In this document: positions 1 to 45,246 of the stretch, piece by piece
How the letters are laid out: the number at the start of each line of letters is the position of its first letter
Position numbering within the stretch: position 1 is the first letter of the stretch
Virus record (IMG/VR): IMGVR_UViG_2778261297_000003
From: a virus
Taxonomy: Duplodnaviria; Heunggongvirae; Uroviricota; Caudoviricetes
Strand: one strand, 5' to 3'
DNA: 45,246 bases
Notes under the pieces: model-generated
Told to the model about the DNA's origin: nothing
Seen by the model: only the letters and a program-made list of their open reading frames with translations
Database searches by the model: none
Position numbers and translations under genes: made by a program

Positions 1-321
1 CTACATTACAGGCGATTTATCGTCTTTAACTTGGTTAAGTGTATGTGTAAGAACGCCGTGTACCGTTACGTCATTCAGAGCTTCCCCTTCTATCGCTTCA
101 CCATCTTCAGTGATCAGCGCGTGGCCCATTAGCTTCACGAACTGGTTTCTCCCGTCCATGCTAACCAGCAGCGTATCCCCTCCTTCTGGCTTCAGACTGA
201 CGTTAATAACGGCCCAGCCGCATGAAGTTTCAATAACCCGGCAGTTGTTATCTACACCGCAGATAACATCTATCGTCATGCGCTGCTCCTGGTAATCCAT
301 GGCTGGCGATGGAAATCCCAT
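1..321 (-). CDS. UmuD'-like protein (S24 LexA/UmuD fold, lacks N-terminal cleavable arm, probably non-catalytic)
   Basis: 106-aa ORF. N-terminus MGFPSPAMDYQEQR matches UmuD starting at the Cys24/Gly25 RecA-mediated cleavage site (UmuD sequence recalled from memory). The position of the GDSM serine nucleophile reads SCGW; a lysine in FVKL is retained. RBS GGGGAGGG lies 7 nt upstream of the ATG. Confidence 0.5.
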   Translation of the reverse strand: MGFPSPAMDYQEQRMTIDVICGVDNNCRVIETSCGWAVINVSLKPEGGDTLLVSMDGRNQFVKLMGHALITEDGEAIEGEALNDVTVHGVLTHTLNQVKDDKSPVM

Positions 322-407
322 TAGAAAACCCTCCCCATGTTTCGCAGGATCCAGTATCGATTCTCACTTCCGTTTGTCGTCTTATCGGCGAAGTCCGGCT
401 GGTACCG

Positions 408-563
408 CTAGATCCATGAATTTGCATCCGCCTGGCTGAAATGCCAGTGCCTCTCCTGCAGTTCAGCGATAAATTTGTCTGTATGCAGGCAGAGATAGCC
501 CTTCGGGTTTTGCTGTATGACCGCAACAAAAGCAGCACGAATATCCGGTTGACGAGGCATGTG
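408..563 (-). CDS. small hypothetical protein (51 aa), SOS-box proximal
   Basis: ATG at 561-563 preceded by a GAGGG RBS; the LexA-box-like palindrome lies about 25 bp upstream. The longer 78-aa track ORF is not supported upstream of this ATG. Confidence 0.4.
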   Translation of the reverse strand, partial: HMPRQPDIRAAFVAVIQQNPKGYLCLHTDKFIAELQERHWHFSQADANSWI

Positions 564-585
564 CGCACCCTCACTCGCTAATTGA

Positions 586-601
586 CTGTATACACATACA
601 G
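586..601. promoter_or_regulatory. LexA operator (SOS box) CTGTATACACATACAG
   Basis: Matches the CTGT-N8-ACAG consensus with an AT-rich spacer; sits between the divergent dinI-like gene and the 51-aa ORF. Confidence 0.65.
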
Positions 602-660
602 TAGTATTTTTATAAAAACAGATCAAGCACAGGCAATTTTTCACTAATGAGAGGATCGGT

Positions 661-927
661 ATGTTTGTTGAACTCGTTTATGACAAGCGTAATGTTGAGG
701 GGCTCGAGGGGGCCAGAGAGATCATACTGGCCGAGCTGACGAAGCGGGTGCACCAGATTTTCCCTGATGCCGAAGTGAAGGTGAAGCCGATGCAGGCGAA
801 CGGCTTGAATAGCGATGCCAGCAAAAGCGATCGTGAAAAACTGAACCACATGCTGGAGGAAATGTTTGAAGAATCCGATATGTGGTTGGTTTCTGAGTTC
901 CCGACTGTTCGCCAAGCCGGGCTGTAA
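661..927 (+). CDS. dinI: DinI-family DNA-damage-inducible protein
   Basis: 88-aa ORF MFVELVYDKRNVEGL...EEMFEESDMWLVSE, typical of prophage DinI homologues; LexA box about 60 bp upstream. Confidence 0.85.
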   Translation: MFVELVYDKRNVEGLEGAREIILAELTKRVHQIFPDAEVKVKPMQANGLNSDASKSDREKLNHMLEEMFEESDMWLVSEFPTVRQAGL

Positions 928-970
928 AATGGTTCAGGCTGCCAGCTTCAATATTCACTGGCGGCCTGCA

Positions 971-1531
971 TTATGTCTTACCACTACCTACCGGAAATTT
1001 TCGGTAGAGTGTTGAAACCCCTACGTCGTAAATTATTGCCACACGCTGGCGAGATTCCCCTGCTGAGATCAATCTCCCTGCCTGCGCCCATTGTTCATCC
1101 GTTAATTTGGGCCTGCGACCGCCGAACCGCCCTTTTGCTCGCGCAGCTGCTAAACCCGCCCGGGTGCGTTCAACAATGAGCTCTCTTTCCATTTCTGCCA
1201 AAGCCCCCATAACATGAAAGAAGAATCGGCCCATCGGCGTAGACGTGTCTATGCTGTCGGTCAGGCTGCGAAAATTAATGCCCCGCTCTCGCAGCTCCTC
1301 CACAAGAACGACAAGATGCCGCATGCTTCTACCGAGCCGATCGAGTTTCCAGACCACCAGCGTGTCTCCCTCCGACAAGATACGGAGTACCTTTTTGAGC
1401 CCCGGCCTCTCCGATGTCTTTCCGCTTATCTTATCTTCAAAAATCAGTTCACATTCTGCGCTATCGAGCGCATTTCTCTGTAATGCGGTGTTCTGGTCAT
1501 TTGTTGACACTCTCACGTAACCAATAAGCAT
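971..1531 (-). CDS. serine recombinase, DNA invertase (Hin/Gin/Pin/Cin family)
   Basis: 186 aa from MLIGYVRVSTNDQN (catalytic Ser motif) with a C-terminal HTH (VGVSTLYRKF); near-colinear with Hin/Gin. RBS AGGGG upstream of ATG at 1529-1531. Confidence 0.9.
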   Translation of the reverse strand: MLIGYVRVSTNDQNTALQRNALDSAECELIFEDKISGKTSERPGLKKVLRILSEGDTLVVWKLDRLGRSMRHLVVLVEELRERGINFRSLTDSIDTSTPMGRFFFHVMGALAEMERELIVERTRAGLAAARAKGRFGGRRPKLTDEQWAQAGRLISAGESRQRVAIIYDVGVSTLYRKFPVGSGKT

Positions 1532-1585
1532 TGTTTTATCCCCTGCAAAAAGCAGAAAGCATGCCACTAGTGAGCAGAATGGTCA

Positions 1586-1611
1586 TTATCAAAAACGTTG
1601 GTTTGGGAGAA
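1586..1611. repeat. inversion crossover site, left (hix/gix-like) TTATCAAAAACGTTGGTTTGGGAGAA
   Basis: 26-bp site resembling hix/gix half-sites, 55 bp upstream of the invertase start; an inverted copy lies inside the tail-fibre gene at 3431-3456. Confidence 0.7.
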
Positions 1612-1932
1612 GCGGCGAAAAGGAATGTGGGGACTGGGGCGAATCAGATACCAGACATGTCAGCTTATTCATCAGGATCTGGCTGGCAAAAATTGCCTGA
1701 TGGTTCAATTGAACAGTGGGGAAGAATTAATTTCCCGACTAACGCCGCGGCGGTATCTACAAATGTGACTTTCCCCATTCCTTTTACGCAGGAGCCAGAC
1801 GTAGTGATTGTATATGACGGCGGTTTTGGTGGTGGGAATATGTGGGGCGCAACTAACTGGACGCGAACAGGATTTGTTGCGCATTGTAACTATGGATTTG
1901 AAGGTGGAGCTTTCTTTGCGAAAGGGCGTTAA
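1612..1932 (+). CDS. alternative tail-fibre C-terminal cassette (currently promoterless/silent)
   Basis: Reading frame continues from the crossover site (..KNVGLGEAAK..) to a stop at 1932; would be fused to the constant fibre N-terminus after inversion. The track ORF start at 1531 is not a real start. Confidence 0.55.
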   Translation, partial: AAKRNVGTGANQIPDMSAYSSGSGWQKLPDGSIEQWGRINFPTNAAAVSTNVTFPIPFTQEPDVVIVYDGGFGGGNMWGATNWTRTGFVAHCNYGFEGGAFFAKGR

Positions 1933-1934
1933 TT

Positions 1935-2375
1935 ATGAAATATTTATATATTGATAATCTGGCGTACCCTTACGCCCTACAGTCTGTTTACGCTGCAAAA
2001 GGGCAATGGCCAGAAGGAAAAGGCGTAGACATAGACGAAGCTATTTTCAGGGAATATTTCCATGACACGCCGCCCGAAGGTAAGCGCAGAATTACCGCAG
2101 GCGACGGAATGCCAGCTTGGGCAGATGTTCCTCCACCAACACGTGAAGAACAAATTGCATCAGCCGAAACTAAAAAGCAGCAATTGATTAACCAGGCCAA
2201 CGAATACATAAACAGTAAACAATGGCCAGGTAAAGCATCAATTGGTCGTCTGAAAGGTGAGGAACTGGCGCAATATAATTTGTGGCTGGATTATCTGGAC
2301 GCACTGGAACTGGTCGATACTTCCGGTGCGCCAGATATTGAATGGTCTACGCCTCCGGCAGTTCAGGCCAGATGA
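1935..2375 (+). CDS. tail fibre assembly protein (alternative copy, Tfa')
   Basis: 146 aa; C-terminal motif YNLWLDYLDALELVDTSGAPDIEW parallels the other Tfa (LNAVLDYIDAVTATDTSTAPDVIW). Confidence 0.75.
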   Translation: MKYLYIDNLAYPYALQSVYAAKGQWPEGKGVDIDEAIFREYFHDTPPEGKRRITAGDGMPAWADVPPPTREEQIASAETKKQQLINQANEYINSKQWPGKASIGRLKGEELAQYNLWLDYLDALELVDTSGAPDIEWSTPPAVQAR

Positions 2376-2949
2376 CGTCCGGCGCTGTGCTGGTATCTGT
2401 TGCCGTCACCGCGTCAATGTAATCCAGCACAGCGTTAAGTCGGGTGTTTTCTGGCTGCGTCAGCTTCCGCCCGGCCTGTAATTTCAGTTGAATCAGACTG
2501 ATGGAAGCCATTGCTGCATTAATCAGTGACTGGCGCTGTGCTTCTGCCGCGTCTAGTGCGGCGCTATGCTGTGCCTCGGTATCCGTCACCCATTTCTCAC
2601 CATCCCATTTATCGTATGGCGTTAATGGGGCGATAGTGGTTGTATTTTCAGGGTAATCACCCGGAACTGTGATTTCTTTGGTATCTCCCGTTTCGGTACT
2701 ATAGACAACTTCACCGCGATGGTCTGGCACATATTCCCATGAATTTAAATCTACAGAGCGACAGATTGCATAACCAGCTTTATGTGTACCTGGTGCATCC
2801 AGACAGGAACATGCCGGGATACCGACGCCGACAGCGAGATATTCAGTTGATGTAGAAATATATTCCCGCGTTTCGCCATCATAGTTATGTACGATGATTT
2901 CCCCATCATTTAAAGCGTAACCGTCTTTTCCCAAAATAGCCTGTTCCAT
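2347..2949 (-). CDS. tail fibre assembly protein (Tfa, active orientation)
   Basis: 200-aa ORF directly downstream of the fibre gene with the conserved Tfa C-terminal motif. Confidence 0.8.
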   Translation of the reverse strand: MEQAILGKDGYALNDGEIIVHNYDGETREYISTSTEYLAVGVGIPACSCLDAPGTHKAGYAICRSVDLNSWEYVPDHRGEVVYSTETGDTKEITVPGDYPENTTTIAPLTPYDKWDGEKWVTDTEAQHSAALDAAEAQRQSLINAAMASISLIQLKLQAGRKLTQPENTRLNAVLDYIDAVTATDTSTAPDVIWPELPEA

Positions 2950-3729
2950 TTATGCAGCCCTCACAATGTAGTTAAATGCAATGTTTCGCGGGCTACCATC
3001 ACCGGCGCCGGAACTGACATGATTGGTTCTATCCATTCGTTTACTGTCATTTGTTGTTCCACTCCCATCCTTCCACGAATACAATAACCCGCCATCGCCA
3101 ATGCTCAACTGCACCGCAAATACGGATGAACCGGATGAATAAACATCTCCAGCCATGAGTGGGTTCCCTGTCCATCCATGCATTTCATGGTTATGTTCAA
3201 GGATAGATGCTGCCTGACTTGAAAGCAGCAGTCTCGCGGAATCAACACCTCGCCCATCATCCCACCCGCGAATAAACTCACCGCGCAAATCCGGTAATTT
3301 TAACTTTGGGTAAGCCTTTGCCAGTTTTGGGTACTCTTCGGCAGAAAAAGGTGCACCGTTGCATTTCAGCCAGCCTGTTGGTGGTGTGGCTGAAGGCCAC
3401 GGAACAGGCACACCAACGGGTAACGCTGAGCCTTCTCCCAAACCAAGGTTTGTGAGAGCCGTAGAAATCGCCGCTGCACCATCTGATTTGATATCGGCAA
3501 ATGGGTTTGCACGGCTCAGTGTGAGTTTTTGAATGGCTTTTAAAACCTGAGTCATATCGTTAATGTCGAGCGCCAATCCTGCTGACTCTACGATATGCGC
3601 TAACTCTTCCTGCATGGCATTAAACGCTGCTGCCCGCAGCCTCGTTGCGGCAATACCACCAGCAACACTTCCATCAGTATATTTGCCATCCTGCGTTGCA
3701 GTGGCTTCGACTTGCCCGATTCGGAGCAT
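2950..3729 (-). CDS. tail fibre protein (constant N-terminus plus invertible C-terminus)
   Basis: 259-aa ORF; the crossover site lies about 93 codons in; GAGGAT RBS upstream of the ATG at 3727-3729. Confidence 0.8.
   Translation of the reverse strand: MLRIGQVEATATQDGKYTDGSVAGGIAATRLRAAAFNAMQEELAHIVESAGLALDINDMTQVLKAIQKLTLSRANPFADIKSDGAAAISTALTNLGLGEGSALPVGVPVPWPSATPPTGWLKCNGAPFSAEEYPKLAKAYPKLKLPDLRGEFIRGWDDGRGVDSARLLLSSQAASILEHNHEMHGWTGNPLMAGDVYSSGSSVFAVQLSIGDGGLLYSWKDGSGTTNDSKRMDRTNHVSSGAGDGSPRNIAFNYIVRAA
3431..3456. repeat. inversion crossover site, right (inverted copy)
   Basis: Reverse complement CTCACAAACCTTGGTTTGGGAGAAGG shares the 19-bp core AAC(N)TTGGTTTGGGAGAAG with the left site; located at the constant/variable junction of the tail-fibre ORF (encodes ...NLGLGEG...). 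Confidence 0.7.
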
Positions 3730-3780
3730 AGTTAATCCTCACTTAGTGTTAAGCGATAAAATCAGAGGGGGAAATATCAG

Positions 3781-4374
3781 TTATGAATAATTGAAAATGA
3801 TGTTCAGATGGGATGGGGCAATTTTGTTGATTGAACACTCCAGTTGTTTATTGCCCCACGATGCGAGCGGATCTCCGCAGTAGGACGCGCCAGCAAGCGA
3901 ATACTTGATCGTTGTTTGTGGCGCATTTATCCGCCAGGTAAATGGCCACTCGTCACCGTTAAGCGCATCACCGCATACTGACATGCCACTCATAGCGGGC
4001 CGGAACTGTGTGATAGTGATGGTATAACCAAGAGCTGCAGCCACCCGGATGTAATAATCGCGGTTCAGGCCGCCGGTGCTGATTAACTTTGCCACCACGG
4101 CGCGCTGGCGATCGCTGACGCCACCGGATTCACCAATCGCACAATCATCTGGTAACCCCAGAGAGCTTTCCCATTCTGACAACATTACCGTCGCTGTAGG
4201 GGGAAAAGCACCAGTAATCAGGCTTTGCGCATCGTTGTCAGAACGCTGAAACGCGCTGCCCAGTGCCCGTAATACCGCAGCCTGTACCGTTTTTTGCGAT
4301 CTGGGCCACGCCCTGCCCGTCGGCAGCAACGCGCCAAGCGCACCGGCATAATCATTTTTTGAAAAGAGGCTCAT
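3781..4374 (-). CDS. tail protein (Mu gp48-like, DUF2313-type)
   Basis: 197-aa ORF in the Mu-like order between baseplate J-like protein and tail fibre. Confidence 0.65.
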   Translation of the reverse strand: MSLFSKNDYAGALGALLPTGRAWPRSQKTVQAAVLRALGSAFQRSDNDAQSLITGAFPPTATVMLSEWESSLGLPDDCAIGESGGVSDRQRAVVAKLISTGGLNRDYYIRVAAALGYTITITQFRPAMSGMSVCGDALNGDEWPFTWRINAPQTTIKYSLAGASYCGDPLASWGNKQLECSINKIAPSHLNIIFNYS

Positions 4375-5513
4375 ACAAAATTCACCCCGCCAAGCACCGG
4401 AATTTCGCCAACAGCAAAGGTGATATTGGCCATCGGAGAGTTAAGGATATAGCCCGTCGTGCCACTAACACCGCCGATACTCCCGTTAATATCAGAGAGG
4501 TAAACTTTCCCGGAACCATCAGGGTTAGCCTCATCAAAAAACAGCGCCGTCAGCGCGTCTTTTATACCCTGAACTGTGGTGCTGTCGGCATTTTTGATAC
4601 CAGAGATTTCAATATTGATGACTTTCTTGATCGGGGAACATACGAAAACAATGGCAGTGTCTGTCTGCTGCGGATAGATGTGGTCGGCGACAGCGAGCTG
4701 GTCTCCGGTGGCTTTAACAGCCCCCCAGTCCTCAAGTTGGGATATTCCATCGGTACCGACCGGAAACCCACCATTGACATTCCGATCACACATGATATAC
4801 ACGCCAACGGTCCCGGCCCCGTTCAGACGCCGCTTTACCCACGCGCGGGTGACGCCCGAAACCTCAAGCGCCCATTTTTTATAATCGGCGTCGCTTCCAC
4901 CCTGAGGCGGATTCTGCCATGCCAGCAAGCCACGACTGCGAAAGTCCTCTTCCGTTTCAATATCGGCTCCGCCGGTCGCAGCGGACAGTAACGTTACCTG
5001 TGGATCCACGCCAGCAATATTCGCGTCCAGGGTCATTATGGTCCCGGCATCAGCGTTACCGCGCGCGCCTCCACCCGTTACATCACTGGTAATATCCGGC
5101 AGGATGGCCGTCACCGCGACGATACCAAATCCATCTGCCTGAATTTTAAGATCTGCATCCGTCCGGTACTGGTATCCGTCCCCGCGGTTAATGATCGAGC
5201 CAACAGGGATAATACTGTCAACACTGCCACTAGCCTGTACCGCAGGCGACTTCGCCGCTGCAGCTGGTTTTCTGAATACCTGCTTAAGGGCCATCCACCC
5301 GGCGAGATACTCATCGGTAGAGGTAAACGGGTTTGTCTGCAGGGCAATATAGTCAAGGTAGGCGTAATGCAGATGCCCCATCCCCGCATCCATGTCAGCC
5401 AGTACCTTCAGGTTCGCGAAGCGCAGGAGCGCACCAACATCCTCAAGCTCCGCCTGCATAAATTTCCGGTTTCCGTCGCGGAGTTCGCTCAGCGTCGGTC
5501 GTTTAAACGGCAT
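4371..5513 (-). CDS. baseplate J-like protein (Mu gp47-like)
   Basis: About 380 aa from MPFKRPTLSEL; size and position match baseplate J family; start chosen to abut the upstream gene stop at 5515. Confidence 0.75.
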   Translation of the reverse strand: MPFKRPTLSELRDGNRKFMQAELEDVGALLRFANLKVLADMDAGMGHLHYAYLDYIALQTNPFTSTDEYLAGWMALKQVFRKPAAAAKSPAVQASGSVDSIIPVGSIINRGDGYQYRTDADLKIQADGFGIVAVTAILPDITSDVTGGGARGNADAGTIMTLDANIAGVDPQVTLLSAATGGADIETEEDFRSRGLLAWQNPPQGGSDADYKKWALEVSGVTRAWVKRRLNGAGTVGVYIMCDRNVNGGFPVGTDGISQLEDWGAVKATGDQLAVADHIYPQQTDTAIVFVCSPIKKVINIEISGIKNADSTTVQGIKDALTALFFDEANPDGSGKVYLSDINGSIGGVSGTTGYILNSPMANITFAVGEIPVLGGVNFV

Positions 5514-5514
5514 A

Positions 5515-5952
5515 TTAACGTTGCTCCCATATCCAGTAAAACCTGAATTCCTGCCAGTCCTTCCCCGGTGCCTGATAGCGGATAATGAGATTGAGCCGGT
5601 CAGGCAGGACGATCCTGGCAACAGGAATAACCTCGCTGACAACGCCATCAACCTTTAACCAGTTGAGCGCTTCACTCGAGTATTCCTCCGCTTTTTTTGC
5701 TACATCCGGGGTCAGTTTTTTCCGCCGTAGCAGCCACAACCGGGATCCCAGTTGGGATTCCTCCCCAGAATCCCCCCACCAGCCGCGGCGATCGCTATCC
5801 TCATAATCATCGTCAGCGCGCGCCAGCCTGTCAGTAAACAGGCTGTCCAGTATTGCAGTCTGTAAATCGTTCCCCGTGGTGAGTTCGCCCAGCCCTTTCT
5901 GCCAGTCAGCAAACATCTCATCCACATTCCAGAATGAAGCGATGTCACTCAT
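5515..5952 (-). CDS. baseplate protein (Mu gp46-like)
   Basis: 145-aa ORF in conserved Mu-like tail gene order. Confidence 0.65.
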   Translation of the reverse strand: MSDIASFWNVDEMFADWQKGLGELTTGNDLQTAILDSLFTDRLARADDDYEDSDRRGWWGDSGEESQLGSRLWLLRRKKLTPDVAKKAEEYSSEALNWLKVDGVVSEVIPVARIVLPDRLNLIIRYQAPGKDWQEFRFYWIWEQR

Positions 5953-6533
5953 GTCACCTGATCCTCTGTTTTTTGGCTGCGGATATTGTCATTGCCACTC
6001 TGGGCATTTTTAACCACATGATCATGGTCATTATGTGCATCCCGCAGCTCTTTCAGTGTTCGGGTATTGGTTTCACAGTTATCAACAATGTCACCCGTGC
6101 ACCTCAGGATCGGGGTATTTGCAAGAATCCCCTGGCTGGCATTGATGGTCACGTTAGTGGCGTTATTGACCTCAACATTCTGGCCCTTTGCATCCAGGAA
6201 GATCCCCTTCTCCGTCAGGAGAATATTAAGACCCCACTGGTTATACATGACCGTTTCGCCCGCTTTCAGGCCTGTATGACGGAACCCCTGATGGTTGGAC
6301 GCAATTACCACCGCGCTGGAACGATCACCGCCAATAAAAGCCAGAACCACGTCAGTCCCTGACGGCAGGCCGGATGAAAAACCAAATTCAGCCATCCGCG
6401 GTGCGCTGGCCACCTCCAGCGGAGTCTGGTACTGGATTGACTGCACCACCCCACCATCTTTCATAGCCGTGATCCGGCCAATCCCCAGCATGCCGGCGAT
6501 CCTGGTCGCTGCATGTTTAAATAGTTGCTTCAT
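5949..6533 (-). CDS. baseplate assembly protein V / spike (Mu gp45-like)
   Basis: 194-aa ORF, position and size consistent with gpV-like baseplate spike. Confidence 0.7.
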   Translation of the reverse strand: MKQLFKHAATRIAGMLGIGRITAMKDGGVVQSIQYQTPLEVASAPRMAEFGFSSGLPSGTDVVLAFIGGDRSSAVVIASNHQGFRHTGLKAGETVMYNQWGLNILLTEKGIFLDAKGQNVEVNNATNVTINASQGILANTPILRCTGDIVDNCETNTRTLKELRDAHNDHDHVVKNAQSGNDNIRSQKTEDQVT

Positions 6534-7615
6534 GTATTGAATCCCGCCAGGTTCTGGTAGAAGGCATATGGCTGAACGGCGAATGCTTCAGGCGGCATCA
6601 GCGTCATGCGTGCATGGGTGCCGTAGTCATCGCGCATATAGGTGACTTCTGCCAGTAGCAATTCAGTCTCCGGCAACCGTAAGGTGGGAAGATCAACGGG
6701 GATCAATGTGTTTGGTTCCCACAGTTTCCCGTCTTTATCCCGCCAGGAATCGATGGTTACCGAGAGCTGTTTTGAACGTCCGTACCGCCGGTTCATTTCC
6801 CAGTCGATCGCACTTTGTGCCTGTTGAGTAGCCATCAGGGTACTTTCCACAATCGATATATGTTTTCGGTACCGCATACGGGCGGCCTCCGGATCTCTCG
6901 CCGTTGCCAGAGTCACAGCGTCATAGGCCGTATCAGGCGAATACCCTGCAATTGGAGAAACGCTCATTGATACACCGACATAATCTGAAAACCTGTCAGC
7001 CATCGATTTGCGGTAGTATGCCTGCTCGACATTTACCCCTTCGGCTATCCCACTCGCCGCACGACGTGTTCCCACCCGGGTCAGTAACAGGTTTCCATCG
7101 GGCTGATCGTAGTAAAGCAGAGCAGACCATCTGGCCACCCGATCGATGACTTCTTGCGGAGACTCACCCCAGTTCAGAGTGAACTGGGGTACCTTCACAA
7201 GTTCATCAACATCCGTGGTTACGGTGATGCCGTAGTAGGATGCCAGGCGAGAAGCAATTTCAAGTGCATTACTGGCATTAATGACGTTGTTAGGCCACTC
7301 AGCTGAGCAATCCACCAGGTCCTGACATTTGCTCCTGCCCGTGGCGCGGACCTCATGGCGGGAGCGCGATAGTGCGGGTTCCCAGTCATCAACATATCCC
7401 GTCAGTGTCAGATCATCTCCGATACGAACTTCACAAGACATTCCCTCTTCAACGAGTTGACGATCTTCGTTGCCAGGGAAGTAATCCATTAGCCCAAGAT
7501 CGAAATCAGAGGGAAAACGCTCAATACCCCGCGTTACCCGGACAGAATCCCACCCCTCGATGATTTTGCCGTCGACCGTCAAAGAAACAACATCCAGATC
7601 GCTGTCTGCATTCAT
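6530..7615 (-). CDS. tail protein (Mu P / gp44-like, baseplate hub)
   Basis: 361-aa ORF downstream of the DNA circularization-like gene, Mu-like order. Confidence 0.7.
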   Translation of the reverse strand: MNADSDLDVVSLTVDGKIIEGWDSVRVTRGIERFPSDFDLGLMDYFPGNEDRQLVEEGMSCEVRIGDDLTLTGYVDDWEPALSRSRHEVRATGRSKCQDLVDCSAEWPNNVINASNALEIASRLASYYGITVTTDVDELVKVPQFTLNWGESPQEVIDRVARWSALLYYDQPDGNLLLTRVGTRRAASGIAEGVNVEQAYYRKSMADRFSDYVGVSMSVSPIAGYSPDTAYDAVTLATARDPEAARMRYRKHISIVESTLMATQQAQSAIDWEMNRRYGRSKQLSVTIDSWRDKDGKLWEPNTLIPVDLPTLRLPETELLLAEVTYMRDDYGTHARMTLMPPEAFAVQPYAFYQNLAGFNT

Positions 7616-9018
7616 TGCCTCAGTACCTTCATGGTTGTCGGCATAAACGCCGGATGCGGTACGCGCGCTTCCTGTACCAGTTCATCTGCACGGGTGGCAT
7701 CCTGGTATAATCGGTTTGCCAGCGTCAGCGCCGGAAGCGGCTGAGCGGTAGTAACCTGCAGAAGCTCGCTCAGACCAGAAGCACGCTCACTCATCGTAGA
7801 AAGGAATGCCGATCTGACGGCGAGAAGCGCGTTATACATATCATCGTCCGCGCGGTCTCCAGCCAGAACCAGCGCCGTATCAAGTTGCACAGAAACTCGT
7901 TGAGTTAACTCTTCTGCCTCGTCTGTACTGGCTGGTCTGGAGTCCGCAGCGGCACTGGTCATGGCACCAGTACATAGCACAACAATCAGCGTGTTCATGG
8001 TCGCCGAAATCGCTTTGCTGCTGTCGGACTGCTGGTACTCCGTGCTGATTGAATTAGCCAGTTTTTCCAGCGCTGTGATTCGGTCATTAACGCTGCCGGC
8101 GCTGTTAAGAATTGCGTTTACCACGTCGGCGACGCCCTGGACAAACTCATCAGGTGTGTTGGAGCTGCTAAGCTGGCTCGACCTGTCGGTAACATTTTTC
8201 CGGTCCATTACCGACTGGGCTGTTACCTTGTCAGCCAGTGCTCTCTCATCATCCACATCAGCAACTGACGATTTGCCAGCAACAGCAGAGGAACTACCGC
8301 CCACAGAGCCTTTACTGTAACGTCCGTACCGGGTATTCCCGAACGTGGAGTTCAGGACATTGCTGAGATTCGTGACCTGACTGATGGTGCTGTCAACCAT
8401 GTTAGTCCAGAACGTGACCGTGCCTCTGATGGTGTTTATAGCCTGTGTGACACCGCGGATTTCACTCTTAACCCTGGCAATCGTGCTCAGCACAGCAGTG
8501 CTGACCAGTTTCAGATAGTTGGTTTTCACCGTGGCGCCTGCAACGGTACTGCCCGTGACAGCAAACACTTTAAGCCCTGATTCAATTGCCATCAGGGTAA
8601 ATTCAAATACTCGCCCGTTCTCCATCGAACCGGAAATACGCAAACCATTCTCAGGGATGGAAACCGTTAATTCGCCCAGTGTCGGATGGACAAGCGTACC
8701 GCTACCTTTTTGTTCACAGGCTTCAATCAGTGACTGGCGCTGCGTGATAGCATCGCCGCCGCCGTAAACCTGGCTGTTCTGGATCAAGAAACCGCGAATA
8801 ACAAATCGCCGTGTTGCCCGCCCGATATCCTCTATCCAGGCTGTATCACGGTAGGGATATTCATGTACCGCCTGGCGTCGGCCGTGGCTCCCTTCCTCAG
8901 CAACAATTGCAAATGGCACACCTCTGAATGAGCTGGGCCGTAACTGCCCCTGCCAGTCATCGCTGGTATCTCCCCCCAAAAGAGAAGTTATTGCGTCCTG
9001 GATAATTGACGGCATCAC
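7612..9018 (-). CDS. DNA circularization protein N-like (Mu gp43-like)
   Basis: 468-aa ORF following the tape measure gene in the Mu-like tail order; GGAGG RBS. Confidence 0.7.
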   Translation of the reverse strand: MMPSIIQDAITSLLGGDTSDDWQGQLRPSSFRGVPFAIVAEEGSHGRRQAVHEYPYRDTAWIEDIGRATRRFVIRGFLIQNSQVYGGGDAITQRQSLIEACEQKGSGTLVHPTLGELTVSIPENGLRISGSMENGRVFEFTLMAIESGLKVFAVTGSTVAGATVKTNYLKLVSTAVLSTIARVKSEIRGVTQAINTIRGTVTFWTNMVDSTISQVTNLSNVLNSTFGNTRYGRYSKGSVGGSSSAVAGKSSVADVDDERALADKVTAQSVMDRKNVTDRSSQLSSSNTPDEFVQGVADVVNAILNSAGSVNDRITALEKLANSISTEYQQSDSSKAISATMNTLIVVLCTGAMTSAAADSRPASTDEAEELTQRVSVQLDTALVLAGDRADDDMYNALLAVRSAFLSTMSERASGLSELLQVTTAQPLPALTLANRLYQDATRADELVQEARVPHPAFMPTTMKVLRQ

Positions 9019-9027
9019 GCCTCCGGA

Positions 9028-9054
9028 AATAAAAAAACCGCCATGTCGGCGGTT
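9028..9054 (-). terminator. rho-independent terminator-like hairpin
   Basis: Minus strand reads ACCGCC-GACAT-GGCGGT followed by TTTTTTTATTT; sits immediately upstream of the N-like gene RBS. Confidence 0.5.
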
Positions 9055-9078
9055 TACATATGCACTGAAATGACTTAT

Positions 9079-9225
9079 CTATTTATCGCTGGATCCATTA
9101 CGGTCAAGAGATTCGGCGATCCTGTAAAGATGCTCAGTCGCCTTGAATGAGTTCATTAGGAACTCATAAAGCACACGTAAAAGCAATGCACTTACCACCG
9201 ATATCGTAATCGCCGTGAAATTCAT
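9079..9225 (-). CDS. small hydrophobic protein (48 aa), possibly part of an amber-interrupted longer frame 9079..9327
   Basis: MNFTAITISVVSALLLRVLYEF... with a predicted TM helix; an in-frame upstream ATG (9325-9327) with AAGGAAG RBS is followed by an in-frame TAG at 9292-9294. Confidence 0.3.
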   Translation of the reverse strand: MNFTAITISVVSALLLRVLYEFLMNSFKATEHLYRIAESLDRNGSSDK

Positions 9226-9358
9226 TGAGACAACAGAAAAAACGAGGTAAATGCCAATTACCAGGTAAACAAGCGCAAAAACCTTTGGAGTCTAAATGGC
9301 TTTTGCTCCAAAAACTTTTTCATTCATAACTTCTTCCTTAACGAAATGACGACAGTGA

Positions 9359-11218
9359 TCAGTAATTCATGGCCGTTGTTATTCTGCCATTATTTTCCGC
9401 ATTATAGGTTTTACGCTCCCCCTTATCATTGACCATCGTGATTTCAAGCTTGAGAGACTGATCGGACATGGCCTCCTTAAACGACCGCGCCAGATTTTCA
9501 CTAAGGGCAACTTCATCACTTTTCCCTTGTTGTGTTCTGAGTATCGTGGGTTCTTGATCCACGCCGCGTGATCCAGAGATAATGTCATACCGCTGCTGGG
9601 CCAGCACATCTGGATTTCTCTTCCCTGACCACCGATCATCAGTAATGGCGGTCTGGATGGCGTTTAGCAGTTGTTCCTCAGTATAAGGTTGTGCGCCATT
9701 CTCATGTTTAATCATAGCTGCCATTATCGTTTTTAATGTTTCCGGATCGTGCAGATTTACTTGCTCTTTGGCTCCATATCCAGTGGCTTTTGAGACGGAG
9801 TCAATATATGCACGAGTATTATTCTCTGATTGCGGAGCATAGGTATGAATAATCCCATCCAGAGTATTATTCCCCCTGTCACCATACAACATCAGCTGTC
9901 TCGCCATTGCAGTTCTTCCGTCGGCATCATTCGCAAAGGTAGAAAATCCGCCATTTTTACCCGTTGCGTTTGCTGCAACCCTCAAATTACCGGGATTATT
10001 ATTTCTGAAGCCAATTGCGTTATTCCTTGTTTCCCCGTAAGGAACATTGCCGCGTGCAACGTTGGATTGTGGCTGGCTGATAGCGGATAAGTCATTCTGC
10101 AATTGAATCGCAGAATCGGTCGCGCGGTAATTCGCATCGTACCGCTTTCTTACAGCATCAGTCATGAAACCCGCGTCAACCTGCCCACGTTCACTGCGGG
10201 GTAAGCTGTTATAAAGTTCCTTATCGTTCTGAATGCGCCGTAGTTTCTCAGCATCATTGCTGTTGATAAAACCGAGAGCATGAGACAGCCCAGTAAAATC
10301 ACCATTAGTGAACAGATCGGTAACACCTTCAAGGCCGTCTTTGACTGAACCATCCGAAAGAATGGTCTTAAGTGCCTTGTTTTTTGAACGTTGCCACAGA
10401 CCATCCCAGGATGCGCTGAGCTCATTCATAGTGCCGTTCACTTCACTCAATTGCTGATTTAGTGCCGGATCCACAGTCAGACCAAATTCATCCGATTTCG
10501 CCAGCAGCTTTTTCATGCGCTCACCGTCACGCATTAGCGCCAGCAATTCGGGCGTCAGCCCAAGTGCATCAGCGGCGGACTTCTGCTGTTCAGGTCGCAA
10601 GGTTGGAAAAATTTTTGCGATAGACTCCAGTGTTTTAAGGGTATTTACTGAACCATCGCTGTTTTTTTGGATTTGAGCACCAATTTGCGCCATCGCTGCC
10701 ATAACCCCCTCGTTTTTACCACTGGCAGCCTCATTGAATGCTTTGAAAATACCTTCTATTGATGCATTAGCGCTCTCGCTGTCTGCCCCAAGAATACGCA
10801 TTGCCCCGGAAAGTCGGGTAAAATCGTCAACGCGCATTCCCGCATTTTTTGCCGAGACATCAAGATTATAGGCCTGACGGGATGCCTCCCGAAATCCATA
10901 AGCGACCTGTTTCAGTCCGTAGCCGGCAGCACCGGCTAACCCCAGCGCCCCCATCTTCCCCGTGAGCTCCCCCACCATTTTCAGTGGGGGAACCATGTCG
11001 CCAATAAACTGCACGTTATCCCGCGCGCTCTTCGACATATTCTCGAGGCGAGAAATAAAACCGCTCAGTCCGTCGGCTGTTTCCTGACCGCCTAACTTGA
11101 GCCCTTCTTTAGTTTTATCTAGCTTCGGCTCCAGGTCACGGACAGCCTCATTAATGCGGTCTATAGCCTCGCTAACCTGGTCGCTGGCCACCAGCTCAAA
11201 ATCAAAAGAATTACTCAT
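9359..11218 (-). CDS. tail tape measure protein
   Basis: 619-aa ORF, Ala/Gly/Leu-rich and helical in character, located after the tail chaperone gene. Confidence 0.85.
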   Translation of the reverse strand: MSNSFDFELVASDQVSEAIDRINEAVRDLEPKLDKTKEGLKLGGQETADGLSGFISRLENMSKSARDNVQFIGDMVPPLKMVGELTGKMGALGLAGAAGYGLKQVAYGFREASRQAYNLDVSAKNAGMRVDDFTRLSGAMRILGADSESANASIEGIFKAFNEAASGKNEGVMAAMAQIGAQIQKNSDGSVNTLKTLESIAKIFPTLRPEQQKSAADALGLTPELLALMRDGERMKKLLAKSDEFGLTVDPALNQQLSEVNGTMNELSASWDGLWQRSKNKALKTILSDGSVKDGLEGVTDLFTNGDFTGLSHALGFINSNDAEKLRRIQNDKELYNSLPRSERGQVDAGFMTDAVRKRYDANYRATDSAIQLQNDLSAISQPQSNVARGNVPYGETRNNAIGFRNNNPGNLRVAANATGKNGGFSTFANDADGRTAMARQLMLYGDRGNNTLDGIIHTYAPQSENNTRAYIDSVSKATGYGAKEQVNLHDPETLKTIMAAMIKHENGAQPYTEEQLLNAIQTAITDDRWSGKRNPDVLAQQRYDIISGSRGVDQEPTILRTQQGKSDEVALSENLARSFKEAMSDQSLKLEITMVNDKGERKTYNAENNGRITTAMNY

Positions 11219-11383
11219 CGTCTTCAGGTTTCCTAAGCTTGTTTATCCGGGATGCCTGCGCCACCCACCATTTCAGCCGGGCGCGGGTCATTCCCCACGC
11301 CCTGTCCTCAGACCAGCGGAAATAGAAGGTGACGTCAGCGGCCATTTCCTGCCAGGTTGTCAGGGCTTCCAGGTCAAAAAACT
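11211..11383 (-). other. programmed -1 frameshift extension of the tail chaperone (GT-like product)
   Basis: Slippery heptamer at 11375-11383 (minus strand AGTTTTTTG region); the -1 frame is open for 53 codons and stops at TAA 11211-11213, overlapping the tape measure start. Confidence 0.6.
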
Positions 11384-11638
11384 GAGCAGATACTCCTCAC
11401 ACTTACGGAAGTCGAGAAAATCCATCGGCTGCAGTACGCTTTCACGCGTACCGGAAACCAGCGCAATAAGCAGGCGCATCGCCGCGAGCGACGTTGACGC
11501 AGCCTGTTTCTCGTAAAACTGCTCAGCCTGGCTTAGCGTGGGTGCTTTCAGCTCCAGCTGCGTATAAGTGGTCTTCTCCGCAGCATCATCCAGCGCTACG
11601 GTTAATGGAATGGTTTTAACGCGTTCAATCTCAGCCAT
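11360..11638 (-). CDS. tail assembly chaperone (G-like / Mu gp41-like)
   Basis: 92-aa ORF between tube and tape measure; slippery T_TTT_TTG heptamer near its 3' end. Confidence 0.7.
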   Translation of the reverse strand: MAEIERVKTIPLTVALDDAAEKTTYTQLELKAPTLSQAEQFYEKQAASTSLAAMRLLIALVSGTRESVLQPMDFLDFRKCEEYLLSFLTWKP

Positions 11639-11639
11639 C

Positions 11640-12011
11640 TTAGTTCTCCGTTACGTCGCGGCCTTCCCAGCGAACATCAAATACTGCATCTTCGCTTTCC
11701 ACTTCCTGGACGTTGACCGTCCAGAGTGAACGGCCAATGATAGTTTTCCCGTTAGCCAGCTCGGCGATCACGTTGACGTTCGTCTGCTGGTTAAAGCCCT
11801 GCACATTCGTTCCGCCACTGTCACGCAGTCGGGCAGAAATGTATGGCGCCACAGGTTTTTCCTTATATCCGTGCACACCATCCATCCCTGTCAGGGTGGT
11901 ACGGTTTACGGTGGCAGCCTGGTATTTAAACGAGCCCTCCACCATTACCGTCACACCGTTAACAGTGACATAGGCGGTTCCCGCCAGGCGGTTAGTAGTA
12001 TCACCTGCCAT
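11640..12011 (-). CDS. tail tube protein (Mu gpM-like)
   Basis: 123-aa ORF directly downstream of the sheath gene. Confidence 0.8.
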   Translation of the reverse strand: MAGDTTNRLAGTAYVTVNGVTVMVEGSFKYQAATVNRTTLTGMDGVHGYKEKPVAPYISARLRDSGGTNVQGFNQQTNVNVIAELANGKTIIGRSLWTVNVQEVESEDAVFDVRWEGRDVTEN

Positions 12012-12014
12012 CGT

Positions 12015-13517
12015 TTAAGCTCCTGTTGATTCAGCCCGAGTGCGGAACTGATTGAGCAGCGCGAAAATGCGCAACTGGTTCATGAGGGTTCCCGGCCACA
12101 GCACATCGACGCGGTTCGGATTTTTGGCGTTCTGCTCGACGATGATATTTTTTGCGAATGCCTCCGCATCCTGCGCATAACCGTTCCATACCAGAGTCTG
12201 GTACTCGGCAATCTGATCGGCCTTGATAATGTTTGGCGTGACGATCGCCGCGCCAGGTGCAAATCGGGTTCCATCCGCAGCAAGCTTCATACGGCCAAAC
12301 TTGCTGGTCACCGCTGTGCGCAGGTAGCGGGTCACAAACATCAGGCTGAACAGCGTCTCCACTTCCAGATAACTGTCATCTGCATCGCCATAGCTGTTTT
12401 TCTGGTAGGTGGTGATCAGGTTTTCAATGCGCACCGTGCCATCGTCATCGACCGTAAATGTCGAAATGCCGCTGTACAGCAGATTGTTACGCTCGGTCAG
12501 CTCAAAGCGATCCTGCAGTTCTGGCGCAAGCACCCCCTGAACAGCGAGCGACTGTAGCGGGCGGCCGGGGTCATTACGCAGACTCACCGCAGCTGCGCCG
12601 GTGTAAGCTGCAGACCATGCCCAGGAAGGGGACGGCGATTTATTTACGCCCAGCAGGGTCTCATGCTGGTTATTGCGCAGCTCACCTTTGGTACCGAGCT
12701 GGGCGTAAGTCCCGGTGGTGGTACCAAAGGAATGGCCATAAAGCTGCTTGTCCCATGCCCAGCGACCGCCAGTGTCTGACAGGAACTCCTTCATCACATT
12801 CAACGAGGTTGTATCGTCGTAAGGGTTGATGATGAAATCGAATGTCCGATCCTGCAGGTTTGCCAGCTCGCCGGTAATATCCGGAGCCCCGACTCCGTTA
12901 GACATAGCAGTAATCGTCAGTTCCAGGCCTGCAGGTGTGGACTCGCCTCCAGGTAAGCCGAGGAAGTTCAGGCGAATGTCGATCCCATTACCCGTAGCAC
13001 CAAGATTCTTCGCGGTCAGGGTTACGGTATCCGTAGTCGCACTGGCGGTTACAGGTAGCGTGGTTTTTGCGTTAATCGCCGCGGCCAGAGAGGTGGCGAT
13101 CGCTGCCACCGTATCTGTTGCTACAACGGTCAACTGAATGCGCTCACCAGCAATATAAAGGGAGATCACTCCGGTTGCCGTCGGTGCGCTGCTCACTCTA
13201 ATGGTGCCGGTTGCAGCCACCATGGAATCGGAGTCTTCCTCCAGCGGCAGGATCCAGACTTCGGCTGCGGTATCATTTTTCTGATACGCCGCCATCATGG
13301 CCTGCAGAATTCCCCCTTTTCCTGTCAGCTCACCGACGGTATCCGAAGAGGAAACTCGCTGCGGAATACCAGGGAGGGTTGAGCCGGTACTGAGCATCCC
13401 ACCGATAAGCAGGGTGCGCTGCGTGGCAGTGGCGTTATTCGCCATTGAGTTATCAAACTCAACGAAGAAAAGCCCTACCCGCAGGTTATCGGGAACACGA
13501 GCGAAAGGTACGGTCAT
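12015..13517 (-). CDS. contractile tail sheath protein (Mu gpL-like)
   Basis: 500-aa ORF; size and position typical of myovirus sheath proteins. Confidence 0.85.
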   Translation of the reverse strand: MTVPFARVPDNLRVGLFFVEFDNSMANNATATQRTLLIGGMLSTGSTLPGIPQRVSSSDTVGELTGKGGILQAMMAAYQKNDTAAEVWILPLEEDSDSMVAATGTIRVSSAPTATGVISLYIAGERIQLTVVATDTVAAIATSLAAAINAKTTLPVTASATTDTVTLTAKNLGATGNGIDIRLNFLGLPGGESTPAGLELTITAMSNGVGAPDITGELANLQDRTFDFIINPYDDTTSLNVMKEFLSDTGGRWAWDKQLYGHSFGTTTGTYAQLGTKGELRNNQHETLLGVNKSPSPSWAWSAAYTGAAAVSLRNDPGRPLQSLAVQGVLAPELQDRFELTERNNLLYSGISTFTVDDDGTVRIENLITTYQKNSYGDADDSYLEVETLFSLMFVTRYLRTAVTSKFGRMKLAADGTRFAPGAAIVTPNIIKADQIAEYQTLVWNGYAQDAEAFAKNIIVEQNAKNPNRVDVLWPGTLMNQLRIFALLNQFRTRAESTGA

Positions 13518-13711
13518 TCATTTTCTCCCGCTTTTTTAGGTAATGATTGTTTCTCTGGCGCGCCCTCATCCTTTTTAGAGAGGATCACGTCCCCATCGCT
13601 CAGACGGCGACGCCAGAAAATATTGTCAGGTACTTCAGCACCCTCTTTAGGCAATGGGATGCCCTTGACGGGGCAGCGAACGCTGAGCCCGTTGTTCGGC
13701 TTAACAAACAT
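13514..13711 (-). CDS. small tail-associated protein (hypothetical)
   Basis: 65-aa ORF translationally coupled upstream of the sheath gene. Confidence 0.45.
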   Translation of the reverse strand: MFVKPNNGLSVRCPVKGIPLPKEGAEVPDNIFWRRRLSDGDVILSKKDEGAPEKQSLPKKAGENE

Positions 13712-13714
13712 GGA

Positions 13715-14260
13715 TTACTCCTGAAGATTGAGGCTGATACCCGGTTTAACTGTGCCGTCTGGCATGTCGACCGCAATATCCATGCCTTCAAGGGGAACCG
13801 ACTGGACAGGATAAAAATCTTCCGGCCCCTGGTAATGCTCTATGTCGATCTCGAAAAGAAGCTGCCCCATATGGGCCTCTCCTTCTGAATCAACATTGAT
13901 GGTTGAACGAACTTCCGCGTATTTCTGAATATTCCGAGTCAGTTCGTAGCTGTTGATCACCGCGCGCTCCACCTGCTCGCGAAGGCTTTCAAGCGCCAGC
14001 TCTGCCCGCATGGCTCCATCATCCACTGTATCGCCGTCATACTCCTGAACGCGCCCAGTGATCCTGACAGTGGTGAGGGTGGTAAAAGCAGGGGTATTAC
14101 GCCCCTGTGATTTTTTCTGTTCAAAAGGCGTCTGAACCAACAACACAGGATACATATCTGGTGAAGTTGACCAGTCGCGTGGAGAGAATACGCGGTCGCC
14201 CGCGCTGGTTGTCCCGGTTAGTGCAGTGACAACCATTTGCCGTATCGCTGCTGAATTCAT
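13715..14260 (-). CDS. neck / tail completion protein (putative)
   Basis: 181-aa ORF between head-completion and sheath genes. Confidence 0.45.
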   Translation of the reverse strand: MNSAAIRQMVVTALTGTTSAGDRVFSPRDWSTSPDMYPVLLVQTPFEQKKSQGRNTPAFTTLTTVRITGRVQEYDGDTVDDGAMRAELALESLREQVERAVINSYELTRNIQKYAEVRSTINVDSEGEAHMGQLLFEIDIEHYQGPEDFYPVQSVPLEGMDIAVDMPDGTVKPGISLNLQE

Positions 14261-14616
14261 CGCAGTTTTACCACATTGAGGACAAGACGAGATCCGCCAT
14301 GACTGTCGGGTTCGACGTTTGACACAACAAATAACTGATTGATGATGTGACCACCGACCGTCTTTATAAATACCCGGTCAGATACAGCAGGTTGCGATTT
14401 ACCCAGCTTGCGAAATTCAGCATCGCGCACACCCAACATCGGGCTGGAGGTGTTAATTTCTGAATCGCCATCAAGGTTTTCAGCAACCTGCGCATAACCA
14501 CGGTCAAAAATCCCGTTAATTGTAAAAGGAGTACCGTTACGTGGACGGTACTCGTGCTCATCGCCAAAGACATCATGCAGCGGACTCAGAAGATGAGAAT
14601 CCCAGTCCACGCCCAT
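14257..14616 (-). CDS. head-tail joining protein (FII-like position, putative)
   Basis: About 119 aa from MGVDWDSH; follows the FI-position gene. Confidence 0.45.
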   Translation of the reverse strand: MGVDWDSHLLSPLHDVFGDEHEYRPRNGTPFTINGIFDRGYAQVAENLDGDSEINTSSPMLGVRDAEFRKLGKSQPAVSDRVFIKTVGGHIINQLFVVSNVEPDSHGGSRLVLNVVKLR

Positions 14617-14620
14617 GTCA

Positions 14621-15001
14621 TTACCCTGTCGTAACTGAAACTGATGGCTGAGAAGCAAGAACTCGCTTACGAAGCACATCAACATCAGCAATAACGCCGG
14701 ACTGCAGAAGACGCTCAGCATCTTTGCCGGTTACAGGGATGCGCATATTTTCGCGGTACATCTCCCCGTCATGACGAATGCAATTCCCTTTCAACACCAC
14801 ATACTCCTGCGATTCAGTGTCTCCGGATTTTTCGTCACCACCATCGTCATCAACAGACAATTCGGCATCATCTGTTTTGCTCAAAGGCTGTTTTTCCTGG
14901 GTGTTATCGCCAGCATTCAGGTCGTCAACGCTCAGGCCGTCTTTGGCAGATCCTTCTGCATTCAGATCATCAGCCAGCCCGGTATTAGGTTGTTTTGCCA
15001 T
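14621..15001 (-). CDS. acidic head protein in FI position (putative DNA packaging / head completion)
   Basis: ATG at 14999-15001 overlaps the capsid gene stop; GGTGG RBS; acidic N-terminal half. Confidence 0.35.
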   Translation of the reverse strand: MAKQPNTGLADDLNAEGSAKDGLSVDDLNAGDNTQEKQPLSKTDDAELSVDDDGGDEKSGDTESQEYVVLKGNCIRHDGEMYRENMRIPVTGKDAERLLQSGVIADVDVLRKRVLASQPSVSVTTG

Positions 15002-15002
15002 A

Positions 15003-16052
15003 TCAGACCACCGTTGCGCAGAGGGATGCATTTACCCGGCTCGGAATAACCAGCGGGGAGGATTGCATCAGGATAAGACGCTGGGCTGGATCTTCTTTCA
15101 CCCAGGATTTTGGCGCATAAGCCAGCGGACCGTAGTTGAAAGCCGGGTCCAGGATAACGCCAAATGCGCGGGTACCCATCAGATCGGCACCACTCATAAT
15201 GACAGCGCCATCGGGGATCATAGGCTTCTCGACGTTGTCCAGCGGGTCAATAAACCAGTCGTTATATAACCAGAGGTCAAAGTTACCCCAGCGCCCTTTA
15301 TAAATTGCGCCCTTCATTACCTGTGGGCCGGCGTTAATCTGGTTACCAAACGGGCTCAGCGCCGGGAATGTAATGGCGTTATCCTTGATGGTGGTATCCA
15401 GTCGGAATGCACGCCATGACTTATTCGTAAAGACCAGATCCGTGGCGACAGAGCCGGACTCTTTCAGGAAAGTAGTCTGCCAGATTTCAATGTCATCTGA
15501 TGGCTGGGTATTGGTAGCGCCAGCTGCAACGGTCAGTGGCCATTTATCCGAGCCGCTAAGAGTGATGGTCAGATCCGAAGCACGCCCGAAATCCACCACC
15601 TGAGTTTCATAGCCCTCCCCGGCGACGGTTACGGTCCCAGACACCAGCGCACTCGCCGCCATCCATTCCAGACGACGGTTGATCATGTCAATCTGGTCAG
15701 TCATTTCAAACTGAAGGTTCAGCATTTCGCGCTCGGCAGCGGTATATTCCCCGCCAATACGCTCACCAATCTGGCGGCGGATAGGTTTGCGCAGGTCCGG
15801 CGCGCGCTTATCTTTGATGTATGCCGGTTTGAAGGTATTGGTCTGGTATTTACGGGATTCGACCAGCTTACCTTCCACCAGCGGGGAGACGAACGGCGCC
15901 ATACGACGCAGGCCGACATCAACATCAATCGCCACTTCTTCAGTCTCGTAAGTCACGACATTCGGGAAGAAGCGATCGAGCAGCCAGTTCTGACTGGTTT
16001 TCAGGTTAGGAACAACCTGCACCAGCACGCTGGTATCAAAAATATTTTCCAT
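15003..16052 (-). CDS. major capsid protein (lambda E-like)
   Basis: 349 aa from MENIFDTSVL; overall resemblance to lambda gpE and position after the D-like gene. Confidence 0.85.
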   Translation of the reverse strand: MENIFDTSVLVQVVPNLKTSQNWLLDRFFPNVVTYETEEVAIDVDVGLRRMAPFVSPLVEGKLVESRKYQTNTFKPAYIKDKRAPDLRKPIRRQIGERIGGEYTAAEREMLNLQFEMTDQIDMINRRLEWMAASALVSGTVTVAGEGYETQVVDFGRASDLTITLSGSDKWPLTVAAGATNTQPSDDIEIWQTTFLKESGSVATDLVFTNKSWRAFRLDTTIKDNAITFPALSPFGNQINAGPQVMKGAIYKGRWGNFDLWLYNDWFIDPLDNVEKPMIPDGAVIMSGADLMGTRAFGVILDPAFNYGPLAYAPKSWVKEDPAQRLILMQSSPLVIPSRVNASLCATVV

Positions 16053-16149
16053 ATTCAGTCTCTTGATAGTGCCAGCCGCAGCTGGCAAAAAATTTAAACG
16101 AGCCAGCCCCTGCCGGTTAAAGCATTCGTCAGGAGAGCCGTGGGGGAAA

Positions 16150-16554
16150 TCAGGAGGTGGTTACAGGTGCCTGGTCACTGTCTTTCAGGAAGATAGCCAG
16201 CGGTCGGAGCGCTTTTTTCAGGTCAGCGGTCGTCCAGGAGTTATCAAAAATAATTCGGTGCTGGTTGAATTCCCCCATCAGATACAGGCCGCCGTTCTGA
16301 TCGGAAGACGATGCATCAACATCATCAACCAGAATAGCAACGGGTAACTGACTGCCATCTTCAGCCGTTTTCACACATTGCGTGTATTTCCCGCTGGCAG
16401 CCACCAGGCCCAGGACAGTACCACGCTTAAAGGCACCGCCCGTAATGATCCCGGTGTCAGTCACCAGCTGGAGCGTGCCAGCGACAAGCTGATCCGGAAC
16501 AAACAGCGCGCTCTTCATGCCAGGCGCAAACGCATTCTGACCAAACTGATCCAT
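16150..16554 (-). CDS. head decoration protein (D-like)
   Basis: 134-aa ORF between scaffold and major capsid genes. Confidence 0.7.
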   Translation of the reverse strand: MDQFGQNAFAPGMKSALFVPDQLVAGTLQLVTDTGIITGGAFKRGTVLGLVAASGKYTQCVKTAEDGSQLPVAILVDDVDASSSDQNGGLYLMGEFNQHRIIFDNSWTTADLKKALRPLAIFLKDSDQAPVTTS

Positions 16555-17144
16555 TATTTCTCTCCTCTTGTGGAGTTGTAGAGGCCGGTCATTTTACTTA
16601 CCAGCGCAGACTTTCCGGTCTCTTTCTGTCCGCTATCCGGATTAAGCCGGACCTGGTGGCTTTCCTGCATACGCTGATCGAGAGAGCGTTTACGGGATGG
16701 CTGAGATGCGGCTGCGGCCGGAGCCGAAGAGGCTAGGACATTAATTGCTGCCGCAGAACTCATCCCGGTATTGAAAGCCAGTGACGCGGCCAGTGAAGGA
16801 TTCGCAGCTGCATGCTTACTGCCGAAAATACGGGCGCAGCGTTTACGCTCAGCAGCGCGTGCATTTTTTACCGCCTTACTCTCTTTGCGATCGTCGTCGC
16901 CGTCGTCTTCAGAATCATCATCTTCTGACGCATCCGGATCATCGCCGTCATCTTCAGCATCATCGTCGCGTTCGTCTTCTTCCGCGTCGTCGTCGCGCTC
17001 ATCATCATCGGCATCATCTTCGCGCTCGTCCTTTTCCGCGCGACGGGCTTTCGCTTTTTTGGCTTTTTTATCCTCTTCTTCCTCAGAAGCGGAAGGGCCA
17101 AGACCAATGAGGTGAGCAAAACTAAACGTCTTTTTCTTTGCCAT
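16554..17144 (-). CDS. head scaffolding protein with acidic repeat region
   Basis: Starts MAKKKTFSFAHL immediately after the protease stop; long D/E-rich repetitive stretch; lambda Nu3-like position. Confidence 0.6.
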   Translation of the reverse strand: MAKKKTFSFAHLIGLGPSASEEEEDKKAKKAKARRAEKDEREDDADDDERDDDAEEDERDDDAEDDGDDPDASEDDDSEDDGDDDRKESKAVKNARAAERKRCARIFGSKHAAANPSLAASLAFNTGMSSAAAINVLASSAPAAAASQPSRKRSLDQRMQESHQVRLNPDSGQKETGKSALVSKMTGLYNSTRGEK

Positions 17145-17145
17145 T

Positions 17146-18012
17146 TCAGGCTCCTGTTTTTTCAAGTAAGTTTTTGAACGCAGCGTCAGGAGGACACACC
17201 TCATCAGCCAGTCCAATTTCAACGCCATCAGCAGCCATAAAACAGGCGGCCTGGGTACTTTTTATAACCTTTGCGCTAATCCCCCGGTTTCTGGCAACAG
17301 TGTTCACAAACAATTCGCCCATGGTGTTAATGTCCTGCTGGATGGCGGCCAGCGCTTCATCTGACAACTCTCTCAGCGGCGAACCTTCAGCCTTGCGGGA
17401 TCCATAGGTGATGATCGTAACTTTAAGACCGTCATCTTTAATCCGCTGCGTCCAGTCAAGGTGCATGGTGATCACACCCACAGAACCCACTCCGCCGGTG
17501 CGCGGAACAGAAATCCGGTCCGCTGCACTGGCAATGGCATACGCAGCGGAATAAGCGCTTTCCGTCAGAATGGCATGGATAGGCTTTTTCCCCCGGGAGC
17601 CGTAAATGACATCAACCAGATCGAAGCATCCAGCGACCTCGCCGCCGGGTGAGTCGATATCCAGGCAAATTCCCGAAATGTCGGGATCTTCCATCGCAGT
17701 AAGAAACGCCTGACGAATGCCGTCATACCCTGTCATTCCACTGTACGGACGCAGACTGCCCAGTTTTTGCACCAGCGTTCCGCATATCGGGATGACGGCG
17801 ACACCCAGCACATTGTCATAACCCGGATCACTACGGGATTCACGTCCCCGGTTATCGTCATATCCGTACCAGTCATCCTCCATGGCAAGAGAAGATTCGA
17901 TTTTACTGATACCAAATCGGTCCATTACGGATGCCATGATGACTTCGGCTTTACTCGGGTGCAGCGCCAGCGGGGTGTTAAATAATCGCTGGGCCAGATG
18001 GGGTAGATTCAC
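17146..18012 (-). CDS. head maturation protease (S49/ClpP-fold, lambda C-like)
   Basis: 288-aa ORF after portal; SppA/ClpP-like features (..DSPGGEV.., ..SAAYAIASAAD..). Confidence 0.8.
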   Translation of the reverse strand: MNLPHLAQRLFNTPLALHPSKAEVIMASVMDRFGISKIESSLAMEDDWYGYDDNRGRESRSDPGYDNVLGVAVIPICGTLVQKLGSLRPYSGMTGYDGIRQAFLTAMEDPDISGICLDIDSPGGEVAGCFDLVDVIYGSRGKKPIHAILTESAYSAAYAIASAADRISVPRTGGVGSVGVITMHLDWTQRIKDDGLKVTIITYGSRKAEGSPLRELSDEALAAIQQDINTMGELFVNTVARNRGISAKVIKSTQAACFMAADGVEIGLADEVCPPDAAFKNLLEKTGA

Positions 18013-19646
18013 TTTTCCTCCGGTTCGGTAATGGTCTGGCTCGCAAACTGGTCAGCCTGTGCCCAGCTCGGAAGCGGTAATCCGCGTTTAAGACATGACT
18101 CAATTTCTCTCTGGCGCTGATCAAGCACTTCTTCCCAGTCTTCACCGACGTTTTCACCCACCTCAATCTCGAGGGTGGAAAGTCCGGCATCCAGACCAAG
18201 AATGGCGCCTTTTTTCTCTGCAACCGGATCCACCCAGCCGCGCCCTGGCCCCATCCAGCGCGCGCGAGAATACGCGGCTCTGGCGTCAACAAAATCAGGT
18301 GCGCCTGCGGGCAGGGGTAAATCCTCATTGTCGTGAACTTCTTCAACAAAGGCGGTGAGAATGGGCTGAGCGAAGCCGGTAGAAAAATCGTCCCGGCGGC
18401 GAGTCAGTGTTTTCCATGCCTCCAGCAACGAGGAGCGTGCAGAACTGTAGTTAACGTCAGACCAGTCCTGGGTGACCTGCTGTGGGGACAACCCTGTTCC
18501 TGAAGAAAAATTACGGAGAACAGCAGATTCGAAGACTTCAAAATTGCTGTAGGGCCGCGCCGCGTTAACCGTCGTGATTTTCTCACCAGGATAAAGAATG
18601 GGCATTCGGGCACCATTCTGAAGTGTCAGACGCCGATCGTTATGGAACTCAACACGCCCGTCCTGATAAGTGCCTAACTCCGACTCGTCATAGGTCTCGC
18701 CCAGGGCAGACTGAACCATCGCAGGGTCATAGGGTGACTCAATGTAAGCGGCAAATATGGCATTAAGAATTGCTGCCTCAAGCTCACTCTGGTCATACTT
18801 CACCAGCATTTTCAGACGCTGAATAACCGGAGTCAGGATGCCGTTACCGCGGTGCTGCGCGCCACGCTCATGATCAAAATCGTGAACCACATGCGGGCGG
18901 CCCCAGTCAGTTTCACGCGGGATACGCTGCCACGTCATGGTTTTAGCCCCGCTCCACCAGTCACCGATATGGGCCTCCCTGATGTGGTAAGCAACCGGCG
19001 CACCGTCCGCATCAATTTCAACGCCACCACGGACATTTGGCATATCGAAATTCTGCTGAGGATTACTGAGGCGGTCAGGATCGACAATCTGTACCGTGGT
19101 GGCGTAACGCCCTCTTCCGGGACCAAGCCTGTCAGTTCTGTACTGGAGAATGGCCAGAGCATCCCCGTCAATAAGCTTATGACGAAATCCCAGGCGTAAC
19201 ATCTGCGACACGGTGAGTTTTCGTTCAACATCACAATACCGGCCAGGATCGTTACTCCAGGTCCGCCAGTGCCCGTCCAGTGCTTTTCCGTACTCTTCCG
19301 CCCAGGACGCATCAAACGCCTTGTTTCCGGTGATCATTCTGAGAACACGGTAATCGGGTTTCATGATGGGGCGGAAGTTGGCACCAACCGCATTATCCAG
19401 CAGACGTGTGACCGCACCGTTTGCCCAGCCGTCATTACGGACCAGATCGCGTGCGCGGGACACGATGCGATCCCGGTAAATGTTAATTTCATTGTCCGGG
19501 GACCACAGCGCGGGTTGCCAGTTCGCCAGTTGATCGCTGAAAGAGTCAGCTGCGTCATAAGGTACGCGGCTCCCCCCCACCAGCATAGAGGGACGCTGCT
19601 GTCGCAACGGCTGCCCATCAGAGCCCAGTATCTGTACTTTATTCAT
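18009..19646 (-). CDS. portal protein (lambda B-like)
   Basis: 545-aa ORF; start overlaps the W-like gene stop (ATGA). Confidence 0.9.
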   Translation of the reverse strand: MNKVQILGSDGQPLRQQRPSMLVGGSRVPYDAADSFSDQLANWQPALWSPDNEINIYRDRIVSRARDLVRNDGWANGAVTRLLDNAVGANFRPIMKPDYRVLRMITGNKAFDASWAEEYGKALDGHWRTWSNDPGRYCDVERKLTVSQMLRLGFRHKLIDGDALAILQYRTDRLGPGRGRYATTVQIVDPDRLSNPQQNFDMPNVRGGVEIDADGAPVAYHIREAHIGDWWSGAKTMTWQRIPRETDWGRPHVVHDFDHERGAQHRGNGILTPVIQRLKMLVKYDQSELEAAILNAIFAAYIESPYDPAMVQSALGETYDESELGTYQDGRVEFHNDRRLTLQNGARMPILYPGEKITTVNAARPYSNFEVFESAVLRNFSSGTGLSPQQVTQDWSDVNYSSARSSLLEAWKTLTRRRDDFSTGFAQPILTAFVEEVHDNEDLPLPAGAPDFVDARAAYSRARWMGPGRGWVDPVAEKKGAILGLDAGLSTLEIEVGENVGEDWEEVLDQRQREIESCLKRGLPLPSWAQADQFASQTITEPEEK

Positions 19647-19909
19647 CAGAATCTAAACCTCGCTGGTTTCCGGGGACGAGAGATAATCCCCAGTTGCGCC
19701 TGCAGAAGTTGAATCAGGGCCAGCAGATCAGCCAGGGTGCTTTGCTGATAGGACACTGATCGCGTCCCGTCTCCCTGCGTATAGGAAAACGAAACACCGT
19801 GGCTCCCGGTTGCTAAATCAATGTACGCCTGCTGAGCTTTCGCAAGCGCATCCCTGAGCTGATCGTCAGTCATTGCGCCGGCAAGCAGGCTGGTGTTCCG
19901 GTTGAACAT
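19646..19909 (-). CDS. head-tail joining protein W-like
   Basis: 87-aa ORF between terminase large subunit and portal, as in lambda. Confidence 0.65.
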   Translation of the reverse strand: MFNRNTSLLAGAMTDDQLRDALAKAQQAYIDLATGSHGVSFSYTQGDGTRSVSYQQSTLADLLALIQLLQAQLGIISRPRKPARFRF

Positions 19910-19917
19910 GATTTTCC

Positions 19918-22047
19918 TTATTTCGGCAGGAGTTGCGATATTCGCTTACGTTTGACCGGCGCTGGTTCTTCAATAACCGCACCCGGCAGCTCGTAATTGA
20001 TTTTTTCTTCCTGTCCAACTGGCGCTGGCAGGAACTTATCCGGATCGGCTTCGAGGTTGGCGGCCCGGACGTTGAGTTTTAACCCCATATGTTTGAGACC
20101 GCACAGCGCGGCATAGCTGTAAACGAGGCAGTCAAGCGCTTCGTTAGCTCGTCCTGGTATTGCTTCCCAGATACTGTACCGCTGCCCGGAAATGACTTTG
20201 TAAACCAGTCGCTCCGCCAGCAGCTGATTGAAGTACCCGAGATCGCGATCGTCAGGAAAATGCATATAACCCGCAGCGGCGGCGCCAGGTTTGGGTGGCT
20301 CAAGATGCAGGCGACCGCGTATCACGTCTTTCGCTGAGTTAACCCCCAGAATGACAGGGCGGAAACTGGCTTTGCTTTTCGATGATGGTCGTTTGGTCGG
20401 CCAGACAGGATTGCGTTTACCTCCCTGTGCAGACTCCCCCTTAATTGCCCAGACACGACGGCCAAGACGCTCTTTGGCGAATTCGTATACCTTCTGCGTA
20501 TGGTGGCCACCGGAGTCCATGCACGTTGCCATGATATTCAGGCCGCGCCCGTCACCACGTCGCCAGATCTGTTTCAGGTATGCATCCAGTCGCTTCCAGG
20601 GTTCTTCCGTCTCAAGGTCACCATAAATAACGTCATGCGCGACCGACCACGATTCTTCATCTCTCCCCCAGCCGGTGATCGTAATTTCGAAGCGATCGTC
20701 CTGGGTATCAACTCCAGCTGTTAACAATGCCACCCCGTCCGGAACGACGGCCGGAAATATTTCCCGGCGCGCCAGCAGAACATCAACAGGGAGCTGTTTC
20801 CCATGATTAGGTCGGTGCGGAAGCCCCATCTGGGTATTCCACCACGCCTGTTCCTTATCCGGATCGCCCTTCGCATCGATATATTTTTTCGCAATATCCG
20901 ACGGCTTATCTTTTTGCCAGGGGCTGAAAAGCTTGGATGCCTGGTACCCCGCGTGGTGGTTATCGACTGCCTCCTTTCCACAGGAGGGGCAGATTGCGCG
21001 ATAGACCGCATGCCGTTCCGACTCTGACCATTGCCAGACCTTTTCAACGCTGCCCTCGTCTGCCGCCCGCCAGGCAAGGTCATAATCCATCAGCGGTGAG
21101 TGCCGCTCCCCGCAGCACTCAAATGGGCGCGTCTGATGCCATCGAATAGTGTGCAGAGCTCTGAGGCGCTGTCCTTCGGACCAGCCACTACCACAGCATT
21201 CGCAATAGAGCATCGCCGATTTAGTCAGGTGTTTATCTCCCTCTTTCGGCCACTGAACGTGTTTGAAAAAGTCGGGGAACTGGCGGTGGCCACAGTGCGG
21301 GCAAACCACAGATGCCCGGCGCTGATCGGAGTCGGCGTAGCTGTCAGCAATGCGGCTCTCATCCTCCACCGTCGGCGAACAGGCGCGTACAGACAGCCAG
21401 GTCAGGCCAAATGTCGCTGTACGCTCTTCGGCCAGCGCAATTGGATCGCCTTCGCGGGTTATCGGGTACTTGTCCACTTCATCCGCCAGCAGGACACGAA
21501 TCGGACGACGCGCAAGGTTATCAGGGCTACCAGCACCCGCCAGCGCCAGAAATCCGCCAGTGAATGCCTTGTAAAGAATGGTTTCTTTCGAGCTTTTCTG
21601 TTTCGAATCACCGATGATTTTACGCAGTACCGGCGTCACCCTTACCAGCGGGCTAATACGCTCTTTCGAAAACTGTTCAGCGGCTTCTTCTTTCGGCTGC
21701 AGCAGCAGTATCGGACAAGGATCGAGGTGGGCAAAATAGCCAAAAAGGTTTTCCAGCAGTGCTGTCTTCATCAACTGGGTACAGCACATTACAGTGATGA
21801 TATGAACCCCGGACTCCGTCGCGGCAAGCATCGGTCCGCGGGCAATTTCTACCGTCGATGTTTCCCAGTTTCCCGAAGTGCTCCCAGCCTCTTTTGCCAG
21901 CTTACGATAGTCATCTGCCCACTGCGGCACACTGATACGCGGCGGGGGTGTCCAGCCTTTGCGGACGCTTAATTCAAGACGCTCAATCTTCTGCCGGGTT
22001 AAACTCTGGCTCTCCGAGGACTGAGATGTGTTTGTGGACATGTTCAA
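19918..22047 (-). CDS. terminase large subunit (lambda gpA family)
   Basis: 709-aa ORF with ATPase region (..ILLLQPKEEAAEQFSKERI.., ..RVLLADEVDKYP..) and multiple Cys clusters as in gpA-type terminases. Confidence 0.9.
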   Translation of the reverse strand: MNMSTNTSQSSESQSLTRQKIERLELSVRKGWTPPPRISVPQWADDYRKLAKEAGSTSGNWETSTVEIARGPMLAATESGVHIITVMCCTQLMKTALLENLFGYFAHLDPCPILLLQPKEEAAEQFSKERISPLVRVTPVLRKIIGDSKQKSSKETILYKAFTGGFLALAGAGSPDNLARRPIRVLLADEVDKYPITREGDPIALAEERTATFGLTWLSVRACSPTVEDESRIADSYADSDQRRASVVCPHCGHRQFPDFFKHVQWPKEGDKHLTKSAMLYCECCGSGWSEGQRLRALHTIRWHQTRPFECCGERHSPLMDYDLAWRAADEGSVEKVWQWSESERHAVYRAICPSCGKEAVDNHHAGYQASKLFSPWQKDKPSDIAKKYIDAKGDPDKEQAWWNTQMGLPHRPNHGKQLPVDVLLARREIFPAVVPDGVALLTAGVDTQDDRFEITITGWGRDEESWSVAHDVIYGDLETEEPWKRLDAYLKQIWRRGDGRGLNIMATCMDSGGHHTQKVYEFAKERLGRRVWAIKGESAQGGKRNPVWPTKRPSSKSKASFRPVILGVNSAKDVIRGRLHLEPPKPGAAAAGYMHFPDDRDLGYFNQLLAERLVYKVISGQRYSIWEAIPGRANEALDCLVYSYAALCGLKHMGLKLNVRAANLEADPDKFLPAPVGQEEKINYELPGAVIEEPAPVKRKRISQLLPK

Positions 22048-22552
22048 TCAGCACCTCTGTCATCCTGTCCGCCGGTACATCCAGATCAGCAGCCATTAGC
22101 GGCGCCACCCTGGACGGCCAGTTAAGCCAGGCATCACGCTGTTGGCGAAAGGCGTTGAATAAAACCTCCTCGGCTGCTGTCAGCTCAATAAGCTGGCCGC
22201 TGTCTTTTTCATACTGCAGCTTTGCCTGCAGGGCCATGTAATTCTCGCGGATACGTCCCGCTTCCTCTCTCGAAAGATCTGCCCCTTCAGTGAGCATTAT
22301 CTGGCGGACAGTTTTATTGATTTCATCACCGTCATCATCGTTATCGCTAACGACGGGAGTTTTCTTTTTCTTCGCGTTCGAGGCGCGCGGGTCTTTGCCA
22401 TCGCGGTTTTTCTTCAATGCCGCATCGCTGGCCTCTACGTCAATCAGGTCTCCGTCCATCACAATGAAGCGCCCGGCTTTAATCCACCGACCAATTGTTT
22501 TGCGATCCACACCTGAATGTTGTGCGTACTGACTCTGGTTCATCGTGGTCAT
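21983..22552 (-). CDS. terminase small subunit (Nu1-like)
   Basis: 189 aa; N-terminal HTH MNQSQYAQHSGVDRKTIGRWIKAG resembles Nu1; overlaps the large subunit start. Confidence 0.75.
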   Translation of the reverse strand: MTTMNQSQYAQHSGVDRKTIGRWIKAGRFIVMDGDLIDVEASDAALKKNRDGKDPRASNAKKKKTPVVSDNDDDGDEINKTVRQIMLTEGADLSREEAGRIRENYMALQAKLQYEKDSGQLIELTAAEEVLFNAFRQQRDAWLNWPSRVAPLMAADLDVPADRMTEVLIEHVHKHISVLGEPEFNPAED

Positions 22553-22700
22553 GGGACATCACCTGGGACATTTTCTGGGGTGGGACATTCGCCTGGGACA
22601 TTTTTGCCATGTCCCACCAGAATGTCCCACTGGAATAAACTGGAATAGCCAGAGCTGGCGAGGTGTCCGTAATGATCGCCAGAGGTGGGACATGGGACAC
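22553..22700. repeat. GGGACAT repeat array (candidate cosB / small-terminase binding sites)
   Basis: At least 5 direct and 2 inverted copies of GGGACAT/ATGTCCC within about 150 bp immediately upstream of, and overlapping, the Nu1-like start. Confidence 0.5.
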
Positions 22701-22791
22701 AAATCTGAAAGTTGTAGCTAGGAAAACACCGCGGCGCGCAATGCCCGTGCCTTACAAAAGGCTCAGGAAGGACCCAAAACCCCTGGGGGGG

Positions 22792-23433
22792 CTATCTGGC
22801 CGAGCTGATCGCCTCAGCAATCGCCTGGTGCAGCGCTGAGGGTAACAATGCGTTGGCCATGGTGTTTGCCCTGTCCATATAGCCGAGCGTTGGTTTGACT
22901 GGAAGCGCGTCTCCAAACCGAATAAGCAATTTTGGTGCAGGTTGCTTAATCTTGTCTCTGCGCGTGCCGTTCGGAGAACGTTTTGCCCGTTTCTTCCCTT
23001 TTTTGGTTTTCGGCTTTTTTCTCTGCCACACGGCATTCACGCCACCAACGTCACCAATAAATACGTTTGGCTTTGCTTTGAGCTGAGAGAGCTTATTACG
23101 CGGCAGGTTGCCGTATTTATTAAGCTTTATGTCTTTCGGGTTAAGCAAAGCACCACCATTAAGCTTGTGCGCTCCGCCGAACTCGAAGGGTTCAAGGTAG
23201 CCAGCAGCAGTATCACGAACAAACACCTTCGCACGAAGGCTGTTTTTCCTGGCACCAACTGACCCTACCGATTTAACTGTAAAAGGTGTTGGATTATCCA
23301 GATTCTGCTCAAATGCTGTTTTTTGGGCCGCTTCTATCTGGCGAACCACTTTAGTCATAGCCTGGGCAGTCGCAAACGGTATTTGCTTCTGCAGCTGTCT
23401 TAACTGACTGGAAAGGTCCTTAAGCGTTGCCAT
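22792..23433 (-). CDS. hypothetical protein with basic K/R-rich segment
   Basis: About 213 aa from MATLKDLSS (AGGTGG RBS); K/R-rich stretch RKKPKTKKGKKRAKR; no family recognised. Confidence 0.5.
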   Translation of the reverse strand: MATLKDLSSQLRQLQKQIPFATAQAMTKVVRQIEAAQKTAFEQNLDNPTPFTVKSVGSVGARKNSLRAKVFVRDTAAGYLEPFEFGGAHKLNGGALLNPKDIKLNKYGNLPRNKLSQLKAKPNVFIGDVGGVNAVWQRKKPKTKKGKKRAKRSPNGTRRDKIKQPAPKLLIRFGDALPVKPTLGYMDRANTMANALLPSALHQAIAEAISSAR

Positions 23434-23486
23434 ATCATTGACCACCTAGTTACAGTAATTAAGATCAGTTTGCTCATAAAGTTGAC

Positions 23487-23510
23487 AATAAAAAACCGCC
23501 CGTAGGCGGT
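23487..23510 (-). terminator. rho-independent terminator
   Basis: Minus strand CCGCC-TAC-GGGCGG followed by TTTTTTATTG, overlapping the stop of the upstream ORF. Confidence 0.55.
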
Positions 23511-23794
23511 TAGTCGAACATTTTATCAAGTTGCTTAGCAAGAGCTCGGTTAAACAGCTCCTTCGAAACTGTCATCAGCGTGCCCATACTGGCATCTTTG
23601 AATCCGGTTTTTAATGTTGCCCAAACCTCTTTGTTACGGAGAGCATCCAAGAAGTCATGCCCCATCGCGGTCAATCGCAAGGGCATTACAGCCCAGTGAG
23701 TCATTCCGTCTAAAGACTGAATAGCACCAAAGCCGGGCTCTCCATCACTCCTGATAATCAGCCCTCTATCCTCAAGCAAACGCATATGAAACAC
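23510..23794 (-). CDS. hypothetical protein (94 aa from GTG; same frame continues upstream to an ATG at 23912-23914 across one TAG)
   Basis: Track ORF starts at GTG; an upstream in-frame ATG with GGAGGGG RBS is separated from it by a TAG at 23867-23869. Confidence 0.45.
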   Translation of the reverse strand: MFHMRLLEDRGLIIRSDGEPGFGAIQSLDGMTHWAVMPLRLTAMGHDFLDALRNKEVWATLKTGFKDASMGTLMTVSKELFNRALAKQLDKMFD

Positions 23795-23946
23795 AAATGT
23801 GTCAGTTTCACAATTGAACCCTAAATCATTTAATCGAATAATATCGGTATCAGGTGAATCCGATGCCTAGAAAGCCTCGAGCAAACCTTTAAGGTATTCT
23901 TGATCTATTTGCATAACCCCTCCGTATGTAAAAGGTTAATTTAACA

Positions 23947-24426
23947 TCAATTTAAGCACTGCTCTTTGATGTATTCCTGCAAATATCCAACCTGTTTCGT
24001 CACTGTGACGATTCGCTCTCTGAGGGTGAAATAATCCCGTTCAGCGGAGTCAGTAAGTCGGGGGCCGGTAACATCGCCCAGGCCGCCGGTGCTGGTCGCT
24101 CCGTTCGCGGGACATCTGGCGTTGACGTGCAGCCCACACTTGCCAGTGCGAACACAACGCTGCAAATCATCAAGCTGCTTTTTAGCATCAGCTAAGTCCT
24201 TCGTGTATTTGGCATCCAGCACCGCTGCATCACGCTGGCGGATCTGCATGTCTTTGATGGTGGCGTTCGCCTGGCTAAGATTCTTAATGGCTTTATCGCG
24301 CTGGTCTTTGTAGGTGATGGCGTTGCCGCGGTAGTGGTTAATCGCCCAGGCCATGGAAACCATCAGGCAGATAACGACAGCACAGATGATTGCTGTTAAT
24401 CGGCTCACTAATCTAACCCCCAACAC
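23947..24426 (-). CDS. Rz: i-spanin Rz
   Basis: 159 aa; N-terminal TM segment and strong similarity to lambda Rz (..[18 protein letters not shown].., ..[11 protein letters not shown]..). Confidence 0.85.
24000..24188 (-). CDS. Rz1: o-spanin Rz1 (embedded in Rz, +1 frame)
   Basis: 62-aa ORF wholly inside Rz; lipoprotein signal ..ALASVGC followed by a Pro-rich segment, like lambda Rz1. Confidence 0.75.
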
Positions 24427-24944
24427 GCCAGCGCGCTTTCCTGGTCCCGTCTCTCAACCTGACCATAGCAGCCATTCTTCTGGCCTTTGGTTAGTCGGCA
24501 ATCGCGGCCACCGTCTTTGATCCACCAGCGGATTGCTTCACATGCCCCTTTACGATCACCGGCGTTGATGCGTTTATAAAAGGTAGAAGGGAAGCATTTA
24601 CCAGGACCAATGTTGTACGGGCAAAATGAGGCAATCCCCGCTTTCTGCGGTTCGGTCAGTGGTACCTGGATATTGCGGTCGACCCAAGCCAGCGCCTTGT
24701 TCAGCTCGCTGGCGTTCACCTGATTACATTTCTCTGGCGATAGCCTCATACCTGGTGTAACAGGCTTGCCGTCAACCGTGGTAGCTCCCCGGCAAATCGT
24801 CCAGATGCCGCTGCCATCTTTGTACGCTGTAAGGCTGTTTCCCTCTTTCTCATTCAGAAACTGATCGAGAATGACGGATGCTGGCGCACCAGCAAGTACC
24901 AACCCCAGAACAGCAGCACTTAATTTTGCTCTGGATCCCATCAC
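24408..24944 (-). CDS. SAR endolysin (lysozyme, T4/P21-type muramidase)
   Basis: 178 aa; N-terminal Ala/Gly-rich weakly hydrophobic signal-anchor-release-like segment, then E..D..T catalytic spacing ([16 protein letters not shown]). Confidence 0.8.
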
Positions 24945-25243
24945 TCACCTTCCTTTTGTAATGCCTCAACGACCACGCTTGCAGCCGCAGGACGTTCGTG
25001 AAGGGGTTTATCACCAACGCCTTTCAGGTAGTCATTGACCATTTTTGTTCGCTTCTCGTCCTCTCTACGCCTGCGGTGGGCATCCACGCGACCATTGACA
25101 TAGGAGGCAAACGAGATAAGCAGACCAGCGGCGCCAAAGAACATGAACACCATATCCTGAGTGGTAAAACCAATGGCTGACGCCAGAGCTGCTACCCACG
25201 CGAAGAACTGCGTGAAAATGTTCCCTGAATCATTCATTTTCAT
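24941..25243 (-). CDS. holin (two TMDs, Met-Lys-Met dual-start motif)
   Basis: 100 aa starting MKM; two hydrophobic segments and a charged C-terminus; immediately upstream of the endolysin. Confidence 0.7.
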   Translation of the reverse strand: MKMNDSGNIFTQFFAWVAALASAIGFTTQDMVFMFFGAAGLLISFASYVNGRVDAHRRRREDEKRTKMVNDYLKGVGDKPLHERPAAASVVVEALQKEGE

Positions 25244-25280
25244 GGTCTCTCACCTCGCTGTGTGCGGGTGTTATTGAGGT

Positions 25281-25305
25281 AATAAAAAAGGCCGCTTGAG
25301 CGACC
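25281..25305 (-). terminator. terminator-like hairpin between methyltransferase and holin
   Basis: Minus strand GGTCGC-TCAA-GCGGCC followed by TTTTTTATT. Confidence 0.5.
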
Positions 25306-25311
25306 TCACGT

Positions 25312-26364
25312 TTATTCCCCTGTTAACGCCCTTATTTCCCCCACCGTCTGGCTAAACCTGTCCTTCTCGAGTTCAACGCCGATAGCCTGGCGGCCAAGTT
25401 CCAGCGCGATTTTCACGGTCGAACCGGACCCCATAAAGAAATCAGCCACCACATCACCAGGCTTACTGCTGGCGTTGATGATCTGCCGCAACATGTCAGC
25501 GGGTTTTTCGCATGGGTGTTTACCTGGGTAAAACTGAACGGGTTTATGTGTCCAGACGTCGGTATAAGGAACGGATACGGAAACAGAGAAATGCCGCCGA
25601 AGCGATTTGTACTCTTCGAGCAGCTCTGAATACTTGCGATTTAACGAATGCCACATAGCCACCAGCTGGTGGTGTGGTGTTGCCAGTTCGCCGTTCTGGT
25701 GCTTTTCGATGGCTACCTGCGTGAAAAGGGACTGAAGCTTCCGGTAGTCTGATTCATTCGGTAATTGCCACTGGCTACCGCTGAACCAGTGAGACACCAT
25801 GTTCTTCTTTCCAGTCGCATCGGCTATTTGTTTTGAGGTTATGCCAAGCGCTTCACGTGCATCCCGGAAATAAGAAATTAGGGGAGTCATTACATGCTGC
25901 TTCAGCTCGCTTCCCTTCTCAGCGTACCCGTCGCTCTTTGGTTTATACGGCCCCTGGTAATGCTCAGCGAACAGGATGCGCTCTGTTGCAGGGAAGTAAG
26001 AGCGCAGGCTCTCTTTATTACAGCCATTCCAGCGGCCCGACGGTTTAGCCCAGATGATGTGGTTCAGGACGTTGAACCGCTCACGCATCATGATCTCAAT
26101 GTCTGCCGCCAGACGGTGACCTGAGAAAAGATAAAGACTGCCGGCAGGTTTAAGCACTCGCCAGAATTGTGCGAGGCACATATCAAGCCAGCGAAGATAA
26201 TCCTCATCCCCTTTCCATTGATTGTCCCAGCCGTTGGGTTTCACTTTGAAGTACGGCGGATCCGTGACTATCAGGTCAATGAAGTTATCAGGGAGAGTTG
26301 CGATGTATTGCAGGCTATCAGCGTTGACTAACTCAACACTGTTTATATTTACAGTATTTTTCAT
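25312..26364 (-). CDS. DNA methyltransferase, beta-class (N6-adenine or N4-cytosine; DPPY motif)
   Basis: 350 aa; motif IV VTDPPY near the N-terminus and motif I FFMGSGST near the C-terminus. Confidence 0.8.
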   Translation of the reverse strand: MKNTVNINSVELVNADSLQYIATLPDNFIDLIVTDPPYFKVKPNGWDNQWKGDEDYLRWLDMCLAQFWRVLKPAGSLYLFSGHRLAADIEIMMRERFNVLNHIIWAKPSGRWNGCNKESLRSYFPATERILFAEHYQGPYKPKSDGYAEKGSELKQHVMTPLISYFRDAREALGITSKQIADATGKKNMVSHWFSGSQWQLPNESDYRKLQSLFTQVAIEKHQNGELATPHHQLVAMWHSLNRKYSELLEEYKSLRRHFSVSVSVPYTDVWTHKPVQFYPGKHPCEKPADMLRQIINASSKPGDVVADFFMGSGSTVKIALELGRQAIGVELEKDRFSQTVGEIRALTGE

Positions 26365-26533
26365 AGATCCGTAAGCGTAACTCTGATAGGCTCACTATGC
26401 TTTTGCGCTAAAGCAGTGGGCCTTGGTTAGCTTGTGACCTGTAAGCATGAGCTGATGGTTGGTCGGGTGCTACAACACCCACCAGCCGCCCATTCCACAG
26501 CAAAACTCCTCCATATTGAAGGAACGAAGGCGT

Positions 26534-26568
26534 AAAAAAGCCCTGATTTTCAGGTCAGGGCATTTTTA
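26534..26568. terminator. bidirectional terminator-like hairpin
   Basis: AAAAAA-GCCCTGA-TTTTCAGG-TCAGGGC-ATTTTTAAT, immediately 3' of the protease gene. Confidence 0.55.
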
Positions 26569-26582
26569 ATAAAATCTGAAAT

Positions 26583-27482
26583 TTACGCGTTTCCAGGAGG
26601 GACATGCCAGACTCTTCGGCCATCCTCATGGTTCTCGATAATCTTGGCTGCTGTACTGCCACCAAAAGTGTGCATATAGCTATGATGTATCGTTAACACA
26701 ATATCTTGTAATGCCTGATCTGCTTCCATCGGTATGATTTTCAAACCAATTTGGCTAGCTTTATCACTGTGAATATGACGTGCATGAGCAAAAGTTGAAC
26801 TGTGGTTATTCAGGCTTGAACAAATAGCTTCAGCCTTTTGCTGGGCATCTGGATCCCCATCAAACATACCAGTAATTAGCCATTCACTGACAATTGTTGT
26901 TGCCCATTGGATTGCCTTTTCACACTCACCAATGAACGTCGGATTGAGTTTAGACAGTGTAAATTGCCAATACGCAGCAGTCGCAGGGTTTTTAATAATA
27001 TCTTGCATAGCCTTCTGCGCTTCTTCAATCACGCCATGTGCTGGCACGCCACCGATTTGGGGATCGAAAGGACCGATATTTGATTGTTTCCCCATGATGA
27101 TTTCTTTTGCACAACAAGCCAACATAGTCCCTGCTGACATAGATATCATGGGGACAAAAGCACGGATATCGTTACCGAACTTAGCTCTCAAGTAATAACC
27201 TATCGATTCTAAGGCGGCGATATCCCCACCAGGTGTATGCAAAATGAGATCAAGCCCCTTCGTGGCATCGAGCCCATGAACCGCTGTCATGAATCCATTT
27301 TTATCATCATCAGACATAGTGCATAAATGCGAGCTATTCTGAAGGAACCCCGAGTAGTACGCAATGACGTTACGTCCGGTCATCTGCGACATCTCTTTGA
27401 TATATTTGCTTCTTACTGTGTCTAGGGGGCTTTTTTGGGCGAGGACTGCAACCTCGCCCATAACATGATTCCAATTAGGCAT
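26583..27482 (-). CDS. Clp/crotonase-fold serine protease (S49/SDH-like), accessory
   Basis: 299 aa; ..LILHTPGGDIAALESIGYYL.. and ..ISMSAGTMLACCAKEIIMG.. resemble ClpP/SppA-fold serine peptidases; family assignment from memory. Confidence 0.55.
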   Translation of the reverse strand: MPNWNHVMGEVAVLAQKSPLDTVRSKYIKEMSQMTGRNVIAYYSGFLQNSSHLCTMSDDDKNGFMTAVHGLDATKGLDLILHTPGGDIAALESIGYYLRAKFGNDIRAFVPMISMSAGTMLACCAKEIIMGKQSNIGPFDPQIGGVPAHGVIEEAQKAMQDIIKNPATAAYWQFTLSKLNPTFIGECEKAIQWATTIVSEWLITGMFDGDPDAQQKAEAICSSLNNHSSTFAHARHIHSDKASQIGLKIIPMEADQALQDIVLTIHHSYMHTFGGSTAAKIIENHEDGRRVWHVPPGNA

Positions 27483-27496
27483 TGTTCATCTTATTG

Positions 27497-27706
27497 TTAG
27501 TATGAATACAGTTGGTACGATGCATTTCCTTGTTGATTGTAATCAACATTTTCCAGGTGAGAACCTGTCGAATAAATCACACCTTTTTGCCCAGAACCAA
27601 CTGATGAGGTACTCATTACTCTGCGACCAAAATCAGTTGCTGTTTCGTTTGGCAAAAATTCTGCGGGGGTGATACCAAAATCGTCATAAAGCTGGTTTAT
27701 GTTCAT
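27497..27706 (-). CDS. small protein (69 aa) co-transcribed with the serine protease
   Basis: ATG at 27704-27706 with GGAGAG RBS; 14-nt gap to the protease start; no recognisable family. Confidence 0.5.
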   Translation of the reverse strand: MNINQLYDDFGITPAEFLPNETATDFGRRVMSTSSVGSGQKGVIYSTGSHLENVDYNQQGNASYQLYSY

Positions 27707-27725
27707 GGCTGCGCTCTCCAACAAA

Positions 27726-27769
27726 CTACATGTAGTAAAAAAACAACTTCGGCACACAACATGTAGATT
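27726..27769. promoter_or_regulatory. palindromic operator-like sites ACTACATGTAGT and CAACATGTAGAT
   Basis: Perfect 12-bp palindrome 27726-27737 plus a related copy 27758-27769, just upstream of the small-protein gene RBS. Confidence 0.35.
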
Positions 27770-27787
27770 TCACTAAGGGATAGATAC

Positions 27788-27809
27788 GAAAAAACCTCCC
27801 AAGTGGAGG
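27788..27809 (-). terminator. rho-independent terminator
   Basis: Minus strand CCTCC-ACTT-GGGAGG followed by TTTTTTCG. Confidence 0.5.
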
Positions 27810-28010
27810 TCAAGATTGCTTTAGTTATGCGCTAAATATGGTCTGAACATACGTTATATGCAATCTTTTTTGCACAGATTAGTGGTGTTTCTCGGAGATT
27901 TCTTGACTTTTTTTGTTGTAAGTGCAGCTTAACAACAAATTCCTATGAATGTATAAACAGTATCTTTTTATGTTGTTATGGTCGCCGGGTAATCCCATCC
28001 ACTTAGTACG

Positions 28011-28040
28011 TGAAAATGAAAAACCCGCTCGCTGGCGGGT
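28011..28040 (-). terminator. late-promoter-proximal terminator (tR'-like)
   Basis: Minus strand CCCGC-CAGCGA-GCGGG followed by TTTTTCATTTTC, about 95 bp downstream of the putative Q gene. Confidence 0.55.
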
Positions 28041-28134
28041 TTATATACTCATGGCAACATATCAAATTAGCTTTAAATATCGCTTATTTTGTTGCATTTT
28101 GCAAGCCTGATTGAAGACGTTAGTGAAATTTACT

Positions 28135-28827
28135 TCACATTTCTACCACTTTCGCTTCTTCATACTCTTCGTACCGCGCCAGGCTTTCACATAACGCCAC
28201 GCTGTCCATTTCCACGAAAGCTGCTTTAAATGCTGTCCAGTGAGCAGCGTATACCCTTAGCCAAGTTGAACGCTCCACGCTCACCATGCGGGCCAGTGCA
28301 GCCCCCGCATACTCCTGGTACGTATCGTTATTGCGTGATGCCGCAACTTCCTGGGCCGCGAGCCAGACCAACCCCACTAATTTTTTTGTGACTCTGTCTT
28401 GGAGCTTCTTACTCCCCTGCTGATGCTGAAACTGTGCCCAAACGTACTGGCACATTAACGTCTGGTACCGGAAAGACAGGTCATACCCATAGCAATACCT
28501 CACCCATGCCTGCAAATGCTCCCCCAGACCATTCACCGAACGACGCCATGCTGAACAAGCGAACTCCGTATCCTTAATAGGCGGTAAAGGTCGACGACGG
28601 CTCCTTGTCTCAAGAACATAAAGTGGAGTGGCCAGCGTTTTTACAACCTTGGATCCACAACCTTCCCCACCCTCCATGATGATTTCAGGATGGTGCCGGG
28701 GGTATTTGTTCTTATCTGCTGGTGGATGCTCACTGAACGCCTGCAGCTGTCCTTTTGTCGATCCTGATAAATCCGCCAGCGCGCGGCGCAGTTCAATCCG
28801 TGTAAATTCCAGTTCTTGTAAATTCAT
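28135..28827 (-). CDS. late antiterminator Q (putative)
   Basis: About 230 aa from MNLQELEF; mainly positional: last gene before a promoter-proximal terminator and the late/lysis region. Confidence 0.5.
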   Translation of the reverse strand: MNLQELEFTRIELRRALADLSGSTKGQLQAFSEHPPADKNKYPRHHPEIIMEGGEGCGSKVVKTLATPLYVLETRSRRRPLPPIKDTEFACSAWRRSVNGLGEHLQAWVRYCYGYDLSFRYQTLMCQYVWAQFQHQQGSKKLQDRVTKKLVGLVWLAAQEVAASRNNDTYQEYAGAALARMVSVERSTWLRVYAAHWTAFKAAFVEMDSVALCESLARYEEYEEAKVVEM

Positions 28828-28848
28828 TATGCTCAGCGCTCCATACAA

Positions 28849-29910
28849 TTACGCTTTTGTTATTACGCCGATCGCCAGCGCTCGATTCATAAATCGGAAT
28901 AGCAGCTCCAGCTGGGTACCGTGTTTTTTCTCGAACGCTGCAACATCAGCATGTAATTTGTCGTGACACTCTCTGCACAGAGGGATCACGAACAAATCGT
29001 GGGCTTTAGTGGCGGTACCGCCCATGCCGTGACCAATGACATGGTGTGGATCATCCGCTGGCCGCCGGCAACCTTCACAGGGCTGGGTTTTAGCCCACCG
29101 GGTATAGTCCTCATTCACCCACCTGCGGTGTTTTGGGCGCAACATGAATGATTCAGGGGATTCAGGATCCGCATGCAGAGCCAGAACCTGTGGCTGGTCA
29201 TAGGCCACTTCCTGATTTGTTCCATGCTTTAAATGCGCAGCCGTGACCGCAGGGGTGACCTTCTTCTGCAAAATGTTTTTTGTCGGTGGCATCGGCACAA
29301 TGTCACTTTCGCGATATACGGATAAAAACGGCTCATCCGGTAAGCGAAGCGCATGCTGGGCCATCCTTTCCGTGATTGCATCAGCAATGCCTGAGTAAAC
29401 GGCCCACCAGCACAATTCACCGAGGGATAGTTCACGCTCGTTGTTGTAGCCAAGCGAAGACAGGATAGAACTGATCAGCCAGTTAATGAGATTACGCCGG
29501 GCCAGTTCTGCCAGCGCCGCGGTGGTTTGCTCGCGCAGCTGGTTATCGCAATGCCAACAGAGCAACATTGATCCAGGGGGATGTCGCATCGTTACCAGCT
29601 CATGATGGTGATAATTAGTGTGCGGGTACTGGCATTCCTTCACGTTACGCTCTAGCCAGGATTCCAACCCGGACAAACCGCCTGCTGCACGGATAACTCT
29701 CTCGTCGGTGAAGAATTCCTCGAGGGACTTATCTTCTGCCAGCGGCTGCCGGGCATCAGGGACGAGCCCCGACGGAAGCCCAGCCATGCTTTTTGGCTGA
29801 GGCTCCACCAGCACACGCCCCTGTTGAAACAAAGACATCAGTTCGCTACCCGGCTTTAACAGCACAAGCCCAAGGCGCGGAACAGTCTCGGCTGTAAACA
29901 GTCCTCTCAC
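28849..29910 (-). CDS. DUF968-family protein with C-terminal HNH-like Cys/His motif
   Basis: 353 aa; C-terminus ..CEGCRRPADDPHHVIGHGMGG...CRECHDKLH resembles HNH/zinc-binding nuclease motifs; typical nin-region gene. Confidence 0.6.
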   Translation of the reverse strand: MRGLFTAETVPRLGLVLLKPGSELMSLFQQGRVLVEPQPKSMAGLPSGLVPDARQPLAEDKSLEEFFTDERVIRAAGGLSGLESWLERNVKECQYPHTNYHHHELVTMRHPPGSMLLCWHCDNQLREQTTAALAELARRNLINWLISSILSSLGYNNERELSLGELCWWAVYSGIADAITERMAQHALRLPDEPFLSVYRESDIVPMPPTKNILQKKVTPAVTAAHLKHGTNQEVAYDQPQVLALHADPESPESFMLRPKHRRWVNEDYTRWAKTQPCEGCRRPADDPHHVIGHGMGGTATKAHDLFVIPLCRECHDKLHADVAAFEKKHGTQLELLFRFMNRALAIGVITKA

Positions 29911-30599
29911 GCGGCATGCCCCTTAGCGATGTGTGCCGTCCACAGGCCGCCGATCCACTCGATGCCTTTGGGTGTAAAACGTGCCTGGCTAAAGGCGTAG
30001 TTTGTTTCGCTCGTAGTGCCAGTTTTCACTTCAAACCGCCCGGCAGCAATGTGCTGGTGCCGAGGTGTCAGCACTCCACTGAGCCGGTACAAAATGCCGC
30101 TCTCAATGAGGAACAAGCGGAAATCGGTCTCTTTGGCCTGCAACAGCTTTGCCACCTGGCGGAAAGACATTGAGCCTTTGGCAGTACAATATCGATCGAC
30201 AAACTCAACTTTCGGCGCGGCAGCGGCTAACTGCTGGCTGAGTTGTTCTTTCTGCTCGGCCAGATCCGCGGCGAGACGTAATGCCTCCGGCAATGTTTGC
30301 GGGACACTTACGGCCTGGCTGTTCTCCAGCTCTTGCCAGCGATCGACAACAGCGGCGGTAAATTCTGGCGACAGCCTGGCGACGATCACCAGAGAATCAC
30401 GTTTGTTAAACCAATACTCCTCGTAGGTTTGCCCGTTTTGCGGGTGTGTGTAGGGGGTGTGCGCCAACGGCGCGGTTAAAATACCAGCAGATGCAAGGCG
30501 CTCAGCTGAGCGCTTCACATCACCATGTTTGCTCTGCACCAGCCTGGCAATTTCACGGCTGGACATTGTCACAACACCCTTAGCGGTTAACTGATTCAT
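29907..30599 (-). CDS. antirepressor (Rha N-terminal domain plus KilAC-like C-terminal domain)
   Basis: MNQLTAKGVVTMSSREIARLVQSKHGDVKRSAERL resembles Rha; C-terminal half resembles antirepressor KilAC domains. Confidence 0.7.
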   Translation of the reverse strand: MNQLTAKGVVTMSSREIARLVQSKHGDVKRSAERLASAGILTAPLAHTPYTHPQNGQTYEEYWFNKRDSLVIVARLSPEFTAAVVDRWQELENSQAVSVPQTLPEALRLAADLAEQKEQLSQQLAAAAPKVEFVDRYCTAKGSMSFRQVAKLLQAKETDFRLFLIESGILYRLSGVLTPRHQHIAAGRFEVKTGTTSETNYAFSQARFTPKGIEWIGGLWTAHIAKGHAA

Positions 30600-30613
30600 G
30601 CTATTTCTCCATA

Positions 30614-32551
30614 TCAGGCGGCTGCACCCGCCTTTTGATTTGCACATAATTCAGGAAGATTTGCTTCTACCAGCGCACGAGCGAACGGCGGCGGTACTGC
30701 GTTACCACAGCGCGCTACCTGCTTGTCTTTGGCGTAACGATTGCCGCGATAGTCCTGATCGATAACGTAGCCGTCAGGGAAGCCCTGCGCCTTATAAAGC
30801 TCATGCGGTTGCAGCATGCGCATTCCGATATCGACGATCTGGTACTTAACCCCCTCGATCGTCACCAGCCATTCATCCTCGCTATCACCGCAGTAGGTTT
30901 CGAGGAATGTCCGGACCTCGCCAACGTGCTGGCCACCAGCGGTAATCGTCGGCATAGGTGTATCCATGGTCTGACCGTCGCTGCAGGTTCCGCGCAGCTT
31001 CACCAGGTGCGACGCAACTACCGCGTGGTGATCAACAGTAGTGACTGAGTGGGCAGGCTCATCCATACCAACACCCGGCCCCGTGTAATTCCCACCATAG
31101 TGCTTCGCCAGGAACGCGCTCACCGTTGCAAACTTATTACCACCAGCAGTGACCGTGCCGAGCGGGTTATTCAGTTGAAGAACACGCGGTTCTTGCCCTG
31201 GGCGTTCGCCGTACCCCATCTGGATCAGTGTTGGAGTTACCAGCTGCGACTTACCGCCACCACCTGCAGTAATCGTCGCACTCGGTTCGTCAGCCCTGTG
31301 CCCAACACTGGCTCCAAACTGGCGGGCGATGACCGGCGCAACCACGCACGCGCGGGACTGCTTGAGGATTGTATGAGCGGGTTTATCCAGCGGGCGCGGC
31401 TTTGCCTGGTACTCACTGCCGCCATTGCCAGCCAGGAACGGTGTCAGGGCGGCCTCAACTACGCCAAGCGCATGCCCATTCCCGCCCGGGCGCGCCGACG
31501 TACCAGCGGTGACAGTTGGTACCGGCTCGGTCACTGGCTGCCCGGTGGCCCCGGTGCGGAATTTAGTAAGATGCGGTACCGCCAGTGCGTAGCCATGCTT
31601 TTTAGTGATGGTCTGCAATGGCTCTAACAACGATTGCCCGCGGAAACAGTCATAACCTCCTTTCGTCGTGGTGTGGTTACACTTCACGATGAAAGGTGAT
31701 GCGCTTTCGATAACAAAGCGCTGGATGCCGCGCGCGATACGTTTGAGCGTATTTTCCGCCAGCGGCTTTTTGCGGTCGAAGATGGACCGGGCCGGGATAT
31801 TCCAGTCAATGCACTCCGCCGCGGTACGCCATGGCGCCAGCTTGCCGCTTTGTACTTCCAGTGATTTTGGATCCCCATGAGTCGCTTCAGGCCAATGAAT
31901 CTTGCGGCCGTCACAGCGCATGACCATGAAGAAACGCTTTCTGATCGTCGGCGCGCCGTAGTCACATGCGCGCAGCTCCCGATAATCAACCTCATAACCA
32001 AGCCCGGCGATCAGCTGTTGCGCCTGCTGGCCGTGCGGCTCAATGGCAAGGAATTCACAAACCTCAGCCAGCGCAGGGTGATTCGCCGCGATCCCCGTCG
32101 ACAGCATGCCGACAAATGCCTCGAATGTTTCGCCAGCACGCTCAGGATCTGGGCGTAATTCTTCATCCAGCAGCGGGCCCCATGTCTTAAACTCTTCGAC
32201 GTTCTCCAGCATCATGACGCGGGGACGTACTGCCAGCGCCCAGCGCAGGACAATCCACGCCAGCCCGCGAATCTCTTTCTTAACCGGCTTAGCGCCCTTC
32301 GCCTTGGAAAAGTGGCGGCAGTCAGGGCTAAACCAGGCCAGACCGACAGGTTTACCGCTGGTGGCTGCGCTTGGGTCAACGTCAAACACCGACTCGCAAT
32401 AATGCAGCGTGTCAGGGTGATTCGTCTTATGCATCGCAATAGCGTTTTCGTCGTGGTTGATAGCGATATCCACGCTACGCCCGATCGCCAGTTCAATGCC
32501 GGTACTCGCGCCGCCGCCACCAGCAAAGTTATCAACGATAATTTCACGCAT
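30614..32551 (-). CDS. DNA (cytosine-5)-methyltransferase, large, with repeated TRD-like modules
   Basis: About 645 aa from MREIIVDNFAGGGGAS (motif I); SPDC..FS.AKG (motif IV-like), MLENV (motif VI), RKRFFMV (motif VIII), CGNAV (motif X); four TxTAGG-containing repeats between motifs VIII and X. Confidence 0.8.
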   Translation of the reverse strand: MREIIVDNFAGGGGASTGIELAIGRSVDIAINHDENAIAMHKTNHPDTLHYCESVFDVDPSAATSGKPVGLAWFSPDCRHFSKAKGAKPVKKEIRGLAWIVLRWALAVRPRVMMLENVEEFKTWGPLLDEELRPDPERAGETFEAFVGMLSTGIAANHPALAEVCEFLAIEPHGQQAQQLIAGLGYEVDYRELRACDYGAPTIRKRFFMVMRCDGRKIHWPEATHGDPKSLEVQSGKLAPWRTAAECIDWNIPARSIFDRKKPLAENTLKRIARGIQRFVIESASPFIVKCNHTTTKGGYDCFRGQSLLEPLQTITKKHGYALAVPHLTKFRTGATGQPVTEPVPTVTAGTSARPGGNGHALGVVEAALTPFLAGNGGSEYQAKPRPLDKPAHTILKQSRACVVAPVIARQFGASVGHRADEPSATITAGGGGKSQLVTPTLIQMGYGERPGQEPRVLQLNNPLGTVTAGGNKFATVSAFLAKHYGGNYTGPGVGMDEPAHSVTTVDHHAVVASHLVKLRGTCSDGQTMDTPMPTITAGGQHVGEVRTFLETYCGDSEDEWLVTIEGVKYQIVDIGMRMLQPHELYKAQGFPDGYVIDQDYRGNRYAKDKQVARCGNAVPPPFARALVEANLPELCANQKAGAAA

Positions 32552-33878
32552 TGACGGCCCCCTGCATGCTGTTGAAGAGACCACCAGCGGTCGTGATAAT
32601 TTCACTCGTCGGCATACGTTCGAGCCACAGCTGGTTGATATTGGCTTTCAGCTTGTTCTGCTGCGAAACAGGTAGAGCGTCAGCCCCTTCAATCTGGTTA
32701 AACACCAGTCCAACCTCAAGAGGCCAAACGCGCGATTCGTTTAACGCCTTGTCCTTTGATTCCTGCGTCTCACGGACATGGGCGCGGATCCCCCGAATAT
32801 TTGACCATTTGGCTTTATCCAGGCTTTCCATGGTCGCGATGAATTCACTGTGGTTAATGCCGTATTCTTTCGCAGACTCAACGGCAACCGTGCGTAACCG
32901 CTCTGACATGTCTTGTTTCACGTCATCGCTATCAAAGGGCAATGTTTCCAGCCATGCATTAACACCCACCAGGATGCTCTCGCTGATCAGCTTTTTCGCT
33001 CTGTCGATCGTCAGCGGTGAAACATTGGTAAATTCAGGGTTTTCCAGAGAGTCGGCAGCCCAGGTATGACCAAACTTTGACTCGCTGAAGGTGTACTCGT
33101 CTTTCTTGCCGAACGCCGCGACAACACAGGCCCAAGCCTCTACACCGCTGGTTTCCAGAATGGCTTTTTGGGTTAATGGCAGTTCTGCCTCTGATTTCTC
33201 CGGCACTACCTCAGCGTCCAGCTCCGGCGCCGCATCAGTTTGCGTTCTTCCCACGGCAAATTGGGCCAGCGACATCGCAGCACGGCCTTTGGCCTCCAGG
33301 TCGGTGCGGTTGATGTAACTGAAACGCTCACCCCGCCATGTTTTGTCGAAGACCACGATAGCGCCAGCAAAAAATGCGCTGGTGGGCTGCTGCTTTTCGT
33401 CTTTCGGCACGAACCATGTAGGAAGATCGAAACCAATTCGGCCACGGATGAATGTGACGTGATCTGCCTCTTCCGGCCACCACGTCTCACTCGTCGCAGA
33501 CTTAATGAGAAAAACGTACCGTCCACCCTTTTCTCGCATTGCCATAGCGTGGTTAATGATGTGGGTCATTCCGGTAACGGCCTGCTTGTCGTGGTACTGA
33601 GAGCGGCTGTAAGGCGGGTTGCCAAACCCGGCACCACCGAGTTCTGCCAGACGCTCTGACCAATCCTGCGTCAGGGCATTATTTTCAGCCGTGTACCAGG
33701 TTGGGCACTTCGCGTTGCTGTCGTCGGCAAAAAGGTCCAACACCAGAGGGCCGAACATCGCATTGATACCCCAAAACAACAGATCCGGAGTGCGCCATTG
33801 ATCGCCGACCTCTTTCAACTCATGGGCTGGTTTTGAACGCAGTTCAGCCAGCGCGCGGCAGTATTTGCTTTCAATCAT
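32544..33878 (-). CDS. phage Dam-type N6-adenine methyltransferase (NPPY) fused to a 270-aa C-terminal domain of unknown function
   Basis: N-terminal region WRTPDLLF...GFGNPPYS matches phage Dam family; C-terminal extension has no recognised motifs. Confidence 0.7.
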   Translation of the reverse strand: MIESKYCRALAELRSKPAHELKEVGDQWRTPDLLFWGINAMFGPLVLDLFADDSNAKCPTWYTAENNALTQDWSERLAELGGAGFGNPPYSRSQYHDKQAVTGMTHIINHAMAMREKGGRYVFLIKSATSETWWPEEADHVTFIRGRIGFDLPTWFVPKDEKQQPTSAFFAGAIVVFDKTWRGERFSYINRTDLEAKGRAAMSLAQFAVGRTQTDAAPELDAEVVPEKSEAELPLTQKAILETSGVEAWACVVAAFGKKDEYTFSESKFGHTWAADSLENPEFTNVSPLTIDRAKKLISESILVGVNAWLETLPFDSDDVKQDMSERLRTVAVESAKEYGINHSEFIATMESLDKAKWSNIRGIRAHVRETQESKDKALNESRVWPLEVGLVFNQIEGADALPVSQQNKLKANINQLWLERMPTSEIITTAGGLFNSMQGAVNA

Positions 33879-34807
33879 CCTCTGAACCCCTCTGGAATTT
33901 TGGTATCTACCGGGCCGAACTTCATCGGGTCATGTTTCTTCTCGCCCCAGCTTTCACGCGGGGGACGGCCTTTCTTATCCCAGCGGATCCCGCTTTGCAG
34001 ATAACCCTCAAATTTTTTCGGCCCAAACAGAGTTTCAGGCCGCATGTACTGATACTGCGCGTCATTGCCGTTCCAGTGTTCATGCTTAAGGTCAATCACC
34101 AGCGTCAAGTCGCTGACGGTATAACCTTCACGCAGACGGGCACGTATGTTTTCCAGAGAGGTTTTAGATTTCTGGTACCGTGAGCCGCTAACCTGGTTCA
34201 AATGAGTTAAAACCAGGATGGCGTTATCAGTGATCAACACTTCAGGGTCTGGTTGCGGCGCAACCGGACAAGAGGGGTTAATGATCTGTTTGTGATGATC
34301 TGAGTAATGATCTGTATAGAGAATAGGTTCCGCGACTTCGCGGTTAGGGTTCTGCGGTTCTGCGTTTTCGGTTCCGTGATTTTGCGGAATAGGTTCCGCG
34401 ACTTCGCGTTTCCCGTTCCGCGATTCTGCGGAATCCAGTGTTACAGGGAATAAAACGTTAATTAGCGCTTCGCCGTTAATGCGGTAATGCGTTTTTTTTG
34501 TACCATTTACCTGGCGCTGGGTCTTTTGAACTACGTCAGGAAGCCAACGAGTGCAAATCTTGTTTACAAGGCGCTGTACCTGATCTTCACTTACTCCTCG
34601 AATCTCAGCGGCAAGCTCACTGTGTTCTTTGTAGAACCAGCCATCATTCAAGTCGGATTTACCTGACCAGAACACAAGTTGGTTTAGAACAGCACCTAAG
34701 GCGTGCGCCTGCTGGTCACCTGAGAAAAAATCGAGGTAAGGCACCGGAATGGTAATGCAGTTCCGTTGTCCCGATAGCGATTGAACGATTTCAAATATCT
34801 GGCTCAT
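33875..34807 (-). CDS. replication initiator (lambda O-like architecture, iterons within the gene)
   Basis: 310 aa; internal repeated peptide REVAEPIPQN...REVAEPIL is encoded by DNA iterons, as in lambda O; C-terminal region resembles the conserved phage replication C-terminus. Confidence 0.55.
   Translation of the reverse strand: MSQIFEIVQSLSGQRNCITIPVPYLDFFSGDQQAHALGAVLNQLVFWSGKSDLNDGWFYKEHSELAAEIRGVSEDQVQRLVNKICTRWLPDVVQKTQRQVNGTKKTHYRINGEALINVLFPVTLDSAESRNGKREVAEPIPQNHGTENAEPQNPNREVAEPILYTDHYSDHHKQIINPSCPVAPQPDPEVLITDNAILVLTHLNQVSGSRYQKSKTSLENIRARLREGYTVSDLTLVIDLKHEHWNGNDAQYQYMRPETLFGPKKFEGYLQSGIRWDKKGRPPRESWGEKKHDPMKFGPVDTKIPEGFRG
34281..34430. repeat. iteron array / candidate origin of replication
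   Basis: Three direct ATGATCTG repeats (each with a GATC) at 34281-34314, and 21-bp direct repeats AATAGGTTCCGCGACTTCGCG at 34322-34342 and 34388-34408 plus degenerate GGTTCCGCGA/TTCTGCGG units. Confidence 0.5.
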
Positions 34808-34976
34808 GTTCGTTCGTTATCTCCCTGAATTTTTGTCTGAATAACTCAAGTGGGCTGAAGCATTCGTGCTCATACCCTGCTCGCAGGTAGATAACACGCC
34901 GCGTTTCAGGCTCCCACCGGATAACCCGAACGGGGATACCTCTGTGGTCTTTGAACCTTCGGTTAACTTCGCGCAT
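34791..34976 (-). CDS. small hypothetical protein (61 aa)
   Basis: ATG preceded by AGGAAGG RBS; overlaps the start of the O-like gene by 17 bp. Confidence 0.35.
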   Translation of the reverse strand: MREVNRRFKDHRGIPVRVIRWEPETRRVIYLRAGYEHECFSPLELFRQKFREITNEHEPDI

Positions 34977-35148
34977 AAGCGTTTCGCCTTCCTGTAGTAA
35001 ACCCCCACAATTGCGACCGCCCGACTGTGGTTACATGGCACCCAGCGGTTTGCTATTCTGCGTTCATACCGAAACAACGGAGCGCCCGGTACCGGGATCA
35101 TCCTGAGTTGCGGTAAACGGTTAAAAGCCGTTAAACTGGTCATGCGGA

Positions 35149-35697
35149 TTACTTCTCCATACAAGATTTATCTGCCACGACGCCCGGAGCTGCACACTCG
35201 CGGGCGTCACTCTTTTCCGGCGCGCAAAACACACGGAAAAGCAGCGTCAAATGTTCCTGCCACTTAGCCATCACCTGATAGCTGTTCTCTTCAATCTGCG
35301 CGCGTTCTTGAGCATCAATAACCCCATCAGCGGTAGCTTTACGAAGGTATTGCGAATGCTTGCCGATCCACTCAACTGACTCCATGAGACGCTGGTTGAT
35401 ATCGCCGTTCTCAACCTCTTCAACATCAGCCAATGGCACGAAAACACCGTTCGAGTGACGTGCAATTGCGTTCGCTATGTGGTGTGAACCACCAGCACGT
35501 TGAAGCACCATCGCCCAACCGAGCGGGAAGATCTGATCACCATCGGTACGCAGCCGGTTAAACAGCGCGTTCTCGGTCACACCCAACCACTCAGCTGCCT
35601 CGGAATACCCGCCCGGAAGCTCTGTGATCGTTTTTTTGATTGCGGCCACCAGCCAGGCTGGCTGCTTATCTACTTTCCATTCAGGTTCTATACCCAC
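35149..35697 (-). CDS. CII-position HTH regulator (putative)
   Basis: GTG start 7 nt after an AAGGGAGGA RBS just downstream of cro; HTH-like segment GYSEAAEWLGVTENALFNRLR. Confidence 0.4.
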   Translation of the reverse strand: MGIEPEWKVDKQPAWLVAAIKKTITELPGGYSEAAEWLGVTENALFNRLRTDGDQIFPLGWAMVLQRAGGSHHIANAIARHSNGVFVPLADVEEVENGDINQRLMESVEWIGKHSQYLRKATADGVIDAQERAQIEENSYQVMAKWQEHLTLLFRVFCAPEKSDARECAAPGVVADKSCMEK

Positions 35698-35719
35698 GGC
35701 TAGGTCCTCCCTTCTGTGG

Positions 35720-35935
35720 TTATTTCTGATCGTTAGGCGATGTATTCTTGCCATAACGTTCTGGGTTGAATTCAAGTTCACCAGCAGTTCGATACGCAGC
35801 TTCAGCAGCTCGTCCTTTTGGGATTAAGCGTCCGGGGCGATTACGCCACTGGTAAACGGCCTCACTGGTGATGCCAAAAAATTCGGCTACTTTCTCAGTG
35901 CTGCCGAAATGTTGTTCAATCTCGTCGGTTGTCAT
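35720..35935 (-). CDS. cro: Cro-like repressor
   Basis: 71 aa; HTH ..VAEFFGITSEAVYQWRN..; AAGGAGG RBS; divergent from cI across an operator region. Confidence 0.7.
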   Translation of the reverse strand: MTTDEIEQHFGSTEKVAEFFGITSEAVYQWRNRPGRLIPKGRAAEAAYRTAGELEFNPERYGKNTSPNDQK

Positions 35936-35947
35936 GAAGCCTCCTTA

Positions 35948-36012
35948 GCTAAGTTTAGTTAGATATTAATAACCAATCTAACTTTGGTCAATAAAAACTA
36001 AGATTACTTAGT
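35948..36012. promoter_or_regulatory. OR-like operator cluster between cro and cI
   Basis: GCTAAGTTTAGTTAGAT (35948-35964), ACCAA-N7-TTGGT (35972-35988) and perfect palindrome ACTAAG-ATTA-CTTAGT (35997-36012). Confidence 0.5.
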
Positions 36013-36034
36013 CTTTTTTAAATTTGGTGCTTTC

Positions 36035-36661
36035 ATGGAAACGGTTGGTCAGCGCATTAAAGCCCTACGCAGGGTTACAAAAACCTCTCAAAAAGAACTG
36101 GGTAAGTTCTGCGGGGTTAGTGACGTAGCGGTGGGTTATTGGGAAAAGGATGTGAATATCCCAAACGGGGAATCACTGGTTAAGCTGGCTAAATTCTTCA
36201 ATACATCAATAGATTACATTCTTTACGGCACTGAATTTGAAGGTACCCTCATAACTAAAATGAGGCGTGTGCCCGTGATTTCCTGGGTTCAAGCTGGGCA
36301 GTTTACGGAATGTAAAGCCGCTGATTTATTCAGTGATGTCGATAAATGGGTTGAAACATCACTTCGCATTGGGGATAGCTCGTTCGCTTTAGAGGTCAAA
36401 GGGGATTCAATGACCAATCCAAATGGCCTCCCAACAATCCCTGAAGGGGCAACCGTTATTGTTGATCCAGATGCCGAACCCCTTCATGGCAAGATTGTGG
36501 TTGCGCGTATTGATGGCACTAACGAAGCGACTGTTAAAAAACTTGTCATTGATGGCCCACAAAAATTTTTAGTGCCACTAAATCCTCGCTACCCCAACAT
36601 CCCGATCAATGGTAACTGCCTCATTATCGGCGTTGTTAAAGGCGTTCAGTACGAACTCTAA
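36035..36661 (+). CDS. cI: CI-like repressor (HTH plus S24 LexA-type autopeptidase domain)
   Basis: 208 aa; N-terminal HTH (..SQKELGKFCGVSDVAVGYWEKD..), Ala-Gly cleavage site (VQAGQF), GDSM serine motif and downstream KK lysine. Confidence 0.9.
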   Translation: METVGQRIKALRRVTKTSQKELGKFCGVSDVAVGYWEKDVNIPNGESLVKLAKFFNTSIDYILYGTEFEGTLITKMRRVPVISWVQAGQFTECKAADLFSDVDKWVETSLRIGDSSFALEVKGDSMTNPNGLPTIPEGATVIVDPDAEPLHGKIVVARIDGTNEATVKKLVIDGPQKFLVPLNPRYPNIPINGNCLIIGVVKGVQYEL

Positions 36662-36690
36662 TCCCTTCCCGCTCTTCCTCTAAGCATCAA

Positions 36691-36742
36691 GCTAAGTTTA
36701 GTTTGATGTTTCACTTGACCAACAAACTAAGTTAAGTTAGAT
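36691..36742. promoter_or_regulatory. OL-like operator cluster downstream of cI
   Basis: GCTAAGTTTAGTTTGAT (36691-36707) and AACTAAGTTAAGTTAGAT (36725-36742) repeat the OR half-site motif CTAAG/CTTAG. Confidence 0.5.
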
Positions 36743-36862
36743 TTTTTCTGTCGACACCAAACCACCGCGCCTGATGTGGTTAAAAGCAGGCCAAAGCATT
36801 ATGAAGTGATCCCTGTTCTGGCTGTTCACTTCCCATGAGGGTGACAGCCAGCTTTTTAAGGG

Positions 36863-36942
36863 CACAACGTGAAAGCGCACTCCATCAACTATCGGTTGTG
36901 GATGACAGGTAAGTAAACAGGCGGAGTGCGCTTCCAGTTGTG
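36863..36942 (+). repeat. structured element A (about 19-bp stem, 39-nt loop) in the untranslated leader
   Basis: 5' arm CACAAC-G-TGAAAGCGCACTCC pairs with 3' arm GGAGTGCGCTTCC-A-GTTGTG. Confidence 0.5.
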
Positions 36943-37205
36943 ATGAATTGCAGCCCTTTGAGGCAACCAGAAGATAAGCACCTGGCGTCACAGCACTATT
37001 GAACATGGCGAAAGCCGAAAGACTTGAAGGCGGTTTTCTCAGGTTGCGCGCTAAAGAATAGCGGGGAGAACCTGGGGCGGAGAGCAAACCCCGCGATGCA
37101 GGACTTGAAATACCTCACAGACCAATAAGCCGTCTGGCAGCGTAACTGCCCTTTACATCAGCCCCGGCGAGGTGGCGCCGCCGGACCGGGGCTGGTGAAT
37201 CGCAA

Positions 37206-37281
37206 CACAACATGAAAGCGCATTCCTCTTTTCACTGATGGGGATCGGTTTGTTACCTGGCGGAGTGCGCTTCCAGTTGTG
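37206..37281 (+). repeat. structured element B (second copy of element A with a G-U-compatible substitution)
   Basis: Same arms as element A (CACAAC-A-TGAAAGCGCATTCC ... GGAGTGCGCTTCC-A-GTTGTG); a C to T change yields a G.U wobble; loop differs but keeps ATCGGTT and a ..GGC junction. Confidence 0.5.
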
Positions 37282-37619
37282 GTAATGCGGCTCTGCGCAC
37301 GTGACGAGGCCAACAAGTTTTTATTTCAACTTTTGAAATGAATACGTTTCTTGTGGTGTAGCGTCGCCGGTTCTGGCCGGTCCGGCAGGTGGAGGCACCA
37401 CCGCCACAACAACATCATTGCTGTGTGTAGTCTTTGCCCATCACATCGGTGGGCACCTTTTTTACACAAGAGACAAGGGCATCACCGGGCGACGGGCTCA
37501 TTCCCCAATCCACCCGGGCAAGAGGATAGCGATTGCAGTCGCCGACAAATGCAGGTGCCCTTCTCTGTTGTGTATGGAGAAAGTTCGGCGGTGGCAGCCG
37601 CCATAACGAGGGTAAAACC

Positions 37620-37991
37620 ATGAGTAATGACCGCATGACCGTAGTGCCCGACTTTTTGGGCGAGCTGGATGCCGGTGTGTTCATGAACAAAATCGCGGCA
37701 GCACTTAACACCACCGCGCTTGGCGTTCTGAACAACGGCAACAAAGGCAAAGTAGTCCTCACCTTTGATTTTGAGCGTATGGGTAATTCCGTTGAAGAGA
37801 AGCGCGTCAAGATCAAGCACAAGCTGAACTACAGCACCCCAACCCCGCGCGGTAAAGCCTCCGAAGAGGACACAACCGAAACCCCTATGTGGGTTAACAA
37901 AGGCGGGAAGCTAACCATCCTCCAGGAGGATCAGGGGCAACTGTTCGGGATCACCGGCGCGGTGGACGGAAAGCTTAAAGCGGCTCAGTGA
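37620..37991 (+). CDS. hypothetical early protein (YfdP-like position)
   Basis: 123 aa from MSNDRMTVV with GAGGG RBS; first ORF after the long leader. Confidence 0.5.
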   Translation: MSNDRMTVVPDFLGELDAGVFMNKIAAALNTTALGVLNNGNKGKVVLTFDFERMGNSVEEKRVKIKHKLNYSTPTPRGKASEEDTTETPMWVNKGGKLTILQEDQGQLFGITGAVDGKLKAAQ

Positions 37992-38047
37992 TCCGCAACA
38001 ACAAACTCACTGATACCACTTTGATCATCAGTTAATAAGGAATTTTT

Positions 38048-38875
38048 ATGTCTCAGTTAGACAGCGGCACCTTCAAGCAGGTCAAAGACCTGGTCCTTTC
38101 CGGTTATCACCTGAATGATATTCATGGCCTGGCTTGCCCGACCGCATTACTGCCAGAGGGTACTGGCGTTGAAAGCCTTGAGCGCTTTTCTCTGGAACGT
38201 TTCCGCTTTCGTGGCGCAATGACCACAACCAGTATTGACGACTTCGCACGTTATTCTAAAGGTTATGCCAGCGCCAGCGAGCCAGCTCGTTGCTTCATTG
38301 ACGCTGACAACATGACCGCCCGTTCAGTGTTCAACATCGGCACCCTGGATAACCCCGGTCACGCCGATAACGTTGCTTCAATCACTCTGAAGAAAACCGC
38401 CCCGTTTCGCGCGCTACTACAGATCGATGGTCAGCGTCTGAAACAAAAGCAAATCGCTGAATGGCTGGAAGACTGGAGTGATTACCTGCTGGCGTTTGAC
38501 GCTGATGGTAAGACGATGGAGATTTCTCAGGCGGCTCAGGCCGTGCGTCGTATCACTATCCAACAAGCAACCCAGCAGGATCATGAAACTGGTGATTTCG
38601 CTGGTAAAAAATCACTCATGCAAAGCGTCGAAGCAAGCAGCAAAGACGTAATGCCGGTAGCGTTCGAATTCAAATGTGTGCCGTATGAAGGTCTGGGCGA
38701 ACGCCGCTTTAGCTTGCGTAACAGCCTGCTGACCAGCGATGAACCCTGCTTTGTTCTGCGCATCGTCCAACTTGAAGCCCAGGAAGAAGCAATCGCCAAC
38801 GAATTCCGCGATTTACTGATCAGCAAGTTCGACGGTGAATCAGTGGAAACTTTCATCGGTAACTTTAAAGCCTAA
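38048..38875 (+). CDS. DUF2303-family protein (YfdQ-like)
   Basis: 275-aa ORF; size and sequence character recalled as matching the CPS-53 prophage YfdQ family. Confidence 0.6.
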   Translation: MSQLDSGTFKQVKDLVLSGYHLNDIHGLACPTALLPEGTGVESLERFSLERFRFRGAMTTTSIDDFARYSKGYASASEPARCFIDADNMTARSVFNIGTLDNPGHADNVASITLKKTAPFRALLQIDGQRLKQKQIAEWLEDWSDYLLAFDADGKTMEISQAAQAVRRITIQQATQQDHETGDFAGKKSLMQSVEASSKDVMPVAFEFKCVPYEGLGERRFSLRNSLLTSDEPCFVLRIVQLEAQEEAIANEFRDLLISKFDGESVETFIGNFKA

Positions 38876-39003
38876 TTGCTCTGCATTAAATCCCCGGCGC
38901 CGCGGGGATTTATTGAAGCGTAATTCCATTAATTATCGCCATCCGGCGAGGGATTCGTGCAACCAAAATCTGCGCGGTGCAGCGCGCCAATATGGAGAAA
39001 ACC

Positions 39004-39543
39004 ATGAGCTACATTCAGACATTATCCGGCAAACACTTTAATTACCTCGATATCCAACAGGACGATATCGTCATCGAGGATATTGCTACTGCGCTGTCTC
39101 ATATCTGCCGTTTTGCTGGGCATCTTCCTGAGTTTTACAGCGTCGGCCAGCATAGCGTTTTAACCAGCCATCTCGTTCCGCAGGAGTTTGCCTTAGAAGC
39201 ACTGCTTCATGATGCCGCCGAAGCCTACCTGCAAGATATTCCCTCACCGCTTAAGCGCCTGTTACCGGATTACCAGGTGATCGAAGCTCGCGTAGACGCT
39301 GCTATTCGCCAGAAATTTGGCCTACCGACGGAGCAACACCCAACAGTGAAATATGCCGATCTGGTGATGCTCGCCAGCGAACGCCGCGATTTTGAGATTG
39401 ACGAAGGTTCCGTGTGGCCATGCCTCGATGGCGTTGTCCCGACGGACCTATTCATCATCAATCCAGTTCGTCCAGGCCAGTCATACGGCATGTTCATAAA
39501 TCGCTTTAATGAGTTGATGGAGCAGCGTCAATGCGCCGCATGA
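39004..39543 (+). CDS. HD-domain phosphohydrolase (YfdR-like)
   Basis: From MSYIQTLSG; His and HD motifs (..ALSHICRFAGH.., ..LLHDAAEAY..). Confidence 0.7.
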   Translation: MSYIQTLSGKHFNYLDIQQDDIVIEDIATALSHICRFAGHLPEFYSVGQHSVLTSHLVPQEFALEALLHDAAEAYLQDIPSPLKRLLPDYQVIEARVDAAIRQKFGLPTEQHPTVKYADLVMLASERRDFEIDEGSVWPCLDGVVPTDLFIINPVRPGQSYGMFINRFNELMEQRQCAA

Positions 39544-39706
39544 AGGTAAAAGAACTCGTGGCGGAGGCGTTTGCCTCCGTGGCTGAATTGCCACCAAAGC
39601 ATGCATCGCTTATGCGCGAAGTCGCTACCAGGCTTGAAGCTACGTTCGCAGCATTAACCGAATCATTGGCGCAACTGGAACAGGAACGTAAAGGTAAAAC
39701 GCAATG
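39539..39706 (+). CDS. small hypothetical protein (55 aa)
   Basis: ATGA start/stop overlap with the upstream gene; helical and charged in character. Confidence 0.3.
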
Positions 39707-39958
39707 ACCGTATTTGAATATCTCCAGGGCCACCCGAACGCCACCAGCGGTGAAATCGCAAGGGCGATGGGTAAAAAGACGCCAGCCGTAGCCAGCGCAC
39801 TATCTCAGCTTTATGCAACAGGGAGAATTGTTAAGTCTGGCGCACGCGGTGGGATACCGACATACCGCGTCAATGATCTGCCGTTTGGATGCAGCAATAA
39901 CTTAACGCTGATATTTAACCAGCTTCTGCGAAACGTCCGCAAAGGAGCAGCCCAATGA
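39704..39958 (+). CDS. hypothetical protein, possible winged-helix DNA-binding
   Basis: 84-aa ORF; ..TSGEIARAMGKKTPAVASALSQLYATGRIV.. resembles a winged-helix recognition segment. Confidence 0.4.
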   Translation: MTVFEYLQGHPNATSGEIARAMGKKTPAVASALSQLYATGRIVKSGARGGIPTYRVNDLPFGCSNNLTLIFNQLLRNVRKGAAQ

Positions 39959-40272
39959 GCAAATTTACGGCATTACCAGTAGAACGCGACCAATACGGCT
40001 ACTGGACTCACCCCGTCTATGAGCAATTTTGCGATGGTCGTGAATTTATCTCACCTGATGAGTTCAACGCCTGGCTGGATAAAAACGGCCTCGAATGGAC
40101 GGTAGTTTACCGGGATGAAGAAGACATCGATCCTGAAGTTGATGGTTACGATATTTCAGCCTGGCAGCCAGAATCGCCAGCCGGTGAAGGTTGGTTTGTC
40201 GGTTCAATTCACAACACCGAAGATGGCGCGGTATGCATCTGGTTACGTAACGTTGAAGGCGGTGCAGCATGA
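39955..40272 (+). CDS. hypothetical protein
   Basis: 105-aa ORF translationally coupled to neighbours. Confidence 0.45.
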   Translation: MSKFTALPVERDQYGYWTHPVYEQFCDGREFISPDEFNAWLDKNGLEWTVVYRDEEDIDPEVDGYDISAWQPESPAGEGWFVGSIHNTEDGAVCIWLRNVEGGAA

Positions 40273-40426
40273 CAGTCCATACACTGAAGCAATGCCGCCC
40301 GGACCAAGAAGAAGCGCATGACTGGCGCTGACTGGCTGACAGCGATTGAGATGTACAAACCAACTGTGCGCATCGTGGAAGTTAATGTGCCACGCGCCGC
40401 TGGCATTCGCATCAAAGGAGAGTGAT

Positions 40427-40942
40427 ATGGCGTTAACACACCGCGAACTCTGTCAGATTGCGTACAAGTTCCTTAAGCGCAACGGGTTCAAGGTTTGTTT
40501 TCATGACCGCTTTATAGCTGTAACCAGTACCGGAGAACAGCCAGATGCTATGGGATTCAGAAATTCAGCATCATGCCTGATAGAGGCGAAGTGTTCTCGT
40601 GCTGACTTGTTGGCAGATAGAAAAAAGCGTTTCCGTAAAAATCCCTCACTTGGCATGGGCGACTGGCGATTCTTTATTAGTGAGCCGGGAATTATTTCAG
40701 TTGAGGATTTACCTCCCGGCTGGGGATTACTTCACGTTGTTAACGGAAGAGTACGGAAAGTACATGGGTGGCCCAAGGGTAATTGCTGTTGGGGTAATCC
40801 TGACGATAAGCCATTTACTGGAAATAAGCAGGTTGAATGCGATTACATGTTATCTGCATTAAGGCGCATGGAGTTGAGAGGGCACCTTAATGAAATATAT
40901 GACGGTGTAATTGTTAATAAGAAAGAAGGAAACGCGGCATGA
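40427..40942 (+). CDS. PD-(D/E)xK nuclease-fold protein (putative)
   Basis: 171 aa from MALTHREL (AAAGGAGAG RBS); candidate motif ..GEQPDAMGF..(n)..LIEAKCS (PD...EAK). Confidence 0.45.
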   Translation: MALTHRELCQIAYKFLKRNGFKVCFHDRFIAVTSTGEQPDAMGFRNSASCLIEAKCSRADLLADRKKRFRKNPSLGMGDWRFFISEPGIISVEDLPPGWGLLHVVNGRVRKVHGWPKGNCCWGNPDDKPFTGNKQVECDYMLSALRRMELRGHLNEIYDGVIVNKKEGNAA

Positions 40943-41553
40943 CCACTATTACCAAAGAACGTATTGAATTGTTCATTAAAAATCCGCTTGAAAACGGACT
41001 TACCCGTGGCGAACAAATGGAACTGGCACGGATTGCACTGGCATCACTGGAAGCGGAGCCTGTAAGCCAAGCTTACAACTTGCCACAAACGCACTTTGAA
41101 CAGGTTGCTGACCTTTACGAAATGCAATTTGAGGATGGACGCACTTGTACCTTTCACACTGATGCGCAAAAGGCTGTGCAATGGCTTCAGGCGTGCGACG
41201 GAAACAGGGTTCAGGAATACGTTAAGCTGGAACGATTGCAGAACGCACTGTCTGGCAACTCTCCGGTAGCTCCGGATGGTTTGTTAGGTTGTGGTGAAAA
41301 TTGCTGGTCATGTGGCAAGTATTTTACATACGAACAGCACTCTGAATGCGACGGATACTGCCCACACTGTAACTCTCCTGTTGATCTTGATGATGAAGAA
41401 GACCAGCCATCGAAAGTAGTGCCAACTAATCCTACGGAAGAGATGATTTCTAACGCATGGAGGGAGGCAATCGGCAAGTGCGATCATGAAACCATTAAGC
41501 GCATATACGCGACAATGCTCGCAGCAGCACCACAACAGGAGGTGAAGCTGTGA
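40939..41553 (+). CDS. hypothetical protein with Cys-rich zinc-ribbon-like motif
   Basis: 204 aa; CGENCWSCG...CDGYCPHC cluster. Confidence 0.5.
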   Translation: MTTITKERIELFIKNPLENGLTRGEQMELARIALASLEAEPVSQAYNLPQTHFEQVADLYEMQFEDGRTCTFHTDAQKAVQWLQACDGNRVQEYVKLERLQNALSGNSPVAPDGLLGCGENCWSCGKYFTYEQHSECDGYCPHCNSPVDLDDEEDQPSKVVPTNPTEEMISNAWREAIGKCDHETIKRIYATMLAAAPQQEVKL

Positions 41554-41789
41554 CTAAATCAGAATTCCTCCAGAAGGTAGCGGTGCTGGCCGGTGAATGC
41601 CATAAGTTGGCCTGTGAGCTGGACATAGGCGATGAACGAATAGAGATGTTCGAGATTTATGAAGTGCTTCGCCGAATCCAGCGGAGTGGTGCAGCCGGTG
41701 AAATGCTGGCTGCAACAAACCCTTTACTATCCCCTGGAATACCTGAGGACACTGAATGGGTAAATTTCCATAAAGAGGATCATGCCTGA
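41550..41789 (+). CDS. hypothetical protein
   Basis: 79-aa ORF, overlapping starts/stops with neighbours. Confidence 0.4.
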   Translation: MTKSEFLQKVAVLAGECHKLACELDIGDERIEMFEIYEVLRRIQRSGAAGEMLAATNPLLSPGIPEDTEWVNFHKEDHA

Positions 41790-41965
41790 TGCCTAAGACA
41801 ATCATCATAACCTTAGAAATTGATGTTCCGGAACACGCTACCGATAGCGACATATCAGATTGGGTAGACGTCGAGTACGGGCAGTGTGGTGGACAAAAAT
41901 TAGATAACCCCTGCCGTGGCGATGCCACCGAAGTAATAAACCATTCATGGAAATTTGAGAGCTAA
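41789..41965 (+). CDS. small hypothetical protein (58 aa)
   Basis: ATGA overlap with the upstream ORF; not in the track because it is under 60 aa. Confidence 0.3.
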   Translation: MPKTIIITLEIDVPEHATDSDISDWVDVEYGQCGGQKLDNPCRGDATEVINHSWKFES

Positions 41966-41967
41966 AG

Positions 41968-42540
41968 ATGAACGACTTAATGATTGACCTCGAATCAATG
42001 GGGAAAAAGCCAAACGCGCCGATCGTCTCAGTTGGTGCTGTCTTTTTTAACCCTCAAACAGGTGAACTAGGCCAAGAATTCTATACAGCCGTCTCGCTTG
42101 AAAGCTCAATGGATCAAGGCGCGGTACCGGATGGAGATACGATTCTTTGGTGGCTAAAACAAAGCCCTGAAGCGCGCTCAGCTATCTGCGTTGATGATGC
42201 GATGCCTATCACTGATGCACTGTCGGAACTTAGCCATTTCATTCACCGGCATGCATATAATCTCAAATACATGAAGGTCTGGGGTAACGGGGCCACCTTT
42301 GACAATGTGATTCTGCGCGGAGCTTACGAACGCGCCGGACGCATTTGCCCGTGGGAATTTTGGAACGATCATGATGTACGCACGATTGTTACCCTCGGTC
42401 GCAGTGTTGGTTTCGATCCGAAGCGTGACATGCCATTCATTGGCGATGTTCACAACGCCCTGGCTGATGCGCGCCATCAGGCAAAATATGTGTCAGCAAT
42501 TTGGCAGAAAATTATCCCTGCCACCAGCACCAACGAGTAA
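41968..42540 (+). CDS. 3'-5' exonuclease (DEDDh / DnaQ-like fold)
   Basis: 190 aa; MIDLESMG (DxE motif) near the N-terminus and H-x4-D (DVHNALADA) near the C-terminus. Confidence 0.7.
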   Translation: MNDLMIDLESMGKKPNAPIVSVGAVFFNPQTGELGQEFYTAVSLESSMDQGAVPDGDTILWWLKQSPEARSAICVDDAMPITDALSELSHFIHRHAYNLKYMKVWGNGATFDNVILRGAYERAGRICPWEFWNDHDVRTIVTLGRSVGFDPKRDMPFIGDVHNALADARHQAKYVSAIWQKIIPATSTNE

Positions 42541-42584
42541 ACCACTCAGTCCGGGTGCAGCCGGGCTTTATGGAGAAGGAAACC

Positions 42585-42794
42585 ATGGCAAAGCTAATGA
42601 AAGCGAGTCTCTGGAGTAAGCGCGAATTTACCAAAGACTCCATTCCTGACAACCGTACAATTAAACGTTGGGTCGAAAACGGATTACTCATGGGAAGGAT
42701 TGTAGATGGTTCAGTTTTTGTCTATGAAACCGAAAAGTGGGGAGTTGACTCAATTGTTAATCAGGCGGTACGTCAGTTAATAATTGAGGGTTGA
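42585..42794 (+). CDS. xis: excisionase-like protein (putative Xis)
   Basis: About 69 aa from MAKLMKASL (GGAGAAGGA RBS); small basic protein immediately upstream of and overlapping integrase. Confidence 0.5.
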   Translation: MAKLMKASLWSKREFTKDSIPDNRTIKRWVENGLLMGRIVDGSVFVYETEKWGVDSIVNQAVRQLIIEG

Positions 42795-42796
42795 CC

Positions 42797-43978
42797 ATGG
42801 CAGCAAGGCCACGAAAAAAAGAATACCGCCACCTTCCTGATTATCTTTTTTTTGATAAAGATCGTGGCGTGTATAAGTTCACGCTTATAACTGGGAAAAA
42901 GAAAACTCTCGGTTCGGATCGAGTAATGGCTATCGCCATCGCCCGAGAATATAACCTGAGGATGCGCCCTGAAAATACACCATCGATAGATTCATTAATT
43001 CGGGAATCGGGAGGGCTGAATGGTGAAGCCCACCCGTTTTCTGAACATGTTGATCGCATTATGGAGAGAGCGATCAAAGATGAGCAGCCGTCTAAAAGCA
43101 CACTTGACGATTGGAATAATGATGCCATCAGGGTTAAAGAATTTTTTAATAACATACCCGCATGCGATATTGAGCTTGAGCACGTAAATGCCTACATACG
43201 AAATTACCATTCTGAATCGTCGGCCAATGTTCAGAACCGAAAAGTTAGCTTCCTGAAAAAGCTATTCTCTTATGCTGTTGATGAATCGCTAATGATGGAT
43301 AACCCTGCAACACGGAAAAAAATGCGGCGTGTCGATAAAAAGGTCCGCCGGCGACTCACTTTGGAACAGTTCTTGGCCATACATGCAGCTGCTGAACCTT
43401 GGCTGAAGACTGCAATGGACCTTGCCATACAAACTACGCAAGCGCGCCTGGAAGTTTCCCGGATCCGGTACTCGATCAAGGAACCTCAAGAAGGGGTTTG
43501 CGGCTGTGTATGGTTCGATCAGGAGGAGGCTGGCATATTCGGAACGCTTTACATTCACCGGCAAAAAGTGCAGCACAAAGAGGCTTCACACGTCGCTATT
43601 CCGATCGGCAGGGCCCTGAAAGAGATCATCGACAACAGCAGAGACAATGTGGCCAGTCCTTATGTTGTTCACCGGCTTCTGGAAAAGAGAAGCAATCCGA
43701 TAAGTAAGGAAGTTAACCACCCAACACAGGTGGCCCCTGATTATTTGAGCAGGGCATTTTCAGAGCTGCGGGACCGGATAGGTGTAGCGGCAGAATTACC
43801 TATCAAAGAAAGGCCAACTTTCCACGAAATTAGAGCGCTGGCGGCTCATATTTTCGAAAGACAAGGTATCGATCCGCAGGCAAGGATGGCCCATAGTGAT
43901 GCAAAATCGACAAAAATTTATACCCAGAATCATGTTGAATGGGTTGAAGTACCACATGCAGAAATAAAAATGGCATAG
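42797..43978 (+). CDS. int: tyrosine integrase (phage integrase family)
   Basis: About 393 aa; C-terminal catalytic region with HxxR (HEIRALAAH) and Tyr (TKIYTQNH) motifs. Confidence 0.9.
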   Translation: MAARPRKKEYRHLPDYLFFDKDRGVYKFTLITGKKKTLGSDRVMAIAIAREYNLRMRPENTPSIDSLIRESGGLNGEAHPFSEHVDRIMERAIKDEQPSKSTLDDWNNDAIRVKEFFNNIPACDIELEHVNAYIRNYHSESSANVQNRKVSFLKKLFSYAVDESLMMDNPATRKKMRRVDKKVRRRLTLEQFLAIHAAAEPWLKTAMDLAIQTTQARLEVSRIRYSIKEPQEGVCGCVWFDQEEAGIFGTLYIHRQKVQHKEASHVAIPIGRALKEIIDNSRDNVASPYVVHRLLEKRSNPISKEVNHPTQVAPDYLSRAFSELRDRIGVAAELPIKERPTFHEIRALAAHIFERQGIDPQARMAHSDAKSTKIYTQNHVEWVEVPHAEIKMA

Positions 43979-44000
43979 AAAAAGGCACCTGATGGTGCCT
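43977..44000 (-). terminator. terminator-like hairpin next to the int stop
   Basis: Minus strand AGGCACC-ATCA-GGTGCCT followed by TTTTCTAT. Confidence 0.35.
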
Positions 44001-44097
44001 TGAATAAAGTCTTGAATAAGACACCCGAAGGTGCCTTAAGTGGTTCTCTTAGCAACGAACTAAGAACGCCCACGCCTCATACCCATAATCATGAGCA

Positions 44098-44202
44098 TCA
44101 AGGACTTTTGCGGATTTCCCACGTACCTTGCGGTAACGGCAGAAAACCCAACGGAACCCTTTTGGTGCCGCTTTCGAAGCGATAGATTTCAAACTCATTC
44201 AT
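44098..44202 (-). CDS. small ORF (34 aa) with strong RBS
   Basis: AAGGAGGTG RBS 6 nt upstream of the ATG; very short, no supporting family. Confidence 0.2.
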   Translation of the reverse strand: MNEFEIYRFESGTKRVPLGFLPLPQGTWEIRKSP

Positions 44203-44356
44203 GTAACACCTCCTTACCAAGAGAGATTTTTCCCTTGAACATCTTCCCTGAAGGTGTTAGTTTCAGGCTGTCTATTGAAGCTGTTCACGGTGGTGACGCC
44301 TCTCGGATTCATCACCTTAAGACCCCTTGCATTGGTTGGCGCCAAGCAGGGGGTTT

Positions 44357-44878
44357 TTACATTTTGTCTAACTGATATCGTGCGGCCACTAATGATACTC
44401 CGCATGCCTCAGCTACATTTTCAGCACTCATACCTTTCAGAACATTGGCATGAATAGCCGGTACTAATAGCTCACCACTGAAACATTTGGCTTGCCACTC
44501 ACTACTCTCAAAAGGGCGGATTTTTACCCCTGGAGCAGAACGCGCGAAAGCAATGTTCCTGTGCATGAGAAGATGTCCCAGTTCATGTGCGGCAGTCATC
44601 CTGTCACGCCCTACCCCATTCAAAGCACCCTCGTAAATGTCTTCACGAAGAATCAATAAATGTTCCTGTGGGTAGGTGAGACCGTGCGTCTCCCCCATTT
44701 CCTTCATCCCACCGATATGGAGTTCAAAATCTGGGATCAACTGAGGCAATGCGAACTCAATCACCTCCATAACAGGAAACATCAGACCTGTAATACCGAA
44801 GGTGCTCCGCAGAGATCTGACGATAGAACGTATTGATTCGCGGTTCTGCGGGGGTACACGATAATCTTGTCCGCTCAA
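44357..44878 (-). CDS. ImmA/IrrE-family zinc metallopeptidase (DUF955/COG2856-like)
   Basis: 173 aa with HEXXH motif (AAHELGHLLMH). Confidence 0.8.
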   Translation of the reverse strand: MSGQDYRVPPQNRESIRSIVRSLRSTFGITGLMFPVMEVIEFALPQLIPDFELHIGGMKEMGETHGLTYPQEHLLILREDIYEGALNGVGRDRMTAAHELGHLLMHRNIAFARSAPGVKIRPFESSEWQAKCFSGELLVPAIHANVLKGMSAENVAEACGVSLVAARYQLDKM

Positions 44879-44886
44879 AATGCCTC

Positions 44887-45246
44887 CTACTGCTGTTTTC
44901 GATTCAAAATCTGTCGTAAATTCCGGAAGTCTTCTTCATTTAACTCATCAAAACTACGAGCGAACGCAATTGCGACTTCACGAGCATGGTCGTTCTTACC
45001 TGACAAGCTGATCTCTACTGATTGCTGAGAGTCACGAGCTGCACTGATAAGCTTTTCTTTTTGTTTTTCATCCGCATTCAGATAGCCAATGATGCTATCA
45101 AGCACGGGTTTAGTGACCGCCCTTTTACCAGTTTCGATTGCTGAAAGATAAGACGAGGTCATACCCATAGCCTCAGCCATGCTTTTAAGCGTAAGCCCCA
45201 GGTCTATGCGCATTTTTCTTACTGTCTTACCAAACGGCGTTAACAT
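44887..45246 (-). CDS. XRE-family HTH transcriptional regulator
   Basis: 119 aa; HTH ..LGLTLKSMAEAMGMTSSYLSAIETGKR..; start codon at the window edge. Confidence 0.8.
   Translation of the reverse strand: MLTPFGKTVRKMRIDLGLTLKSMAEAMGMTSSYLSAIETGKRAVTKPVLDSIIGYLNADEKQKEKLISAARDSQQSVEISLSGKNDHAREVAIAFARSFDELNEEDFRNLRQILNRKQQ

Follow-up and report, generated by a model that had tools for sequence, protein, structure and literature searches.

A short UmuD'/HumD-like gene behind a conserved LexA box at the end of a lambdoid-type E. coli prophage

Heterodimers of UmuD and UmuD' naturally shut off Pol V, and DinI proteins bind RecA filaments. UmuD of E. coli (MEROPS S24; PF00717; PDB 1umu, 1ay9, 8gmt) is LexA-regulated and carries a 24-residue pro-arm, a Cys-Gly cleavage site and a catalytic dyad of Ser60 and Lys97. 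In phage P1, a LexA site lies between lxr and humD, and HumD is described in the P1 record as a protein that 'functionally complements E. coli UmuD''. A UmuD' that a phage supplies in pre-processed form is not a new idea: it is the P1 HumD paradigm. LexA-controlled prophage SOS operons with dinI include dinI-gfoA/gftA-irsA of the Gifsy phages and tum of 186, PSP3 and Fels-2 (PMC3121763). The Hex protein of phage 434 blocks RecA-mediated repressor cleavage (PMC3564112), and mobile elements are known to suppress Pol V homologues of their own (PMC8460599).

Here, we analysed a cassette at one end of a 45,246-nucleotide stretch of viral DNA (IMG/VR record IMGVR_UViG_2778261297_000003; called the window for simplicity). 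The sequence features described in a first-pass annotation of this DNA were all recovered where it had placed them. The cassette is a little-studied variant of the known P1 HumD arrangement; its conserved core is a LexA box and a short UmuD' gene, usually together with a 79-aa gene, so that three parts define the unit: an SOS promoter kept among relatives, the 79-aa partner and the UmuD'-like protein of 106 aa. The features are as follows.

1-321, minus strand: short UmuD'/HumD-like protein of 106 aa, complete open reading frame (PHROG 3469, hhalign, PDB profile, fold)
321-560, minus strand: 79-aa partner gene (PHROG 3893), predicted winged-helix-like fold; a pseudogene or truncated allele here
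330-334, minus strand: putative Shine-Dalgarno sequence GGAGG, 8 nt before the start codon of the UmuD'-like gene, read from the sequence
408-410, minus strand: in-frame amber codon TAG (Glu51 in relatives), which shortens the 79-aa frame to a 51-codon frame (50 residues; 408-560)
582-610, plus strand: predicted dinI promoter from a consensus scan, with -35 TTGACT (582-587), 17 nt and -10 TATTTT (605-610)
584-603, no strand: LexA (SOS) box GACTGTATACACATACAGTA, core CTGT-N8-ACAG at 586-601, common to both divergent promoters
598-626, minus strand: predicted SOS promoter, with -35 TTGATC (621-626), a 17-nt spacer and -10 TACTGT (598-603)
661-927, plus strand: DinI-family protein of 88 aa, an MsgA-like prophage paralogue (Pfam DinI, PHROG 189, PGAP)
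934-968, plus strand: GC-rich hairpin separating the dinI stop from the invertase gene, which is convergent

The 106-aa UmuD'-like protein

The N-terminus of the 106-aa protein, MGFPSPAMDYQEQR, aligns with G25-R37 of UmuD, and its start, M-GFPSPA, coincides with the C24/G25 cleavage point with no pro-segment before it, as the first-pass annotation had proposed. The similarity is not confined to a 14-residue motif: an hhalign comparison with UmuD/HumD covers residues 1-106 (98.8%, E 4.9e-17), a profile of the family matches UmuD in the PDB over residues 2-97 (E 4.8e-6), and the protein matches the PHROG 3469 'UmuD-like' family at 8e-48. The AF2 model (mean pLDDT 79.7) is predicted to have the S24 beta-barrel fold; its best Foldseek matches are UmuD' structures (1umu/1ay9, TM 0.60-0.66), followed by the LexA C-terminal domain; taken together, these top matches have probability 1.00, TM 0.57-0.66 and E ~4e-3. 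By profile alignment and predicted fold, the 106-aa protein is a genuine full-length UmuD'/HumD homologue.

Sequence identity is low, amounting to 24% over 75 residues with UmuD and 28% with HumD. No Pfam family, S24 (PF00717) included, was found at E values up to 1, and the precomputed Pfam entry was empty for all 120 homologues listed. A single-sequence PDB search returned a marginal match of 14-40 residues (E 0.06), and the NCBIfam HumD model NF051876 aligned no more than residues 1-63 and gave 33.6 bits, where its cut-off is 120 and P1 HumD reaches 221.5 bits. Single-sequence searches alone would thus suggest no homology to UmuD, a result overturned by the profile and fold methods.

The best-conserved stretches relative to UmuD'/HumD are the C-terminal strand and the N-terminal tail GFPSPAxDYxEQR, which is nearly identical to that of UmuD'. 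The catalytic dyad of UmuD (S60/K97) is absent from the protein according to profile alignments and family comparison. UmuD residues ~58-70 (DSMIDG and ISDGD) are deleted by 11-12 residues in the profile alignments, the neighbouring S33 position is S, T, D or N in the family, and the Lys97 equivalent (K63) is K, R or I. The serine had earlier been read as replaced, with SCGW in place of GDSM; its loss stands, and the proposed register gives way to a deletion of the Ser60 loop. An Ala/Cys-Gly self-cleavage site with an N-terminal segment was likewise absent, the protein starting Met-Gly-Phe-Pro. Length and position of the 106-aa frame are kept from Enterobacter to Pantoea and Erwinia, and the dN/dS ratio of ~0.4-0.5 is a rough value from an ungapped equal-length alignment in which distant pairs are saturated.

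We compared the short protein with P1 HumD (NF051876 'HumD family translesion DNA polymerase'), N15 gp26, phiKO2 gp23, HK639 'UmuD' and HK140 gp28. Short and HumD-type proteins are phage-borne, begin with MGFPSPA at the UmuD' N-terminus, lack an N-terminal pro-segment and an adjacent umuC, and end in a DDxxPV[IM] tail, which reads ...DDKSPVM in the 106-aa protein; in both, a LexA box shared with a divergent gene lies directly upstream. The short form therefore has the context of a HumD-type gene, namely the MGFPSPA start, the upstream LexA box and no cognate umuC. The catalytic positions are unconserved in both groups: HumD-type proteins have S/T/T at the Ser and K/M/K at the Lys position, and in these alignments the loss of the serine is not peculiar to the 106-aa protein. 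The two forms differ in length (106 versus 129 aa), in the serine hairpin, which is missing from the short form with the equivalent of UmuD 100-126 shortened, and in the gene before them, since the short form usually follows a translationally coupled 79-aa gene that P1 lacks. Relative to UmuD, whose fold it is predicted to share and whose LexA regulation it would share judging from the box, the short protein lacks the pro-arm, the Cys-Gly site, Ser60, a constant Lys97 equivalent, a Pfam match and a umuC partner gene.

The locus that holds the short form elsewhere contains a HumD-type gene of 129 aa in HK140 and E. coli ABWA45, behind the same 79-aa gene and LexA region, and the recombination junction between the two types falls inside the MGFPSPAxDY codons. 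The shared slot and the position of this junction point to short-type and HumD-type genes being interchangeable alleles.

The LexA box and the flanking genes

The claim that a LexA box separates the dinI-like gene from a divergent frame was borne out. The core CTGTATACACATACAG at 586-601 is a perfect CTGT-N8-ACAG, and the 20-mer GACTGTATACACATACAGTA (584-603) agrees with the consensus TACTGTATATATATACAGTA at 17 of 20 positions. Two box matches were observed in the window against 0.5 expected, and at least two occurred in 10 of 100 shuffles; a match in a single window is weak evidence, and it is the relatives that decide. We searched up to 120 nt upstream of the first ATG of the operon in 79 related loci from many Enterobacterales genera, and found a strict CTGT-N8-ACAG 5-25 nt 5' of that ATG in 60 of them. 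Only 22 further boxes occurred elsewhere in these loci (476 kb), and most of the loci outside the 60 carry a strict or one-mismatch box nearby. The motif thus overlaps a predicted promoter and is kept in orthologous loci, the sequence pattern of the SOS regulon.

On the minus strand, the predicted -10 TACTGT sits within the box, a layout identical to that of phage 186 p95, where the -10 overlaps the LexA box. When the window and 69 loci were aligned on the box, many showed TTGATC, or a hexamer of TTGA type, ~17 nt 5' of TA-CTGT; only the central TT and one A reached consensus level. On the plus strand, the box spans the spacer and the -35 of the candidate dinI promoter, which is a consensus match only.

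The 51-aa frame noted earlier between the box and the UmuD'-like gene (408-560, minus strand) is present; as an independent gene it did not hold up, being the front of a conserved 79-aa frame cut by the TAG codon. This frame is unbroken in phage Flotzy, E. coli 1500 and E. coli CX21, the identical amber allele occurs in ECONIH4 and ABWA45, and PGAP calls the window copy a pseudogene with an internal stop. The 79-aa frame ends in a TAA that shares bases with the UmuD'-like start codon (TAATG), and in ~56 of 80 loci the two genes are tightly coupled by a stop/start overlap or a 1-2 nt gap; in ~24 of 80 loci, as in P1, the UmuD'-like gene has no 79-aa partner. The real conserved partner of the UmuD'-like gene is the 79-aa gene and not DinI. 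Because GGAGG stands 8 nt before its ATG, the UmuD'-like gene is probably still translatable despite the upstream nonsense codon. The cassette of this window may nevertheless be decaying, since its partner gene is inactivated. A programmed frameshift over TAATG was considered and rejected: the window copy lacks a slippery site of the form X XXY YYZ, and relatives vary at the junction.

Searches with the 79-aa protein in Pfam, NCBIfam, PADLOC and the PDB sequences were all negative, and hhalign rejected it as a relative of 186 Tum and of the LexA N-terminal domain (probability 0.1% each). Its winged-helix-like fold, for which the element order H1-S1-H2-H3-S2-S3 and matches to winged-helix structures would be expected, is a tentative prediction. 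An exhaustive profile search of 1.84 billion representatives gave 209 matches, almost all stand-alone proteins of ~79 aa; the matches of 148-187 aa look like frameshift or deletion products.

The dinI-like gene at 661-927 was confirmed by Pfam DinI (PF06183; 79.5 bits against a cut-off of 24.2, 2.4e-22, profile positions 2-63 of 63), and PGAP names its product 'DinI family protein'. The NCBIfam DinI equivalog model NF007893 scored 41.1 bits, below its cut-off of 111, and by these scores the gene is a paralogue and not an orthologue of DinI. Like E. coli DinI and Salmonella MsgA, the product matches the full DinI domain, has an acidic C-terminal helix (EEMFEESDMW) and is LexA-regulated, here as predicted from the box; it differs in being a prophage paralogue under the equivalog cut-off, and it runs ~9-10 residues C-terminally past the match to DinI. 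DinI lies next door in only ~10 of 80 related loci, which removes it as an integral partner of the UmuD'-like protein, a role in which it had been cast. The proposal of a pre-processed, non-proteolytic UmuD' mimic thus keeps its homology, its start point, the missing dyad and the conserved LexA box, and loses both the DinI partnership and the notion of the serine loss as something special.

Possible functions of the cassette

We give about even credence to the view that the locus is a LexA-repressed bidirectional accessory cassette ('moron') whose short protein acts like HumD in the UmuD' slot. This model builds on the homology, the fold, the missing dyad, the operon structure and the conservation of the LexA promoter, which are established; LexA binding, expression and every protein-protein interaction in it we infer from sequence. 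In an undamaged cell, one LexA dimer on 584-603 would block the leftward -10 and the rightward -35 and spacer. Upon DNA damage, RecA*-stimulated cleavage of LexA would derepress both promoters, yielding the DinI paralogue to the right and, from the translationally coupled two-gene operon to the left, the 79-aa winged-helix-like protein, whose product from the window copy would be non-functional or truncated by the amber codon, and the 106-aa protein. The latter, which belongs to the phage HumD/UmuD' lineage in shortened form and combines an S24 beta-barrel core with the UmuD' tail and the C-terminal strand, would be made already 'cleaved' and without the serine loop, so that autoprocessing would be neither possible nor needed. 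By analogy with P1 HumD it would dimerise and take the UmuD' slot, with UmuC, RecA* and UmuD as candidate partners. A Pol V-type accessory function would then be available once LexA is cleaved, bypassing the slow RecA*-dependent processing of UmuD, and bypass of lesions in phage or host DNA would be favoured during induction. With ~23 residues fewer than HumD, a surface hairpin among them, the 106-aa protein may have lost binding to UmuC or RecA. Nor does the HumD model offer a role for the winged-helix-like 79-aa protein, a conserved partner that is missing from P1.

Other functions of an S24-like protein under LexA control have to be weighed against this. A non-cleavable UmuD'-like pseudo-substrate in the groove of the RecA* filament could, together with DinI, tune the co-protease towards LexA, CI and UmuD and so set the timing or threshold of induction with no polymerase involved. 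S24 domains of LexA, lambda CI and UmuD do dock in this groove (PDB 8gms, 8gmt and 8gmu, among the fold matches), the cassette recurs beside RecA-binding DinI paralogues with the same or similar LexA boxes, and there is a precedent in Hex of phage 434, which blocks RecA-mediated repressor cleavage (PMC3564112); since the repressor of this prophage also cleaves itself through an S24 domain in a RecA*-dependent manner, such a competitor would matter to the phage. We nevertheless hold this unlikely: the DinI neighbour is present in only ~10 of 80 loci, the missing loop is part of what S24 substrates present around their active site, leaving RecA contacts presumed at best, and HumD, the closest relative to have been characterised, carries an annotation as a positive stand-in for UmuD'. 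That annotation, with the swapping of HumD-type and short-type genes in one slot, also weighs against a dominant-negative role, in which the short protein would heterodimerise with host UmuD/UmuD' or titrate UmuC into inactive complexes and suppress Pol V mutagenesis while the phage replicates. The dimerisation elements seem conserved, the large deletion may hinder productive Pol V assembly, heterodimers of UmuD and UmuD' are a natural Pol V shut-off, and suppression of their own Pol V homologues by mobile elements is on record (PMC8460599); we nevertheless regard an anti-mutator as very unlikely.

The partner gene invites a different reading, in which the 79-aa winged-helix-like protein and the S24-like dimerisation domain resemble what a LexA/CI-type repressor would yield if divided at the cleavage-site Gly, and would act together as an SOS-induced DNA-binding regulator or as an antirepressor that heterodimerises with the C-terminal domains of S24 repressors. 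The close spacing of the two genes, seen in ~56 of 80 loci from different genera, the predicted winged-helix-like fold of the partner and the start of the S24-like protein exactly at the cleavage-site Gly are consistent with it, and LexA-controlled small antirepressors beside dinI, such as Gifsy GfoA/GftA and 186 Tum, are an established theme (PMC3121763). The cassette shares with these operons its nature as a prophage accessory locus, a LexA box overlapping a promoter -10, and a DinI homologue with a small SOS-induced protein, whose induction is predicted here. It differs in that the small protein is unrelated to Tum, as it is in sequence to the LexA N-terminal domain; that dinI is divergent and alone and not in an operon with an antirepressor as in Gifsy; and that the resident repressor, CI (36035-36661), is a canonical self-cleaving one with HTH_3 and Peptidase_S24 domains, a VQAG|QF site, a GDSM serine and a VKKL lysine. 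Such a CI needs no antirepressor, which weakens this reading and disfavours the Tum/GfoA-like alternative that the first-pass annotation had offered. A Gifsy-2 match was rejected as a gftA comparison, being a truncated dinI remnant beside a 228-aa frame and not the dinI-gftA locus. The exhaustive profile search described above turned up no natural single-chain fusion of the 79-aa domain to S24, the few longer proteins looking artefactual, and so lent no support to an ancestral repressor that was later split; with the partner missing in ~24 of 80 loci and in P1, we consider the two-piece repressor or antirepressor distinctly improbable. Framed more broadly, as a LexA-controlled pair that does not serve Pol V but forms a genetically 'pre-cleaved', SOS-only two-piece factor of LexA/CI type, which binds DNA or poisons S24 repressors or the RecA* co-protease and sets prophage induction or cross-talk between prophages, the proposal is still rather doubtful.

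If the short protein is HumD-like, a LexA-triggered bypass of the RecA*-dependent checkpoint of UmuD processing would be present in many prophages of Enterobacterales (E. coli, Enterobacter, Klebsiella, Pantoea, Erwinia), with relevance to SOS mutagenesis, to the evolution that antibiotics induce in lysogens and to how phages survive DNA damage. A protein that acts otherwise would represent, with its winged-helix-like partner, a new type of SOS/induction modulator on an S24 scaffold. The concept in general dates back to P1 HumD, and the copy in the window is partly decayed through the amber codon in the partner gene.

Annotation and prophage surroundings

The short family is already labelled 'UmuD-like' in PHROG 3469 and RefSeq, yet it stays below the cut-offs of the Pfam S24 and NCBIfam HumD models, which miss it. 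The 79-aa protein poses a further annotation problem: it is widely named 'DNA polymerase V', a name that no model backs.

The host element is a lambdoid-type E. coli prophage with the cassette at its att-proximal end and an insertion beside tRNA-Pro/yejM; between the minus-strand operon and the prophage end there are no further genes. No att core repeat of at least 14 nt was shared by the tRNA-Pro flank and the window's integrase end, no tRNA was found inside the window, and an Rfam scan of 1-1700 returned nothing meaningful. The hairpin at 934-968 may be a terminator, though it has no U-tract; the predicted RNA fold of 915-1015 has an energy of -37.7 kcal/mol (z -3.45).

A short UmuD'-like protein

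The minus-strand ORF at 1-321 is complete and encodes 106 aa, in agreement with the UmuD-like gene proposed in the first-pass annotation. RecA-mediated cleavage of UmuD occurs at C24/G25 and leaves G25 at the N-terminus (site cited in PMC13076628). The ORF was proposed to begin at this post-cleavage residue, and MGFPSPAMDYQEQR indeed pairs residue for residue with UmuD G25-R37. Searched as a single sequence, the protein barely revealed its similarity to UmuD, i.e. it had no Pfam match and reached E 0.06 over ~40 residues against PDB sequences. Its family (members of ~105-107 aa, 408 clusters) corresponds to PHROG 3469 'UmuD-like protein' and carried no precomputed Pfam domain among the 120 homologues listed. 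A 22-sequence family profile matched UmuD and three HumD-type proteins over the whole length (hhalign 98.8%, E 4.9e-17) and, in the PDB, UmuD with E 4.8e-6 (residues 2-97 versus UmuD 25-137). The AlphaFold2 model (mean pLDDT 79.7; N-terminal 20 residues of low confidence, as expected for a flexible arm) was closest in the PDB to UmuD' (1umu, 1ay9; TM 0.60-0.66) and to LexA C-terminal domains. Profile and predicted fold thus extend the similarity beyond the first 14 residues.

In the profile alignments the strand RVIETSC lies opposite UmuD YFVKASG, and directly past it 11-12 UmuD residues including DSMIDG and ISDGD are absent. The catalytic serine is missing, as had been noted, but the gap spans its position, indicating that Ser60 is deleted with this stretch and not substituted by 'SCGW'. 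The counterpart of Lys97, K63 in FVKL, varies among K, R and I within the family. That the dyad has been lost is an expected relaxation, since the protein never has to cleave itself and HumD-type proteins also vary at the catalytic positions (S, T and T at Ser60; K, M and K at Lys97). Nohmi and colleagues are said to have found in 1988 that S60A is tolerated in engineered UmuD'. The best-conserved segments of the family are the N-terminal tail, IET..GWAVIN, ALITEDGEAIEG and the C-terminal strand VHGVLTHT, which pairs with UmuD VFGVVIHV. From the UmuD'2 structures, this strand and the L40-L44 region presumably form the dimer interface.

Partner gene, neighbour and predicted SOS promoter

Features of the SOS module and its LexA boxes
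1-321, minus: UmuD'-like gene, 106 aa
321-560, minus: partner gene, 79 aa, predicted winged-helix-like fold
330-334: GGAGG, 8 nt before the UmuD'-like ATG, read from the sequence
408-410, within 321-560 (minus): amber codon TAG at Glu51 of the partner gene; PGAP calls this allele a pseudogene with an internal stop
582-610, plus: predicted dinI promoter TTGACT-17-TATTTT, also straddling the LexA box
586-601: LexA box
598-603 and 621-626, minus: predicted operon promoter from the box-anchored alignment, -10 TACTGT and -35-like TTGATC
661-927, plus: dinI-like gene
26339-26354: second perfect CTGT-N8-ACAG, CTGTTTATATTTACAG, within the first codons of the N6/N4 DNA methylase ORF 25312-26364 (minus)

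One genome per species was scanned, which yielded 80 loci, in Enterobacter, Klebsiella, Raoultella, Kosakonia, Citrobacter, Kluyvera, Buttiauxella, Pantoea, Erwinia, Tatumella and other genera. About 56 of them have a partner ORF, 79-82 aa long, whose end overlaps the UmuD'-like ATG by 1 nt or lies 1-2 nt short of it, indicating translational coupling. The previously described 51-aa ORF divergent from dinI exists, but it is this 79-aa gene cut short at Glu51 and not a gene of its own. The 100%-identical E. coli genomes and ABWA45 carry the amber allele too, and phage Flotzy, E. coli 1500 and E. coli CX21 have an intact gene; the window copy of the module thus appears partly decayed. Through the GGAGG, the UmuD'-like gene should remain translatable despite the upstream amber.

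The partner family corresponds to PHROG 3893, where no function is assigned, and no relatives were found in Pfam, NCBIfam, PADLOC or PDB sequences, nor any relationship to 186 Tum or the LexA N-terminal domain. Exhaustive profile searching gave 209 representatives, essentially all stand-alone and ~79 aa long, and the few of 148-187 aa, which continue into MGFPSPA, resemble products of frameshifts or deletions. An ancestral single-chain winged helix-S24 protein is therefore not supported. Many family members (P0250, P0253, P0293 and others) are labelled 'DNA polymerase V' in NCBI/UniRef; no NCBIfam or Pfam model matches them, and the label was probably copied over from the neighbouring gene. 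In phage HK225 (L087 1935-2234) the gene after a homologue annotated at 99 aa is a DNA invertase, and a UmuD'-like gene is lacking, so the partner can occur alone.

The divergent neighbour is a DinI family member (Pfam 79.5 bits, cut-off 24.2), as originally called, and recurs as a frequent neighbour, likewise in HK140, HK225, mEp390 and phiKO2. Its pairing with the UmuD-like gene holds for the window but not as a fixed partnership (adjacent in only ~10 of 80 loci), which places DinI outside the conserved core of the unit.

The LexA box lies where it was first reported. Two CTGT-N8-ACAG matches in the window versus 0.5 expected are not statistically impressive within one window, and the second could be a chance match, since at least two boxes occurred in 10 of 100 shuffles. 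Across loci, a strict box stands 5-25 nt upstream of the operon's first ATG in 60 of 79, most of the remainder carry such a box, or one with a single mismatch, close by, and the 476 kb of these same loci hold only 22 further boxes. When the window and 69 loci are aligned on the box, many show a TTGATC or TTGA-type hexamer ~17 nt upstream of TA-CTGT; consensus level is reached by no more than the central TT and one A. This spacing puts the predicted -10 of a conserved candidate SOS promoter inside the LexA box, the same layout as that of phage 186 p95, which is defined by experiment.

Four loci (L038, L040, L049, L050) lack the 79-aa gene between dinI and the UmuD'-like gene, which diverge directly from each other. 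About 60 nt ahead of the UmuD'-like start codon, their intergenic region has two imperfect LexA-like boxes, TACTGG...ATACAGTA and TACTGTGTTTTTA[AT]CC[AG]G, in place of a single perfect one.

Relation to HumD and candidate roles

A LexA-controlled, phage-borne, pre-processed UmuD' is a concept known since P1 HumD, and RefSeq mEp390 ('UmuD-like protein' with a HumD note) and PHROGs already use such names. The literature searched contained no description of a short, serine-loop-deleted UmuD' subfamily, of its conserved 79-aa partner or of the strictly conserved SOS promoter. The 129-aa HumD likewise begins MGFPSPA, and the P1 record gives a LexA site 20 nt upstream, common to the divergent lxr gene, and notes functional complementation of UmuD'. 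Over the full length of the 106-aa protein, identity to HumD is 28% (pairwise E 8e-11). The protein shares with HumD a C-terminal D-D-x-x-P-V-[IM] tail that UmuD lacks, but scores only 33.6 bits against the cut-off of 120 of the NCBIfam HumD equivalog model. In E. coli ABWA45 (L002 2641-3269) and phage HK140 (L088 1641-2269) a 129-aa HumD-type gene occupies exactly the same slot, with the same upstream 79-aa ORF and control region. Identity to the window starts at nt 292, a recombination junction inside the MGFPSPAxDY codons, which looks like a cassette swap. Short and long forms appear to behave as interchangeable alleles, which is the strongest indirect argument for a common function.

In the proposed mechanism, LexA would repress both promoters and DNA damage would derepress both; the short UmuD' would dimerise and, like HumD, stand in for UmuD' alongside UmuC and RecA*, so that slow processing is bypassed, and DinI would modulate RecA*. 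We regard the anatomy and regulation as very probably correct, the combined statement as evenly balanced, and the Pol V-surrogate function as tentative. That the 106-aa protein competes for the RecA* groove or tunes induction is unlikely. Somewhat less probable still is that the winged-helix-like and S24-like proteins form a two-piece regulator or antirepressor. The Tum/GfoA-like alternative raised at first is weakened, since the resident CI combines an HTH with an Ala-Gly site, the GDSM serine and the VKKL lysine and, with these self-cleavage features, needs no antirepressor; the 79-aa protein, moreover, is unrelated to Tum. A trans-acting role on other prophages is conceivable (compare PMC3121763). 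A dominant-negative Pol V inhibitor is the most improbable of these roles. The HumD-like replacement of UmuD' is the reading we retain.

Prophage setting

Window positions 1-1000 are 100% identical to at least five complete E. coli chromosome records among the matches listed, including ECONIH4, in which a tRNA-Pro gene adjoining yejM lies ~105 bp from position 1. From there the ECONIH4 region extends into a Cin/Pin-type invertase and tail-fibre and baseplate genes; farther on in the window are lysis genes, a Q antiterminator, methyltransferases, a CII-like protein, a CI-like repressor and an integrase. Flank and gene order thus indicate that the module sits at the att-proximal prophage end. 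The equivalent accessory slot between tail-fibre genes and attP/int is filled by related DNA in lambdoid mEp390, HK140, HK225, Flotzy and Eeyore.

Further features of the prophage
934-968 and 986-1008: two stable hairpins, located where dinI and the invertase gene converge
971-1534, minus: Cin/Pin-type serine invertase (Resolvase and HTH_7), adjoining a ~1.8-kb invertible tail-fibre segment
25312-26364, minus: N6_N4 DNA methyltransferase
29907-30647, minus: Rha/KilAC (ANT) antirepressor-like ORF
30614-32605, minus: C5-cytosine-type DNA methyltransferase, 663 aa
32544-33878, minus: Dam-like DNA methyltransferase, 444 aa
36035-36661, plus: CI repressor of the canonical self-cleaving type (HTH_3 and S24; VQAG|QF site; GDSM serine; VKKL lysine)

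RNA folding of 915-1015 gave -37.7 kcal/mol (z -3.45), and neither hairpin has a U-tract. The invertible segment is edged by hix/gix-like 24-nt inverted repeats (1589-1612 and 3432-3455, 92% complementary) and contains alternative tail-fibre C-termini and assembly-protein genes on opposite strands. Three DNA methyltransferase ORFs are present in this one prophage, which also combines the Rha/KilAC antirepressor-like ORF with a canonical self-cleaving CI.

Follow-up and report, generated by a model that had tools for sequence, protein, structure and literature searches.

The window analysed here, a stretch of 45,246 bp, is a complete E. coli prophage of about 45 kb, apparently intact and like an intact relative of e14. 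Its gene content combines lambdoid regulation and head genes with a Mu-like contractile tail, and, in contrast to e14, nothing is missing among its genes for head, tail, lysis and regulation; a tRNA-Pro adjoins the prophage. When the structural module was used as the query in megablast, deposited phage genomes returned almost no matches, which leaves the backbone without a named phage as its relative. The features described below are collected in Table 1. A DNA invertase gene, flanked by a DinI gene and a possible UmuD-like gene, adjoins an invertible segment that ends within the tail-fibre gene S. This gene comes after a baseplate gene similar to Mu gp48 and YmfQ, and Mu-like baseplate genes gp45-48 are found upstream of the fibre module.

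Table 1. Position of the invertase gene, crossover sites, fibre genes and predicted enhancer in the 45,246-bp window.
Feature	Position	Strand	Description	Basis
DNA invertase	971-1531	minus	186 aa; Pin/Gin-type small serine recombinase	Pfam and homology
Predicted Fis-dependent recombinational enhancer	1447-1510	minus	in the 5' coding region of the invertase gene	sequence constraint
Distal block of predicted enhancer	1447-1461		gene nt +71 to +85	
Proximal block of predicted enhancer	1496-1510		gene nt +22 to +36	
ORF of silent tip with its own ATG	1579-1932	plus	ATG at 1579, outside the segment	CDS in RefSeq
Invertase-proximal crossover site	1586-1611		pix/gix-like 26-mer; centre TT at 1598-1599; TTATCAAAAACG TT GGTTTGGGAGAA	
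Invertible segment	1598-3446		1847 bp, centre to centre	homology breakpoints
Silent fibre tip Sv', variable part	1599-1932	plus	Gp53-like_C	Pfam PF21882, E=3.6e-10
Silent chaperone Tfa' for Sv'	1935-2375	plus	146 aa	Pfam Caudo_TAP, E=1e-29
Expressed tail-fibre assembly chaperone	2347-2949	minus	200 aa; TfaE type	Pfam Caudo_TAP, E=5.7e-31
Tail-fibre gene S	2950-3729	minus	259 aa; expressed	Pfam Collar (tail collar domain), E=9.1e-15
Current fibre variable part Sv	2950-3446	minus	tail collar domain	
Fibre-gene crossover site	3433-3458		Sc/Sv junction; centre AA at 3445-3446; TTCTCCCAAACC AA GGTTTGTGAGAG; encodes TNLGLGE	
Fibre constant part Sc	3447-3729	minus	outside the segment	

The fibre module consists of one constant part, Sc, and two tips, each with its own chaperone, placed in opposite orientations inside the segment so that both fusions are in frame, as in the S/U-S'/U' layout of Mu. 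The two tips are different folds according to Pfam (Collar versus Gp53-like_C), and the two convergent chaperone genes overlap by 29 bp. With respect to e14, identity is 51% between Sv and StfE and 48% between Sc and the N-terminus of StfP, while the expressed chaperone shows 86.5% identity to TfaE; identity to the other e14 pair is 68% between Tfa' and TfaP, in the C-terminal half, and only 30% between the gp53-like tip and the C-terminus of StfP. Searches against NCBIfam gave no matches for the fibre or chaperone genes. The ORF that starts at its own ATG next to the invertase gene now spans 1579-1932, and after inversion it would consist of the leader and the collar tip.

The invertase contains the Pfam domains Resolvase (E=3.6e-50) and HTH_7 (E=1.9e-14), matches the crystal structure of Gin (3UJ3) over residues 1-181 (E=3.7e-87), and is 88% identical to PinE and 76% identical to Gin. 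The catalytic residues Y5, R7, S9, D64, R65 and R68 are present and, like H106, are the same as in Gin and PinE. The sequence-only reading had described a serine invertase in a switch of the Gin/Hin type; the family assignment holds, with Pin of e14, and not Gin or Hin, as the nearest relative. In NCBIfam it matched only large serine recombinases, far below the cutoff, and no family call was obtained. Alignment to the Hin DBD chain 1HCR places Q150, R153 and L154 in register with Q151, R154 and L155 of Hin (a Q-x-x-R-L motif), the residues named as contacts with Fis and the enhancer (PMC3798978). Among the positions conserved in at least 95% of 60 relatives, 127 of 128 are also found here. The only unusual residue is G26E (GGA to GAA), which is private to this lineage, Gly being present in all 60 close relatives; the changed base falls in the middle of the predicted distal Fis block. 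A simple scan for sigma-70 promoters and terminators between 850 and 3900, in which counts were at the level of shuffled sequences, did not reveal a usable sigma-70-like promoter for the invertase gene.

Two crossover sites delimit the segment, in inverted orientation and with complementary central dinucleotides (TT and AA). They belong to an inverted repeat (1589-1612 and 3432-3455, 22 of 24 positions complementary) that is the best inverted pair between 900 and 3900. The 19-mer core, with up to three mismatches, occurs exactly twice in the 45,246 bp, against 0.03 expected, and none of 100 shuffles gave two occurrences. Scoring with the half-site of the family (TTNTCNNAAACC, counted twice, threshold at least 15/20) returned these two sites only, with 17/20 each, and nothing in 20 shuffles, while the same score recovered the gix sites of Mu at the annotated boundaries of the G segment, as well as the e14 sites. 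Since the window contains only two sites, a multi-site system of the Min or shufflon-like kind was rejected. The outer half of the invertase-proximal site, CGTTTTTGATAA, matches the hix/gix half-site, GGTTTTTGATAA. The centre of this site is 67.5 bp from the ATG of the invertase gene, which is the modal value (38 of 51 related loci), and this distance, a segment of 1.8-1.9 kb and TT/AA centres are the typical geometry of those 51 loci. The other site is located at codons ~93-98 of the fibre gene, at the junction between its constant and variable parts, and holds an exact 16-mer, CCTTCTCCCAAACCAA, that is the repeat of the e14 P segment. That repeat (TTGGTTTGGGAGAAGG / CCTTCTCCCAAACCAA) has been reported to be inverted in vivo by PinE and PinQ (PMC12529663). 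Homology to relatives with the other orientation or another backbone stops at ~1583-1589 and ~3446-3451 of the window.

These results bear out what had been proposed from the letters alone, with a slight correction to one coordinate. The 1.85-kb segment next to the serine invertase gene is there, with 1847 bp between the site centres, and so is the pair of inverted 26-bp hix/gix-like sites, of which the one at 1586-1611 had been placed correctly and the one given as 3431-3456 was two base pairs out of register, its correct position being 3433-3458. As had also been claimed, one of the sites, the right one, coincides with the boundary between Sc and Sv in the fibre gene.

Inversion of the segment in silico produces an in-frame fibre of 205 aa, with the 146-aa chaperone starting 2 nt later. 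This model is identical at 204 of 205 positions to a real CDS of strain AREA_C483, whose tail module (Sc and baseplate) is 98.6% identical to that of the window and whose segment lies the other way round; Sv' is 96.5% identical to the C-terminus of the fibre expressed there. In addition, two isogenic P2-like prophages, of strains E23 and Ec15103, have a module with 90% identity to the present one that faces opposite ways in the two: the flanks are 100% identical over 4460 and 4026 nt, the segment of 1852 bp is 99.95% identical and inverted, and the exchange took place within the site core. The exchange of fibre tip and chaperone for the silent plus-strand cassette, which the sequence-only reading had anticipated, is seen in relatives, in which both orientations are common (the split is 22 to 14 among viral loci and 12 to 6 among E. 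coli genomes with coverage of at least 80%). The exact prophage is present in three assemblies (NZ_CM174221.1, NZ_CM172609.1 and NZ_CM169492.1) in one orientation only, although two of them are probably the same strain, so that this says little either way. The chromosome record of EC09 is broken exactly at the crossover point (3446|3447); this is ambiguous and might stem from a sequenced culture in which both orientations were present. No matches in either orientation were found in viral contigs scanned with the exact flipped and unflipped 38-mers of the left junction, nor in metagenome and species-genome contigs scanned with an orientation-neutral 36-mer; the lineage is absent from these viral, metagenome and genome collections, and the junction scans are therefore uninformative on switching.

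It had also been suggested that a Fis-binding enhancer be sought in the 5' part of the invertase gene, and a candidate was indeed located there. In a set of 72-74 unique invertase genes, invariant third-codon positions cluster only at codons 9-12 and 25-26. The distal of these two blocks, which is also conserved in e14 and Mu, fits the Fis consensus GNNYRNNWNNYRNNC; the proximal one does not fit the strict 15-mer consensus, its support being its conservation. The centres of the blocks are ~48-49 bp apart, and that of the proximal block is 95.5 bp from the centre of the left site, while in the Hin enhancer the centres of the Fis sites are separated by 47 bp and lie ~100 bp from hixL (PMC3798978). 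This match with Hin in spacing and distance, along with the two blocks of invariant synonymous positions, leads us to predict that the region may function as a Fis-dependent enhancer.

Altogether, the locus is very probably a site-specific inversion switch, of the same type as Pin in e14 and Gin in Mu, by which this apparently intact prophage of E. coli sets its host range; the original observation is confirmed and its interpretation supported. The invertase would bind as dimers at the two inverted 26-bp sites, and host Fis bound to the enhancer would bring both together in an invertasome on supercoiled DNA, after which cleavage at the central AA/TT dinucleotides and a 180-degree rotation of subunits would invert the 1847-bp segment. 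The promoter and ribosome-binding site of the fibre gene and its first ~98 codons (Sc) lie outside the segment, and would hence be used in either orientation. In the present one, Sc is fused to the collar-domain tip, followed by the TfaE-type chaperone, and in the inverted one it would continue in frame into the gp53-like tip, with the 146-aa chaperone behind it, so that virions induced from a population of lysogens would carry one of two receptor-binding tips. We infer that the present copy currently switches, that Fis is required for it and that each tip recognises a receptor of its own.

Other explanations were considered. It is scarcely credible that no recombination system exists here and that the repeat exists simply because two convergent fibre gene fragments both encode the conserved NLGLGE motif, next to an unrelated recombinase, e.g. 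a resolvase. The repeat does fall in coding sequence and both copies encode the same peptide, but the left copy is upstream of any fibre constant region, at the distance from the invertase ATG that is kept in most related loci, and the breakpoints in module homology coincide with the sites. The same core has been inverted experimentally in e14 (PMC12529663), and identity between the recombinase and proven invertases is 76-88%. The difference between the isogenic prophages of E23 and Ec15103, limited to an inversion exactly at these sites, refutes this explanation for practical purposes. A second one would be that of a fossil or locked switch, with a Pin-type layout in which this copy, fixed on the collar-type tip, inverts never or very rarely, and in which G26E, or its G-to-A change in the distal enhancer block, would impair the invertase or its activation by Fis. 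Such a situation, which we regard as unlikely, would be consistent with the uniqueness of G26E among the 60 close relatives, with the location of the changed base in one of the two DNA blocks under the strongest constraint within the invertase gene, and with the single orientation in the three assemblies. On the other hand, position 26 is variable among 80 species-level relatives (G41, N24, H7, D4, E2, K1, S1), 39 of which have a residue other than Gly, so that G26E was down-weighted as an inactivating change; the Hin-like invertase of L003 has Asn there. Moreover, with A in place of G the 15-mer gains A/T content at its centre, a feature that favours Fis binding, and it continues to fit the strict Fis consensus. 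The remaining conserved residues are intact, as are the two sites and the two silent genes, and the break in the EC09 record could mean mixed orientations.

The switch might also have its role in the lysogen, instead of or besides determining the host range of virions: a free chimeric fibre protein would block adsorption of other phages, as a phase-variable defence. Inversion puts a fibre C-terminus behind a short leader beside the invertase gene (here the ORF at 1579-1932, leader plus gp53-like tip). There is a precedent in e14, where inversion of the P segment by PinQ or PinE creates StfE2, which blocks adsorption of T2 (PMC12529663), and the equivalent ORF of the window has its own ATG and is a CDS in RefSeq. 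Nevertheless, this role seems improbable in the present case. The gp53-like tip shares so little identity with the C-terminus of StfP (30%) that the T2 result is not transferable, the simple sigma-70 scan between 850 and 3900 found no promoter-like site for the ORF, and the classical role in virion host range is available to a prophage with complete head, tail, lysis and regulation genes, unlike e14. A combination, for which we see a rather slim chance, would have the switch acting both in the lysogen and in virions, with a free receptor-binding fragment from the own-ATG ORF acting against superinfection and the G26E/distal-enhancer substitution shifting the rate or bias of inversion.

The host-range switch proposed here is of a kind already known, and the present copy is an ordinary further example that raises no new mechanistic question. 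Its closest known counterpart is e14 of E. coli K-12 (pinE, stfP-tfaP / tfaE-stfE), with the same gene order of a ymfQ-like baseplate gene, fibre, overlapping convergent chaperones (29 bp in both), silent tip and invertase. Besides the identities of invertase, TfaE and collar tip given above, the 16-bp site core is identical and the segment is of similar size (1847 bp, compared with a reported 1797 bp in e14). The differences are that e14 is a 15-kb remnant, compared with the full prophage of ~45 kb beside tRNA-Pro; that the second tip and chaperone are another allele here; that the orientation in the window is opposite to that of the K-12 reference, the collar tip being the one expressed; and that mcrA is absent, DinI and possible UmuD-like genes flanking the invertase instead.

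As in the G segment of Mu, the invertase gene is outside the segment and adjoins one site, the constant part of the fibre is also outside and two pairs of tip and chaperone are inside; the site peptide is NLGLGE here and NLGLQE in Mu, and gp45-48-like baseplate genes are upstream in both. However, the G segment is of ~3 kb, with far longer tips than those of the short fibre described here (259 or 205 aa), the centre of gix is GA/TC instead of AA/TT, and Mu is a transposable phage, whereas the rest of the present prophage is lambdoid. The Hin/H-segment system of Salmonella shares the recombinase family, the 26-bp site design with an AA centre, the Q-x-x-R-L Fis-contact motif and, as predicted here, the enhancer geometry, with two Fis sites ~48 bp apart and ~100 bp from the nearest site; unlike here, hin is inside its segment, a promoter is moved rather than coding 3' ends being swapped, and the output is the type of flagellin. 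Fis-dependent serine invertases also swap tail-fibre C-termini and chaperones in the P1 C segment (Cin) and in p15B (Min), the latter having six sites and many permutations, compared with the two sites of the window.

Beyond annotation, the importance of this switch is little. It explains inversions of 1.85 kb, or breaks at the same point, among the assemblies of related strains, and it points to an e14-like phage that is intact, possibly inducible and equipped with two receptor-binding tips, and that could be used to study the past of the defective e14. Fibre gene calls in this region depend on the orientation of the segment. In RefSeq, the genes of the module are named only "recombinase family protein", "phage tail protein" and "gp53-like domain-containing protein".

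The region holding the invertase and fibre genes (971-3729) is a canonical Pin/Gin-type tail-fibre inversion switch, a system of a well-known kind. Its parts were identified from an ORF map combined with Pfam, and are listed in the table together with the accessory genes at one end of the prophage. The serine invertase that the sequence-only reading had placed beside a 1.85-kb segment was confirmed as such, with 88% identity to PinE and 76% to Gin, and the segment next to it measures 1847 bp. The Gin crystal structure aligned to the invertase over residues 1-181 (E=3.7e-87), and the counterparts of Hin Q151, R154 and L155, said to be unique to invertases and in contact with Fis (PMC3798978), are Q150, R153 and L154.

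Components of the inversion switch and accessory genes of the prophage
Feature	Position	Strand	Domains and remarks
106-aa ORF	1-321	-	GFPSPA..DY motif
Pseudogene	~321-560	-	Internal stop; adjoins the 106-aa ORF
DinI-family gene	661-927	+	
Invertase (186 aa)	971-1531	-	Resolvase + HTH_7
Silent fibre tip	1599-1932	+	Gp53-like C-terminal fragment, promoterless
Silent chaperone (146 aa)	1935-2375	+	Caudo_TAP
Chaperone (200 aa)	2347-2949	-	Caudo_TAP
Fibre gene (259 aa)	2950-3729	-	Tail collar domain; directly after gp48/YmfQ gene

Concerning the inverted 26-bp sites, the left one stood as proposed (1586-1611), while the right one, previously put at 3431-3456, was off by 2 bp and in register lies at 3433-3458. 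The best inverted repeat in 900-3900 is formed by 1589-1612 and 3432-3455, with 22/24 positions complementary, and the central dinucleotides, TT (1598-1599) and AA (3445-3446), are identical when read in inverted orientation, which is a requirement of inversion. Only these two sites were returned in the 45 kb by a search with the 19-nt core and up to three mismatches (0.03 expected). The same two were found in the window with a half-site score derived from the family consensus, which gave none in 20 shuffles and also recovered both e14 sites and the Mu gix sites, the latter falling precisely on the annotated boundaries of the G segment. The core of the sites is the same as the 16-bp repeat in the e14 P segment (TTGGTTTGGGAGAAGG / CCTTCTCCCAAACCAA), a segment whose inversion by PinE and PinQ has been shown by sequencing and qPCR (PMC12529663). 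The inner half-site and centre encode ..NLGLGE.. in both fibre reading frames; the corresponding motif at gix in Mu S and S' is NLGLQE. Among 51 related viral loci with two sites, the distance from site centre to ATG is 67.5 bp in 38, as in the window, the segment measures 1.8-1.9 kb in most, and TT/AA centres are present in 45.

The proposal that inversion would swap the fibre C-terminus and its chaperone was upheld by an in silico flip of 1598-3446, in which the constant part joins the gp53-like tip in frame to give a 205-aa fibre, the 146-aa chaperone gene starting 2 nt after the fibre stop codon (stop 1930-1932, ATG 1935). This fibre is encoded, with 204/205 identity, by E. coli AREA_C483, whose constant part and baseplate region are 98.6% identical to those of the window and whose segment lies in the opposite orientation. 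The P2-like prophages of strains E23 and Ec15103, with a module ~90% identical to that of the window, have identical flanks (4460 and 4026 nt without mismatch, same protein accessions) around a 1852-bp segment that is 99.95% identical and inverted; the alignment overlap places the exchange inside the site core, outer half-sites remaining with the flanks and inner contexts being swapped. Of 80 viral loci, 22 have the collar/TfaE cassette at the expressed position, 14 at the silent position and 3 at both. In complete E. coli genomes, matches covering at least 80% of the 2.9-kb query followed the window orientation in 12 cases and the flipped model in 6.

According to the sequence-only reading, a working switch would be refuted if only one orientation were ever observed and the invertase carried inactivating changes. 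All three assemblies with this exact prophage show the window orientation, and exact-junction scans of other collections returned no match. The invertase was compared with 60 close relatives, and of the 128 positions conserved there to 95% or more it deviates at just one (G26E). The change (GGA to GAA at 1455; codon 26, 1454-1456, minus strand) is also present in a nearly identical genome and is private to this prophage lineage, with Gly in 60/60 close relatives. Since position 26 is variable across 80 species-level relatives (G41, N24, H7, D4, E2, K1, S1), G26E is probably tolerated. Judged by every sequence criterion, the switch is predicted to be intact.

A Fis enhancer, for which the sequence-only reading had suggested looking in the 5' part of the invertase gene, is predicted there on good indirect evidence. 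A set of 72-74 unique invertase genes, with nucleotide identities of 73-97%, had its lowest relative synonymous entropy at codons 1-15 and 21-30. Only codons 9-12 and codons 25-26 form clusters whose third positions are invariant to at least 97%, and they mark two fully conserved DNA blocks: TGTCAACAAATGACC, located at +24..+38, and GCAGGATG, located at +73..+80. In the window, e14 and Mu alike, the distal block agrees with the Fis 15-mer GNNYRNNWNNYRNNC; the proximal block gave no fit to the strict Fis consensus. Block centres are ~48-49 bp apart and the proximal one is 95.5 bp from the left site centre, a spacing like that of Hin, where the two Fis sites have 47 bp between centres and are located ~100 bp from hixL (PMC3798978). 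The G26E base change sits in the centre of the conserved distal block and raises its A/T content.

The circular chromosome record of EC09 (NZ_CM169492.1), which has the same prophage, is linearised exactly at 3446|3447, the crossover point at the centre of the right site. An assembly break is suggested, for which there are two possible causes. A culture with both orientations would be expected to give reads that diverge at the crossover point, and a module that recurs in other prophages of that genome would have the same effect at its boundary.

At their 3' ends the convergent chaperone genes share 29 bp (2347-2375), exactly as tfaP and tfaE do in e14, and both products terminate in a ...DTS.APD(I/V).WP..P motif, read from opposite strands. 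Over 900-3800 the window and its two nearest genomes show only three differences (2210, 2269 and 2346). All lie inside 137 bp towards the 3' end of the silent chaperone gene, the 29-bp overlap included, in what looks like a small gene-conversion patch from the tfa of another prophage. Identity to TfaE is 86.5% for the expressed chaperone, to StfE 51% for the expressed tip and to the StfP N-terminus 48% for the constant part. The segment is also found, with 97.8% identity, in a P2-like backbone, and the fact that homology stops at the sites indicates that the cassette pair is exchanged as a module. In AREA_C483 (locus L002, 4930-5478) the same segment (98.6%), with its collar tip silent, and an identical fibre constant part adjoin an invertase only 55% identical to that of the window and an outer half-site that differs (CCTTTTTTATAA), so that invertase genes are evidently exchanged independently of the cassettes on which they act. 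The window backbone has its closest relative in a 43.9-kb IMG/VR contig (region 2427-5561), with nucleotide identities of 99% in ymfQ, 96% in the constant part and 97% in the invertase; the cassette pair between its two sites differs from that of the window, the sole match being the silent chaperone (73%).

The window, which shares 99.9% identity with E. coli chromosome NZ_CM174221.1 (ST536, O21:H9), spans the whole prophage, bounded by tRNA-Pro/yejM and yejO. Lambdoid regulation (cI/LexA-like repressor, Cro, Q antiterminator), a lambda/HK97-like head module, lysis genes and an integrase are combined with a Mu-like contractile tail with baseplate genes gp44-48 (YmfQ family), an architecture of which e14 in K-12 is a 15-kb remnant. 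No close relative of the 20-kb head and tail module (3800-24000) was found among 50,697 deposited phage genomes, the best match being a Serratia phage with 5% coverage at 79%; this type of prophage is unrepresented among sequenced phages.

Accessory genes occupy 1-927, the end adjoining tRNA-Pro, where the 106-aa ORF looks UmuD/S24-peptidase-like by eye. The RefSeq annotation of the identical prophage includes three DNA methyltransferase genes (~25312-26364, 30614-32551 and 32544-33878, minus strand), one generic, one cytosine-specific (645 aa) and one N6-adenine, so that the anti-restriction load is unusually heavy. An unannotated gap of ~0.9 kb (36662-37540), without annotated gene or convincing ORF, lies downstream of the cI/LexA-like repressor gene, and its whole sequence is present in only 3/5426 E. 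coli genomes. At 37327-37464 (plus strand) it gives a full-length, sub-threshold match to Rfam RprA (41.5 bits, gathering score 70, E=0.0005-0.002), in which the 3' half, AUUGCUGUGUGUAGUCUUUGCCC..GGGC followed by a U-run, nearly coincides with the RprA consensus. This stretch may represent an RprA-like sRNA carried by the prophage, or what is left of one.

Follow-up and report, generated by a model that had tools for sequence, protein, structure and literature searches.

Probable amber inactivation of an optional gene for a predicted small membrane protein in the tail operon of a temperate myovirus prophage

Introduction

Among described phage systems, the gp15 moron of HK97 encodes a small inner-membrane protein by which the genome entry of superinfecting phages is blocked (Cumby et al. 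2012, in PMC3594210). In the account given in that source, which follows Juhala et al. 2000, morons are judged by extra DNA, base composition, a promoter, a terminator and expression from the repressed prophage. A second point of comparison is gp19 of the Edwardsiella phage GF-2 (YP_009126622.1), an intact protein of 80 aa whose gene comes directly behind that of the tape-measure / lytic tail protein. A literature search returned no publication on DUF4282 or DUF2513, the two families to which the proteins treated here are related.

The locus of this study lies in a 45,246-nt stretch of DNA from a virus of the Caudoviricetes (IMG/VR record IMGVR_UViG_2778261297_000003), which is called the window throughout and is meant at its full length; positions are those of the window unless another locus (L) is named. 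As in GF-2, a small gene follows the tape-measure gene, and the product it would encode shares 35-36% identity with gp19 (pairwise E 6e-11). It also resembles DUF4282 and PHROG 12129 in its length of about 80 aa, its two hydrophobic helices and its conserved C-terminal motif. An earlier note on the window, made from the letters of the sequence, had pointed to an early in-frame TAG in this gene and had offered an inactivated moron, a leader peptide and stop-codon read-through as explanations. Here, the gene is compared with its alleles, its homologues and the junctions of related prophages.

Results

By its gene content, the host element is a temperate myovirus prophage with a Mu-type contractile-tail module. 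The sister-locus gene order is sheath, tube, chaperone, tape measure, N, gp44-like hub, Phage_Mu_Gp45, GP46 and Baseplate_J. A designation of the whole element as a Mu-like prophage was rejected, since the tail module alone is of the Mu type. The 663-aa protein encoded at 30614-32605 (minus strand) carries a C-5 cytosine methylase domain and is not a transposase, the 350-aa protein encoded at 25312-26364 (minus strand) carries an N6/N4 methylase domain, and the sister locus L016 encodes a large terminase of the lambda GpA type. Judged from its genes, the prophage is a mosaic and not Mu-like overall.

The AT-rich gap that the earlier note had reported in the tail operon was found to be real. 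It spans 9019-9358 (about 340-343 bp) and has a GC content of 40.6%, compared with 48.4% in the tape-measure gene, 53.7% in N and 51.3% in the whole window, so that its base composition differs from that of both flanking genes, as is expected of a moron. The gap is bounded upstream by the tape-measure gene (9359-11218, minus strand), an open reading frame that ends with a TGA at 9361-9359, and downstream by the gene of an N-like DNA-circularisation / baseplate protein (7612-9015, minus strand; PF07157 DNA_circ_N, E 2.8e-30; WP_001139208.1 in PGAP). For N, a GTG at 9018 and an ATG at 9015 are start candidates, and PGAP picks the ATG in identical genomes. The tape-measure protein shares 68% identity over 383 aligned residues with the annotated tape-measure protein of phiNP, an active temperate phage (PMC6456863). 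A 642-aa tape-measure homologue gave a faint match to PF10145, and no Pfam match was obtained for the tape-measure protein of the window.

Within the gap, a gene of 82 codons extends on the minus strand from the ATG at 9327 to its natural stop, a TAG at 9081-9079, and appears to be a pseudogene in the window (9327-9079 with the stop). The strong ribosome-binding site and the ATG at 9327-9325 could be read directly from the sequence, as the earlier note had it; the Shine-Dalgarno motif AAGGAAG (9339-9333, minus strand) lies 5 nt 5' of the ATG and is invariant in all aligned alleles. Two starts overlap in ATGAATG (9321-9327, minus strand), where the first ATG at 9327 is the start of the family and the second at 9323 opens the +1 frame. 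Eleven sense codons (MNEKVFGAKAI) are followed by the in-frame TAG as codon 12 (9294-9292), then by 22 open codons (9291-9226) and, in the same frame, by an ATG-initiated ORF of 48 codons (9225-9079), in full agreement with the original description. Just 3' of the amber codon stands a run of five T (T5; 9277-9281, minus strand), which is a T6 run in alleles from Enterobacter and metagenomes. Codon 27 (9247-9249, minus strand) is TAC (Tyr) and marks the sub-lineage of the window; elsewhere it is TTC (Phe) in most amber and intact alleles and TGC (Cys) at two loci.

A sigma-70-like element, ATGATA-17-TATAAT (9401-9429, minus strand), overlaps the last part of the tape-measure gene and lies within it. 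It agrees at 10 of 12 positions, the count of such sites is two against 1.2 expected from shuffles, and no such site occurs upstream of the orthologue in L048. As the element neither exceeds the shuffle expectation nor is conserved, it is weak evidence for an independent promoter.

In the RefSeq records L001-L003, which carry the amber allele, PGAP annotates nothing across the whole gap, neither a pseudogene nor the 48-aa ORF. With the gap left blank, the cassette is invisible to protein-based surveys of those genomes.

When the TAG was read through, the 82-aa product matched PHROG 12129 (phrog_12129) in a profile search with an E-value of 7e-11 and 43.2 bits, and residues 6-77 were aligned to profile positions 2-77 of 79. 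Since the homology continues across the stop, the arrangement is more than chance. Intact 82-aa proteins in public data share 95% identity with it over 100% of the length, and P0001-P0004, which come from Enterobacter roggenkampii, E. coli and metagenomes, all read GAKAIWTPKVF at this site. Against the Pfam family DUF4282 (PF14110), the window protein reached 21-22 bits (E 2e-4 to 5e-4), which is under the gathering cut-off of 27 bits and places it as a divergent branch of DUF4282. The match to this family was found at E <= 0.01 in all 10 of the 10 aligned family members, with a best E-value of 2.1e-7, and P0012 carries a precomputed PF14110 match.

The 82-aa product has hydropathy maxima at residues 15-34 and 37-58; for the intact allele P0001, AlphaFold modelled helices at 3-34 and 37-76 with a mean pLDDT of 80.9. 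The hydrophobic membrane ORF proposed earlier is thereby upheld and takes the form of a hairpin of two hydrophobic helices. The intact product is accordingly modelled as a small two-helix membrane protein, with a predicted insertion into the inner membrane. Its C-terminal polar tail carries the motif LRVLYEFLMSSFKATEHLYRIAE, which is almost invariant among homologues, and 28 columns are invariant across nine proteins reaching down to 51% identity. Orthologue pairs gave pN values of 0.27-0.28 against pS values of 0.76-0.80, the latter being saturated. With pN far below pS between orthologues, the intact gene is a real coding gene under purifying selection. Searched against viral structures, the AlphaFold model gave no fold match at E <= 0.001, a two-helix hairpin being poorly discriminating, and PADLOC and NCBIfam gave no match for either the small membrane protein or the DUF2513 protein described below.

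In DNA alignments, intact loci that are otherwise 95-98% identical show TGG (Trp) exactly at the position of the window's TAG. With TGG in such near-identical alleles, the TAG is a single G-to-A nonsense mutation, W12amber (codon 12, 9292-9294, minus strand). The site thus proved to be a sense codon in homologous prophages, either TGG or, in a revertant, TAT (Tyr), and the short upstream ORF and the downstream ORF form one protein in a conserved frame in the intact homologues. At codon 12, orthologues further away (51-73% identity) encode W or L (TTG/CTA), and gp19 of GF-2 has I.

Among complete E. coli genomes, 22 hold the cassette, some of them as duplicate records of one strain. Over an 81-nt probe that takes in the starts, the amber codon and the T5 tract, 21 are identical to the window, and NCTC9040 has TAT. 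Among 30 close IMG/VR loci, about 25 carry TAG/T5, three carry TAT, one carries TGG and one TAG/T6. The type strain of Citrobacter youngae also has TAG/T5; it provided the one locus in a scan of species-representative genomes, a yield that says little about distribution. The amber is thus the majority allele, and few further lesions occur in the ORF. Given this majority status and the scarcity of lesions, a role of the TAG state itself is conceivable. N59 is common to the TAG, TAT and T6 alleles, and TGG alleles have T59; with N59 shared, the shortest path leads from TGG over TAG to TAT.

In the T6 allele, which was found in at least 19 contigs (Enterobacter cloacae assemblies and metagenomes), the TAG is retained, and one T more in the GGTTTTTG tract brings the +1 frame, opened by the second ATG, into the main frame (L010-L013, L045). 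The product has 81 aa with a new N-terminus of 15 residues, keeps both helices intact and uses the same Shine-Dalgarno motif; P0006 starts with MKKFLEQKPFRLQRFF, as expected from the second ATG, and then enters the main frame. The second ATG is used only in this rescue allele and is missing in the distant orthologues L047 and L048. The TAT allele encodes the intact W12Y protein WP_023157309.1 (L015 2509-2757, E. coli NCTC9040; L017-L019). The frame was hence reopened twice on the amber haplotype, by TAG-to-TAT and by T5-to-T6, and the two frame-restoring derivatives suggest that expression can be advantageous. In the record of NCTC9040, the tape-measure gene is split into two CDSs, which may be a real frameshift or an indel error of long reads.

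The other changes on the amber background, F27Y (in the window), F27C, T64S and a loss of the natural stop, are all non-synonymous, a pattern that fits relaxed constraint in numbers too small for proof. Sense restoration accounts for one of five substitution events on this background, which has a chance of about 5% by a rough count on small numbers, since sense would be restored by 8 of the 747 single substitutions that the ORF allows. The stop loss was seen in L020 and L046 (IMG/VR), where the natural stop, codon 83, is changed from TAG to CAG (window 9079-9081). Beyond 9079-9081, no stop interrupts this frame of the window across the hairpin, and the start of N shares its phase (9327 - 9018 = 309). 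These alleles would read on into N; as a lesion in a dead gene, the change probably has no meaning.

The cargo segment, consisting of the ribosome-binding site and the ORF, measures about 280 bp (approximately 9075-9352, minus strand; its boundaries are approximate because the flanks diverge in the alignment). It is absent from the sister prophages OW1E2, AW1.7 and ECCWS199. E. coli OW1E2 has an identical N protein (WP_001139208.1), but no more than about 67 bp separate its tape-measure gene from N; AW1.7 and ECCWS199 resemble it, and the N gene of all three is 98.5-100% identical to that of the window. The corresponding gap in phiNP is 33 bp. As it is missing from these three prophages and from phiNP, the segment is extra DNA in the sense of the moron definition. 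At the same spot, E. coli GN05064 (L055 406-1140) and ABWA45 (L056 644-1141) carry unrelated hypothetical genes of 244 and 165 aa, respectively, and L047 has an extra ORF of 194 aa (2844-3428) at the junction, with a hydrophobic, signal-peptide-like N-terminus. The small gene itself is also found directly after the tape-measure gene in L047, L048 and the Edwardsiella phage GF-2. L048 shows the order tape measure, small gene (79 aa), hairpin and N, and its identities to the window are 84% for the tape-measure protein, 79% for N and 58% for the small protein; apart from the additional 194-aa ORF, L047 is arranged likewise.

A hairpin with a T-run of the rho-independent type (9055-9027, minus strand; nine pairs, five of them G-C, with a loop of 3) lies just 5' of the ribosome-binding site of N. 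In the junction alignment with OW1E2, AW1.7 and ECCWS199, the hairpin, the T-run and the N ribosome-binding site are identical with or without the gene, and a similar hairpin occurs in phiNP, L047 and L048. Being identical in prophages without the gene, the terminator is backbone and not part of the insert. The hairpin that the earlier note had placed after the ORF is therefore present, whereas its assignment to the insert does not hold, and the terminator of its own by which a moron is judged was not found. The conservation of the hairpin suggests that this Mu-type tail module has a conserved site of interruption or attenuation where the tape-measure unit gives way to the baseplate genes. In every relative examined, a hairpin stands directly 5' of N (also in L052-L054 at about 1165-1195 and in L014 at 2476-2496).

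A second amber pseudogene, of the DUF2513 family, is located downstream of the lysis cassette (23510-23914, minus strand). It starts with the ATG at 23914, has a TAG as codon 16 at 23869-23867 and ends with a stop at 23512-23510, followed by the hairpin CCGCC-TACG-GGCGG and T6. The 134-aa read-through product matches DUF2513 with 39.5 bits (E 7.5e-10), above the gathering cut-off of 29.6 bits, and its match to phrog_585 (E 1e-27) runs past the TAG and covers positions 1-127 of 128. More than 100 intact DUF2513 homologues read LLEAFEASDS here, with Glu (GAG) at codon 16, and a Shigella-type allele differs from the window by GAG for TAG at this codon and by two other bases. The TAG occurs in 4 of the 22 complete E. 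coli genomes with the gene, for which PGAP gives only a truncated product of 91 aa; in the other 18, the DUF2513 gene of PGAP spans the probed site. The recurrence of the arrangement at 23510-23914, as claimed by the earlier note, was thus seen again, but a shared mechanism was not, the gene being unrelated and the GAG-to-TAG change separate and rarer. The second change is a G-to-T transversion, in another gene and at another depth in the tree; by the alleles compared, the ambers are independent events that co-occur in the lineage of the window.

Discussion

The locus is best read as a small optional membrane-protein gene inactivated by W12amber, and thus as the ordinary decay of dispensable prophage cargo, a reading to which we assign a probability of about 0.85. 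The inactivated moron that was among the first suggestions is essentially right in this form, that of an optional cargo gene with one TGG-to-TAG nonsense mutation. With the TAG at codon 12, translation from the ATG at 9327 would end after 11 residues. No ribosome-binding site serves the 48-codon ORF from the ATG at 9225, and its product would be without the first helix, so that the gene would be effectively off. In its intact state, the gene, which has a Shine-Dalgarno motif of its own, would be the last of the sheath-tube-chaperone-tape-measure transcription unit; with its position upstream of the backbone terminator, the last place in the tape-measure unit is the simplest reading. The prophage lineage with the null allele has spread widely, fitting a gene that would be unneeded for virion production.

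The abundance of the amber and its two restored derivatives could also be read as a heritable polymorphism, in which the amber would be the OFF state of a protein guarding the inner membrane when phages with related tape-measure proteins inject their DNA; selection would favour OFF during the spread of the prophage, and ON would repeatedly be regained via TAT or T6. We regard this as very unlikely.

A more mechanical form of the same idea, a reversible switch made up of the amber, the T5 tract and ATGAATG, is highly improbable, and this judgement covers both of its variants. In the first, replication slippage from T5 to T6 would turn the protein on in some lysogens; in the other, the ribosome would slip by -1 on GGTTTTTG from the frame of the second ATG. 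The T6 allele in at least 19 contigs, giving an 81-aa protein with both helices, is what such a switch would produce. However, five T make a short run for a contingency locus, each clade is fixed for either T5 or T6 with no mixture of the two, L047 and L048 do without the second ATG, and no canonical X XXY YYZ slippery heptamer stands at the site. The TAT allele adds that ordinary point reversion also occurs.

It is just as improbable that the stop deliberately keeps a membrane protein of potential toxicity at trace levels, whether UAG is read through naturally or decoded by an amber suppressor of the host. Within the family, only one haplotype has the TAG, and the codon of homologues specifies W, L, I or Y, which leaves the read-through option of the earlier note unsupported, even though the stop is early and the remaining ORF is open in most copies. 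A second gene of the same prophage likewise has an early TAG, but this one is a separate transversion in 4 of 22 genomes, so that the two ambers make no system. The alleles that restore full expression persist, and the protein is therefore not too toxic. No tRNA gene was found within the window, and TAG is an ordinary stop there: it ends 6 of the 51 long ORFs in the window, and it also closes the small gene, exactly where the intact homologues stop. Recoding of TAG, or a suppressor encoded by the phage, was rejected on the same absence of a tRNA gene from the window, on the ordinary use of TAG as a stop and on its lack of conservation among homologues. No Rfam family was found above threshold anywhere in the window.

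Next to no credence can be given to an 11-codon regulatory upstream ORF in front of a functional single-helix protein of 48 aa made from the ATG at 9225. Gene callers do report the 48-aa product (P0011, 16 contigs), yet no Shine-Dalgarno motif precedes this ATG (GTTGTCTCAATG), and PGAP leaves the gap unannotated. The Met at 9225 is internal to the family and unconserved, with Phe in L048 and a difference in GF-2 as well. In every intact homologue, one continuous protein begins with the conserved residues of these 11 codons, and the leader peptide of the earlier note is accordingly unsupported. A sequencing or assembly artefact at the TAG has a negligible chance, as 21 complete E. coli genomes, produced by many laboratories on many platforms, share this very TAG with about 25 IMG/VR contigs and the assembly of the Citrobacter type strain.

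For the inactivated cargo gene, the question of function concerns the intact protein. By analogy, the best candidate is an inner-membrane function that would benefit the lysogen. Superinfection exclusion, by blocking the DNA entry of related phages, is a possible but doubtful form of this function, which we infer only from the size of the protein, its membrane topology and its position beside the tape-measure gene. BLASTP of the window protein against HK97 gp15 gave no alignment at E <= 100. With no similarity to gp15, no match in PADLOC or NCBIfam and no informative fold match, exclusion is put forward as a hypothesis.

Beyond the annotation of a DUF4282-like/phrog_12129 nonsense pseudogene and of a DUF2513 pseudogene, the finding has little wider meaning. 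The tape-measure/N junction of this family of Mu-type tail modules emerges as a hot spot for cargo upstream of a conserved terminator. The natural series of TGG, TAG, TAT and TAG with T6 provides a ready on/off set with which this membrane-protein family could be tested, for example for superinfection exclusion.

As far as the moron is described in PMC3594210, HK97 gp15 and the window gene are both short AT-rich add-ons of the tail operon, placed beside the tape-measure gene with a terminator after them, and both products are small inner-membrane proteins, here by prediction, that are dispensable for the virion. In that description, gp15 lies upstream of the tape-measure gene and is YebO-related, whereas the window gene lies downstream and its protein is DUF4282-like. 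Unlike gp15 as presented there, the window copy is knocked out, has a terminator that belongs to the backbone and would have its exclusion role by analogy. The Edwardsiella phage GF-2 shares the place after the tape-measure gene but differs in its tape-measure protein (about 25% identity, E non-significant), in its very distant tail module, in the Ile at the position of the window's TAG and in the cargo that follows, which is Arc-like and Ant instead of N. Ordinary prophage nonsense pseudogenes likewise show a stop by a single base, a non-essential gene, a hitch-hiking allele and a blank annotation, and the window gene is unlike them in the two independent frame-restoring derivatives on its haplotype.

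Follow-up and report, generated by a model that had tools for sequence, protein, structure and literature searches.

In the papBA operon, cleavage by RNase E takes place in the intercistronic region, 5' of a hairpin that then protects the message of the major pilin. A similar order of parts has been used in synthetic constructs: Pfleger, Keasling and colleagues reportedly built, in 2006, tunable intergenic regions in which two hairpins flank an RNase E site. Among 15 E. coli operons with a stabilised middle or downstream gene, an RNase E site was found immediately upstream of that gene in 10; all 10 sites were unstructured and of the RN↓WUU type, and 7 of them lay just upstream of a stable structure (PMC5927463). 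Hairpins of the malE-malF type, located at the 3' side, protect the cistrons upstream of them (PMC5927463). In phage T4, RNase E processing 71 nt upstream of the start codon of gene 32 gives rise to the most stable T4 message (PMC3014915).

Here, we have analyzed a stem-loop, designated SL2, in the spacer between the head decoration and major capsid genes of a tailed phage (Caudoviricetes; IMG/VR record IMGVR_UViG_2778261297_000003). The whole stretch of 45,246 nt is referred to as the window, and all positions are counted in it. SL2 is most probably a functional RNA stem-loop located in the untranslated gap before the capsid cistron of the Q-antiterminated late mRNA. The features of this locus are listed below.

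15003..16052, minus strand: major capsid protein gene, lambda gpE-like (open reading frame and RefSeq annotation of the identical prophage)
16052-16050, minus strand: capsid ATG
16053..16134, minus strand: conserved structured spacer element of about 82 nt, comprising upstream stem-loop SL1, AAUU linker, SL2 and Shine-Dalgarno (SD) region (covariance model R1)
16059..16064, minus strand: SD-like AAGAGA, with GAG at -10 to -8 (columns nearly invariant in alignments A2 and A3)
16070..16087, minus strand: hairpin SL2, U-GCCAGC / UGCG / GCUGGC-A (sequence, folding energy and covariation)
16088..16097, minus strand: A/U-rich single-stranded linker UUUAAAUUUU, candidate RNase E cleavage site (column counts and unpaired probability)
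16094-16091, minus strand: AAUU within the linker, 3 nt 5' of SL2
16098..16141, minus strand: upstream stem-loop SL1 (minimum free energy (MFE) folds and pair counts)
16152-16150, minus strand: stop codon UGA of the decoration gene
16150..16554, minus strand: head decoration protein gene, lambda gpD-like (open reading frame and RefSeq annotation of the identical E. coli ECONIH4 prophage)

The window derives from a lambdoid prophage of the myovirus type that uses Q antitermination. The region was 100% identical to E. coli prophages, and this region or an 85% variant of it was present in 51 of 5426 complete E. coli genomes. A 451-bp region was confined to these carriers, with a median of one occurrence per genome. 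The ECONIH4 prophage has a lambdoid layout (integrase, CI-like repressor, Cro-like regulator, Q antiterminator and lysis cassette), head genes for terminase, gpW, portal, S49 protease, a scaffold-like acidic protein, decoration protein and E-like capsid protein, and a Mu-like, contractile tail. Capsid and decoration proteins identical or near-identical to those of the window could also be identified at Kluyvera and Citrobacter loci, and the capsid N-terminus MENIFDTS was kept among relatives. The nearest isolated phage was Serratia phage vB_SspM_BZS1, whose decoration (p07) and capsid (p08) proteins were both identified in the virion by mass spectrometry (PMC7556043); the spacer is not mentioned in that paper (PMC7556043).

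According to the annotation of the ECONIH4 prophage, the 97-nt decoration-capsid gap (16149-16053 on the coding, minus strand) is the sole sizeable gap between the terminase and the tail-assembly genes, all other junctions in this interval being overlaps or at most 8 nt long. A single nucleotide separates the capsid stop from the start of the next gene, and no protective hairpin was found 3' of the capsid gene. The spacer was also a mosaic boundary, since related loci had capsid proteins 98-99% identical where the decoration proteins were only 65-86% identical. A terminator scan placed terminator-like hairpins on the late strand at 27811-27793 (directly downstream of Q), 26561, 25307, 23511 and 9055. 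Given a Q antiterminator and such hairpins within the late operon, hairpins in the late transcript should be read through and act as RNA.

On the coding strand, the spacer reads 5' to 3' UUUCCCCCACGGCUCUCCUGACGAAUGCUUUAACCGGCAGGGGCUGGCUCGUUUAAAUUUUUU-GCCAGC-UGCG-GCUGGC-ACUAUCAAGAGACUGAAU, followed by AUG. SL2 has a 6-bp stem (5' arm 16086-16081, loop 16080-16077, 3' arm 16076-16071) and a seventh pair, U16087-A16070; counted from the capsid AUG, it covers -35 to -18, in the mRNA-sense context 5'-UUUUUU GCCAGC UGCG GCUGGC ACUAUC-3'. A preliminary description, based on the letters of the window, had reported a hairpin between the decoration and capsid genes at about 16064-16079, roughly 15 nt from the capsid start. 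Both sequence and comparison confirmed its presence, on the minus strand at 16087-16070; the position originally given was 7 nt too low, and the 6-bp stem in fact lies 18 nt from the ATG. The UGCG loop, closed by a C-G pair, is of the UNCG class, as is UACG, the only other 4-nt loop in the clade of the window. With five G-C pairs among its 6-7 bp, SL2 alone had a folding energy of -13.8 kcal/mol (z = -3.9 versus shuffles); the stability of the whole spacer with its flanks was ordinary (z = -0.9). It should be noted that about 24 distinct perfect hairpins of at least 7 bp were present in the 45-kb window versus 16.4 +/- 4.8 in shuffles, with a chance expectation of about 0.035 per 97-nt spacer. 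Since 45 kb should contain some 16 hairpins of this quality by chance, the sequence of the window taken alone is no more than suggestive.

To compare this spacer among related phages, at least 129 loci encoding capsid relatives were taken from among the matches listed (about 220 further IMG/VR loci matched). These loci yielded 75 distinct decoration-capsid spacers, 56 of which were long-type Enterobacterales spacers from Escherichia, Kluyvera, Citrobacter, Raoultella, Edwardsiella, Salmonella, Serratia, Yersinia, Photorhabdus, Xenorhabdus, Rahnella, Ewingella, Erwinia and others; the element was spread over prophages of at least 15 Enterobacterales genera. SL2 was the only robust helix recovered by RNAalifold from the 56 distinct spacers, in which 94.9% of cells were paired and double-sided changes were observed for all 7 pairs (44 cells). 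None of 500 shuffles matched these values, although the compared sequences share kinship and shuffle statistics therefore overstate their independence. When the 3' partner was slid by 1-3 columns, only 13-50% pairing remained, and the covariation score, 0.365 in register, was at most 0.13. At least seven unrelated stems occupied this one site, including GCCAGC/GCUGGC, GCCGGC/GCCGGC, GCCGGG/CCCGGC, GCCAGU/ACUGGC, GUCGGUG/CACCGAC, GCUGAC/GUCAGC, CUGGCGGC/GCUGCCAG, CCCGGCC/GGUCGGG and GCCCGCC/GGCGGGC. Stability ranged from -11.7 to -20.6 kcal/mol over 21 lineages.

The loops were far from uniform, with 29 different sequences of 3-10 nt among the 56 spacers, and this variation in length indicates that the region is non-coding. 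An extension of the capsid reading frame from the in-frame TTG at 16088 was discarded, because the differences in loop length are not multiples of three; the capsid start in RefSeq and in all relatives is MENIF. Wobble pairs in SL2 comprised 10 G-U versus 1 A-C, an excess pointing to a structure on the mRNA strand and not to a DNA palindrome. The claim that the hairpin belongs to the late transcript and is selected as a structure was therefore borne out, by both the compensatory changes and the sense-strand G-U pairs. On the basis of this comparison, SL2 appears clearly to have been kept by selection as an RNA structure, not as a sequence. In 48 of the 56 spacers, the last base of the stem lay 18 nt before the ATG; in the others, this distance was 14-23 nt. 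A role in translation initiation would predict this fixed distance at least as well as one in mRNA decay. Six lineages lacked SL2 and retained SL1 and the linker, which suggests that the hairpin is dispensable in some contexts.

Further analysis placed SL2 within a larger element. A covariance model, R1, built from alignment A3, had one strong match in the window (16134-16053, 79.6 bits, E 2e-22). In the enteric relatives, R1 was found as a single copy in each, always directly 5' of the capsid gene; no match could be obtained in the betaproteobacterial relatives, lambda, Gifsy-1, Chi, Sano and others. A search against Rfam 15 gave no gathering-level match anywhere in the window, the best hit in the spacer region being uxuA (19.8 bits versus a threshold of 66.8 bits, E 0.81). 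This motif of two stem-loops and AAUU is uncatalogued and restricted to one prophage family.

The upstream stem-loop has an inner stem formed by UGCU (16124-16121) with GGCA (16114-16111) and ends in a conserved GGCAGGG (16114-16108), whose GGG is near-invariant in alignments A2 and A3. Its four inner pairs (UGCY/RGCA) were either invariant or showed wobble changes only in 52 sequences. The outer stem was lineage-dependent: Serratia, Photorhabdus, Yersinia and Erwinia had a well-formed one (-12 to -18 kcal/mol), and that of the window was weaker (-10.7 kcal/mol). When the register was held fixed, double-sided changes were seen for 5 of 6 outer pairs, with pairing in only 48-87% of cells per position. 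SL1 is less firmly supported than SL2. Within the linker, the AAUU columns were highly conserved (A in 53, A in 49, U in 56 and U in 56 of the 56 spacers), and an RNase E motif of the RN↓WUU type was present in 47 of them. The linker was predicted to be unpaired with a probability of 0.98 in the window and a mean of 0.84 over 21 lineages. RNase E motifs are degenerate and frequent in A/U-rich RNA, a point that counts against cleavage at AAUU. Downstream, AAGAGA is a weak SD, located 5-6 nt 3' of SL2 and not within the hairpin.

A number of other readings of the spacer were tested and rejected. SL2 has the GC-rich stem-loop of an intrinsic terminator, but the sequence 3' of the stem, ACUAUCAAGAGA, contains no U-tract, which in such a terminator would begin within about 2 nt of the stem; the U-run of the window sits 5' of SL2, the opposite strand has an A-run after the stem, and a terminator scan of 16053-16149 found no site on either strand. 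No sigma-70 promoter could be detected in the spacer by scan, and the hexamers TTGCCA and CACTAT, noticed by eye, are just 11-12 bp apart. An RNase III site needs a helix of about 20 bp, whereas SL2 has 6-10 bp and SL1 at most about 13 bp with internal loops. A hairpin sequestering the SD, as in the coat operator of MS2, does not fit a stem that stops at -18 and an SD whose GAG lies at -10 to -8. Occlusion or insulation of the ribosome site by SL2 was also discarded, since neither disruption nor deletion of the stem had a systematic effect on opening energy: for -14 to +6, the values were 5.45 kcal/mol with the intact stem versus 5.51 and 5.73 kcal/mol with the stem disrupted or deleted (p = 0.63 and 0.18; 21 lineages). 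The lack of conservation of loop nucleotides (29 loops of 3-10 nt) spoke against a sequence-specific operator at SL2.

A translational coupling switch was considered in which the region around the decoration stop codon (CACCUCCUGA, resembling an anti-SD) would pair with the capsid SD. This long-range pairing appeared in several single-sequence MFE folds, yet no family-wide helix was present, and a scan of all column pairs over the family revealed no conserved or covarying long-range helix. Similarly, a switch in which the 5' arm of SL2 pairs with an upstream GCUGGC appeared in the MFE folds of two close variants and, as judged by eye, was not conserved in other clades. The single copy per phage is at odds with a REP/BIME-like repeat. 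A CsrA site in GGCAGGGAU was dismissed because its GGA is not conserved in the spacer of the window or in most E. coli-type variants (by eye). A lambdoid nut/boxB consists of a GNRA-like pentaloop on a 5-bp stem beside boxA, and put of two abutting stem-loops just downstream of a promoter. Neither nut/boxB nor HK022 put could be recognized here, as SL2 loops are variable and not GAAAA-like; in addition, some 20 nt of linker lie between SL1 and SL2, and the position of the element is in the middle of the operon, at a distance of about 12 kb from Q.

With no U-tract, no SD sequestration and variable loops, what remains is a sequence-independent structural role beside an exposed AAUU and SL1. We tentatively favor, at somewhat less than even confidence, the reading that SL2 is the downstream half of a bipartite differential-decay or processing module of the papBA type. 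RNase E would cut within the exposed AAUU linker. SL1 would then remain at the new 3' end and shield the portal-protease-scaffold-decoration message from 3' exonucleases, and SL2 would remain near the new 5' end, hindering further 5'-end-dependent attack by RNase E on the message for the capsid and the genes after it. In this way, the two parts of the operon would gain separate lifetimes, and the commonest virion protein would get a long-lived template. The AAUU linker is a single-stranded, A/U-rich segment of the RN↓WUU type, and a stable structure follows directly downstream, as SL2 begins 3 nt after AAUU. The preliminary description had also mentioned a processing site, and the surroundings agree with that idea (an unpaired AAUU 3 nt upstream, RN↓WUU in 47 of 56 spacers and a second stem-loop); cleavage at AAUU itself is predicted at the level of the motif, and mRNA stability or protein ratios may be affected.

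Some points speak against this module. A cut at A↓AUU would leave a single-stranded 5' tail of 6-7 nt ahead of SL2, longer than the distance of about 2-4 nt from the 5' end within which, in work on ompA, hairpins reportedly protected best; in addition, the capsid gene is not followed by a protective hairpin. When the RNA was cut at AAUU in silico, the predicted opening energy of the ribosome site averaged 4.4 instead of 5.5 kcal/mol (p = 0.008), an effect confounded by the truncation itself; the average effect on the ribosome site was 1.1-1.3 kcal/mol, and the sequence of the window showed no drop (4.61 versus 4.89).

The window element shares with papBA an A/U-rich single-stranded site of the RN↓WUU type just 5' of a stable intercistronic hairpin, the location of this hairpin directly before the gene of the commonest structural subunit, and a hairpin sequence that is variable provided that pairing holds. 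Cleavage and stabilisation have been demonstrated in papBA, whereas for the window element we infer them. Unlike papBA, the window element has an extra, sequence-conserved SL1 upstream of the site, and its message runs on into about 20 more genes with no terminator end; the two show no sequence homology. The resemblance to the malE-malF type is that an intergenic stem-loop can block 3' exonucleases, so that either SL1 or SL2 could shield the decoration message. However, REP elements are multi-copy genomic repeats and the window element is single-copy and tied to the phage; moreover, the gene expected to need most product is upstream in the malE-malF type and downstream here. As regards T4 gene 32, the likeness lies in host RNase E cutting a polycistronic phage mRNA in the leader of a highly expressed gene, leaving a downstream portion that is long-lived while the upstream portion decays, at a site conserved among related phages. 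The T4 site at -71 acts alongside an autoregulatory pseudoknot that gp32 binds, whereas no pseudoknot or autoregulator is evident in the window element. The synthetic tunable intergenic regions have the same order of hairpin, RNase E site, hairpin and ribosome binding site; they are engineered, whereas the window element is natural and its upstream hairpin is conserved in sequence.

We also examined the decoration-capsid spacers of more distant relatives. Betaproteobacterial prophages with the same capsid family had spacers of 68-90 nt in which a GC hairpin and a U-run form canonical terminators (Janthinobacterium, Burkholderia, Caballeronia, Herminiimonas, Undibacterium and similar). The 55-nt D-E spacer of lambda contains GGCCGC-CUGU-GCGGCU followed by U7 (z -3.2), with full arms AAAGGCCGC-CUGU-GCGGCUUU and then further U. 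Strong GC hairpins were present in the decoration-capsid spacers of Gifsy-1 and phage 4A7. The spacers of Chi, Vibrio XM1 and Yersinia YpM_41 were 12-20 nt long and had no hairpin, and no strong hairpin was found in the decoration-capsid spacers of Sano and RcMaeve. Thus, a stable decoration-capsid hairpin recurs in temperate lambda-type head modules, its form varying. The hairpins of lambda, Gifsy-1, 4A7 and the betaproteobacterial prophages resemble SL2 in the gene pair that they separate, their GC-rich stem and their location in a Q-antiterminated late operon, and their stems end about 19-31 nt before the ATG, a position similar to that of SL2. They differ from it in standing alone, whereas SL2 has AAUU on its 5' side and a second stem-loop. 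The 3' U-tract is clear in lambda and betaproteobacterial hairpins, weak in Gifsy-1, and absent in both 4A7 and SL2. A literature search on the lambda D-E hairpin and on pre-capsid hairpins found no paper assigning a function to them.

As the main alternative, SL2 might act as a helper of translation initiation, a possible but rather unlikely role in which it would sit at the 5' edge of the 30S site as a structural spacer or standby platform, with no cleavage; for example, it could bring the A/U-rich linker, a possible S1-binding enhancer, beside the weak SD and thereby raise capsid translation. A distance of 18 nt between stem and ATG in 48 of the 56 spacers (14-23 nt in the remainder) agrees with such a role, although this constancy partly comes from close kinship, the 18 nt being conserved themselves. 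The SD is weak yet near-invariant (AAGAGA), the linker 5' of the stem is A/U-rich and predicted to be unpaired, and the free variation of loop and stem sequences fits a purely architectural element. However, disruption or deletion of the stem in silico leaves the accessibility of the ribosome site unchanged (p = 0.63 and 0.18), six lineages do without SL2, and SL1 and the strict conservation of AAUU are left unexplained. The same results bear on the proposal in the preliminary description that the stem sets the translation ratio of decoration to capsid protein, which gained no specific support: SD and ATG lie outside the stem, its disruption does not change the opening energy, and the role is further weakened by the six lineages that lost the hairpin and retained the rest of the spacer element. 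Control at the level of transcription, by a degenerate or variant terminator, an attenuator or a pause site that lowers non-Q-modified transcription into the capsid and tail genes, seems improbable to us. It would be in line with the canonical terminators of the betaproteobacterial spacers, the U7-tailed hairpin of lambda, the strong GC hairpins of Gifsy-1 and 4A7, and the presence of Q antitermination and other terminator-like hairpins in the late operon; but ACUAUCAAGAGA after the stem offers no U-tract, the scan was blank on either strand of the spacer, and R1 fails to match the terminator-type spacers, so that homology with them is unsupported. Conserved AAUU and a second stem-loop are not terminator features either.

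That the spacer serves as an operator, bound by a phage or host RNA-binding protein that controls capsid synthesis, with SL1 and its GGCAGGG as the main target and SL2 as an accessory, is in our view very improbable. The near-invariance of GGCAGG and of the inner stem UGCY/RGCA across lineages with diverged flanks would suit it, as this sequence conservation of SL1 exceeds the needs of a simple nuclease barrier; recent recombination at the mosaic joint can nevertheless explain part of the conservation. In addition, neither the loop nor the stem of SL2 is conserved in sequence, a point against recognition of a specific sequence; a candidate RNA-binding protein could not be identified, and there was no match to a known operator family (Rfam). 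That the hairpin lacks any RNA function, having arisen as a palindrome by chance or serving at the DNA level, for instance as a recombination linker where the decoration and capsid modules meet, is highly improbable in our view. A perfect 7-bp hairpin is not rare in 45 kb and the spacer coincides with a mosaic boundary (capsid 98-99%, decoration 65-86% identical); on the other hand, compensatory double changes affect 7 of 7 pairs in many different stems, the 10:1 ratio of G-U to A-C is unexpected for a DNA palindrome, and the loops drift while the stems remain paired.

Returning to the cut-and-protect decay module, a broader version of it may be suggested. The decoration-capsid hairpin could be a general, so far unstudied operon-splitting module of lambda-type head clusters, terminator-like in lambda, Gifsy-1 and the betaproteobacterial prophages and of the two-hairpin AAUU form here, that would cut the Q-antiterminated late transcript into separately stabilised messages and help to set virion stoichiometry; we regard this generalization as doubtful. 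Classically, the stoichiometry of virion proteins has been ascribed to translation initiation alone. Lambdoid late operons are a textbook case in which a single promoter serves about 25 genes and the amounts required of their products differ about 1000-fold; the post-transcriptional share of this range is poorly charted. Most likely, the element belongs with the known intercistronic mRNA stem-loops that partition the expression of operons. If it were merely a generic stability hairpin, the result would be an ordinary one. The element could join RNA family collections as a cis-regulatory motif and serve as an annotation landmark for capsid starts, and, as a single-copy element supported by covariation and located before the gene of the commonest virion protein, it provides a concrete test site for segmental mRNA stabilisation in phage.

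The conserved element of the decoration-capsid spacer comprises a second stem-loop in addition to the hairpin reported first (SL2). Features of the spacer and its upstream border in the window and its relatives are as follows:

16098-16141 (-): SL1, the second stem-loop, 5' of SL2 and also present in all enteric relatives
around 16125 (-): mosaic recombination joint inside the spacer, also found in loci L077, L087, L104 and others
16150-16162 (-): last codons of the decoration gene, CACCUCCUGA
first 30 nt past the decoration stop codon in Edwardsiella loci L009, L034 and L114: an extra GC hairpin, CCCCCAC-AGGU-GUGGGG

SL1 was more conserved in sequence than SL2, with UGCY...GGCAGGG being near-invariant in the window and its enteric relatives, and it was retained in those lineages in which SL2 had been lost. 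In many loci, the capsid protein was 98-99% identical to that of the window, whereas the decoration protein reached only 65-86%. When the close E. coli-type variants (for example, L077 and L008) were compared by eye, the block of high identity started at about AAUGCUUUAACC, which is the inner stem of SL1.

The end of the decoration gene, CACCUCCUGA, is almost identical to the 3' end of 16S rRNA, the anti-Shine-Dalgarno sequence. In the minimum free energy fold of the window, it was paired with the region of the capsid Shine-Dalgarno sequence, but this pairing is not conserved across the family. In the three Edwardsiella loci, the spacer was 130 nt long and the extra GC hairpin lay directly 3' of the decoration stop codon. 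For L015 (Yersinia pekkanenii contig 73), ORF-based extraction yielded a spacer of 12 nt, whereas the spacer covariance model detected the element in its entirety (2409-2500, 53.7 bits). Thus, the decoration reading frame of this locus seems to continue through the element; either loss of the stop codon or an error in sequencing could account for this.

Additional features were identified elsewhere in the window:

27811-27793 (-): terminator-like hairpin with U-run, late-gene strand, just 3' of the Q antiterminator gene
26561-26540, 25307-25288 and 23511-23494 (all -): terminator-like hairpins with U-runs, late-gene strand
9055-9035 (-): terminator-like hairpin with U-run, late-gene strand, in a 343-nt gap
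7166-7190 and 38887-38912: sites of two long perfect palindromes, listed as ACCCCAGTTCA-GAG-TGAACTGGGGT (11-bp stem) and TAAATCCCCG-GCGCCG-CGGGGATTTA (10-bp stem)
38926-39004 (+): weak hit of the spacer model (16 bits, E roughly 0.01)
about 930-2920: tail-fibre end, candidate invertible segment (42377-44363 in L134, an annotated E. coli prophage)
about 30680-32617: DNA cytosine methyltransferase gene (L134 12677-14613), a frameshifted pseudogene in RefSeq

In its position directly after the Q gene, the hairpin at 27811-27793 is similar to lambda tR'. The 343-nt gap follows a large hypothetical gene (L134 34076-36004), which in turn precedes the DNA circularization protein gene. The weak model match falls within the 3' end of a YfdQ-family gene and is probably due to chance. 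The organisation of the tail-fibre end suggests an invertible segment: it contains tail-fibre assembly genes in facing orientation and a truncated gp53-like fragment, and a gene for a serine-type 'recombinase family protein' adjoins it, an arrangement reminiscent of Gin and the G segment of Mu. The cytosine methyltransferase gene adjoins an intact N6-adenine methyltransferase gene.

Hairpins between the decoration and capsid genes were found in lambda and other relatives:

lambda 6080-6134 (381-435 of L135, phage lambda J02459): D-E spacer
just upstream of position 2501 in L033, L035 and L037-L043: canonical intrinsic terminators in the decoration-capsid spacer of betaproteobacterial prophages

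In the lambda spacer, a hairpin of terminator-like form (z = -3.2), AAAGGCCGC-CUGU-GCGGCUUU followed by a U-run, lies about 19 nt upstream of the E start codon, and comparable GC hairpins occur in Gifsy-1 and phage 4A7. Nothing was found in the literature on the role of the lambda D-E hairpin. The betaproteobacterial prophages belong to the same capsid family as the window, and a terminator between the decoration and capsid genes is in an odd location unless late transcription is antiterminated.

Follow-up and report, generated by a model that had tools for sequence, protein, structure and literature searches.

The closest described counterparts of the locus examined here are the scaffolding protein Nu3 of phage lambda and gp8 of phage P22, the latter a functional analogue and not a relative. 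Nu3 is initiated at an internal start inside gene C and has its C-terminus in common with the protease; Nu3-Nu3, Nu3-E, Nu3-B and C-Nu3 interactions have been catalogued (PMC3224144). In the P22 scaffold the N-terminus is acidic and disordered, is flexible in procapsids and is needed for scaffold exit, and the C-terminus is basic and binds coat protein; the acidic end is also required for complete DNA packaging (bioRxiv 10.1101/539965). P22 lacks a maturation protease, its scaffold is recycled, and the acidic segment is not a tandem repeat. The gene described here is best read, and probably correctly so, as encoding a stand-alone scaffolding protein of the Nu3 type with a P22-like acidic arm.

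The window (the whole stretch of viral DNA that was analyzed, 45,246 nucleotides) carries a lambda-type head module on its minus strand, with contractile-tail genes downstream (Table 1). Since an integrase, a CI-like repressor and CII are also encoded, the window represents a temperate prophage. The scaffold ORF is placed as Nu3 is in lambda, between the portal and S49 protease genes on one side and gpD and gpE on the other, and resembles Nu3 in length (196 vs. 201 aa), pI (4.75 vs. 4.53) and net charge (-14 vs. -10). However, the gpC/Nu3 unit of lambda is split at this locus: the protease ends before the Nu3 domain, and the scaffold has a gene of its own. The order TerL-gpW-portal-S49-X-gpD-gpE was kept in relatives at 43% and 36% identity, and in the latter the head order was the same even though the tail module differed. 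RefSeq and GenBank both annotate the ORF as a "hypothetical protein", and the function of its family, phrog_6382, is given as unknown. Of 5,426 complete E. coli genomes, 34 carry the identical gene, each time as a "hypothetical protein". The only cultured phages with the gene are Citrobacter phiNP (phiNP_023) and Serratia vB_SspM_BZS1 (p06), where it is likewise "hypothetical". These two phrog_6382 members match the locus described here in gene order, carry a tract of the same kind, do not differ in kind from the protein described here, and have entries without functional annotation; no mention of the scaffold protein was found in the Citrobacter phiNP paper. An IMG/VR scan with one family member (P0217) as query found no relatives, and tRNA and Rfam scans of the window were both empty.

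Table 1. Features of the head module and scaffold gene, with deletion variants of the acidic tract found in relatives (coordinates are those of the window)
Feature	Position	Strand	Remarks
Large terminase	19918-22047	-	
gpW	19646-19909	-	
Lambda-family portal	18009-19646	-	
S49 prohead protease, gpC-like, without Nu3 extension	17146..18012	-	288 aa; stop TGA 17146-17148
Shine-Dalgarno AGGAG	17151..17155	-	6 nt upstream of ATG, within protease gene 3' end (sequence reading)
Scaffold ORF	16554..17144	-	196 aa; ATG at 17144; phrog_6382 member
N-terminal motif FSFAHLIGLG, aa 7-16	17097..17126	-	consensus xFAHLLG
Mixed-charge, K-rich segment SEEEEDKKAKKAKARRAE, aa 20-37	17034..17087	-	18 aa in 114/121 close sequences
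Acidic tract, aa 38-85	16890..17033	-	part of charged low-complexity spacer, very variable length
Basic helical Nu3-like core, aa 88-166	16647..16883	-	homologous to Nu3 residues 108-183
C-terminal tail, aa 167-196	16557..16646	-	conserved helix, end ...LYNxxxGxK
gpD-like head decoration protein	16150..16554	-	
gpE-like major capsid protein	15003..16052	-	349 aa
Deletion in L004 / P0009, 178 aa	16971..17024 missing	-	-54 nt (2 x 27)
Deletion in L093 / P0016, 181 aa	16913..16957 missing	-	-45 nt
Deletion in L046			-15 nt; GAAGA repeats at edges; scaffold gene 92.7% identical; 1 IMG/VR contig
Deletion in L092 / P0037, 160 aa			-108 nt; short microhomology; tract nearly gone

Other genes of the window were noted in passing. 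The ORF directly after the capsid gene (14624-15031, minus strand; phrog_24496, unknown function) likely has its true start at M11, next to the capsid stop; from that residue it is 126 aa long, which matches the annotation of a RefSeq relative. This ORF is likewise acidic, D-rich and of low complexity in its N-terminal half, and a Pfam search with it gave no match. Three DNA methyltransferase genes, all on the minus strand, encode an N6_N4 type enzyme (25315-26364), a 663-aa C5-cytosine type enzyme (30617-32605) and a 444-aa protein with an N-terminal Dam domain (32547-33878), and are presumably anti-restriction cargo. A second ClpP-like (SDH-type) serine protease ORF of 299 aa is located outside the head module (26586-27482, minus strand).

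Only a 1-nt spacer separates the protease TGA from the scaffold ATG, and the scaffold gene lies in the +1 frame. A programmed frameshift joining protease and scaffold was considered. There is no slippery site, the spacer is 1, 2 or 25 nt among relatives, and the frame relation is not conserved; the differing frames and variable spacer rule such a frameshift out. The single apparent protease-scaffold "fusion" (P0002, 306 aa), from a Logan contig of 1.2 kb, probably reflects a frameshift introduced by sequencing.

The assignment of the ORF to the Nu3 type derives from several profile comparisons. The ORF matched phrog_6382 with an E-value of 8.6e-77, and residues 101-192 of lambda Nu3 matched the same profile (E 3.8e-4); both proteins also matched phrog_17040 over equivalent regions (~1e-11). 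The ORF's match to phrog_53, "head maturation protease", was confined to profile positions 300-463, which lie on the C-terminal side of the protease portion; the neighboring protease covered positions 6-290 and lambda gpC positions 1-442. In an hhalign comparison of a 40-sequence family alignment with Nu3, residues 88-166 of the ORF aligned to Nu3 residues 108-183 (probability 81.5%, E 1.2e-5). Because pairwise BLASTP matched Nu3 weakly (E 0.06; 30% over 69 aa), it is the profiles that carry the homology. When an AF2 model of the core was used in a viral fold search, the top three matches were S49 prohead-protease proteins (probability 0.99-1.00); a fold search with the same model against the PDB found nothing. 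PDB sequence searches with the single sequence and with a profile found no related solved structure and no scaffold protein, and P22 gp8 showed no detectable sequence similarity to the ORF in these searches. Matches to Pfam Nop14 and CDC45, below the curated cut-offs, and to the PDB entries NOC3, Toc34 and QCR6 were compositional, falling on acidic tracts, and were discarded. The sequence-only reading had called this a scaffolding gene, and the homology of the core to Nu3 together with the conserved gene order bears that out. It appears that the gene is in substance of the scaffolding type, and no database names it as such.

We weighed whether the product might instead be an acidic DNA mimic with an anti-defense function, or a head protein that is internal or ejected, and owe its place in the head module to mere location. 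Highly acidic tracts are known from DNA-mimic proteins, and the fact that its sole Pfam and PDB matches are compositional, and to acidic eukaryotic proteins, would fit such a role. However, the profile and fold links are specific to Nu3 and the C-terminal domain of S49 proteases, the gene sits at exactly the Nu3 position, and the tract is predicted to be disordered and not a folded mimic. For Ocr/ArdA-like DNA mimics in particular, the search for family membership in Pfam and the PDB returned compositional matches only, and the predicted disorder of the tract speaks against such membership as well. We regard a non-scaffold role as highly improbable.

A family alignment reaching ~31% identity divided the protein into four parts (Table 1). 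The N-terminal motif is nearly invariant, with F9, H11, L12 and G14 at least 90% conserved down to ~31% identity, whereas the sequence between this motif and the core turns over. Nu3 has no counterpart of the FAHLLG motif, which could be a point of engagement for the untethered S49 protease or for the portal; candidate partners of the motif are the portal, the protease and the capsid protein. The core has the consensus GRxAERxRCAAIF...LAAxLAFNTxMS...RxSLDxRM. In AF2 predictions residues 12-89 had no secondary structure, with most of the tract below a pLDDT of 50 (mean 39-49 per 10-residue block), and the tract is predicted to be disordered; residues 86-140 formed a confident helical bundle in the core model (pLDDT 88-94). 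The full-length model (pTM 0.27) was too poor for a fold search. Residues 1-87 have a net charge of -25 and a pI of 4.05, residues 88-196 a net charge of +11 and a pI of 10.76, and the scaffold protein is an electrostatic dipole. This distinguishes it from lambda Nu3, in which protease sequence and an S/T/A/Q-rich linker (net -2) take the place of the D/E repeat tract ahead of a core that is mildly acidic, not strongly basic as here (pI 10.8).

The acidic tract itself spans 144 bp. Of its 48 residues 26 are D and 9 are E, 35 in all, and its net charge is -31. The maximal D/E segment covers aa 39-85 (16890-17030) and is 74% D/E. The tract is built from about five imperfect 9-aa (27-nt) units, which in codon register read KDEREDDAD / DDERDDDAE / EDERDDDAE / DDGDDPDAS / EDDDSEDDG / DDD. 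At 16946-17030 Tandem Repeats Finder reported an array of 3.1 copies with a period of 27 nt, matching at 77% (score 107). An acidic stretch of this kind is well beyond chance: stop-free 48-aa windows with at least 60% D/E numbered 22 of 90,200 in the six frames of the 45-kb window, and all 22 were at this locus. The sequence-only reading had described an acidic, D/E-rich tract of imperfect repeats, and this description is correct for the minus strand, where the 196-aa translation includes the peptide it quoted (...EDDADDDERDDDAEEDERDDDAEDDGDD...). Its span of 190 bp (16870-17060) contains the tract proper but was slightly generous. Long ORFs cross the tract in other frames (16771-17115 and 16781-17110 on the plus strand, 16868-17119 on the minus strand) and are by-products of the GAY/GAR codon periodicity. 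Matches of the tract by blastn to jumbo Erwinia and Xanthomonas phages and to others reflected low-complexity GAY/GAR sequence only and were dismissed.

Just one further tandem array in the window scored 50 or more. This second array (34326-34434) holds about five copies of a 22-nt unit (GGTTCCGCGAYTTYGCGG...) with a 44-nt super-period, and lies within a 310-aa ORF with a Phg_2220_C domain (33878-34807, minus strand). It looks like a set of replication-origin iterons inside an initiator gene, as in lambda O.

Separately, Cys recurs inside the acidic tract through Gly/Arg to Cys polymorphisms (DDGDD to DDCDD, ERDDD to ECDDD), in proteins P0004, P0006, P0012 and P0018 and at loci L018-L026 and others. 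In P0006 a new DDCDDPE repeat has been built within the tract. Cys in an acidic disordered arm was unexpected.

We compared the length of the tract among relatives, as the sequence-only reading had proposed. In a close set made up of the 120 best protein clusters and the query (121 sequences, 60-98% identity), the tract ranged from 12 to 51 aa while the flanks stayed within 1-3 aa; because its length varies, the tract is not invariant in length and composition. The N-terminal segment was 18-19 aa in all but one of the 121 sequences, and the C-terminal part 109-111 aa in 118. Closer in, variation was scarce: all 31 near-identical copies from complete E. coli genomes were exactly 591 nt, and the tract had the same length in all but one of the ~40 closest IMG/VR loci. 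The deletions that were found lay within the tract and between short repeats (Table 1). The -54 nt deletion is edged by direct repeats, CGCGA[A/C]GATGATGC, and its exact breakpoints are ambiguous within the repeat; it was seen on 4 contigs from several sources. The resulting 178-aa form makes up five separate protein clusters from several samples and has therefore persisted and diversified. The -45 nt deletion is edged by the direct repeats GATGAT[G/T]CTGAAGA[T/C]GACGGCGA and was present on 4 contigs, one of them 65 kb at 21x coverage. The 160-aa variant was set aside as weak evidence because it is known from a single contig at 0.5x coverage. The reading frame was kept in 79 of 79 IMG/VR loci, and all observed indels were multiples of 3. 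Arrays of independent origin occupy the same position in other lineages, with a different 27-nt unit (3.2 copies), a 48-nt unit (3.1 copies, 90% match) or a 24-nt unit (2.9 copies).

The indels look like the products of slippage or of recombination between repeats. The earlier expectation that such a tract varies in length by slippage is supported, with a qualification: deletions at direct repeats do occur within the tract, but they are rare, and the tract is not hypervariable. Nor does it behave as a contingency (phase-variable) locus, in that the 27-nt unit matches at 77%, the 31 E. coli copies are equal in length, and the frame is always kept. Judged from these alignments, the tract is best described as an ordinary imperfect coding repeat that occasionally loses or gains units. 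It could not be called generally faster-evolving than its flanks, as this holds only for the near-identical copies and one replacement lineage. In that lineage, represented by E. coli GN05064 (L001:4109-4194) and also by L067, L069 and L071, an E-rich stretch (EEEEEEETAEEEEEETAEEEEEETASEE...) stands in place of the D-rich tract, with 62% nucleotide identity to it, between flanks 89-98% identical to the window. The replacement reflects either a mosaic (recombination) event or rapid local turnover.

The sequence-only reading had also suggested that the tract may tune capsid assembly. In its explicit form, tract length would act as a ruler or tether that fixes how the N-terminal motif is positioned relative to the shell-bound core, so that gain or loss of repeats tunes procapsid assembly or size. 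Tract lengths do cluster, at 45-51 aa in 93 of the 121 sequences with a mode of 48 (a close Enterobacterales group). The constant length in the E. coli copies points the same way, as does the observation that over long distances the tract is as conserved in nucleotide sequence as the core (80-88% vs. 74-80% identity). However, tracts 18 or 15 aa shorter are found beside near-unchanged portal, protease and decoration genes. In the locus with the -54 nt deletion these genes were 99.8%, 99.7% and 100% identical to the window, respectively, and the capsid gene 92.2%; in that with the -45 nt deletion the values were 99.8%, 99.4% and 100%, with 99.8% for the capsid gene. Capsid gene length shows no matching change (349-350 aa throughout), and the diversification of the 178-aa form into five clusters likewise argues against a ruler. 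More distantly, the part preceding the core varies over 54-196 aa, with practically no correlation between length and charge (r = -0.17). A length-tuning role is therefore doubtful.

We next considered what is conserved if length is not, using a distant set of 136 clusters from the core-domain family. One search for this widespread prophage family gave 585 protein clusters. A second gave 322 at 50% identity, nearly all of them stand-alone proteins of 160-260 aa, and the distant set was drawn from these. The pre-core region had a net charge of -10 or lower in 90% of the 136 clusters (median -18), the core of ~100 aa was at about +8, and the whole protein had a median net charge of -10 (IQR -12 to -8). 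The charges of the N-region and the core were negatively correlated (rho -0.33 to -0.34): excluding a 15-aa buffer gave a rho of -0.34 (p 4e-5), and 68 disjoint sister-pair contrasts gave -0.33 (p 0.006), with 39 opposite vs. 22 same in a sign test. A first estimate of -0.59 was inflated by naive placement of the domain boundary and was replaced by the controlled value of ~-0.33. Charge compensation between the N-region and the core is modest but real. These observations suggest that net charge, and not length or sequence, is the conserved quantity in the acidic arms.

In a few members of the family (P0260, P0236 and P0266) the acidic region is small or missing, and those examined lie in different gene contexts in which the S49 protease does not adjoin. 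P0260 (L090:4434-4928) follows a gpD-like gene and precedes tail genes, with neither an S49 protease nor gpE nearby, and P0236 (L091:4571-5089) is surrounded by unannotated genes. Both may be part of another head architecture or of satellite-like elements.

The same data bear on whether the tract is neutral low-complexity filler, that is, tolerated repeat DNA encoding a linker that drifts by slippage. Natural populations tolerate deletions in it, the 160-aa variant has lost three quarters of it, and some family members do without it. However, that variant is the single low-coverage contig noted above, and every indel is in frame. In addition, 90% of the distant clusters have stayed acidic although the sequence has turned over completely and the repeat units are independent, and this acidity co-varies with the charge of the core. 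Neutral filler is unlikely, albeit less so than a ruler.

It seems likely, then, that the tract is the disordered acidic arm of a stand-alone Nu3-type scaffold in a temperate E. coli prophage, selected for its charge and aiding scaffold exit. By homology, the core would self-associate and bind the gpE-like capsid protein, as Nu3 does. The arm may stay mobile inside the procapsid, as in P22, and would keep the overall charge of the protein negative, at about -10 to -14. By the same analogy, it would help the scaffold or its fragments to detach and leave upon S49 protease action and DNA entry. Selection would act on charge rather than on exact sequence or length, and the tract accordingly evolves, as the comparison of relatives shows, through units that are duplicated or lost at short direct repeats, always in frame. 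The role of the arm is modeled on P22 because lambda Nu3 has neither the acidic tract nor the basic core; the protein here shares with P22 gp8 an acidic N-terminus, predicted here to be disordered, and a basic C-terminal region.

A bolder version of the charge-based reading would make arm and basic core a co-evolving electrostatic switch that replaces the covalent coupling of protease and scaffold in lambda, with phrog_6382 as a class of "dipolar" scaffolds. We consider this step improbable. If it were true, self-association would be driven by charge, displacement would come from the incoming DNA, and the acidic arm or the invariant FAHLLG motif could recruit the separate S49 protease into the procapsid. 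The phrog_6382 proteins would then be a distinct, widespread and unannotated class whose net charge is held homeostatically near -10.

For the understanding of capsid assembly nothing is overturned by these results, which amount to ordinary biology and a small gain in annotation. On the preferred reading of a charge-selected acidic arm on a Nu3-type scaffold, the conservation of charge accords with the P22 model. The natural in-frame deletions in closely related phages constitute an allelic series for the function of the acidic arm. Finally, the phrog_6382 family, "hypothetical" everywhere so far, can now be annotated as a stand-alone scaffolding protein of the Nu3 type.

Follow-up and report, generated by a model that had tools for sequence, protein, structure and literature searches.

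The segment at 22552–22775 on the minus strand of the window (the whole 45,246 bp stretch of DNA analysed here) is, when read in the packaging direction, very probably a lambda-type cos site belonging to a cohesive-end prophage. The repeats at 22700–22552 hold the position of cosB, between cosN and the small terminase gene terS, and comparison with related sequences indicates that a single cosQ-cosN chassis carries at least three interchangeable specificities, of which their heptamer is one. The kind of element, a lambda-type cos, is already known, and the cosN has been published for the Serratia phage vB_SspM_BZS1 (BZS1 hereafter).

The genes around the segment all lie on the minus strand and follow the order of the lambda late operon. 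A holin gene (24941–25243), a lysozyme gene (24408–24944), Rz (23947–24426), a DUF2513 ORF (23510–23794) and a 217-aa phrog_1924 ORF (‘minor tail protein’; 22792–23445) are followed, after a gap of 239 bp, by terS (21983–22552), encoding a 189-aa small terminase of the Nu1 family with a predicted N-terminal winged-helix DNA-binding domain, and by terL (19918–22047), encoding a GpA-type large terminase (ATPase and endonuclease). In Escherichia coli ABWA45, which carries an identical annotated copy, genes for gpW, the portal and an S49 protease come next. Over 22400–23000, the sequence in ABWA45 is 100% identical to that of the window and the one in E. coli AW1.7 is 99.7% identical. Among 5426 complete E. 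coli genomes the segment was present in 56 (approximately 1%) and, since it was chromosomal in every case, it belongs to a prophage. The phrog_1924 ORF is placed between the lysis genes and cos, far from the structural genes. The authors of the BZS1 study saw the same conserved position directly upstream of terS (PMC7556043), and other relatives have unrelated genes in place of this ORF. The prophage also encodes a DNA methyltransferase with a DPPY motif (25312–26364). When isolated phages were searched with the DNA of the cos region, Megablast returned no match and sensitive blastn returned only the upstream phrog_1924 gene of Citrobacter phage phiNP and BZS1.

Ten copies of GGGACAT were found in the window, counting both strands, and seven of these fall within 22553–22693, five on the plus strand (22553, 22565, 22582, 22595 and 22687) and two on the minus strand (22609 and 22622). 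This bears out an earlier note, made from the sequence of the window, which had reported at least seven copies of GGGACAT/ATGTCCC in both orientations. As chance would give 5.5 copies in the whole window but only about 0.02 in 141 bp, the cluster is far beyond chance. The true repeat unit is an 8-mer. Seven of the eight exact copies of TGGGACAT in the window sit in the array, and the eighth unit of the array, TGGGACAC (22693–22700), has one mismatch and adjoins the seventh. All eight units are within 149 bp of the terS ATG (minus strand, 22552), in agreement with the same note, which had placed the repeats within 150 bp of a Nu1-like start and had also correctly reported a duplication of CTGGAATA near that start (copies beginning at 22630 and 22640).

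Read on the minus strand, the array consists of two forward units, a 57 bp spacer, two reverse units and four forward units. When numbered from the predicted nick, the R3-like block (22686–22700; nt 45–59) is a forward tandem of GTGTCCC and ATGTCCCA, starting at nt 45 and 52 and thus 7 bp apart. The R2-like block (22609–22629) contains two reverse units (TGGGACAT on the terS-sense strand) at nt 117 and 130, and the R1-like block (22552–22601) contains four forward ATGTCCCA units at nt 144, 157, 174 and 186, with the terS ATG at nt 193. Within the R2-like and R1-like blocks the unit starts are separated by 13, 14, 13, 17 and 12 bp (mostly 12–14 bp). The AGGTGA ribosome-binding site of terS is located between the last two units of the R1-like block, the second of which extends into the A of the ATG. 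The spacer between the R3-like and R2-like blocks (22630–22685) includes a conserved GATC (22674–22677) as well as the duplicated CTGGAATA.

The predicted cohesive end, a 12-nt 5′ overhang, is the 12-mer GCATTGCGCGCC at 22733–22744 on the minus strand. Read from 22744 to 22733, it is identical to the annotated cosL of BZS1. The sequences flanking the 12-mer are also as in BZS1 (CACGG before it and GCG after it), and the 12-mer is present in phiNP too. The BZS1 record (GenBank accession number MT843275) is linear, with nt 1–12 annotated as ‘cosL; left cohesive end’ and terS starting at nt 75. This cohesive end was mapped by PhageTerm on virion reads and was confirmed by comparing a prophage PCR product with the ends of virion DNA (PMC7556043). 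The GC-rich palindromes that the earlier note had pointed out, CCGCGG and GCGCGC, were found at 22729 and 22734, respectively, and are overlapped by the 12-mer. Two metagenomic viral sequences have an end at this point; one (L096) starts 1 nt before the 12-mer (nt 1, GGCATT) and the other (L097) ends 2 nt before it (nt 2545, GGGCATT).

The right flank of cosN, GCGGTGTTTTCCTAGCTACAACTTTCAGATTT (22701–22732, minus strand), is conserved and is collinear with CGCGGGTTTTCGCTATTTATGAAAATTTT of lambda. It begins GCGGTGTTTTCCTAGCTA where lambda has CGCGGGTTTTCGCTA, and corresponds to the right half of the lambda cosN together with the region of the second IHF site. This flank is kept in relatives of all three of the specificity classes described below. 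Alignment to the lambda flanks (ACG, 12 nt, CGCGG) predicts the overhang GGCATTGCGCGC, with the nicks shifted 1 nt upstream from where PhageTerm placed them in BZS1. Because of this shift, the nick position is given here as ±1–2 nt, and the exact nick positions in this cos family may need re-checking. In a relative from E. coli 23CRST046 (L007), the cosN reads GCATTGCGCACC, with one substitution at position 10 of the cohesive end.

A cosQ-like heptamer, GGGTCCT (22769–22775, minus strand), starts 31 nt upstream of the cohesive-end 12-mer. Lambda carries GGGTCCT at –30, compared with –31 in the window, and we take the lambda heptamer to be the cosQ of Wieczorek and Feiss (2001). cosQ is a 7 bp site that is highly conserved (PMC4669245). 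[quoted passage not shown] In 80 relatives from IMG/VR, the genes upstream belong to several unrelated families and the homology starts at GGGTCCT, which marks a mosaic joint. A gapped alignment of the cos core of the window with that of lambda gave 55 identical columns out of 90 (z = 4.6 against shuffles).

In the 49 distinct relatives the repeat columns had a mean entropy of 0.04 bits, compared with 0.53 bits for the spacers (Mann–Whitney p = 1e-11). The array is retained in relatives from Yersinia and Salmonella, in which TerS is 64% and 58% identical, respectively, to that of the window and the spacers showed, by inspection, no evident similarity to those of the window. Most columns of the spacer between the R3-like and R2-like blocks are variable, the exceptions being the GATC and TTATTCC..TTTATTCCAG. 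The GATC was kept in at least 90% of the 49 distinct close relatives while its flanks vary, and the duplicated TATTCCAG beside the R2-like block (22630–22647) was also conserved. Both are confined to the close clade; neither occurs in the relatives from Yersinia, Salmonella or Klebsiella.

The complex cosB of lambda is arranged R3-I1-R2-R1, with R2 inverted (PMC9026076; PMC4669245). The CGTTTCC cores of R3, R2 and R1 are found 53 nt (forward), 114 nt (reverse) and 155 nt (forward) from the nick and the ATG is at nt 191. The eight units in the window follow these positions and orientations, with two, two and four short units at R3, R2 and R1, respectively, so that both systems have TerS-site cores in the forward orientation near nt 50, in the reverse orientation near nt 115 and in the forward orientation near nt 150, and the terS ATG is at nt 193 in the window. 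The two also share the order cosQ, cosN, cosB, terS, terL, a GGGTCCT about 30 nt before the nick, a 12-nt 5′ overhang (predicted in the window) flanked by ACGG... and ...CGCGG.GTTTTC.CTA, a TerS assigned to the PHROG that includes Nu1, and a GpA-type TerL. They differ in that the cohesive ends are identical at only 5 of 12 positions, and in that the window has an 8 bp ATGTCCCA unit in 2+2+4 copies whereas lambda has three 16 bp R sequences. With 5 of 12 cohesive-end positions identical, and only the flanks of cosN and cosQ resembling those of lambda, the window cos falls outside the group that Feiss et al. (2015) call lambda-like phages. A further difference lies in the R3–R2 spacer. A scan for the IHF core consensus (WATCAANNNNTTR, allowing up to two mismatches) found no match in this spacer in the window, although the lambda I1 site, used as a positive control, was recovered with one mismatch. 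A weak match to the IHF core (two mismatches) lies at nt 31, which is also its location in lambda. The spacers of some relatives are AT-rich, and one relative (L094) has an IHF match with one mismatch. Because the spacer is without the IHF core consensus, the bending model developed for lambda is not simply transferable.

TerL contains the domains PF05876 (E = 2.8e-64) and PF20454 (E = 2.2e-78) and is the enzyme expected to nick cosN. TerS matched phrog_57 (E = 4.6e-36, residues 1–188), which was also the best family for lambda Nu1, for the TerS of BZS1 and for the chimeric TerS described below. The direct match to Nu1 was weak and covered residues 4–61 (BLASTP E = 0.04, hhalign E = 0.004), with approximately 28% identity over the N-terminal 58 residues only. 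No Pfam family scored above threshold for TerS, and searches of the PDB with the single sequence or with a profile gave only spurious or insignificant matches. An AlphaFold2 model built from 78 sequences has a pLDDT of 77–80 over the N-terminal 50 residues, which are folded as helix, helix, wing, helix. The family match and the model place TerS in the Nu1 family, with an N-terminal winged helix-turn-helix domain. No close relative of this TerS was found in INPHARED, the best matches being approximately 29–41% identical, and the ATGTCCCA specificity class had no isolated phage representative in that collection. The TerS of BZS1 and phiNP are approximately 33% identical to that of the window in this search (approximately 31% for BZS1 in another comparison), and the N-terminal motif of the BZS1 TerS differs from the window motif.

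Further TerS N-termini were found by scanning viral contigs for the common cosN and excluding those with the window-type flank, and distinct cos regions were then counted. All 43 regions with the TerS motif GV[DN]RKT..RW.K (class A) contained 6–9 units of the ATGTCCC type and no GGTAACA. All 34 regions with VSRKTVT.WK[AS]RG (class B) contained 3–7 copies of GGTAACA and no ATGTCCC, and the class B relatives have GGGTAACAGGTAACA at the R3-like position. Both regions with the third motif, VS[KE]KT...WK.EG (class C), contained GGTAA[CG]G. In these sequences, the heptamer co-varies perfectly with the predicted N-terminal DNA-binding domain of TerS, which is a statement about co-variation and not about binding. 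The independent events are few because the classes correspond to clades plus one recombinant type, and co-inheritance of linked DNA would yield the same table.

The TerS of a group of Klebsiella and Raoultella relatives (such as P0114, P0091 and P0094; the loci L141/L142 are from Klebsiella) are natural chimeras, with an N-terminus of the GGTAACA class and a C-terminal half that is close, in the alignment, to the window TerS. Their cos regions have the same cosQ, the same cosN and the same architecture of two forward, two reverse and four forward units, but the units are all GGTAACA (nt 47 and 54 forward, 123 and 135 reverse, and 153, 166, 179 and 190 forward, with the ATG at nt 197). Because of these chimeras, the heptamer can be said to follow the DNA-binding domain of TerS and not the remainder of TerS or the layout of the array. 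The patterns of conservation and co-variation show array units that are apparently under selection and tied to TerS. The reading of the repeats in the earlier note as a cosB-like terminase-binding region is thus supported by their position, by their conservation against drifting spacers and by this co-variation, and its cosN-like nicking site by the identity of the 12-mer to the mapped 5′ cohesive end of BZS1. The cosQ-like GGGTCCT, the R3-R2-R1 orientation pattern and the interchangeable specificities had been missed there and extend that reading.

A similar arrangement, in which alternative pairs of TerS recognition helix and R sequence are found with a common cosQ and cosN, is known among the lambda-like phages, in lambda and the packaging-specificity variants 21, N15 and Monarch, and the lambda-21 and lambda-N15 hybrids have a chimeric TerS with an N-terminus that matches the cosB (PMC4669245). 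The family described here differs from these in its heptamers (ATGTCCC, GGTAACA and GGTAA[CG]G), in having many more copies per cos, and in the extra copies found in the linker-coding region of terS in BZS1 and the class C relatives. As among the lambda-like variants, both a ‘complex’ form (the window, with the ATG at nt 193) and a ‘simple’ form (with the ATG at nt 75) are present. BZS1 and phiNP have the simple form, with three GGTAACA copies before the terS ATG. The terS of BZS1 also includes seven intragenic GGTAAC[AG] (six GGTAACA and one GGTAACG), five of which are spaced 12, 12, 15 and 12 bp apart, and the simple form has an inverted copy inside terS at nt 218, which in BZS1 is one of the seven; this is comparable to N15, with its R3 and an intragenic rR2. 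BZS1 shares with the window an identical 12-nt cohesive end, identical flanks and an identical cosQ-like heptamer, and has a homologous upstream phrog_1924 gene, GpA TerL, gpW and portal, but its repeat is GGTAACA. The BZS1 paper (PMC7556043) reports the cohesive end but no cosB, cosQ or repeats.

In the relatives with a simple cosB, their own heptamer recurs in the linker-coding region of terS, at 122–303 in the locus that represents BZS1 (L004) and approximately 180–270 nt after cosN in two others (L114 and L096). The intragenic heptamers encode GN[KA] or GK peptide repeats, and one stretch of DNA appears to be both the putative binding-site array and the code for a low-complexity protein linker.

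Rearrangements were seen in individual relatives. In IMGVR_UViG_2922257965_000003 (L016, 1425–1471), the 33 bp inside the outer inverted units (TGGGACAT ... ATGTCCCA) run in the opposite orientation to those in the window and in the other close relatives that were retrieved, and this looks like the product of recombination between inverted repeat copies. As the block is symmetric, the inversion leaves the orientation pattern intact. In IMGVR_UViG_3300011204_000013 (L086), an IS3-family element (OrfA and transposase fragments) occupies approximately 200–1400, and the R2-like and R1-like blocks follow immediately downstream of it. Neither cosQ nor cosN is present in the stored locus, and the cos is therefore disrupted in this prophage.

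In the mechanism that we propose, TerS would recognise the eight ATGTCCCA-type cosB units via its winged-helix N-terminus, and the units would act in a lambda-like arrangement of R3 (two forward), R2 (two reverse) and R1 (four forward). The bound TerS would anchor the GpA-type TerL over cosN, which precedes the first unit by 45 nt, and staggered nicks made by TerL would then generate the 12-nt 5′ overhang GCATTGCGCGCC, to within ±1–2 nt. Packaging would run towards terS and terL, which is towards lower coordinates in the window, and would end at the next cos, where the GGGTCCT located 31 nt upstream of the nick would take the role of cosQ. In this scheme the window prophage would still be packaging-competent, and the R3-like and R2-like blocks would be brought together without an IHF consensus. 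A more tentative suggestion, which we consider possible but doubtful, is that this cosB works differently from the IHF-folded R3/R2 pair of lambda. Its eight short units would wrap around a TerS oligomer, each DNA-binding domain taking one unit, in a multi-box mode like that of SPP1/SF6 but within a lambda-type cos. The spacing of 12–14 bp between units would, speculatively, suit such wrapping. In the pac site of SPP1, multiple TerS boxes flank the cut site and are thought to wrap the DNA around the TerS oligomer (PMC4669245), and the window likewise has several short predicted TerS-binding boxes spread over more than 100 bp beside the cut site. However, SPP1 uses headful packaging and a terminase of another family and is without fixed cohesive ends, whereas the window has a GpA-type TerL and a close relative with mapped cos ends.

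The repeats could instead be operators for a regulator of the packaging operon, either TerS acting on its own gene or another phage or host protein, and not a packaging site. The last units do lie on either side of the AGGTGA ribosome-binding site and reach into the start codon of terS, the inverted pair TGGGACAT-N7-ATGTCCCA resembles a classic operator palindrome, and co-variation with the TerS DNA-binding domain fits autoregulation equally well. However, a consensus-only scan of 22300–23000 detected no sigma-70-like promoter (both strands) or terminator, and the genes follow those for lysis in a late operon of the lambda type. The array is retained in relatives with different upstream genes, so that it has no neighbouring regulator co-varying with it. 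It also begins only 45 nt from the cosN, whose sequence matches a mapped cohesive end exactly, and reproduces the positions and orientations of the lambda cosB. We consider this explanation improbable. It is not exclusive of a cos site, as TerS bound for packaging could also damp the expression of terS, and such an autoregulatory side-function is suggested by the location of the last units around AGGTGA and the ATG. A binding site for the upstream 217-aa protein was rejected because relatives keep the array but differ in the gene upstream of it, and for the same reason the repeats are not part of the upstream gene. Replication iterons were also rejected, as the region is in the late operon and not near replication genes. 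In an Rfam search of the region the sole match, to an miRNA (E = 0.2), was due to chance and arose from the palindromic repeats.

Arrays of multiple TerS boxes flanking a cut site, as in the pac phage SPP1 (PMC4669245), would also be consistent with a headful pac site here. Under this reading, or if packaging started elsewhere, the match of the 12-mer to BZS1 would reflect functionless shared ancestry. Both are very unlikely given that the ATPase and nuclease domains of TerL are of the GpA type found in cos phages and that the cohesive ends of the relative BZS1 are fixed, with 12-nt 5′ overhangs. The invariance of cosQ, cosN and their spacing in dozens of relatives, and the two metagenomic viral sequences that stop within 2 nt of the site, also argue against it. 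We give equally little credence to the idea that local duplication or slippage produced the array without any function, or that it is the relic of a defective prophage. Tandem and inverted copies can arise from replication slippage or recombination, as the inversion in L016 illustrates, and decay does occur, as in L086 where an IS3-family element lies inside the spacer. Against this, the units are nearly invariant while the spacers have diverged beyond evident similarity (in relatives with TerS 58–100% identical), the same architecture has been rebuilt with another heptamer in the Klebsiella chimeras, and the inversion in L016 preserves the orientation pattern.

Searches of the literature found no description of the cosB of this cos family, of the ATGTCCCA packaging specificity, of multiplied short units at the R3, R2 and R1 positions or of a missing IHF consensus in such a cos. 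Searches with the 12-mer found only the BZS1 paper, those with the 8-mer and ‘terminase’ found nothing relevant, and those with the cosQ heptamer found no paper quoting its sequence. The repeat unit, which had been called unfamiliar, is accordingly one for which no published description was found, and is one of at least three specificities.

Recognition of the site as a cos would fix the packaging origin, the packaging direction and the genome ends for a prophage family that is found across the Enterobacterales and whose small terminase is annotated merely as ‘hypothetical protein’. The family represents a natural experiment in which one cosQ-cosN unit is combined with three pairs of TerS domain and heptamer and with both ‘simple’ and ‘complex’ cosB, in parallel to the lambda/21/N15 system from which present thinking about cos recognition derives. 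With it, one could ask how general the dependence on IHF, the number of sites and their spacing are, and it could help to predict cross-packaging of prophages, satellites and cosmids. If the multi-box reading is true, the family would offer three or more pairs of heptamer (ATGTCCC, GGTAACA and GGTAA[CG]G) and DNA-binding domain that are orthogonal in nature, on one cosQ-cosN chassis, with the sites written in some members into the linker-coding sequence of terS itself.

Follow-up and report, generated by a model that had tools for sequence, protein, structure and literature searches.

In-frame TAG codons are met with in phage genomes in several settings. In phages that have reassigned TAG to glutamine, such as the crAss-like, Lak, Garnet and Topaz phages (10.1101/2021.08.26.457843; PMC9523058), they occur in a host that itself keeps the standard code. 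Reading the stop as sense raises the coding density of recoded phages by >10%, a gain that also serves as the criterion of recoding for contigs of 5–100 kb; in-frame stops are present in 26–71% of their genes and are concentrated in the structural and lysis genes, and about 40% of TAG-recoded phages encode a suppressor tRNA (10.1101/2021.08.26.457843). The amber (sus) mutants of laboratory genetics, which are propagated on supE or supF hosts, offer GAG to TAG changes in a temperate coliphage, two per genome, and fall in essential genes. Programmed read-through of the Qβ A1 type needs a stop codon that is conserved among orthologues and followed by an extension under constraint. Finally, in ordinary prophage gene decay, a dispensable gene that is not part of the core functions of the phage acquires a premature stop by a single-base change, and near-identical intact alleles are known.

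The gene considered here occupies positions 23510–23914 on the minus strand of the window, by which we mean the whole stretch of 45,246 nucleotides that was analysed, and comprises 134 codons and a stop, with an amber codon at codon 16. From its translation, its Pfam and PHROG matches and its homologues, we conclude that it is very probably a loss-of-function allele of a prophage accessory (‘moron’) gene. All the elements described in an earlier note on this DNA were found on the minus strand: a Shine–Dalgarno sequence, GGAGGGG (23917–23923), precedes the ATG at 23912–23914, codons 1–15 are MQIDQEYLKGLLEAF, codon 16 is TAG (23867–23869), and the same frame then continues to the TAA at 23512–23510. 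Codons 17–43 (23786–23866) are stranded between the TAG and the first in-frame ATG, at which begins the 91-residue remnant ORF annotated by RefSeq as WP_001515593.1 (23510–23785, minus strand); a GTG at 23794, separated from the TAG by 24 in-frame codons, opens a 94-residue version of the same remnant. The cassette is closed by an intrinsic terminator (23494–23511, minus strand), AACCGCC-TACG-GGCGGTT, with a 7-bp stem containing five G–C pairs, a 4-nt loop and a following T-run.

The low G+C content noted earlier for this cassette was also evident on measurement, at 0.40–0.45 over about 23250–24000 compared with 0.50–0.59 on either side. Directly upstream of the DUF2513 gene lies an Rz-type lysis gene (23947–24408, minus strand; RefSeq), and on the other side, on the same strand, lies a gene of 213 codons, its constant companion, which matches PHROG 1924 and bears the label ‘minor tail protein’ (22792–23433; PHROG and RefSeq). 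The packaging genes then follow, with the small terminase subunit (21983–22552; PHROG and RefSeq) and the large one, such that the cassette stands, as had been proposed, between lysis and packaging functions.

The short upstream ORF and the 94-residue ORF are two halves of one gene, as had been suspected, because both are homologous to a single family of 134-residue proteins. The read-through translation scored 39.5 bits against Pfam DUF2513 (PF10711), for which the gathering cutoff is 29.6, and the 94-residue remnant scored 35.7 bits; PHROG 585, a profile of 128 positions, matched residues 1–131 of the read-through protein. Among 5.8 billion proteins searched, 114 homologues were found, nearly all of about 134 residues and aligned over their full length from residue 1, the closest being two proteins of 134 residues (P0001 and P0002) with 99 and 90% identity. 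In an alignment with 25 homologues, again from residue 1, the mean column identity was 73%. Codons 1–15, and the 27 that separate the TAG from Met44, are thus conserved coding sequence in the family alignment, in which the TAG occupies the column of a nearly invariant glutamate, Glu16. Membership of DUF2513 was supported by the sequence score and by collinearity, and the ORF is interrupted by the TAG at codon 16; the window copy is a family member by sequence, and not an intact one.

The intact protein was modelled with AlphaFold (pLDDT 92.8, pTM 0.84), which places helices at residues 5–17, 25–30 and 38–49, a four-stranded wing at residues 53–81, and three further helices at residues 83–93, 95–104 and 110–133. 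The predicted order of elements, H1–H2–H3–wing followed by C-terminal helices, is that of the MarR, PadR and HxlR regulators, and the top Foldseek matches were overwhelmingly to regulators of these types. The matches were weak, however, with a best E-value of 0.018 (MarR, 3bpx), probabilities up to 0.95 and TM values of 0.35–0.50; no Foldseek match to the model reached E ≤ 0.001, and a profile search of the PDB sequences returned no relative, so that, unlike in the members of those families, the resemblance has no sequence-level match to a solved structure behind it and DNA binding is predicted only. The intact protein is probably a small winged-helix cargo protein, with DNA binding predicted from the modelled fold. 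The PADLOC defence models gave no match, our literature search for DUF2513 found no mention from which a function could be transferred, and no near-identical DNA of the gene was found in the phage collection. Homologues do occur in phages: Klebsiella phage ST846-OXA48phi9.2 has one at the corresponding site, flanked by lysis genes and terminase, and Escherichia phage Chlobot has another near its integrase. Such differing sites are as expected for a mobile moron.

The codon that preceded the TAG could be read from close relatives. A prophage of E. coli EC09 matches that of the window at 100% identity over 24 kb, and the prophage of a mussel isolate of E. coli ST536, O21:H9, differs from it at five of 45,246 positions; the 601-bp region around the gene is present in 22 complete E. 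coli genomes, as four identical copies and others of 99.3–99.8% identity. Between strain AW1.7 and the window, the 481 aligned nt contain one difference, which makes the codon GAG in AW1.7 instead of TAG. GAG is also found at codon 16 in ECCWS199, EM18-18-42, ECONIH4 and a Shigella-type contig, and the codon is GAG or GAA in 79 of 80 IMG/VR loci, with none a stop (the 80th locus matched only in part, and its register could not be established). The orthologous codon at this position, which the earlier note had proposed to identify, is therefore one for glutamate, in the IMG/VR loci and in four near-identical E. coli copies alike. The change is G to T on the coding strand, or C to A at position 23869 on the plus strand.

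Neither did the relatives bear out the possibility that orthologues begin at the internal GTG or ATG and that the upstream ORF is fortuitous. They begin at the upstream ATG: in AW1.7, ECCWS199, EM18-18-42 and ECONIH4, RefSeq annotates an intact CDS of 405 nt from that same ATG, encoding the 134-residue WP_001165319.1. The Shine–Dalgarno sequence is the same in the intact alleles, with the sole exception of ECONIH4, in which one base is changed. A search with a degenerate pattern for TAG or TAA at codon 16 gave no match in IMG/VR or in the GTDB representatives, and in the JGI metagenomes it returned only two contigs, both with the TAG allele of the window.

The TAG sits within CTAGG, and a CAG in CCAGG is the classical amber hotspot of lacI. 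We rejected this Dcm/Vsr hotspot as the direct route to the stop, because the nearest relatives have GAG rather than CAG and the change is G to T, not the C to T of a 5-methylcytosine. A two-step path from GAG through CAG to TAG is still conceivable; among the relatives compared, none had a CAG intermediate at codon 16.

A difference of one base from the intact alleles is also what a sequencing or assembly error would give, in which case the TAG would be absent from the real DNA. The same TAG is nevertheless present in independent complete genomes, namely ABWA45 (from Switzerland), EC09 and the mussel ST536 strain (from Portugal), and in several ENA, Logan and JGI assemblies whose samples are unrelated, which effectively refutes an error and leaves it with next to no probability.

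If the TAG is real, the ORF beyond it might still yield something useful. Translation could restart at the GTG at 23794 or the ATG at 23785 to give a C-terminal fragment of 91–94 residues, acting, for example, as a dominant-negative dimerization form; RefSeq calls the 91-residue CDS without a pseudogene flag in the TAG-bearing genomes, the fragment would retain the modelled wing and three C-terminal helices, and the ORF is open as far as the original stop and terminator. The starts themselves argue otherwise. The duplex with the anti-Shine–Dalgarno sequence was calculated at −10.0 kcal·mol−1 for the true start, against a median of −2.6 kcal·mol−1 at random positions, whereas the internal GTG and the ATG at 23785 gave +0.4 and +0.7 kcal·mol−1, respectively, and are without a Shine–Dalgarno sequence. 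They also lie 24–27 codons beyond the TAG, which is far for termination–reinitiation. In the model, codon 16 falls inside H1 and Met44 inside H3, and codons 17–43 encode the end residue of helix 1, helix 2 in full and the first part of helix 3; a product initiated at Met44 would enter the fold halfway through helix 3, without H1, H2 and half of H3, so that the winged-helix core could not form. The remnant ORF is still open because the mutation is recent, the allele having no other differences from the intact ones, and in one sub-lineage (P0063) the C-terminus is already frameshifted. We therefore consider a functional truncated product to be very unlikely. The annotation of the two interrupted genes of the window is uneven, in that RefSeq flags the gene at 321–560 as having an ‘internal stop’ and presents the DUF2513 remnant as a normal ‘DUF2513 domain-containing protein’ of 91 residues; WP_001515593.1 should be treated as a pseudogene remnant, and its annotation corrected accordingly.

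The gene at 321–560, on the minus strand, is the other amber-interrupted frame whose existence in this prophage had been asserted, and it is indeed present. It starts with an ATG at 560, runs for 50 codons to a TAG (410–408, codon 51) and continues for 28 further codons to a TAA at 323–321; PHROG 3893, a profile of 79 positions, covers residues 1–78 of its 79-codon read-through. A third case of the same kind, running from 9225 through a TAG at 9081 to 7614, was rejected: the upstream part is a separate ORF of 48 codons with its own terminator hairpin, and the gene after the TAG has its own ribosome-binding site and start.

Two in-frame TAG codons in a single prophage, in which TAG is also the rarest natural terminator (five of 58 genes), would be in keeping with a functional amber, that is, a TAG that is decoded by a suppressor tRNA of host or phage, by read-through in its context or by recoding, with the gene expressed at a low or conditional level and both ambers belonging to one regulatory scheme. 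The earlier note had, in the same vein, judged the pair unlikely to be a coincidence. For the 58 intact coding sequences of the window, we listed all single-base substitutions that give a stop, and found that TAG accounts for 41% of the possible nonsense changes at equal rates and for up to 49% with a transition bias. TAG is thus the commonest outcome of a random nonsense mutation in these genes, and the probability that two of two such mutations are both TAG is 0.17–0.24, so the argument from coincidence does not hold. That few genes end naturally in TAG is uninformative on stops made by mutation.

The distribution of the two ambers also speaks against a common scheme. Orthologues of the 321–560 gene of about 95% identity, in CX21, 1500, FEX669 and ECCRA-119, have GAG at the site of codon 51. 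The TAG of this gene is present in EC09, the mussel strain, ECONIH4, MSB1_9D and ABWA45, and the codon-16 TAG is present in EC09, the mussel strain and ABWA45; ECONIH4 has the first and not the second. Because the distributions differ and are nested, the two are separate mutations that arose one after the other, and the amber at 321–560 is an older, separate GAG to TAG change in another dispensable gene. Both ambers of the window arose in one context, TC-GAG to TC-TAG, possibly a sign of a mutational bias that depends on context.

No means of decoding the TAG came to light where we looked for one. ARAGORN found no tRNA gene in the window, and Rfam gave nothing above the gathering thresholds over the whole window. 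We read the Gln and Lys tRNA genes of the mussel ST536 host (serU, leuX, trpT and tyrU lay outside this reading), and their anticodons are wild type, CTG for glnX and glnV, TTG for glnU and glnW, and TTT for five Lys genes of the lysT family. Across 5426 complete E. coli genomes, the exact supF-type tRNA-Tyr(CUA) allele was found in none, and the exact supE-type tRNA-Gln(CUA) allele was found in 155; among the 60 matches listed for the latter, all are laboratory derivatives of K-12. The search for a suppressor that had been proposed earlier thus came out negative for both the window and the Gln and Lys anticodons of the host.

Recoding fares no better by its usual measures. When TAG is treated as sense (code 15), the coding density rises from 0.912 to 0.925, a gain of 1.3 points by a crude ORF-based estimate, compared with the >10% of recoded phages. 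In-frame TAG codons occur in two of about 60 genes, both of them cargo, and under the standard code no structural, lysis or packaging gene is interrupted. None of the features tested pointed to recoding of the stop, to suppression of the amber by the host or to a conserved read-through signal. The commonness of the allele and its spread over mosaic prophages, and the recurrence of TAG at codon 16 in a divergent lineage (see below), might be cited in favour of a functional amber. Set against them are the orthologues, which have GAG or GAA at this position and neither TAG nor CAG, the wild-type anticodons, and the frameshifts, deletions and insertion that the gene has suffered elsewhere in the population. 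Taken together, these results make a functional amber most improbable and lend no support to the purposeful ambers implied by the earlier note: the two stops are of separate origin, each at a glutamate codon, and no suppressor was found in the window or among the host genes read. For in-frame TAG codons in enterobacterial prophages in general, the codon in orthologues should be checked before recoding or suppression is invoked.

The preferred reading, a loss-of-function allele, was next to be reconciled with how widely the TAG is carried. Records of the exact 91-residue remnant come from 284 contigs, and those of the intact, otherwise identical, 134-residue protein from at least 1000. We confirmed the TAG in five genomic contexts (L020, L021, L023, L024 and L025), which represent four different holin/lysozyme/Rz cassettes, and in which the downstream 213-codon gene, terminase and head module are always the same. 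Across these contexts, the 46 nt that precede the start do not vary, the lysis cassettes differ, and ABWA45 and the window are 99.9% identical from 24407 down to 20400; on these alignments, the recombination boundary of the TAG-carrying module is placed in or before the Rz-type gene. The TAG allele has thus moved, by recombination, with a successful late-gene module, which implies that the DUF2513 gene is dispensable for the phage. The frequency of the allele exceeds that of a naive picture of a decaying gene, and hitch-hiking on the successful late module explains the spread.

The gene has also been damaged in other ways. Deletion fusions (P0116 and P0117), another N-terminal truncation (P0118), frameshifts (P0136 and L064) and an insertion involving an IS/antirepressor (L022) were found, and the P0063 variant, which combines the TAG-type start with the C-terminal frameshift, is the sole sub-variant of the allele with further decay. 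Because the TAG allele is otherwise identical to the intact alleles, relaxed selection after the mutation is not yet demonstrable. Four further pseudogene fragments lie in the window prophage, at 40309–41553.

The same stop recurs in one distant relative. The P0089 lineage (loci L026 and L027) belongs to a phage whose packaging module is of the Terminase_2 type and whose lysis genes are different; its DUF2513 gene, with 75.6% DNA identity to that of the window, likewise carries TAG as codon 16. We rejected recombination as the source of this TAG, because the identity between the two genes is flat, at 0.69–0.84 per 45 nt; on each side of the TAG, synonymous differences are reached within 5 nt, so that a conversion tract would have to be of 9 nt or less. 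From the sequence comparison, it would follow that the TAG of the P0089 lineage is of independent origin or old. A further homologue (P0114), considered as a third TAG lineage, was discarded, as its N-terminus is replaced by unrelated sequence.

Any of 50 substitutions would create a stop in the gene, and 19 of these fall in codons 1–43, where an early stop leaves a 91-residue ORF that searches can detect; on that basis, the chance that a second early nonsense change is identical to the first is about 1 in 19, or roughly 5%. The coincidence raises the question of whether the stop was favoured rather than neutral, either through selection for an early knockout of a costly or toxic gene or through a G to T hotspot in TC-GAG. 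In support of this, one could point to the shared context of the two window ambers, to the many independent lesions of other kinds and to the number of contigs from which the remnant is on record. Only two lineages carry the stop, however, no TAA is found at codon 16 in the many lineages with GAA, and intact alleles are still the majority; in addition, there is an ascertainment bias, since early stops leave a callable ORF of 91 residues and stops in the middle of the gene leave fragments that are easily missed. A favoured stop is therefore doubtful, if by some way the least improbable of the alternatives considered. It would be a refinement of the pseudogene explanation and is not opposed to it, and the recurrent stop itself is a minor curiosity.

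A more elaborate form of selection would make the codon-16 amber a recurrently selected attenuator, which holds the winged-helix protein to the trickle allowed by basal read-through of UAG. If this were true, the phage would have a tolerable dose of the protein, a one-step reversion from TAG to GAG and a switchable cargo gene that spreads well, and both the frequency of the allele across mosaics and the independent TAG in the 75.6%-identical lineage would be accounted for. We regard it as highly improbable.

The explanation that we prefer remains the loss of function of an accessory gene, and the course of events may be pictured as follows. The intact gene encodes a 134-residue DUF2513 protein, with a predicted winged helix and three C-terminal helices, from its own low-G+C cassette with a strong ribosome-binding site and terminator, set between the lysis and packaging genes of an E. 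coli prophage with a lambda-type head and a contractile tail. A single G to T change turned the conserved GAG of Glu16 into TAG; ribosomes that start at the true ATG would then stop after 15 residues, and the ORF of 91 or 94 residues, lacking a ribosome-binding site and H1, H2 and half of H3, would give essentially no functional protein. The gene being dispensable, the allele has persisted and has spread with the conserved late-gene module onto several lysis and early modules. Of this, the homology, the ancestral codon, the one-base difference, the distributions, the lack of suppressors where they were sought, the missing Shine–Dalgarno sequence at the internal starts and the modelled fold come from the analysis itself; that the allele yields no working product, and that it is neutral or slightly beneficial and not a functional form, we infer.

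The biological weight of the finding is small, in that one more prophage cargo gene has been lost by point mutation. It does, however, provide a natural pair of knockout and wild-type alleles, one base apart, which is convenient for finding the function of DUF2513.

When the locus is set beside the systems outlined at the outset, it shares with the recoded phages the proximity of its TAG to the lysis and structural region, in addition to the in-frame TAG in a standard-code host. It differs from them in having two affected genes, with one TAG in each, and no suppressor tRNA; in an ancestral residue that is glutamate where TAG is recoded to glutamine, with orthologues that keep a sense codon; and in its host, E. 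coli, compared with the Bacteroidota or Firmicutes hosts of those phages. The likeness to the sus mutants lies in the nature and number of the changes, but the hosts of the TAG allele are wild isolates, from mussels, a human and wastewater, the host examined has wild-type glnV and glnX, and both ambers lie in non-essential cargo rather than in essential genes. As for programmed read-through, the stop is absent from the intact orthologues and occurs in two lineages only. Ordinary prophage gene decay is the system that the locus matches: the other pseudogenes of this prophage and the other lesions of the gene are of a piece with it, and a nonsense-mutation pseudogene of a prophage cargo gene is already known in kind. 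Unlike a grounded, eroding prophage, that of the window looks otherwise complete and is probably still mobile, and its TAG allele is widespread across mosaics.

The amber codon in the DUF2513 gene is one of two in the window. The other (TAG at 410-408) interrupts a 79-codon PHROG 3893 gene on the minus strand (321-560), which is of unknown function and has DinI and UmuD-like genes as its neighbours. In both genes the change is GAG to TAG, and we found that the two stops (23867-23869 and 408-410) lie in one local context, TC-GAG becoming TC-TAG by a G to T transversion, which may reflect a context-dependent mutational bias. The TAG of the DUF2513 gene also newly forms CTAGG, a sequence recognised by Vsr/Dcm very-short-patch repair. 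The PHROG 3893 amber is common to the related prophages of the E. coli strains ECONIH4, MSB1_9D, ABWA45 and EC09 and of the mussel ST536 strain, and this distribution makes it older than the amber in the DUF2513 gene.

The codon-16 stop recurs in a divergent lineage, represented by two contig loci of the P0089 lineage (L026:2872-3276 and L027:1588-1992), in which the DUF2513 gene has a DNA identity of only 75.6% and the phage backbone is different (Terminase_2). The TAG nevertheless lies at exactly codon 16 (L026:2917-2919), as in the window. A recent transfer of the TAG allele to this lineage is ruled out by its diverged flanks, so the shared stop either arose in parallel or is an old polymorphism. 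An independent route to inactivation is seen in one metagenome contig (L022:1201-3603), where inserted DNA with an ISL3-family transposase and a gene resembling the P22 antirepressor divides the same DUF2513 gene near codon 28. In RefSeq, the 91-residue remnant downstream of the amber (23510-23785, minus strand) is entered like any normal protein under the name ‘DUF2513 domain-containing protein’ (WP_001515593.1), on record from 284 contigs, without a pseudogene flag; the flag ‘internal stop’ is given instead to the other amber gene (321-560).

Further damage is seen in the early-left region, where a cluster of four pseudogene fragments on the plus strand (40309-41553), comprising an ead/Ea22-like fragment, a hypothetical gene with a frameshift, a DUF551 gene without its C-terminus and a fragment without its N-terminus, indicates deletions and rearrangements. 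Adjoining the LexA-family repressor gene, about 960 bp (36662-37619) have no annotated feature, but each strand has ORFs 90-135 codons long, and the stretch may hold unannotated immunity-region genes or a regulatory RNA.

Three DNA methyltransferases are encoded by this single prophage, all on the minus strand, an unusually large investment in anti-restriction or epigenetic functions: an N6/N4-type enzyme immediately upstream of the lysis cassette (25312-26364), a cytosine methyltransferase of 645 residues (30614-32551) and an N6-adenine methyltransferase of 444 residues (32544-33878). The stretch between the Q antiterminator and the methyltransferase and lysis genes (26583-27706, minus strand) holds a 69-residue ORF and a gene for a Clp-fold serine protease of the SDH family; because the related contig L021 has a different gene, of 63 residues, in this slot, the position is one of variable cargo. 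An unannotated 48-codon ORF (9081-9225, minus strand) encodes a hydrophobic peptide that weakly matches DUF4282 and PHROG 12129. Located between a 619-residue tail gene (9359-11218) and the gene for DNA circularization (7612-9015), and followed by a separate terminator hairpin (about 9030-9055), it looks like a small moron within the tail operon.

Finally, a serine recombinase gene (971-1531) adjoins a segment of about 1.8 kb that is flanked by 24-nt inverted repeats (1589-1612 and 3432-3455, 92% complementary) and contains tail-fibre C-terminal and tail-fibre-assembly genes in opposite orientations. The layout of the whole region (971-3729) matches that of an invertible host-range switch of the Gin/Cin type.
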